A DNA stretch of 20,000 nucleotides from an uncultured virus (IMG/VR IMGVR_UViG_3300032323_003710) (IMGVR_UViG_3300032323_003710); one strand, 5' to 3'; positions 1 to 20,000 are shown, counted from the stretch's first letter. Numbers and translations are program-made. The notes: generated by a model not told the origin, from the letters alone.

Positions 1-122
1 TTAGGATTCATAGGTAAGTCTGTATCAGGTGTTAAAGACATATCTACTTCTTCTACTTTAGAAGAACCTGACTTAATATCTGAAAACTTTTTAAAACCTA
101 CAATTTTTTTATTGTCTGCCAT
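1..122 (-). CDS. 5' part of a hypothetical protein running off the window edge (MADNKKIVGFKKFSDIKSGSSKVEEVDMSLTPDTDLPMNP...)
   Basis: Manual translation of the minus strand from the ATG at 122 is open to the window edge. A TTTAATATATA motif lies at 150-160. Not in the ORF track because it is truncated. Confidence 0.7.
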   Translation of the reverse strand, partial: MADNKKIVGFKKFSDIKSGSSKVEEVDMSLTPDTDLPMNP

Positions 123-149
123 TTTATTTACTTTTTATTTTAGTAATAG

Positions 150-160
150 TATATATTAAA
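150..160 (-). promoter_or_regulatory. TTTAATATATA motif, putative phage (late-type) promoter
   Basis: Exact copy of the recurrent intergenic motif, 27 nt upstream of the ATG at 122. Confidence 0.6.
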
Positions 161-221
161 TAATATATCTCAATTTATGTATTTTATCATAAAATATCAA
201 AAAGTTACTATTATTTTAGGT

Positions 222-662
222 TTACTTTTTTATTGTAATTATCAATTTTTTAATTTTACTATTATCTAAGGAACTTAAATCAAGATTATATCTATCATTA
301 TATTCTGTTGAAGGCCACTTTATTTTACGATTTCCATCTAAGTAAAGAATACCTCTTATACCATATTTCTCACTTAAAAATAATATAAATGGAATTAAAT
401 CATCTGAAAACTCATTAAAATCAAATACTTCACTCATAATTTGTAAACTATTTGTGAACTTCTCAACTACAATTGTATCATATCTACTATTTGATGGATA
501 TTTAATAGTAGTTTGAAAATTACTATCAGATTGTATTTGTGCTTCTCTTGATACTCTAACAACAAAATTGAAATTTTTATCAATTAAGTAAGCTAAATTA
601 TCATTACAGAATTGTTTTAATTCATCTGTTCTTGATGCTTCAAATAGTTTTAAATATTTCAT
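222..662 (-). CDS. Hypothetical protein with MKYLKLFE leader (putative head-packaged protein)
   Basis: ORF track gives 222..686. The start is moved to the ATG at 662, which begins the shared leader and avoids overlap with the upstream gene whose stop is at 664. Confidence 0.75.
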   Translation of the reverse strand: MKYLKLFEASRTDELKQFCNDNLAYLIDKNFNFVVRVSREAQIQSDSNFQTTIKYPSNSRYDTIVVEKFTNSLQIMSEVFDFNEFSDDLIPFILFLSEKYGIRGILYLDGNRKIKWPSTEYNDRYNLDLSSLDNSKIKKLIITIKK

Positions 663-663
663 A

Positions 664-909
664 TTATTTGTACCAGTCTTTATCAACTATATAATTTTTG
701 AAATTCTTAACAACATTCATCTGGTCAAATAACAATCCAACCAATGGTTGTAATCTCTTTAGAAAACCATTCATTGTGTCATTTTGATATAAGTAAGGTG
801 TTAGAGTTTTATCTAATAACATATTCTCATAGTCAATATAATCATTATCATTATCATGTCTATGTTTCATATAATATAATTCTGGGAGTTGTTTCTTTCT
901 ATATAACAT
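664..909 (-). CDS. Small hypothetical protein, possibly baseplate-associated
   Basis: 81-aa ORF. Its ATG overlaps the stop of the baseplate wedge gene (TAATG coupling). The functional guess rests on position only. Confidence 0.65.
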   Translation of the reverse strand: MLYRKKQLPELYYMKHRHDNDNDYIDYENMLLDKTLTPYLYQNDTMNGFLKRLQPLVGLLFDQMNVVKNFKNYIVDKDWYK

Positions 910-2633
910 TAGATTTGTGGTCTATTTTTTGAATCAACTGTACCTTTCTTGATTATATTTACTGATTTTAATCCTGTTGAATCAACACCATCAGAATAGT
1001 AATTACCATTTCTATCATACCAACCACCTCTTATTACAGGGATTTCATTTGGTTCAAATATAATGTCACCTAAGACAGGATCTAAACCAACAACACTTGT
1101 TGGGTTGTAACCTGGAACTAAAGCTGCGGTAGATATGTCGGTGTTGTAGCTAGAGGCATACTTACTAACTTTGTTAGCAGCAATTACCATATTTTCATTG
1201 TGGTAGTCTTCATTCTTTTTAGATACAAATTGAATATCAACAGAGTGAATATCAGTAATTGTTGATAACTCTCTAATAATATCTAACTTAGGTACTCTAT
1301 CAATTCTTGATAAGTCTAAGAAGTACTCTGAAATCCTATCTAATATCTGTGCATTAACTGATTCATCTGTTGCATCTGAATAACTAATAACAAATATGTT
1401 CATTGTGTAATATGAAAGTGTAGGTGAAACTATTTTATATTTTCTTGTTAATTGTATGTTACCACCTGTTCTTAAATACTTATCAATCTTTGACTTCTCA
1501 TAATTATCTAAAATAAAGGCAGCAATATTTATTGAGAAGTAATCTGCATTTTGACTTTTGAATAATCTAATGTTAGGTGTGGCAACTATGAATATAGTTC
1601 CTGATCTTTCATAAGCATTAACATGTGAGAATACACCAAGTTTTTTAATTTCATAAGCATATTGTTGAGGTAATCCTAATACAAAATTATTACTTGCAAT
1701 TGGTAATATATTTCTTGTAAATGCCAAACTTTCTTTATCTGCACCAAAGTTTATATCTGTAAAAATATCAATATCAAAAACTTTATCAACATTTACAACC
1801 TCACCATCTGAACTAATAATATCATCTACAAATTTCCAATCATTTATTGTTCTTCTAAAGATATTACCTAATTGACCATCTGTACATAAATATTTAACTT
1901 CTATTATAGAACCAATTGTAGGAATTAAACCAAATCCCTCATTACCAAAGATAATATCAATACCACCATCATAACCAGTTCTTACAACACAAGCTTTCTC
2001 ACCAGGTAGCATTTCAAATATATGTTTCTTCAATGAGTAAAAATCACCATTTACTGTAACTTCACAATTAAAGTTCTCAACATCCTTTCTACCTAATTCA
2101 ATAACTGAAAGTGTTTGTAATGGTGTACCATCTCCAGTATAAGTTTTAGTTTTCCAGCTACCTTGAATAATAGGAACATAAAATGTATAGTTTGGTGTTA
2201 TTCTATGTGTAATAGTATCAGTACCAATATTGAATGAATAAGAAAGACCATTAGTTTTGTTTTTCATTTCAATTTTATTTCTCAATGTAACTCTTGATCC
2301 AGGAATATCTTTTTCAATATCTGCTGATGACTTTAATGTAAATTTAATTGTACCTGTTGCTGATATTGCTCTACCTGGATTGTGACCAGCTGAGATTGCT
2401 GCATTTCTAATAACTCTCTCATTGTTAGAATTTGCAATACTCAAGTCAAATGTATTAATAGCATTCTTTAGATAAAGTAAAGATAACTGATGTAAGTTCT
2501 CTACTACCAAAAGTATTTGCCCATAAGGAGCTGCTGCAGAGAATAAAACATTAGCTTTATTGTACTCATTTTTTAAAAAGTTTTCAATTTCAAACTTAAC
2601 ATTTGAGAAAGTAATTTCTGAAAATAATGCCAT
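909..2633 (-). CDS. Baseplate wedge subunit, T4 gp6-like (baseplate J superfamily)
   Basis: 574 aa. N-terminal 'EITFSNVKFEIENFLK...YGQILL' and 'IRNAAISAGHNPGRAISATGTIKF'. Central 'IIQGSWK', 'VTVNG', 'IDIIFGNEGFGLIP..GSIIEVKYLCTDGQLGN' and 'GADKESLAFTR' match the gp6 pattern (FGDG..G..P..G..I.V.Y....G..GN; GG.D.ES...IR). Confidence 0.85.
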   Translation of the reverse strand: MALFSEITFSNVKFEIENFLKNEYNKANVLFSAAAPYGQILLVVENLHQLSLLYLKNAINTFDLSIANSNNERVIRNAAISAGHNPGRAISATGTIKFTLKSSADIEKDIPGSRVTLRNKIEMKNKTNGLSYSFNIGTDTITHRITPNYTFYVPIIQGSWKTKTYTGDGTPLQTLSVIELGRKDVENFNCEVTVNGDFYSLKKHIFEMLPGEKACVVRTGYDGGIDIIFGNEGFGLIPTIGSIIEVKYLCTDGQLGNIFRRTINDWKFVDDIISSDGEVVNVDKVFDIDIFTDINFGADKESLAFTRNILPIASNNFVLGLPQQYAYEIKKLGVFSHVNAYERSGTIFIVATPNIRLFKSQNADYFSINIAAFILDNYEKSKIDKYLRTGGNIQLTRKYKIVSPTLSYYTMNIFVISYSDATDESVNAQILDRISEYFLDLSRIDRVPKLDIIRELSTITDIHSVDIQFVSKKNEDYHNENMVIAANKVSKYASSYNTDISTAALVPGYNPTSVVGLDPVLGDIIFEPNEIPVIRGGWYDRNGNYYSDGVDSTGLKSVNIIKKGTVDSKNRPQI

Positions 2634-2642
2634 TATTTATTA

Positions 2643-3113
2643 TTATTTTTTTAACTTAATTAATAGTTTATTAATTAAATCTAATGCAGAATCCTTATCT
2701 AAATGATTAGAATTTTCTAATTCCTTTTTTAAGTCTTCCAATTTTTTCTCATTATCATCAAAACCTCCATCAAATAAAATCTCCAAAGAATTAGTTAAAT
2801 TCTCAACAATGTAATCTGAACTGAATCTGTTTTTCTCAAAGATGTCTTGAACATCTGAACTAAATGTATAGATAGATGAAACTCTTTCAACTAAACTATT
2901 CTCATCTAATGGATTTGCATAATAGTTCCAAGAGAAATTAGCATTTTCAATTTCAGTCATCTTAATTATTGCTTTAACTTCTTTATTATTTTCTAATACT
3001 GATAACTCAAAATAGTTACCTAATTCTTTGTTAGACTTCTCAGAAATCTGAACATTTTCAAAGTAATTAGTAAGATCACCATGAACTCTATTTATATTTT
3101 GTTTCAATTCCAT
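2643..3113 (-). CDS. Hypothetical acidic protein
   Basis: 156-aa ORF, first gene of the leftward unit, with the promoter motif at 3135-3145. Confidence 0.75.
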   Translation of the reverse strand: MELKQNINRVHGDLTNYFENVQISEKSNKELGNYFELSVLENNKEVKAIIKMTEIENANFSWNYYANPLDENSLVERVSSIYTFSSDVQDIFEKNRFSSDYIVENLTNSLEILFDGGFDDNEKKLEDLKKELENSNHLDKDSALDLINKLLIKLKK

Positions 3114-3134
3114 TTTAATTTTTTAATTTTCTTT

Positions 3135-3145
3135 TATATATTAAA
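3135..3145 (-). promoter_or_regulatory. TTTAATATATA motif upstream of the baseplate operon
   Basis: Exact copy 21 nt upstream of the ATG at 3113. Confidence 0.65.
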
Positions 3146-3223
3146 AAAATTATCTTGCTAATACAAAATAAATACAAAACTACGTCGTTATAGTAGAGAA
3201 TGTCAGACTTTTTATTATTTAGT

Positions 3224-3234
3224 TTTAATATATA
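3224..3234 (+). promoter_or_regulatory. TTTAATATATA motif upstream of the signalling cassette
   Basis: Exact copy 21 nt upstream of the ATG at 3256, divergent from the copy at 3135-3145. Confidence 0.65.
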
Positions 3235-3255
3235 TAATAAAAAAAATTGTATTGG

Positions 3256-3984
3256 ATGAATGATACATTATTAGATGAGTTAATAAATCTTATTGATAAA
3301 CATGGCATTAAAGGATTTGTAGGTGTTTTACTTGTATATTCACTAATTTCTATATTTAAAAGTCAATGGTTTGGTAACCTTTTCTCAAAATTATCAGATA
3401 AATTTGTTGAAAGATTTATGAAAAGTGAGACAAAAGATGTTAGTATCAGAAAAATTAATGATTCTGATATAACTAATCATGATATATTTAACTATATTGA
3501 CTTTTGGACTTATTCTAAAGTTCCAACTTTTCAATTCTCAACAGAGTTTAGAACTGCAGTATTTAGAAAGTATTTAACTATCTATCTTAAAAACTACAAA
3601 AGAAACATTGAGAAATTTGTAGTAGATAAAAGTTATGAGACAATGGATGAACCACAAATACTTAAAACATTTCTTAACCTTATAAACCAAACTGTTTATG
3701 ACTATGAGAGAGAAATGAGTGATGTAGGTATCACTCCTATTATTATAGAGAAGATGAAAGTTAAGAACAATGATAACATATCTTTAACAATAGATTTAGT
3801 TGAAGGTGTTTGTTCATCACAGTTTTATAACTCTGAGAATAATTTATTAAAAATATATTCAATACTTAATATATTACTTACAGTATTAGAAAGTACTGTA
3901 AATAATGCTGAAAGTGTTTGTAATACTATCAATGGTCAATTAAAAGGATTGACTTTTGAAGGAAAAATAGAACCTGGTAAATAA
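3256..3984 (+). CDS. Membrane-anchored hypothetical protein (one N-terminal TM helix plus a soluble helical domain of about 200 aa)
   Basis: ORF track starts at TTG 3247; ATG 3256 is preferred. Hydrophobic segment GFVGVLLVYSLISIF. The stop overlaps the kinase ATG (TAATG). Confidence 0.75.
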   Translation: MNDTLLDELINLIDKHGIKGFVGVLLVYSLISIFKSQWFGNLFSKLSDKFVERFMKSETKDVSIRKINDSDITNHDIFNYIDFWTYSKVPTFQFSTEFRTAVFRKYLTIYLKNYKRNIEKFVVDKSYETMDEPQILKTFLNLINQTVYDYEREMSDVGITPIIIEKMKVKNNDNISLTIDLVEGVCSSQFYNSENNLLKIYSILNILLTVLESTVNNAESVCNTINGQLKGLTFEGKIEPGK

Positions 3985-5462
3985 TGGATATTATTAAAGA
4001 ATTAGAAAAGTATGTAAACGAATTAAAAAGAAAAGAGGATGAAATATCCAATAGAATGTATGCTATTAATCAGTCAAATGCAGTCATAGAGTTTGAACTA
4101 AATGGTACTATAAAATATGCAAATAAATTATTTTTAGAAACTATGGGTTATTCATCAGAAGATGAAGTTGTAGGAAAACATCATAGTATTTTTATGGAAG
4201 ATGATGTAAAAGATACTCAAGCATATTTTGATTTTTGGGAAAGATTAAATCAAGGTAAATTCTTTAGTGGAGAAATCAAAAGAAAGAAGAAAGATGGAAC
4301 TCTAATTTATTTACAAGCAACATATAATCCAATTATTGGTACTGATGGTAAAGCTTATAGTGTAATAAAAATTGCTACTGATATTACTAAAATTTTTAAT
4401 CAACAAATAGAGATTGAAAATAAAGAAAATGAAATTCGTAATAGAATGAATGCTATTAACCAGTCAAATGCTGTTATAGAGTTTGAACTTAATGGTACTA
4501 TAAAATATGCAAATGATTTATTTGTATCTACTATGGGTTATTCTTCACAGGATGAAATTGTAGGAAAACATCATAGTATTTTTATGGAAGATGATGTAAA
4601 AGATACTCAGGCATATTTTGATTTTTGGGAAAGATTAAATGAAGGTACATTCTTTAGTGGAGAGATTACAAGAAAGAAAAAAGATGGAACTTTAATCTAT
4701 TTACAAGCAACATATAATCCAATTATTTCGACTGATGGTAGAATATATAGTGTAATGAAAATTGCAACTGATATTACTAAAAGTTTTAATCAACAAATAG
4801 AGATTGAAAAGAAAAATACTTATCTAGAACATGCTGCCAAAATACTTAGACATGATATGCATAGTGGAATTAATACCTATATGCCACGTGGTTTAAGTTC
4901 ACTTGATCGTAGGATTACTGATGAACAACTGAAAGAGTTAAAAATTGATGCACCTCTTAAAATGATAAGAGAAGGTTTAAGACATACTCAAAAAGTTTAC
5001 AAAGGAGTTTATGAATTTACAAATCTTGTAAAGAAAGATGTTGTTTTAAATCGTTCAGATCTTAACCTAAAAGATATTCTTGAGGATTATCTTTCAGCAA
5101 CTGCATACAAACCTCAAGTTATTATAGAAGACTTAGGTATTGTATCAGTAAATGAAGCTCTTTTCTGTACTGCAATAGACAATTTAATTCGTAATGGACT
5201 TAAATACAATGATAGTGCATCAAAGTTTGTCAAAATTTATAAAAAAGATTATAATATATACATAGAAGATAATGGTAGAGGTATGTCCGCAGAGGAATTT
5301 AAACTTCTATCTCAACCTTACACTAGAAAAGAAGATCAAAAAGAATCTGGTACTGGATTAGGCCTTAACATATGTGTTGCTATACTTGAAGAACATAAAT
5401 TTAATATATCTTGTAGAAAGTTATCTCAAGGTACACAAATAAAAATAAAAATAAATAACTAA
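3984..5462 (+). CDS. Soluble sensor histidine kinase, PAS-PAS-HisKA-HATPase_c
   Basis: Two PAS/PAC repeats (AVIEFELNGTIKYAN..F..TMGYS..E.VGKHHSIF...FWERL..G.FFSGE..R.KKDG...YLQATYNPI...ATDIT). H-box ILRHDMHS (His290), N-box IDNLIRNGLKY, G1 IEDNGRGM, G2 GTGLGLNIC. No TM segment. Confidence 0.93.
   Translation: MDIIKELEKYVNELKRKEDEISNRMYAINQSNAVIEFELNGTIKYANKLFLETMGYSSEDEVVGKHHSIFMEDDVKDTQAYFDFWERLNQGKFFSGEIKRKKKDGTLIYLQATYNPIIGTDGKAYSVIKIATDITKIFNQQIEIENKENEIRNRMNAINQSNAVIEFELNGTIKYANDLFVSTMGYSSQDEIVGKHHSIFMEDDVKDTQAYFDFWERLNEGTFFSGEITRKKKDGTLIYLQATYNPIISTDGRIYSVMKIATDITKSFNQQIEIEKKNTYLEHAAKILRHDMHSGINTYMPRGLSSLDRRITDEQLKELKIDAPLKMIREGLRHTQKVYKGVYEFTNLVKKDVVLNRSDLNLKDILEDYLSATAYKPQVIIEDLGIVSVNEALFCTAIDNLIRNGLKYNDSASKFVKIYKKDYNIYIEDNGRGMSAEEFKLLSQPYTRKEDQKESGTGLGLNICVAILEEHKFNISCRKLSQGTQIKIKINN
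4031..4810 (+). repeat. Tandem direct duplication of a 390-nt (130-codon) PAS unit
   Basis: Identical anchors 390 nt apart: ATAGAATG at 4051/4441, TAGGAAAACATCATAGTATTTTTATGGAAGATGATGTAAAAGATACTCA at 4171/4561, and CAACAAATAGAGATTGAAAA at 4401/4791. Confidence 0.95.
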
Positions 5463-5464
5463 AA

Positions 5465-5896
5465 ATGATTGATTCTATTTTATTAGTGGACGATGAAAGC
5501 CTTTTCCACTTAGTATTTGAAGACGCTTGTAGTCTTTTAGATATATCTCTTTCTTTAGAATGTTTAGATAGCTCAGATGAAGCAGCTAGAACATTTGAAG
5601 ATTTATATCAAACAGGGAAAGCTAGACCAGAGTGTGTCTTTGTAGACCTAAATATAATTGGTTCCTCTTTTGATGGAATTGAACTAATTCGTAAAATAAC
5701 TGAGGACATGGGTAATGGAATGGTTATTGGAATCATCTCATCATCAGATGAACCAGAAGAACAAGCAAAAGCTAAAAAAGCTGGTGCACAATTTTGGATA
5801 ATAAAGTCTGATGAGATTGAACCACGTCTTGAAGATTTTGTAAAAGATTTTGATGGTTATAAAAATCATACAGCACCATTTAAAGTATATAAATAG
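5465..5896 (+). CDS. Single-domain response regulator (CheY-like receiver, no output domain)
   Basis: ILLVDD acidic pocket, VFVDLNI phospho-acceptor (Asp61), 'DGIELIRKI', IISSS switch residue, 'AKKAGAQFWIIKS' conserved Lys. 143 aa. Confidence 0.92.
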   Translation: MIDSILLVDDESLFHLVFEDACSLLDISLSLECLDSSDEAARTFEDLYQTGKARPECVFVDLNIIGSSFDGIELIRKITEDMGNGMVIGIISSSDEPEEQAKAKKAGAQFWIIKSDEIEPRLEDFVKDFDGYKNHTAPFKVYK

Positions 5897-5902
5897 TAAA
5901 TA

Positions 5903-6475
5903 ATGAAAATAGATAAAATAACTAGAGATACTTTACTACTAATTAAAAAAGAAAAGAAAGTTGTCCTTGAAGGAAATATACTAAAAATCCTTAAAGCAGA
6001 ACCAGGTGATGAGGAATTTGAGAAATATCTTTTAGATGCAACTGAAAAAGATAAAGAAGGTAGAAGACGTAGATTAGATGTAACTAAACAAGTTCAAGCT
6101 AGAAATGCAGAATTGTTAGAATCAGAAGTAGAGAATAAAAAACTATTAGAAGAACTAAATGTTGCTTTGGAAAATGCTGAGAAATTAAAGTCAGAAGCAG
6201 AACAAGCAAAGGATGATGCTTTGATGGATTTAGATATTCTACAAAAGAAGTCTCAGACAGAACTTATTAGTACAATTGTAAAAGTAGCTCTTTATGTAAT
6301 AATTGGTGTTGGACTAACAACAACAATTATGTATGCAATTGCTTTATTTACAGGTGCTGATACACAAATTATTGGTTCAACTTGGAGTAATATGTTTGGA
6401 ATACTTTTAACAAATGCCTTTTCAATTGTAGGTACAATTATGGGTGTTAAATATGCCAGTGAGAAAAAAGAATAA
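5903..6475 (+). CDS. Coiled-coil membrane protein with two C-terminal TM helices
   Basis: Charged N-terminal domain, then a long heptad region (QVQARNAELLESEVENKKLLEELNVALENAEKLKSEAEQAK). Hydrophobic segments VALYVIIGVGLTTTIMYAIALF and MFGILLTNAFSIVGTIMGV. Confidence 0.8.
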   Translation: MKIDKITRDTLLLIKKEKKVVLEGNILKILKAEPGDEEFEKYLLDATEKDKEGRRRRLDVTKQVQARNAELLESEVENKKLLEELNVALENAEKLKSEAEQAKDDALMDLDILQKKSQTELISTIVKVALYVIIGVGLTTTIMYAIALFTGADTQIIGSTWSNMFGILLTNAFSIVGTIMGVKYASEKKE

Positions 6476-6524
6476 AAAACAAATTGATTGTCAAAACAAT
6501 CAAAAAAAAACAAAAAAATATAAT

Positions 6525-6899
6525 ATGAAACATATAAAATTATTTGAAAATTTTAACAATGATATATCAGAAGAAATAGATAACTGGATAGAGGCTAATA
6601 ATGACTATATTAGTGCATCCTCTTTAGAAGATAAATTGAAAGAACTTATTGGAGATGATGATATAGAATCTTCTGAGACTATAGAGAAGAATTCTGGAGG
6701 TAATGAGTATGGAGAAAATTGGAGTACTAAAGTTATTTGTATAAAATACAAAGGACAAGAACTTATGAAGGTTTGTGTTAATTCCTCAGGTGTATATGAT
6801 TTTGGAAAGAATAGTATTATGTTTGAGGGACTTCCTAAAGACAAAGTTGTTGAAGCTGGATTTGGTACAAGATTTTTCTTTGATAAAAGTTTAGTTTAG
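6525..6899 (+). CDS. Hypothetical acidic protein with MKHIKLFENF leader
   Basis: ORF track gives 6444..6899. The start is moved to the ATG at 6525, which begins the shared leader; the upstream extension is a poly-A tract overlapping the previous gene. Confidence 0.75.
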   Translation: MKHIKLFENFNNDISEEIDNWIEANNDYISASSLEDKLKELIGDDDIESSETIEKNSGGNEYGENWSTKVICIKYKGQELMKVCVNSSGVYDFGKNSIMFEGLPKDKVVEAGFGTRFFFDKSLV

Positions 6900-6920
6900 A
6901 AATTAAATACAATATAAATA

Positions 6921-6952
6921 AAAAATACTCAAACTTTCATTTGAGTATTTTT
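6921..6952. terminator. Bidirectional intrinsic terminator-like hairpin
   Basis: Perfect 13-bp stem AAAAATACTCAAA-(CTTTCA)-TTTGAGTATTTTT between convergent genes ending at 6899 and 6977. Confidence 0.8.
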
Positions 6953-6976
6953 ATTTATTGGTAATTGCTCTCTTTT

Positions 6977-7522
6977 TTAATTCATTAAGTCATAAACATC
7001 TGTTGCAGTAAAATCAGGATCTGTAATTCCCAAATCATAATCAATATCTACACTAAAGTCTATATCATCTGCATCAAGTCTTCTTTTAATTGAATCATTT
7101 TTGTCTTCTCTTCTATGTAATCTACTTTCTCTTACATCTCTTGCAATGTTTAGATAAACAACAAAACATCCTTTTCTTAAATCTTCTGGTAAAGTTAATA
7201 ACTCTCCTGGTGTCATTATCAATACTTGTTTAGCCATAAACTCTTCTAATGTAATTCCATAGTACCAAGTCTCTGGTTCAGAATTTTCAGGTGTTACTTC
7301 AAATGATTGATAAGTCAAAAACTTATTATCTTCTATTAATTGCTTAAACTCTTCTTGTTTTATAAAATTGTAAGTAACTCCATGTTGTTCAAACTTTCTA
7401 ATAGGTCTTGTAGTACATTTAAGACAAGGTGTTAAACCTTTTTCAACTAACTTTCTCATTAAGAAATCTTTACCACTCCCAGATTTTCCAAGTATTATCA
7501 CTTTTTCTGTCTTAATTTGCAT
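6977..7522 (-). CDS. gmk: Guanylate kinase
   Basis: P-loop ILGKSGSGKD, GMP-binding signature TTRPIRKFEQHGVTYNFI..EEF, 'WYYGIT', and lid 'RLHRRED..DSIKRRL'. Confidence 0.88.
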   Translation of the reverse strand: MQIKTEKVIILGKSGSGKDFLMRKLVEKGLTPCLKCTTRPIRKFEQHGVTYNFIKQEEFKQLIEDNKFLTYQSFEVTPENSEPETWYYGITLEEFMAKQVLIMTPGELLTLPEDLRKGCFVVYLNIARDVRESRLHRREDKNDSIKRRLDADDIDFSVDIDYDLGITDPDFTATDVYDLMN

Positions 7523-7645
7523 TATTATAGTTAATATTTTTTATTTATACAAATTATTCTATGATTTGTTTATATCTCCAATAGAAACCGCCTGCTCTTC
7601 TATGTTCATTATTGCAACAAAAAACTATGTTACTTGATTCTATAT

Positions 7646-7888
7646 TTAATATATTGGTTTGTAATTAGGATATATCCCTGGGTAGTTATAGTTTCCTTTT
7701 CTTACCTCAGCTGCTTCTGTATCAACTGCTAATTGGTAATCAGGATCTTCTTTTTCTTTATCTTTACAAGGAATACAAATTGTATCTGTATTAAATACAC
7801 TCATTGTAGTTTGATTATTTGTGGATTCACCACATCTTGGACAAACATCTACATTCATTGAGAATGCTTCAAATTTTTTTAATTTCAT
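7646..7888 (-). CDS. Small Zn-finger protein (CPRC...CIPC) with MKLKKFEAF leader
   Basis: Two CxxC pairs. The start is moved from 7915 to the ATG at 7888, which begins the shared leader. Confidence 0.75.
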   Translation of the reverse strand: MKLKKFEAFSMNVDVCPRCGESTNNQTTMSVFNTDTICIPCKDKEKEDPDYQLAVDTEAAEVRKGNYNYPGIYPNYKPIY

Positions 7889-8810
7889 AATTATTTTTAT
7901 TTTTGAATAAGTCAAAGAATTTCTTTACTTTACTAACTGGTTCTTCTTTTGGTATTTGTCTATCAAAAGTTAATTCTAATTGATATATTAATGGATTATC
8001 ATAATTTTCAATTACACTCTTATTAACTTCAACTAGTTCATCTAAACTCATAACTCTAATTGAATTATTCATACATACATACCAAACATAAATACGAGTT
8101 AATGGTTTATCATAAACATCAAGTATATATTCTTCTGCAACTGATAATGTATCATATATACTCTCTAATGAAACACATCCCTCAACTTTATTAGTTCTTT
8201 CTTTATCAATTCTTTTTAAGAAAACTCGGAATCCATCATGAAAATCTGGCACATAATCACCTGCACAAGGATGATTATATCTTAAAAAAGTGACATCTGT
8301 ATTAAAATCTAAATCAGTAATCTCAACAAATAAACTTTTAATATCTTCTTTATTAATATCTCTATTAACTAAAGACTCTGATATTTTTTCTTTGTTTTTA
8401 ATGTGTTTTACAACTCTTTCAATGTCTTCTTCTTGGTCTTCACCAGAATAAACATACATAGCTTCTTGTTCTGTAATTGGTTCAATCTTAATATATTCAA
8501 TCTTATTACCAAATGCACAATCTGCTTTGAGTTGTTCTTCTGTTACTTCACCATCTGAATCCATATAATTTCCATTTGGTAGTTTAACTACAATATGTGC
8601 AGGTTCACTATCATATCCAGTATATCCAGCTTCTTCATCCCAATCATCTTCTTTATGATAACCATTAACAATGTAAAGTGGATAACCATAAACTCTATGA
8701 AGTGCAATTGCATAAATATCACAATCACCACAATTAAAATTATGTTCACTAAAGTCATAATCATCTGTAAATCTTGACTCAAATAGTTTATATGATTGTA
8801 AATAATTCAT
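7869..8810 (-). CDS. Two-domain protein with a putative papain/transglutaminase-like Cys-His-Asp domain and MNYLQSYKLFES leader
   Basis: FNCGDCDIYAIALH (Cys30 at a helix start), PAHIVVKL (His72), NYMDSDG (Asp84). The C-terminal domain is unrecognised. Confidence 0.6.
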   Translation of the reverse strand: MNYLQSYKLFESRFTDDYDFSEHNFNCGDCDIYAIALHRVYGYPLYIVNGYHKEDDWDEEAGYTGYDSEPAHIVVKLPNGNYMDSDGEVTEEQLKADCAFGNKIEYIKIEPITEQEAMYVYSGEDQEEDIERVVKHIKNKEKISESLVNRDINKEDIKSLFVEITDLDFNTDVTFLRYNHPCAGDYVPDFHDGFRVFLKRIDKERTNKVEGCVSLESIYDTLSVAEEYILDVYDKPLTRIYVWYVCMNNSIRVMSLDELVEVNKSVIENYDNPLIYQLELTFDRQIPKEEPVSKVKKFFDLFKNKNNYEIKKI

Positions 8811-9223
8811 TATTTTTTAATAGTATTTATATTATCTTTTTCAAAGTTATCAAAACTCATAATCTTCTTTTCTTCACCAGAAGTTTTAGTATAGTCTTGT
8901 CTTTTAGATAAAACATTTTTTAAGTGTTTTAAGTCAAGTCTTTTCTCTCTTGATTTCTTACCAGTTCTTGCACCATGATTTGAACCCATTGCTGCAGGTA
9001 TTTTTTGGAATACTCTATTAGCTCCACCTGGATTATAAGCAACATCTAATGTTCCATCACTTACTTTGTTTGTACTTGATGCCCAGTTTGTACTTAATGT
9101 TTGTCCTGCTAAACCAGATGCTGGTCCACCAGAAACTCCTGTACTAACTGCTAAGCCACCTGTTGCAGATGTGCTTTCATTAGTCTCTTCCTCAAAATTT
9201 TCAAATAATATTAAATGTTTCAT
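8810..9223 (-). CDS. Gly/Ser-rich, probably disordered protein with MKHLILFENF leader
   Basis: 137-aa ORF with the promoter motif 4 nt upstream. Its stop overlaps the next ATG. Confidence 0.75.
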   Translation of the reverse strand: MKHLILFENFEEETNESTSATGGLAVSTGVSGGPASGLAGQTLSTNWASSTNKVSDGTLDVAYNPGGANRVFQKIPAAMGSNHGARTGKKSREKRLDLKHLKNVLSKRQDYTKTSGEEKKIMSFDNFEKDNINTIKK

Positions 9224-9227
9224 AAAT

Positions 9228-9238
9228 TATATATTAAA
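9228..9238 (-). promoter_or_regulatory. TTTAATATATA motif, 4 nt before ATG
   Basis: Minus strand reads TTTAATATATA-ATTT-ATG. Confidence 0.65.
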
Positions 9239-9281
9239 TTTTACAAATCAAAAGACAACTTCTATAATATATATGGTTATT

Positions 9282-9887
9282 ATGGACAGAATTAAATTAT
9301 TAGAAATTAAGAAACTATTTAAAGAACTTGATTATGTCCAATCTGATTTTGAATATAGAAGTGAAATTATAAGTGAAGCAGACACCAATTTTCTTAATGG
9401 TGTCAATAGTTTCCTTGATGACCACCCTGAATTAAAAGAATTATATGAAAGTAAAGTAAATGAAAGAGTAAATCAATTTATTCATACAGAATCTTATGAA
9501 CCTATAGAACAAACAGAGGATGGTTATGAAGAACTTGAAATAGTTTTAGATGATAAGTCACCTAAAGTAAAAAAACTATACAGAGAGATTGTTAAAATAA
9601 CTCATCCTGATAAATCTGATAAGAAATCACATAGTGATATTTATATCAAAGCAACTGAATATTATGATATGAATGATAAGATTGGTATATACAAGATTTG
9701 TACTGAACTAGATATAGATTATGATATTGAATATGAAGATAATATTGAAATACAAAAAAGAATAGATGATTTAAAAGGTAGAATAACCTTCTTAGAAAGT
9801 ACATTTACTTATCAATGGATTAGAATTGATGATGAGTTACAAAAAAATGAAATGATGATTAATTTTATTAAGATGAGAATACAATAA
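9282..9887 (+). CDS. J-domain (DnaJ-like) co-chaperone protein
   Basis: KVKKLYREIVKITHPDK...IYIKATEYY corresponds to helix II, HPD and helix III. The start is moved from 9066, which overlaps the opposite-strand gene, to ATG 9282 (alternative 9273), downstream of the motif variant TATAATATATA at 9263-9273. Confidence 0.75.
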   Translation: MDRIKLLEIKKLFKELDYVQSDFEYRSEIISEADTNFLNGVNSFLDDHPELKELYESKVNERVNQFIHTESYEPIEQTEDGYEELEIVLDDKSPKVKKLYREIVKITHPDKSDKKSHSDIYIKATEYYDMNDKIGIYKICTELDIDYDIEYEDNIEIQKRIDDLKGRITFLESTFTYQWIRIDDELQKNEMMINFIKMRIQ

Positions 9888-10523
9888 TTATAGTATGTTA
9901 ACTTTTATCTTTCTTTCTTTAAGTAAGTCTTGTAACTCTTCCTTTCTAAATGTTCTTTTGTAAATATCATTTTCTTTCTCTACATTCTGTAATACCCATT
10001 CATTACCATTAGTTACATTGTAAATATAATTCTCATCACCATCAACTAATTCAATAGTTCTTGATGTTAATTTATCATAGAACTTTTGTACATCACCATT
10101 TATTTTGTACAATTTTACATCTTCCCATTTGTTTAAAGTTTCATTCCAAGATTGGAATATTAAATAAGATGGATTTTCCAATTCATTTTTATCAATACCA
10201 TATATAAACATAAATCTACAAGGTTTATTCAGAAACGTCTGGAAATCATCTGACAATTTCACCTCAGATTTTTTAAGTGCAATACTTGACAATGAGTTAA
10301 TAAACTCTACATTGTCTTCTAAGTAGTCTAAATCTAATTTATCTTTATAATCTTCTGTAGGAAGTTTGAATGTATCAAACATATCAACTTCTTCTGCACC
10401 AATAGCTTCTAGTAATGCATCATGCCAAATTGTCAATGATTCTAATATATCAACCATTGTTTGAACACTTAAATCAACCAAAACAGATTCTTTGAAACTA
10501 ATATATTTTTTTAAATACTTCAT
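9888..10523 (-). CDS. Hypothetical acidic protein with MKYLKKYISFKES leader
   Basis: 211-aa ORF with the promoter motif at 10552-10562. Confidence 0.78.
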   Translation of the reverse strand: MKYLKKYISFKESVLVDLSVQTMVDILESLTIWHDALLEAIGAEEVDMFDTFKLPTEDYKDKLDLDYLEDNVEFINSLSSIALKKSEVKLSDDFQTFLNKPCRFMFIYGIDKNELENPSYLIFQSWNETLNKWEDVKLYKINGDVQKFYDKLTSRTIELVDGDENYIYNVTNGNEWVLQNVEKENDIYKRTFRKEELQDLLKERKIKVNIL

Positions 10524-10543
10524 TTTACTTTTTGAGTAATAAA

Positions 10544-10563
10544 TTTTAATATATATATTAAAA
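10544..10563. promoter_or_regulatory. Perfect 20-bp palindrome TTTTAATATATATATTAAAA containing two overlapping divergent copies of the promoter motif
   Basis: Plus-strand copy at 10545-10555 and minus-strand copy at 10552-10562, between divergent ATGs at 10523 and 10579. Confidence 0.7.
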
Positions 10564-10578
10564 AATTAACTCAATTAA

Positions 10579-11988
10579 ATGAAGTGGTTAAGAAAATTTG
10601 AATTATTTAAAGAATCAAAGGCATATTCTAACAAGAATCTTATATCTGAGATGTGTGTGAGTATGTTATTAATCAATAATACTTTTTTAGACTCAATTTT
10701 AGACAAAGGACTTAAAGCAAGATATAATGAGAACTCACAAGTTTTCCTTACAGATTTGAAAAACTTAATAATAGCTAAGAACAGATTTAAACTTGGGAAG
10801 TTTGAAGATAAATTATGTGTAGAAGATAATGAAACATCTAAAATAAACTTATCATTTGAAGGTATCAAATTTGATATAGAAAAAGATTGGAACTATTTAG
10901 TAAATGCAAGAACAATTGCAAGAAACATTATAGATAAATTATTACCAGAAGGTAAATTAGAATCTGATAACATCAAAGCAGTTTATTGGATTGGTCCTAA
11001 TAAAGATGATGACCACCAAGAAGATATAGTTGTAGAATTAAGAGATGGTCAACAATTCTCATTCTTCTTGAACAAAAATTTATCAGCTTCTAAATCAGCA
11101 TCATTCAATACATTTGCGGAAGACCTAATTGGTCAAGACTTAGAGTTATTATTCACAGAAGAATATTTAGTTAAATGGAATAAATTAACTCAAGAGTGGA
11201 TTAGAATATTATATGATAATGCAAATAAAGATATTCAATTTCATATTGAAAAGTTTATTGATCCAAAAAGGATTGATTCAATTGGTTACTTTGATTATTT
11301 TGATATAAGACATGGTGACTTGAAATATAAACACTTAGGTGAGTTCTTCAAAGTATTTGATAAAAACATTCTTAAATTTCAAGACTTACTTTTAGAGATA
11401 TGGAAAAACAGAGATACTTGTTTTATGGATCCTGAAAGAGTTTATCAAGAGTGGGAAGAAGTTAAGATAGTTGTTCTTAATTCTAAGATATTAGAAAACT
11501 TATTAACAACATCATTAAAATCTAATTTCCCTGATGATATTAAGAAATTGGATGATGGTTTTAAATTAGCTGAAGGAACAGTTAAAATGAAATTGTTTAA
11601 GACTTTAGTAGAGAAAATGGGTTGTTTAGAAAGACCTACATATTACTTAGGACAAAATGGCAACATATTTAATTTAATTCCTGAACGTCAATTTTTTAGA
11701 GATCATTATGATGACTTAACAATTAAGTTTGATTATCATGTTAACTTTAAGGTTAGTGAAGAAGAAGAAAACAATGACTTTAAGATTAAGATAAACTTAT
11801 TACTTGATGATGAGAAGTTAGTTGATATGGATATTGTAATTAGAATGACTAGTGAGATGTCTGGTAGATTAACAGCTAAGTATAAGTTTGATATATCAAG
11901 TCACTTCAACTATTTAGTGTCATTGAAAAGAGGTACTGCTCAAGAAGATGAAGAACAAGAAGATGATATACAAAATGATATAGAATAA
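10579..11988 (+). CDS. Hypothetical protein with MKWLRKFELFKES leader; possible degenerate PD-(D/E)xK nuclease-like fold
   Basis: 469-aa ORF with an acidic tail. The segment VYWIGPNKDDDHQEDIVVELRDGQQFSFFLNK resembles a restriction-like 'W.G...DI.V...DG...ISLK' core. The ORF is secure; the fold is tentative. Confidence 0.7.
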   Translation: MKWLRKFELFKESKAYSNKNLISEMCVSMLLINNTFLDSILDKGLKARYNENSQVFLTDLKNLIIAKNRFKLGKFEDKLCVEDNETSKINLSFEGIKFDIEKDWNYLVNARTIARNIIDKLLPEGKLESDNIKAVYWIGPNKDDDHQEDIVVELRDGQQFSFFLNKNLSASKSASFNTFAEDLIGQDLELLFTEEYLVKWNKLTQEWIRILYDNANKDIQFHIEKFIDPKRIDSIGYFDYFDIRHGDLKYKHLGEFFKVFDKNILKFQDLLLEIWKNRDTCFMDPERVYQEWEEVKIVVLNSKILENLLTTSLKSNFPDDIKKLDDGFKLAEGTVKMKLFKTLVEKMGCLERPTYYLGQNGNIFNLIPERQFFRDHYDDLTIKFDYHVNFKVSEEEENNDFKIKINLLLDDEKLVDMDIVIRMTSEMSGRLTAKYKFDISSHFNYLVSLKRGTAQEDEEQEDDIQNDIE

Positions 11989-12020
11989 ATAAAAAAGAGA
12001 CTAAAAGTCTCTTTTTTATT
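11988..12020. terminator. Bidirectional intrinsic terminator-like hairpin
   Basis: Perfect 15-bp stem AATAAAAAAGAGACT-(AAA)-AGTCTCTTTTTTATT between convergent stops at 11988 and 12019. Confidence 0.85.
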
Positions 12021-12399
12021 ACTCACCTGTTCCTTTATAAATTAATTCTATTGAACTTACTGGTATTTTATCAAAAGTAATTATACGTTTATCTTCTAAA
12101 TCAAAGTTAGGATCCACATACCACTTATTTTCAAGTTTAGAAGTATCTATTTTATAAATATCATCATCATATGTGGAATCAAACCAATCTTCTTTATCAT
12201 CACTATTAACTGCAAATATAACCTCACCATCAATTTTTGTATCAGATAACCAAGCTTCACTTTTTCCCTTTGGTATTAAACCTTCTTTAGTAATTTTATC
12301 TCTGAAAATTGGATTTGATGTATGATATAGATATTTATTTGGTTCTACTTCTACTAAATGACTATTTAAGAAACTTTCATACAATTTAATATATCTCAT
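12019..12399 (-). CDS. Putative ADP-ribosyltransferase-fold protein (Tpt1/KptA C-terminal-like) with MRYIKLYESF leader
   Basis: YLYHTS (His26)...I.KEGLIP...VIFA...IYKID...YVDPNF...IITFDKIPVSSIELI follows the LYHGT...I...GL.P...VYL...L.ID...IPP..I pattern of small NAD-using ART proteins. Confidence 0.65.
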   Translation of the reverse strand: MRYIKLYESFLNSHLVEVEPNKYLYHTSNPIFRDKITKEGLIPKGKSEAWLSDTKIDGEVIFAVNSDDKEDWFDSTYDDDIYKIDTSKLENKWYVDPNFDLEDKRIITFDKIPVSSIELIYKGTGE

Positions 12400-12403
12400 A
12401 AAT

Positions 12404-12414
12404 TATATATTAAA
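12404..12414 (-). promoter_or_regulatory. TTTAATATATA motif, 4 nt before ATG
   Basis: Minus strand reads TTTAATATATA-ATTT-ATG, the same context as at 9223. Confidence 0.65.
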
Positions 12415-12431
12415 ATAGGAATACCATTTCA

Positions 12432-12442
12432 TTAAATATATA
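12432..12442 (+). promoter_or_regulatory. TTAAATATATA motif variant, 4 nt before ATG
   Basis: One mismatch to the consensus; reads TTAAATATATA-AGCT-ATG(12447). Confidence 0.55.
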
Positions 12443-12446
12443 AGCT

Positions 12447-15400
12447 ATGAGTTTATCACCATTATTTCCACATTATGGACCATTAGGTTCTGGTCCTTAT
12501 TACGTATCACTTGCCATTCCTGGTGCACCAAGTGCAATTTCTAAATCATTAGGTTTGACTACACCTACAGGTATCTTACTTCCTAATGTTGATTATATCA
12601 CTAAGTTTAGTGAAGGTGAATTAGGTATTAGTGATACTTTTACTAAAGATATGATATTCAAAAATATGAATAATCCTATAGCATCAAAGAATGAAGCAAT
12701 ATTTAAACAATTTGCTAAACAAAATAAAATTGATGTTAGTGATATAAGTAAGTTTAAGAAAGGTAATAAATTTGTGATGCCTAAAGACCAAATTAAAATT
12801 CCTTCTGAGAATGATTTAACTGGTTTTAAAGCATTTGAGAGAACTACTTTACAATCTATATTTGAAACACAAAAACCTTATATGGAGATTGTTAAAACAT
12901 CTACAGAAACTATAGCAAGGGTAGAAGATATTATTGCAAGAGTTATGCCATTCTTTGGTAATCCTTTAACCACTAAATCAAGAGTTCCTACAAAGAATAA
13001 AGGTGGAGGTGGTGGACCTAAAGCTATTGGTTTTAAAAAAGCAGAACAATTAAAAAAAGAACTTAATGGACTTCAAGCCTTAATTAAAAAAGGTATGAAT
13101 GCTTCCACTACAAATAATACTGGTGGTGCTACTTCATCTAATCCAAATAATGTAGAATTTACTCAACCAAGTGCAGATAGTAACACAGCTGGTTTTACAA
13201 GTACTCGTTGGCAAGTAATATCTACAGTTTATTCTACAGGTATATTTAATCCTAACTTAGATTATGATTTTAAATATATTAATTTACCTGCAGATGAACC
13301 AACACCAATTGTACCAGAAGATGATATTGATTTGAGTAATGGTGATCCATATGAAAACTTTAAACCAAAATCATTAATATTTGGTATTTATAACTCTAAA
13401 GGAGAAGCAATTGACCCTGCAGAATATTTAAAAACTATTGGTATGAATGGTAATGATAAAACAGAAGTTGAAACACCATTTAAAAGAGCTGATTGGTTAT
13501 TGAGATCACCAAAGTGGAAAATAACAGAAGGTTTTGAGTGGCCTACTTTTGCAGAACCTAATTATGTTTGGATTAATGGCTTAGGTCAGACAAGGATAAG
13601 TGATAAGAAACCATTAACAACACCATCTACAAATCCTGTACAAAATGCACTTGGTGGATATGCTATAAAAAAATATAGAGCAGGTCAAAAAGATATATTA
13701 ACAGGTTTACCTGCTATAAAAGGTGATCCTGTTATAAAAAGTTTTAAGAAGATAGATGAAACATCATATAGAAACGAATTTAGTGATATAATTGATATAG
13801 GTCTTAATTCAAATAGTACACTTACAAGTGAGTTTAAGAAACAAGTAAATACTGATGTAATGAGTAGAATAGATATTAATACTCAATTACAAATAAACTA
13901 TTTATATAGTCATTCTAAAATATCAGTTTATAAAAAAGTAAATAATAAAGAAGCTTTCCCTGAGATGATGAGAAAGTCTTACAAGCCTTATGAGATATAT
14001 TCACCAGAAGCTGCCAAAGATCCTTTATTGAGTGCTGCTGCAATTGCCAAGGGTAAGAAACCTGGTATGATTTGGGTTGAACCTGATTCAGACTATGACA
14101 TGAAAGTAATTCGTATTGATCCTATATCTACAATTGAATATGCAGAAGTACAAGGTGGTCCTGAAACAGAAACAAGTATAACAAAGTTTGTTAAGAATAG
14201 AGTTAGATTTGATATGTCAAATGGTGGAACATTTAGTTTTAGTTTATCTAAGAATGGTGCAACTGCCGATATTTTAGAAAATATACAAGAATTCACATTT
14301 GAGAACTGGAATTATGAGAATCCAAAATTAGTAAATACAAATACTTTTACTGTAAGTATGTGGAGTAAAGATGTTCCTAAAAGGTTTACTGATGGTAGAA
14401 ACTATTATAGTTTTAGAGTTGATAGACCAAGATTTACTATAAATGATTTCTTAGCTAAGTTAGGTGTAACACAATCAACTCCTACATTGACACAACAATT
14501 TAATCAAATACCTACTTATGATACTTATAGTATTAGAAAAACTGGTGGTGAGTGGTATTTTTCAACAACCGCAAACTACCTGAAAAATGGTATTAATAAG
14601 TTAGGAGATGGTACAACTATATTTACAGAAGATGGAATTGTTAAGAGATGGTATCAATTATATGAAAAACAACTTACTGGTCCTGCTGTTGGCTTCAATT
14701 TACCTGCATTTGGTATAGCAAGAACAATGACATATAATTATGATACTGATAAGTTTGATGTAACTGATAAAACAATTCCATTATATAGATTAAAGATTGA
14801 CCAAAAATATAGTTCATCTAAAATTATTGATCCATCTCAGATAACTAATAATAAACTAACAACTACAGAATTATTTGTAAATGATCCACTTTGGTATGGT
14901 CATGGTTCTTCTATAGATCCACAAACTTTAGGTATAATAAAAAGATATGCTTTAACTGATTTAGATACAGAATCTTACTACATTGTTGAAGGTGTTTTAA
15001 GAAAAGAAAATCCATTTGAAGATGATGAGTTAGGTAATAGGAAAAGACGTAGTGGAGGTGGAGGTGGAAAATCTTGGTATAGAATTGGAGATGCAATAGG
15101 TGCTACTAGAGTATTTGCCAGTTTATTGTCTTCAATATTTTCTAAGTTAATTCCAAAAATTATTAAGTTACTTTCATTATTTCAGAATCCTTTTAACTTT
15201 ATCATTGATATACTCTCTGAAAAGATGGGTAAGAATGTTAATTTCTTAACAAAGGAATCATTATCTACATTTGCAGATGCTGCTAAATTAAGAGATAGAA
15301 TAAAGGGACAAGTTGGTGGTATAGATAATATCAAAAAACAAATTGATGATGTTAGACTAACTGCTAAGAATAAATCTGATTTTATATTAGCTCAGGCAGA

Positions 15401-17000
15401 TGCTACAAAACCAGAAGAAATAAGTGGTGCAAGACAAGAAGCAAATAAAATACAATTACAAGCAGAGAAGACTGCAGGTAAATTAGAAAAGACATTGAAT
15501 AAAAAGAATGACCTTGTTAATAAATTAAAAGATAAGTTTAAAAAATCAATATTGGCAAACTATGTTCATGTTGATGATAACTTAGATTTTATATTTCCAC
15601 CTGGTGGTGCTGCAACAGTTCCTTTCTCTTTGTTTGGTAAAGACTTATCATTTGGTGCATCATTAGAACTTAATAATATTCCTAAAAAACCACCTGTTAA
15701 ATTAATATTTCCAAGTGGGTTAGGTGGTATATTTAAGAATGTTCAGTTCTTAACAAGTAAATCTAAACCAAAACCAGTAACTCCAGTTGTTCAACCAACA
15801 ATAGCAGATATAATTAAACAAGAAACTAGTAATATAAAAGCCAATGTTAAAGATACAATAAATACAGGTGATAAAAAATTACCATATAGTAATACATTAT
15901 TTAATAGTAATGTTAGTGATAATGTACAAGTTAAGTTTTCAGATGGTACAACTAAAACAATACCAAGTTCATCATTACAAGAATTTGTAGATACTAATAA
16001 AGATAAGTATGACTTCATATATGTAACTGAATATGTTGATGGTATATTAAAAGAAGTAGATGAGTTAATAAAAACAGGAACCCCTGAGAGTTTAGCAATT
16101 GCCAAAGAGAAATTAGATGATGCTAAGACTAAAAGTTTAGTTAATACACCAAAAGGTTTAGCCAATGCTTCTAATAGTGCAATAGATGATAAAATAAAAG
16201 AATTAAATGATAAGAATTCTAATTTAGTTAAGAATACTCAACCATTACTCAAAACTCTGTTAGGATTCATTACATTCCCTATTAAGATTATAGCTGATAT
16301 AATTAAATGGTTAATGGATTTCTTTATGAGTTTAACAAATCCAATGACATTAGCAAGTAAGATGAAAGAGTTTTTATCTTTCAAATGGATATTACAATTC
16401 TTTACACCAACTGGTATACTAGCAATATTTGGATTAAAGTTTCAACCATTAGTTTTGATTCCTTATGCAGCATCAGCTGCTGCAGCCACTGGTAAGTTTG
16501 GTGGTTCTGTTGCAGGAATGGCGGATATGAGTAAGTATATTAATTTAGGATTCATTCCTACTTTACCAACTTATTCTGCAGATCAGTATAAGAATTTATT
16601 GAAAGGTGTTCAACCATTTAGATTACTAACTATCTTTCAAATGATGGAGAAGTTTATCAATGGTGTTATAGATTTTATTTGGTCTTTATTTGGGATTGAA
16701 GCTTTAATTCCAGCACCACATATTAATATGTCTTCAATGTATAGTTCAAATCAATCATTGAAACCAGAAGATATTCAGAAAGTTGTTGATGGTGCAGTAC
16801 CACAGGGTAATACAACACCTAAGGTTTCTGATGGTTTGAATACACCAACAAATAATAGTAGTCAATTGAATCCTGTTATACAGACATTTGTATATGAGGT
16901 TAAGTTACCTGATGGAACTACAAAAGCATTTTTGAATAGAGATGAGTTAGATATTTATGTACAAAGTAATAGTGATATAAACTTTGACTTTACTTTTTAG
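12447..17000 (+). CDS. Very large hypothetical protein, probably virion structural
   Basis: 1517-aa uninterrupted ORF with poly-Gly linkers, a beta-rich centre, a coiled coil and several amphipathic or hydrophobic helices in the C-terminal third. The structural role is inferred from size, promoter and neighbourhood. Confidence 0.75.
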   Translation: MSLSPLFPHYGPLGSGPYYVSLAIPGAPSAISKSLGLTTPTGILLPNVDYITKFSEGELGISDTFTKDMIFKNMNNPIASKNEAIFKQFAKQNKIDVSDISKFKKGNKFVMPKDQIKIPSENDLTGFKAFERTTLQSIFETQKPYMEIVKTSTETIARVEDIIARVMPFFGNPLTTKSRVPTKNKGGGGGPKAIGFKKAEQLKKELNGLQALIKKGMNASTTNNTGGATSSNPNNVEFTQPSADSNTAGFTSTRWQVISTVYSTGIFNPNLDYDFKYINLPADEPTPIVPEDDIDLSNGDPYENFKPKSLIFGIYNSKGEAIDPAEYLKTIGMNGNDKTEVETPFKRADWLLRSPKWKITEGFEWPTFAEPNYVWINGLGQTRISDKKPLTTPSTNPVQNALGGYAIKKYRAGQKDILTGLPAIKGDPVIKSFKKIDETSYRNEFSDIIDIGLNSNSTLTSEFKKQVNTDVMSRIDINTQLQINYLYSHSKISVYKKVNNKEAFPEMMRKSYKPYEIYSPEAAKDPLLSAAAIAKGKKPGMIWVEPDSDYDMKVIRIDPISTIEYAEVQGGPETETSITKFVKNRVRFDMSNGGTFSFSLSKNGATADILENIQEFTFENWNYENPKLVNTNTFTVSMWSKDVPKRFTDGRNYYSFRVDRPRFTINDFLAKLGVTQSTPTLTQQFNQIPTYDTYSIRKTGGEWYFSTTANYLKNGINKLGDGTTIFTEDGIVKRWYQLYEKQLTGPAVGFNLPAFGIARTMTYNYDTDKFDVTDKTIPLYRLKIDQKYSSSKIIDPSQITNNKLTTTELFVNDPLWYGHGSSIDPQTLGIIKRYALTDLDTESYYIVEGVLRKENPFEDDELGNRKRRSGGGGGKSWYRIGDAIGATRVFASLLSSIFSKLIPKIIKLLSLFQNPFNFIIDILSEKMGKNVNFLTKESLSTFADAAKLRDRIKGQVGGIDNIKKQIDDVRLTAKNKSDFILAQADATKPEEISGARQEANKIQLQAEKTAGKLEKTLNKKNDLVNKLKDKFKKSILANYVHVDDNLDFIFPPGGAATVPFSLFGKDLSFGASLELNNIPKKPPVKLIFPSGLGGIFKNVQFLTSKSKPKPVTPVVQPTIADIIKQETSNIKANVKDTINTGDKKLPYSNTLFNSNVSDNVQVKFSDGTTKTIPSSSLQEFVDTNKDKYDFIYVTEYVDGILKEVDELIKTGTPESLAIAKEKLDDAKTKSLVNTPKGLANASNSAIDDKIKELNDKNSNLVKNTQPLLKTLLGFITFPIKIIADIIKWLMDFFMSLTNPMTLASKMKEFLSFKWILQFFTPTGILAIFGLKFQPLVLIPYAASAAAATGKFGGSVAGMADMSKYINLGFIPTLPTYSADQYKNLLKGVQPFRLLTIFQMMEKFINGVIDFIWSLFGIEALIPAPHINMSSMYSSNQSLKPEDIQKVVDGAVPQGNTTPKVSDGLNTPTNNSSQLNPVIQTFVYEVKLPDGTTKAFLNRDELDIYVQSNSDINFDFTF

Positions 17001-17027
17001 TATAAAATAAAAATTAAAACAATTAAT

Positions 17028-17237
17028 ATGCCAAAGTCAAAAGCAAGAAAGAACCACAAACAAAAAGTGGCTGCACGTAGAACTACAATTAAAAATGAAA
17101 CTGCAAAAGCACAGAAATTTCAAAGAGAATTTATTGAGAACTTGATTAAACAAGAACAGGAGAAAGGAATGTTCAATAACAATCCTACATTGGATCCCAT
17201 ATTAAATGGACCAATTATTGAGGGACCTACATTGTAA
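17028..17237 (+). CDS. Small protein with highly basic N-terminus
   Basis: 69 aa, MPKSKARKNHKQKVAARR...; fills the gap after the large gene. Confidence 0.7.
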   Translation: MPKSKARKNHKQKVAARRTTIKNETAKAQKFQREFIENLIKQEQEKGMFNNNPTLDPILNGPIIEGPTL

Positions 17238-17241
17238 CTAA

Positions 17242-17454
17242 TTAAAAGTTAGTTACTACTAAAAGTATTAAAAAAACAAATGCTTTAGATATTAAACGAT
17301 TACCTGTAGGTTTATCATTAACTAAAGCTTTGTTTACTTTTTGTAATAAATACTTTCTAACCATTTCAGTTCTAGGACATGATGGTTTTGTGAGTTTACA
17401 AGTAGTAAAGTACCAGTTTACTAAAAGTATTGAATCAATCTCTGTTTTTCTCAT
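17242..17454 (-). CDS. Small hypothetical protein with hydrophobic C-terminus
   Basis: 70-aa ORF that fills otherwise empty space. An exact promoter motif in the correct orientation lies at 17478-17488. Confidence 0.5.
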   Translation of the reverse strand: MRKTEIDSILLVNWYFTTCKLTKPSCPRTEMVRKYLLQKVNKALVNDKPTGNRLISKAFVFLILLVVTNF

Positions 17455-17477
17455 ATAATTGTGAAACTTTATTGATG

Positions 17478-17488
17478 TATATATTAAA
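17478..17488 (-). promoter_or_regulatory. TTTAATATATA motif
   Basis: Exact copy 23 nt upstream of the ATG at 17454. Confidence 0.55.
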
Positions 17489-17504
17489 AAAAAATATCAT
17501 TTTT

Positions 17505-18584
17505 ATGAAAATCAAAAAAAATAACTCTCTAAAAGTCAATATATCTAAAGAAGATGCTAACATAAATGACTTTCTTTATTGTTGGGATAAATTTGGTGAC
17601 AGACCAAATAAAATAACTATCTATAGTAGTTTTGTAAAAGATGGGTTTAACACTGTTATAAGTGAATATAATGAATATAAGAACTCTAATATTGAGTTAA
17701 TACCTGCAGATGAATTTGATATTATTAATGATAAGAGTATTGTTAAAATAAATGATAACATTTATATCTCTTATCATATTTTAGATAGAGAAAGTGAAAA
17801 TTCTTTCATACATGAAGTAATTTTCTTATATAAATCAGAAAAAGATTTAGAAAAAATAAATGAAATAACTGAAAGTTTAGGAAAATATAACATAGAACTT
17901 GAAGAAGGTGATGATTCTTATAAACTAAATACAGTATTTATTAGTCCAAATGGTATTGAAGTTGAACCTATTGAAAAAATTGAATTAGATGAATCAATAG
18001 AATTATTCTATAATGAAGAAACATTTAAGTCAATAAATAAACTAAATAAAACTCTTAAAAAGAGTAATAAGGGTTTAACTATATTATATGGTGAAAGAGG
18101 AACAGGTAAAACAAGTATGATTAATTATATTTGTGATAAGTTGAATAGAATGGTTATTTATATCCCAAATAGTATGTTGGATGTAACTATTAACTCACCA
18201 GAGTTCAGAACTTTTTTAAGAAAATATCCTAAACCTATAATAGTTCTAGATGACTGTGAGATGATCTTTAATGAACTATATTCAAAATCTAATATATATG
18301 TCAATAACATTTTACAAATGGTTGATGGATTATTGGCAGACTCAATAGAATTAAATATTATTGCAATATTTAATGTTGATGATGAAGATGAGATTGATCA
18401 TGTTTTGTTGGAATGTAATTCATTAATTGACTTGATTGAGTTTGAATTATTGAACCAAGAAGAATCAAATGATTTGGCCAAACACTTAGGTTCTAAGAAA
18501 AAATATAAAAACAAAAACAAATTGGTTGATATAATTAAGAATAACAACAGTGTAAAAGGTTATAAAAAAATAGGATTAAACTAA
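17505..18584 (+). CDS. AAA+ family ATPase with degenerate arginine-finger region
   Basis: Walker A ILYGERGTGKT, Walker B IIVLDDCE, 'NILQMVDGLL', sensor-1 'IIAIFN'. The start is moved from TTG 17430 to ATG 17505. Confidence 0.85.
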   Translation: MKIKKNNSLKVNISKEDANINDFLYCWDKFGDRPNKITIYSSFVKDGFNTVISEYNEYKNSNIELIPADEFDIINDKSIVKINDNIYISYHILDRESENSFIHEVIFLYKSEKDLEKINEITESLGKYNIELEEGDDSYKLNTVFISPNGIEVEPIEKIELDESIELFYNEETFKSINKLNKTLKKSNKGLTILYGERGTGKTSMINYICDKLNRMVIYIPNSMLDVTINSPEFRTFLRKYPKPIIVLDDCEMIFNELYSKSNIYVNNILQMVDGLLADSIELNIIAIFNVDDEDEIDHVLLECNSLIDLIEFELLNQEESNDLAKHLGSKKKYKNKNKLVDIIKNNNSVKGYKKIGLN

Positions 18585-18928
18585 TGACAATATCAGAATT
18601 AAGTGATGAAGATGTATTAAACTTTTTGATGACAAGTGAGTTCACAGATGATTACTCACCTGCTGAGTTAAAGTATCTTTTAGTTAAATGGCGTTATTTC
18701 TACAGATTATCACAAGGAAGAAATGAACAAATTAAAGTTAAAGGTGAGGGTGATATACAACAATTAGAAAATGAGAAAAATATACTGAATAATACAATTA
18801 GTCAGTTATCATCAAGAGTTTTAGAAAAAGATGATTTAATAAATTCTCTTAGAAATAGAAAATTAACCATGAAAGAAAGATGGTCAGGAAAAATAATATT
18901 AACAAAAGATGAAGATAAACGATTATAA
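18584..18928 (+). CDS. Hypothetical coiled-coil protein
   Basis: 114 aa, TAATG-coupled to the ATPase, with heptad stretch IQQLENEKNILNNTISQLSSRVLEKDDLINSL. Confidence 0.75.
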   Translation: MTISELSDEDVLNFLMTSEFTDDYSPAELKYLLVKWRYFYRLSQGRNEQIKVKGEGDIQQLENEKNILNNTISQLSSRVLEKDDLINSLRNRKLTMKERWSGKIILTKDEDKRL

Positions 18929-20000
18929 GAAACTAGAAGATAAAATAAACAATCAAAACTTTAACAAAAGTTATAAAACTATAAATGTAGTATTATTAGT
19001 ATTATCATACTTTGGACATATTGCTTCTATATTTTTAGCTTACTTTATGTTATCAAAAGTAATTGAAGCAGCTATGACTGGTAATATAATTATTGCAGGT
19101 GTTGCATCAGTTATTCTTTTAGGTGGTTTAGAATTACTTAAAAGAGATATGTTTGATAAGTTCAGTATTTCTTACCTAAAATTAAAAGGAATAAAAAAAG
19201 AAGTGTTACCTTTGTTCTTTATAAGTTTAACAATAATAAGTCTATCATTCTATGCATCTATCAAAGGTGCTGCAGAGTTTTCATCTAAAAGTGCAGAGAT
19301 TGAAGTAAAAGGTAAAGAAACAATTAAGACTTACAATGATAGTTTAACTAAAGTTTATACAGATGAAATTAAAGGACTTGAAGATTCATTCAAATCTAAA
19401 GATGAAATACTTACAAATCTACAAACTTTAGCTCTAACTCAAAGATTATCTAAAGATCAAAGAACTACTATTAGTGATTTGAGTGGTCAGAAAAAAGATA
19501 TTCAGCAACAAGTTACAGATAAAAAAACAGAATTGGCTACTAAGATTAAAGAGCATGAAACAGGTGTAACAACAGAAGCTGCAGGTCAAAAAGAAGACAA
19601 TAGTAAAAACTCTTTAATGTTTATTATTATTTCTACTTTAATTGAGTTAATTATCCTTGCAGGTGTATTCTTCAATGAATACTATAAGTTTAGAAGTTAT
19701 AATGAGTTCAGAACTAAATTAGAAAAGGATACAGGATACCAAAAATGGTTATTATATGACCAAATGTTACATATAATTTATACAGATGATACTAAGATGA
19801 ATCAAAAGTTACCTTCTAATAAAGCCATAATTGATATGTGTAAAGCAAATGGTATCATTGTTCTACCTAAAGACTTATCAGACTTCTTAAAGATAATTAC
19901 TAATATTGGGATTATTAAAGTAAGTGGTAGTTCAAAGTATATTAATAAAACAAAAGACTTAGCAGAAGAATATTTAAGAAAACAATATAATATAGAATAA
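18909..20000 (+). CDS. Multi-pass membrane protein (3 TM, coiled coil, 1 TM, C-terminal soluble domain)
   Basis: Hydrophobic segments VVLLVLSYFGHIASIFLAYFML, IIIAGVASVILLGGLELL, VLPLFFISLTIISLSFYA and LMFIIISTLIELIILAGVFF. The TAA stop is at 19998-20000. Confidence 0.8.
   Translation: MKINDYKKLEDKINNQNFNKSYKTINVVLLVLSYFGHIASIFLAYFMLSKVIEAAMTGNIIIAGVASVILLGGLELLKRDMFDKFSISYLKLKGIKKEVLPLFFISLTIISLSFYASIKGAAEFSSKSAEIEVKGKETIKTYNDSLTKVYTDEIKGLEDSFKSKDEILTNLQTLALTQRLSKDQRTTISDLSGQKKDIQQQVTDKKTELATKIKEHETGVTTEAAGQKEDNSKNSLMFIIISTLIELIILAGVFFNEYYKFRSYNEFRTKLEKDTGYQKWLLYDQMLHIIYTDDTKMNQKLPSNKAIIDMCKANGIIVLPKDLSDFLKIITNIGIIKVSGSSKYINKTKDLAEEYLRKQYNIE

Follow-up and report, generated by a model that had tools for sequence, protein, structure and literature searches.

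Arrangement of the locus

The 20-kb stretch of DNA analysed here (the window) comes from a huge freshwater phage, and it is syntenic with LR745206 and LR756502, two huge phages that are likewise uncultured. Four genes lie in line on the plus strand of the ORF call: ORF1, a histidine kinase, a receiver and ORF4, the last three of which are referred to as the trio. Read directly, the junctions were as claimed in an earlier note on this DNA, with a TAATG overlap between the ORF1 stop and the kinase start, a gap of 2 nt between kinase and receiver, and a gap of 6 nt between receiver and ORF4. The neighbour of ORF1 is a baseplate wedge gene (909-2633, minus strand; phrog_219, E 6e-24). This gene and the synteny confirmed the phage origin of the DNA, and the operon does adjoin a baseplate gene as had been stated.

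Contigs from other, independent lake samples spanned 3624-4097, 5649-7483, 6450-7019 and 6450-7476, bridging both junctions of the inserted block described below. The contig is thus not chimeric at the trio and the gene arrangement is real. Contig joints between the PAS region and the 3' part of ORF4 (e.g., 4333 to 6359) probably represent co-occurring fusion-type phages and were left out. Elsewhere in the window, the ORF at 18909-20000 looked like a member of the TM-plus-coiled-coil cluster 25 found in relatives, but homology was absent and it was rejected.

ORF1 and the promoter-like motif

ORF1 (3256-3984, with an alternative start at 3247; plus strand) encodes 242 aa and belongs to phrog_18926, a family of unknown function. 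It has a single predicted N-terminal transmembrane (TM) helix (residues 19-37) and a helical bundle. The AF2 model had a pLDDT of 83, and Foldseek found no fold match in the PDB at E ≤ 0.001. ORF1 was also considered as an endolysin with a signal-anchor; this was rejected, as Pfam, PHROG and Foldseek returned no lysozyme-like family or fold.

The promoter-like motif TTTAATATATA lies ahead of ORF1 (3224..3234, plus strand). The window holds 19 copies with at most one mismatch (8 exact and 11 with one mismatch) against 7.3 +/- 2.6 expected, a count that none of 200 shuffles reached. Seven of the eight exact copies are just 5' of an ORF start in the correct orientation; the eighth, at 150 on the minus strand, has no listed ORF downstream. 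A twin at 3135-3145 (minus strand) precedes the baseplate operon, so the signalling and structural operons do share the motif. The "late" expression proposed for the operon, whose sole basis was this shared motif, was not supported. No exact copy lies within the inserted block, which is probably read from the motif ahead of ORF1.

The PAS-PAS histidine kinase

The kinase gene (3984-5462, plus strand) encodes a soluble protein of 492 aa, laid out as PAS-A (~20-140), PAS-B (~150-270), an H-box with His290 (codon 4851-4853) and a HATPase_c domain (394-490). Pfam recognised the two PAS stretches and HATPase_c (PF02518; 55.6 bits, cutoff 26.4), and none of its HisKA-family models matched the H-box region. 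We aligned the window kinase with 63 lineage representatives. In these 64 rows His290, within ILRHDMHSGINTYMPRG, was at least 95% conserved, as were most positions of the N, G1 and G2 boxes (DNLIRNGLKYN, DNGRG and GTGLGL). The kinase motifs described earlier as intact are thus conserved across the alignment, and the HATPase_c catalytic domain with its N, G1 and G2 boxes is that of a class I sensor histidine kinase. A TM scan found no TM helix in the window kinase; N-terminal TM helices are present in about 45 of 63 related kinases.

The two PAS domains were made near-identical by a 390-nt tandem duplication (4027..4716, plus strand), the copies of which (4027-4326 and 4417-4716) share 89% of their nucleotides and 87.6% of their amino acids over 129 residues. 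Each of them matches the second PAS of a related locus, L083. The best sequence matches of both domains among solved structures were 3ewk (MmoS-type), 2gj3 (NifL) and 8dik/31cj (Aer), at E 4e-14 to 7e-9, which are PAS sensors of the flavin-binding or redox-sensing kind. The top specific NCBIfam model was NifL-type, far below its cutoff. Direct reading found no LOV cysteine motif in the window's PAS sequence. By Pfam, the sensor repertoire of the trio kinases comprised PAS, PAS-PAS, GAF-PAS and GAF-PAS-PAS, the same as in the sensor-ORF4 fusions described below.

The single-domain receiver

The receiver gene (5465-5896, plus strand) encodes a CheY-like, single-domain protein of 143 aa, which matched Response_reg (PF00072) at 34.0 bits (cutoff 30.2). 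The residues reported as intact (DD, Asp61, Ser and Lys) proved to be invariant, with D9, D10, D61, S92-94 and K114 unchanged in 65 sequences. The acidic pocket, phospho-Asp, Ser/Thr and Lys of a receiver domain are all present, and Asp61 (codon 5645-5647) is the putative phospho-acceptor. The receiver has no output domain. Its family of 3862 clusters ranged from 78 to 251 aa, and the best 120 of these were 142-149 aa long. Across loci the identity was 67-92% with 60 invariant columns, making the receiver the most conserved of the three trio proteins.

The ORF4 membrane hairpin

ORF4 (5903-6475, plus strand; 190 aa) is the 2-TM coiled-coil protein that had been noted downstream of the receiver. 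The AF2 model (pLDDT 85.9) and the TM scan gave a small N-terminal domain (~1-60), a helix from 37 to 150 that is continuous with TM1, and TM2 at 155-188, which together describe a coiled coil with a membrane hairpin. TM2 was near-invariant between W161 and K183, the most conserved part of the protein. The positive-inside rule predicted an N-in/C-in topology, and the tail reads KYASEKKE. No family scored above its cutoff in Pfam, PHROG, PADLOC or NCBIfam. The best Pfam model was the sub-threshold DUF2207_C (17.4 bits versus 33), and Foldseek found no solved fold in the PDB at E ≤ 0.001. Holins and antiholins are small membrane proteins with at least one TM and a charged cytoplasmic tail, and their genes adjoin an endolysin gene. 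ORF4 has two TMs; endolysin adjacency is seen in relatives and not in the window, and its 190 aa exceed the length of most holins. Pfam, PHROG holin and fold searches placed it in no described holin family.

Relatives of ORF4 filled more than 7045 metagenomic clusters, and its protein-atlas clusters were 100% viral. The name "GLE1-like" that the atlas gives to these clusters is automatic and uninformative, and was disregarded. A scan of 185,579 species genomes gave 8 matches, all on MAG contigs and from eight different phyla; these are probably mis-binned phage and carry no host signal. By this distribution, ORF4 is virus-only. Among 50,697 GenBank phage records, tblastn found no match to ORF4 or the receiver, and only PAS-level matches to the kinase, in 3 records.

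Conservation of the trio and the inserted block

The window proteins were searched by tblastn on 159 loci, and lineages were counted as the 66 that are non-redundant at 95% identity. Kinase, receiver and ORF4 kept their order and strand in 63 of the 66 viral lineages; two of the remaining three were cut at contig ends, and one was without kinase and receiver. ORF1 homologues lay beside the baseplate wedge gene with the trio absent in all 11 related loci, and of the 157 IMG/VR loci examined that carry the trio, not one had ORF1 nearby. The earlier note had described a cassette of four genes; the co-occurrence in relatives that it asked for held for the trio and failed for ORF1. On this census, the functional unit is three genes rather than four, and ORF1 is a core gene of the phage clade, outside the signalling module.

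The trio and a passenger gene, ORF5, form a block of ~3 kb between ORF1 and a guanylate kinase gene. DNA similarity to trio-less relatives ended at 3974-4001 and restarted at 6963-6983, which makes the kinase start an insertion boundary. A true four-gene cassette, with either flanking membrane protein (ORF1 included) as the receiver target, would account for the TAATG overlap, the TM helix of ORF1 and the position of four genes behind one TTTAATATATA. It is contradicted by the co-occurrence counts and by the boundary at the kinase start, and we consider it highly improbable.

ORF5 (6525..6899, plus strand; 124 aa) carries a clade-recurrent N-terminal motif of the MKHIKLFENF type. It had a match in only one of the 159 loci (L084, 97% identity), and a contig from sequencing run X2 joins 6479 to 6963, skipping the gene. 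ORF5 is strain-variable, either present or absent, and lies outside the module. The ORF5 and guanylate kinase genes converge, and between them the block ends in a terminator-like, AT-rich hairpin (6914..6958) of -16.2 kcal/mol (z -4.48), a stability that none of 200 shuffles equalled. In L083, L085 and L094 the same 36-50 nt follow ORF4 directly, in the opposite orientation.

Receiver and ORF4 were wholly missing in five near-complete relatives of 465-642 kb, in a search run with a positive control, indicating that the relay is dispensable. An accessory block would fit a two-component pair picked up from a host by chance with no phage-specific role, as a passenger or decaying moron, and among solved structures the receiver is indeed closest to a bacterial single-domain regulator (3ilh, E 4e-8). 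Such an origin is hard to reconcile with motifs that are intact in thousands of viral relatives, with the gene order fixed in nearly all lineages and with a virus-only ORF4, and we give it very little credence.

Sensor-ORF4 fusions

In hundreds of relatives, PAS-PAS or GAF sensors are fused directly to the coiled coil and hairpin of ORF4, with kinase and receiver absent. Among the best 120 of 805 longer proteins, the C-terminal 56-72% of ORF4 was joined to PAS or GAF; examples are L165:7230-8345, L166:1947-3104 and L177:4983-6026. Pfam found PAS or GAF and no HATPase_c in the fusions, and none of the 80 PAS-fusion loci had a match to the receiver. Because these proteins have a sensor and a hairpin without kinase or receiver, the hairpin must be active in its own right. 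In one lineage (L084/L094) ORF4 was kept without kinase and receiver, which suits an effector whose regulators are optional. A relay to one of the flanking membrane proteins had been proposed. The fusions make ORF4 its likely output or target, and ORF1 drops out for want of co-occurrence.

Many of the fusions are named methyl-accepting chemotaxis proteins (MCPs) by JGI. We regard this as an annotation artefact, as they have no Pfam MCP signalling domain. Both kinds of protein combine a sensor, a long coiled coil and membrane helices, but the topology of the fusions is reversed, with sensor and coiled coil in the cytoplasm and the hairpin at the C-terminus.

ORF4 might instead serve the kinase as a scaffold in the membrane or as a co-sensor, while the receiver targets a different protein of phage or host, such as an adaptor in motility, transcription or proteolysis. 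Bacterial single-domain receivers act on such proteins and their partners are varied, and the high conservation of the receiver would fit several binding surfaces. However, a scaffold would not explain the sensor-hairpin fusions that lack kinase and receiver, nor the survival of ORF4 alone in L084/L094, and the near-invariance of TM2 far exceeds the need of an anchor. We therefore regard this role as improbable.

Lysis-gene neighbourhood

An endolysin-cluster gene lay within one gene of the trio in 19 of the 66 trio lineages and within four genes in 35. At a distance of seven genes or more, only 1 of ~230 gene slots held an endolysin (at -7), and beyond that there was none. Five unrelated families are represented among the trio-linked endolysins: GH19, Peptidase_M15_3, Amidase_2, Phage_lysozyme and phrog_3000. 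Of 80 PAS-fusion loci, 69 had an endolysin no more than 500 nt away; counted by groups, 42 of 46 had one within 2 kb. Two of the three GAF-fusion loci were endolysin-linked. Phage_holin_4_1 genes and small 2-TM genes occur in many relatives' loci. With these separate holin candidates at hand, ORF4 need not permeabilise the membrane itself.

In the 20-kb window, Pfam and PHROG detected no endolysin or holin relative. The nearest trio-bearing relatives (L003/L083, L084/L094 and L085/L086) have no endolysin beside the trio, and 29 of the 66 trio lineages had no recognised endolysin in the fetched flanks. The lysis-timing output suggested in the earlier note thus fits the gene neighbourhoods of relatives and has no counterpart among the genes of the window. 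Such neighbourhoods are indirect evidence, and the clustering of membrane-protein genes may have other reasons.

Relay and ORF4 could form a unit with a different purpose at the membrane, such as superinfection exclusion, regulation of ion flux or membrane potential during takeover, or blocking of host membrane-based defence. Trio conservation and the fusions would support this as they do a lysis role. The place of the trio away from lysis genes in the window and its closest trio-bearing relatives, the flanks of the 29 lineages and the accessory, mobile nature of the module all suit it, and exclusion and counter-defence genes are often accessory and mobile. We nevertheless consider it unlikely. 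The fused versions are nearly always inside lysis cassettes, and the position bias of endolysins around the trio is sharp. No PADLOC family matched any of the five proteins (ORF1, kinase, receiver, ORF4, ORF5) at E ≤ 0.01, on which ground a known defence system was also rejected.

Proposed mechanism

Sensor-gated control of lysis timing is the best reading of the trio, and one towards which we lean slightly. The cytoplasmic PAS-PAS kinase would autophosphorylate on His290 upon an intracellular cue and pass the phosphoryl group to Asp61 of the single-domain receiver. The phosphorylated receiver would then contact the N-terminal domain of ORF4. A complex prediction of the receiver with ORF4 residues 1-125, run without controls, gave a median score of 0.27 against a mark of 0.32, which weighs neither for nor against such contact. 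The cytoplasmic coiled coil of ORF4 is predicted to be continuous with the conserved two-helix membrane hairpin, which would serve as the output. The hairpin most likely modulates holin-dependent permeabilisation in an antiholin- or co-holin-like manner, which is the presumed direction of its effect. Lysis timing would thereby follow the state of the infected cell, presumably in the window's phage as well, where the trio block appears to have moved off the lysis genes to its present place between ORF1 and guanylate kinase.

A broader proposal, to which we would give somewhat less than an even chance, is an undescribed lysis clock that would be widespread among the jumbo and mega phages of aquatic habitats. 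The virus-only hairpin would gate holin triggering and be wired to cytoplasmic PAS/GAF sensors, either by fusion or by a phage-encoded kinase-to-receiver phosphorelay. The burst would be decided from redox, energy or nucleotide state, the module would move between genomic sites, and some lineages would feed two kinases into one receiver.

Lysis timing determines burst size and phage fitness, and T-even lysis inhibition is, to our knowledge, the sole well-studied case of its adjustment by a signal in phages. If sensor-gated lysis timing is true, a complete phage-owned phosphorelay with interchangeable sensors would let large phages read the host's internal state, and their response would be post-translational, at the membrane. 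The modular design of sensor, relay and hairpin would also lend itself to use as a signalling switch that is compact and can be tested. Both the ORF4 and the receiver family abound in lake and marine metagenomes, where they form thousands of sequence clusters, and since GenBank phage records hold no match to them, a large and ecologically relevant part of phage biology may be unexplored.

Comparison with known systems

In the CheA-CheY-FliM and DivJ/PleC-DivK pathways, receivers without an output domain act by binding a partner protein. The trio is similar in having a single-domain receiver that needs a partner protein. However, the trio kinase differs from CheA in being of the class I HATPase_c type with the H-box in a putative dimerisation helix of its own, and ORF4 as the presumed partner has no relation to FliM or DivL.

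The LytSR two-component system is linked to the holin/antiholin-like LrgAB and CidAB in staphylococci and Bacillus, and LytR is a DNA-binding (LytTR) transcription regulator. There a kinase-regulator pair is tied to holin-like membrane proteins and cell lysis, as is proposed for the trio. In contrast, LytSR is bacterial and LytR acts on transcription, whereas the trio is phage-borne, with a receiver that has no output domain and a presumed target from a different, virus-only family. The trio showed neither a LytTR regulator nor an LrgA/LrgB family member, with no second receiver domain found and no Pfam family for ORF4.

The literature search turned up no publication that links a phage two-component system with lysis genes. 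PMC7824862 concerns a receiver variant of another kind, which is independent of a kinase. In Vibrio phage ICP1, lysis inhibition, as presented in the available portion of PMC7182436, ties environmental sensing to lysis outside the T-even phages; its proteins differ from those of the trio, and that portion names no two-component parts.

T4 lysis inhibition comprises the holin T and the antiholins RI (periplasmic) and RIII (cytoplasmic) (PMC11413866 and PMC8385771). These T4 proteins have no sequence or fold relation to ORF4. T4 senses superinfection in the periplasm and is not known to use a phosphorelay, whereas the trio would rely on cytoplasmic PAS/GAF sensing with a kinase and a receiver. 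The likeness would be that a sensed signal adjusts lysis time via an extra protein acting on the holin, and RIII acts from the cytoplasmic side, as the input domain of ORF4 would.

Conservation of the three-gene unit

IMG/VR searches confirmed 170 kinase relatives and 252 ORF4 relatives, of which 80 each were used, and twelve proteins of the window were compared with 159 loci (157 from IMG/VR). The genes of the kinase (3984-5462, +, 492 aa), the receiver (5465-5896, +, 143 aa) and ORF4 (5903-6475, +, 190 aa), as delimited in the ORF listing, co-occurred in nearly all 159 loci with order and strand unchanged. After the loci were collapsed to 66 lineages at 95% identity, the full trio was found in 63; two were interrupted by contig ends, and one (L084/L094, near relatives of the window) had ORF4 alone.

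The earlier note had proposed a four-gene cassette that also included the upstream membrane protein gene ORF1 (3247-3984, +, in the ORF listing; by homologue comparison it probably starts at the ATG at 3256). Read directly from the sequence, the junctions were as claimed, with a TAATG overlap followed by gaps of 2 and 6 nt, and synteny held for the kinase-receiver-ORF4 part. ORF1 fell outside it. Its homologues, at 2 GenBank and 9 IMG/VR loci, all adjoined a baseplate wedge gene, and none of these 11 loci had the trio within 5 kb. ORF1, the baseplate gene and the guanylate kinase gene lay near the trio in none of the 157 IMG/VR loci. Searched with the ORF4 and receiver profiles, five near-complete ORF1-bearing relatives (465-642 kb) gave no match; as a positive control, the same search recovered one copy in each of four known carriers. 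Despite the tight junction, a functional unit of four genes is thus extremely improbable.

Two kinase genes were present in five of the 66 lineages. Tandem kinases preceding a single receiver, in some cases separated by a gene of 202-218 aa, were seen in L004/L041, L015/L016, L022/L107, L027/L087, L054 and L160, which suggests that two inputs may feed one output. In two lineages, an extra gene of 165-167 aa without known family lay between receiver and ORF4 (L150:5500-6001 and L154:1027-1530).

Features of the three proteins

Pfam assigned two PAS domains and a HATPase_c domain (55.6 bits) to the kinase; no HisKA model matched, and no transmembrane (TM) helix was predicted. In a 64-row alignment of the window and 63 lineage representatives, the stretch ILRHDMHSGINTYMPRG, which contains His290, was at least 95% conserved, and the N, G1 and G2 boxes were likewise conserved at most positions. 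A 390-nt tandem duplication within the gene (4027-4326 versus 4417-4716) gave rise to the two PAS domains, which share 87.6% identity over 129 residues. Because both copies match the second PAS domain of the nearest relative, L083, the first has recently been replaced or converted. The closest solved structures were 3ewk, NifL (2gj3) and Aer (8dik), which are flavin-binding PAS domains. Related trio kinases carry PAS, PAS-PAS, GAF-PAS or GAF-PAS-PAS sensors in Pfam searches, or TM helices only, and about 45 of 63 are predicted to be membrane-anchored.

The receiver scored narrowly above its Pfam cutoff (34.0 versus 30.2 bits), and D9, D10, D61, S92-94 and K114 were invariant in 65 sequences. 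For ORF4, Pfam gave no family above its cutoff, and neither PHROG, NCBIfam nor PADLOC assigned one. Its AlphaFold2 model (pLDDT 85.9, 67-sequence alignment) predicted a small N-terminal domain and then two helices joined by a loop of 4 residues; the first (37-150) runs into the membrane and the second covers 155-188. The invariant columns clustered in this second membrane helix, from W161 to K183.

Sensor fusions and the role of ORF4

Among 185,579 species genomes, only 8 loci matched the ORF4 profile, all in metagenome-assembled genomes and in eight different phyla; at four of them a single gene encoded PAS-PAS fused to the ORF4 coiled coil and hairpin. Longer ORF4 relatives numbered 805 at E <= 1e-5. 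The best 120 of these were 340-458 aa long, and nearly all joined PAS or GAF to the C-terminal 56-72% of ORF4. In three fusion examples, Pfam detected PAS or GAF and no HATPase_c, and none of the 80 PAS-fusion loci used (176 were confirmed) had a receiver match. The fused sensors are drawn from the same set of types as those of the trio kinases.

In these fusions the sensor takes the place of the first ~55-80 residues of ORF4, and we therefore infer that the receiver would feed into ORF4 at its N-terminal domain. It is quite likely that the three genes form one module and that ORF4 is its output. The alternative, in which ORF4 is a scaffold and the receiver has another target, is improbable beside the direct joining of sensors to the hairpin. 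A phage-owned sensor relay with the ORF4 hairpin as output is the most economical account.

Association with lysis genes

All ORFs of the loci were clustered and the neighbours of the trio annotated. Among them were Phage_holin_4_1 proteins, small proteins with two TM helices that are holin candidates, and endolysins from five unrelated families. The nearest endolysin-cluster gene lay within one gene of the trio in 19 of the 66 lineages, within two in 26 and within four in 35; 37 had one anywhere in the flanks. By slot, endolysin genes occupied 16 of 60 positions at -1 and 8 of 66 at +1. The ~230 slots seven or more genes away held a single endolysin gene, at -7, and none farther. The PAS fusions gave a similar picture: an endolysin-family match lay within 500 nt in 69 of the 80 loci and within 2 kb in 73 (42 of 46 groups). 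A GH19 endolysin was within ~1.2 kb of the GAF fusion in two of three loci.

Small proteins with an N-terminal TM helix or signal peptide and a coiled coil were encoded downstream of two fusion-type lysis cassettes (L166:4141-4813 and L177:6054-6538). By architecture only, they look spanin-like.

We lean towards lysis timing as the output of the trio, with the hairpin acting with or on a holin so that a cytoplasmic cue would time lysis. A membrane function of the hairpin other than lysis timing is the less probable reading, but deserves mention: Pfam and PHROG searches of the window proteins found no endolysin or holin relative in the 20 kb, and the closest trio-bearing relatives had no endolysin beside the trio.

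Boundaries of the inserted block

DNA similarity to relatives without the trio ended at 3974-4001 and restarted at 6963-6983. Within the block, 4417-6479 was 93% identical to L083, whose trio occupies another locus, and 6196-6957 was 92.8% identical to L084. An AT-rich hairpin between convergent genes marks the block end (6914-6958; -16.2 kcal/mol, z -4.48). In the near relatives L083, L085 and L094 the same 36-50 nt occur directly 3' of ORF4, in opposite orientation, so the hairpin travels with the block. ORF5 (6525-6899) had a relative only in L084 among the 159 loci and is a passenger gene; a contig of run X2, a strain variant from another lake sample, skips it, joining 6479 to 6963 with 7 letters between and thus the end of ORF4 to that of the guanylate kinase gene. 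The trio could itself be a functionless passenger, a reading to which its constant order and invariant residues leave hardly any probability. A chimeric contig, which the earlier note had considered, was dismissed: contigs from other lake samples covered 3624-4097 without differences, and others spanned 5649-7483, 6450-7019 and 6450-7476. The flagged stretch was present in freshwater and lake metagenomes, in 20 rows that represent 12 studies, one of them possibly the source.

The mosaicism around the block might be due to an HNH/homing endonuclease gene (L083:7164-8231, -; phrog_559, E 2e-55) that L083 carries a few genes downstream of its trio.

The ORF4 family comprised more than 7045 clusters and the receiver family 3862. 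In 50,697 GenBank phage records, tblastn found no match to ORF4 or the receiver and only PAS-level matches to the kinase, and the main texts of the literature searched held no published description of the system. The window contributes an instance of the module away from lysis genes, inserted with mapped boundaries into a clade otherwise without it, and a kinase that is wholly soluble and has a recently duplicated PAS domain.

Promoter-like motif and other genes of the window

With one mismatch allowed, the motif TTTAATATATA occurred in 19 copies where 7.3 +/- 2.6 were expected, and none of 200 shuffles reached this count. Seven of the eight exact copies lay in gaps immediately before an ORF start and were correctly oriented; the remaining one, at 150 (-), had no listed ORF downstream. 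Two exact copies form a divergent pair at 3135 (-) and 3224 (+). One-mismatch copies lie within the 3' end of the kinase gene at 5250 and 5400, the latter kept in L083, though the surrounding DNA is 93% identical anyway. Judging from their position before structural genes, these promoters would belong to a 'late' class.

The window (G+C ~27%) is phage DNA. It encodes a baseplate wedge subunit (909-2633, -; phrog_219, E 6e-24), and its entire neighbourhood is syntenic with the uncultured huge phages LR745206.1 (634,780 bp) and LR756502.1 (642,428 bp). Its accessory genes code for a guanylate kinase (6977-7522, -; phrog_1815, E 2e-30) and an RNA 2'-phosphotransferase-like protein (12019-12399, -; phrog_5470, E 9e-7), to which Pfam/PHROG searches added an AAA ATPase (17430-18584, +) and, weakly, a DnaJ-like J-domain protein (9270-9887, +). 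Downstream of a one-mismatch copy of the motif, a 1517-aa ORF (12447-17000, +) with Gly-rich and hydrophobic stretches matched no Pfam or PHROG family; it may encode a large protein of the virion or tail.

Seven otherwise unrelated window proteins share the N-terminal motif MK[YHW][LI]K..F[EK], for example MKYLKLFE, MKHIKLFENF and MKHLILFENFEE. They are encoded at 222-662 (-), 6525-6899 (+), 7869-8810 (-), 8810-9223 (-), 9888-10523 (-), 10579-11988 (+) and 12019-12399 (-), and in LR745206 and LR756502 the variable genes that follow ORF1 have starts of the same kind. The internal proteins of phage T4 carry a short N-terminal capsid-targeting leader that is cleaved after (L/I)-x-E. The starts of the window proteins resemble this leader, and by analogy the proteins that bear them could be packaged or injected.
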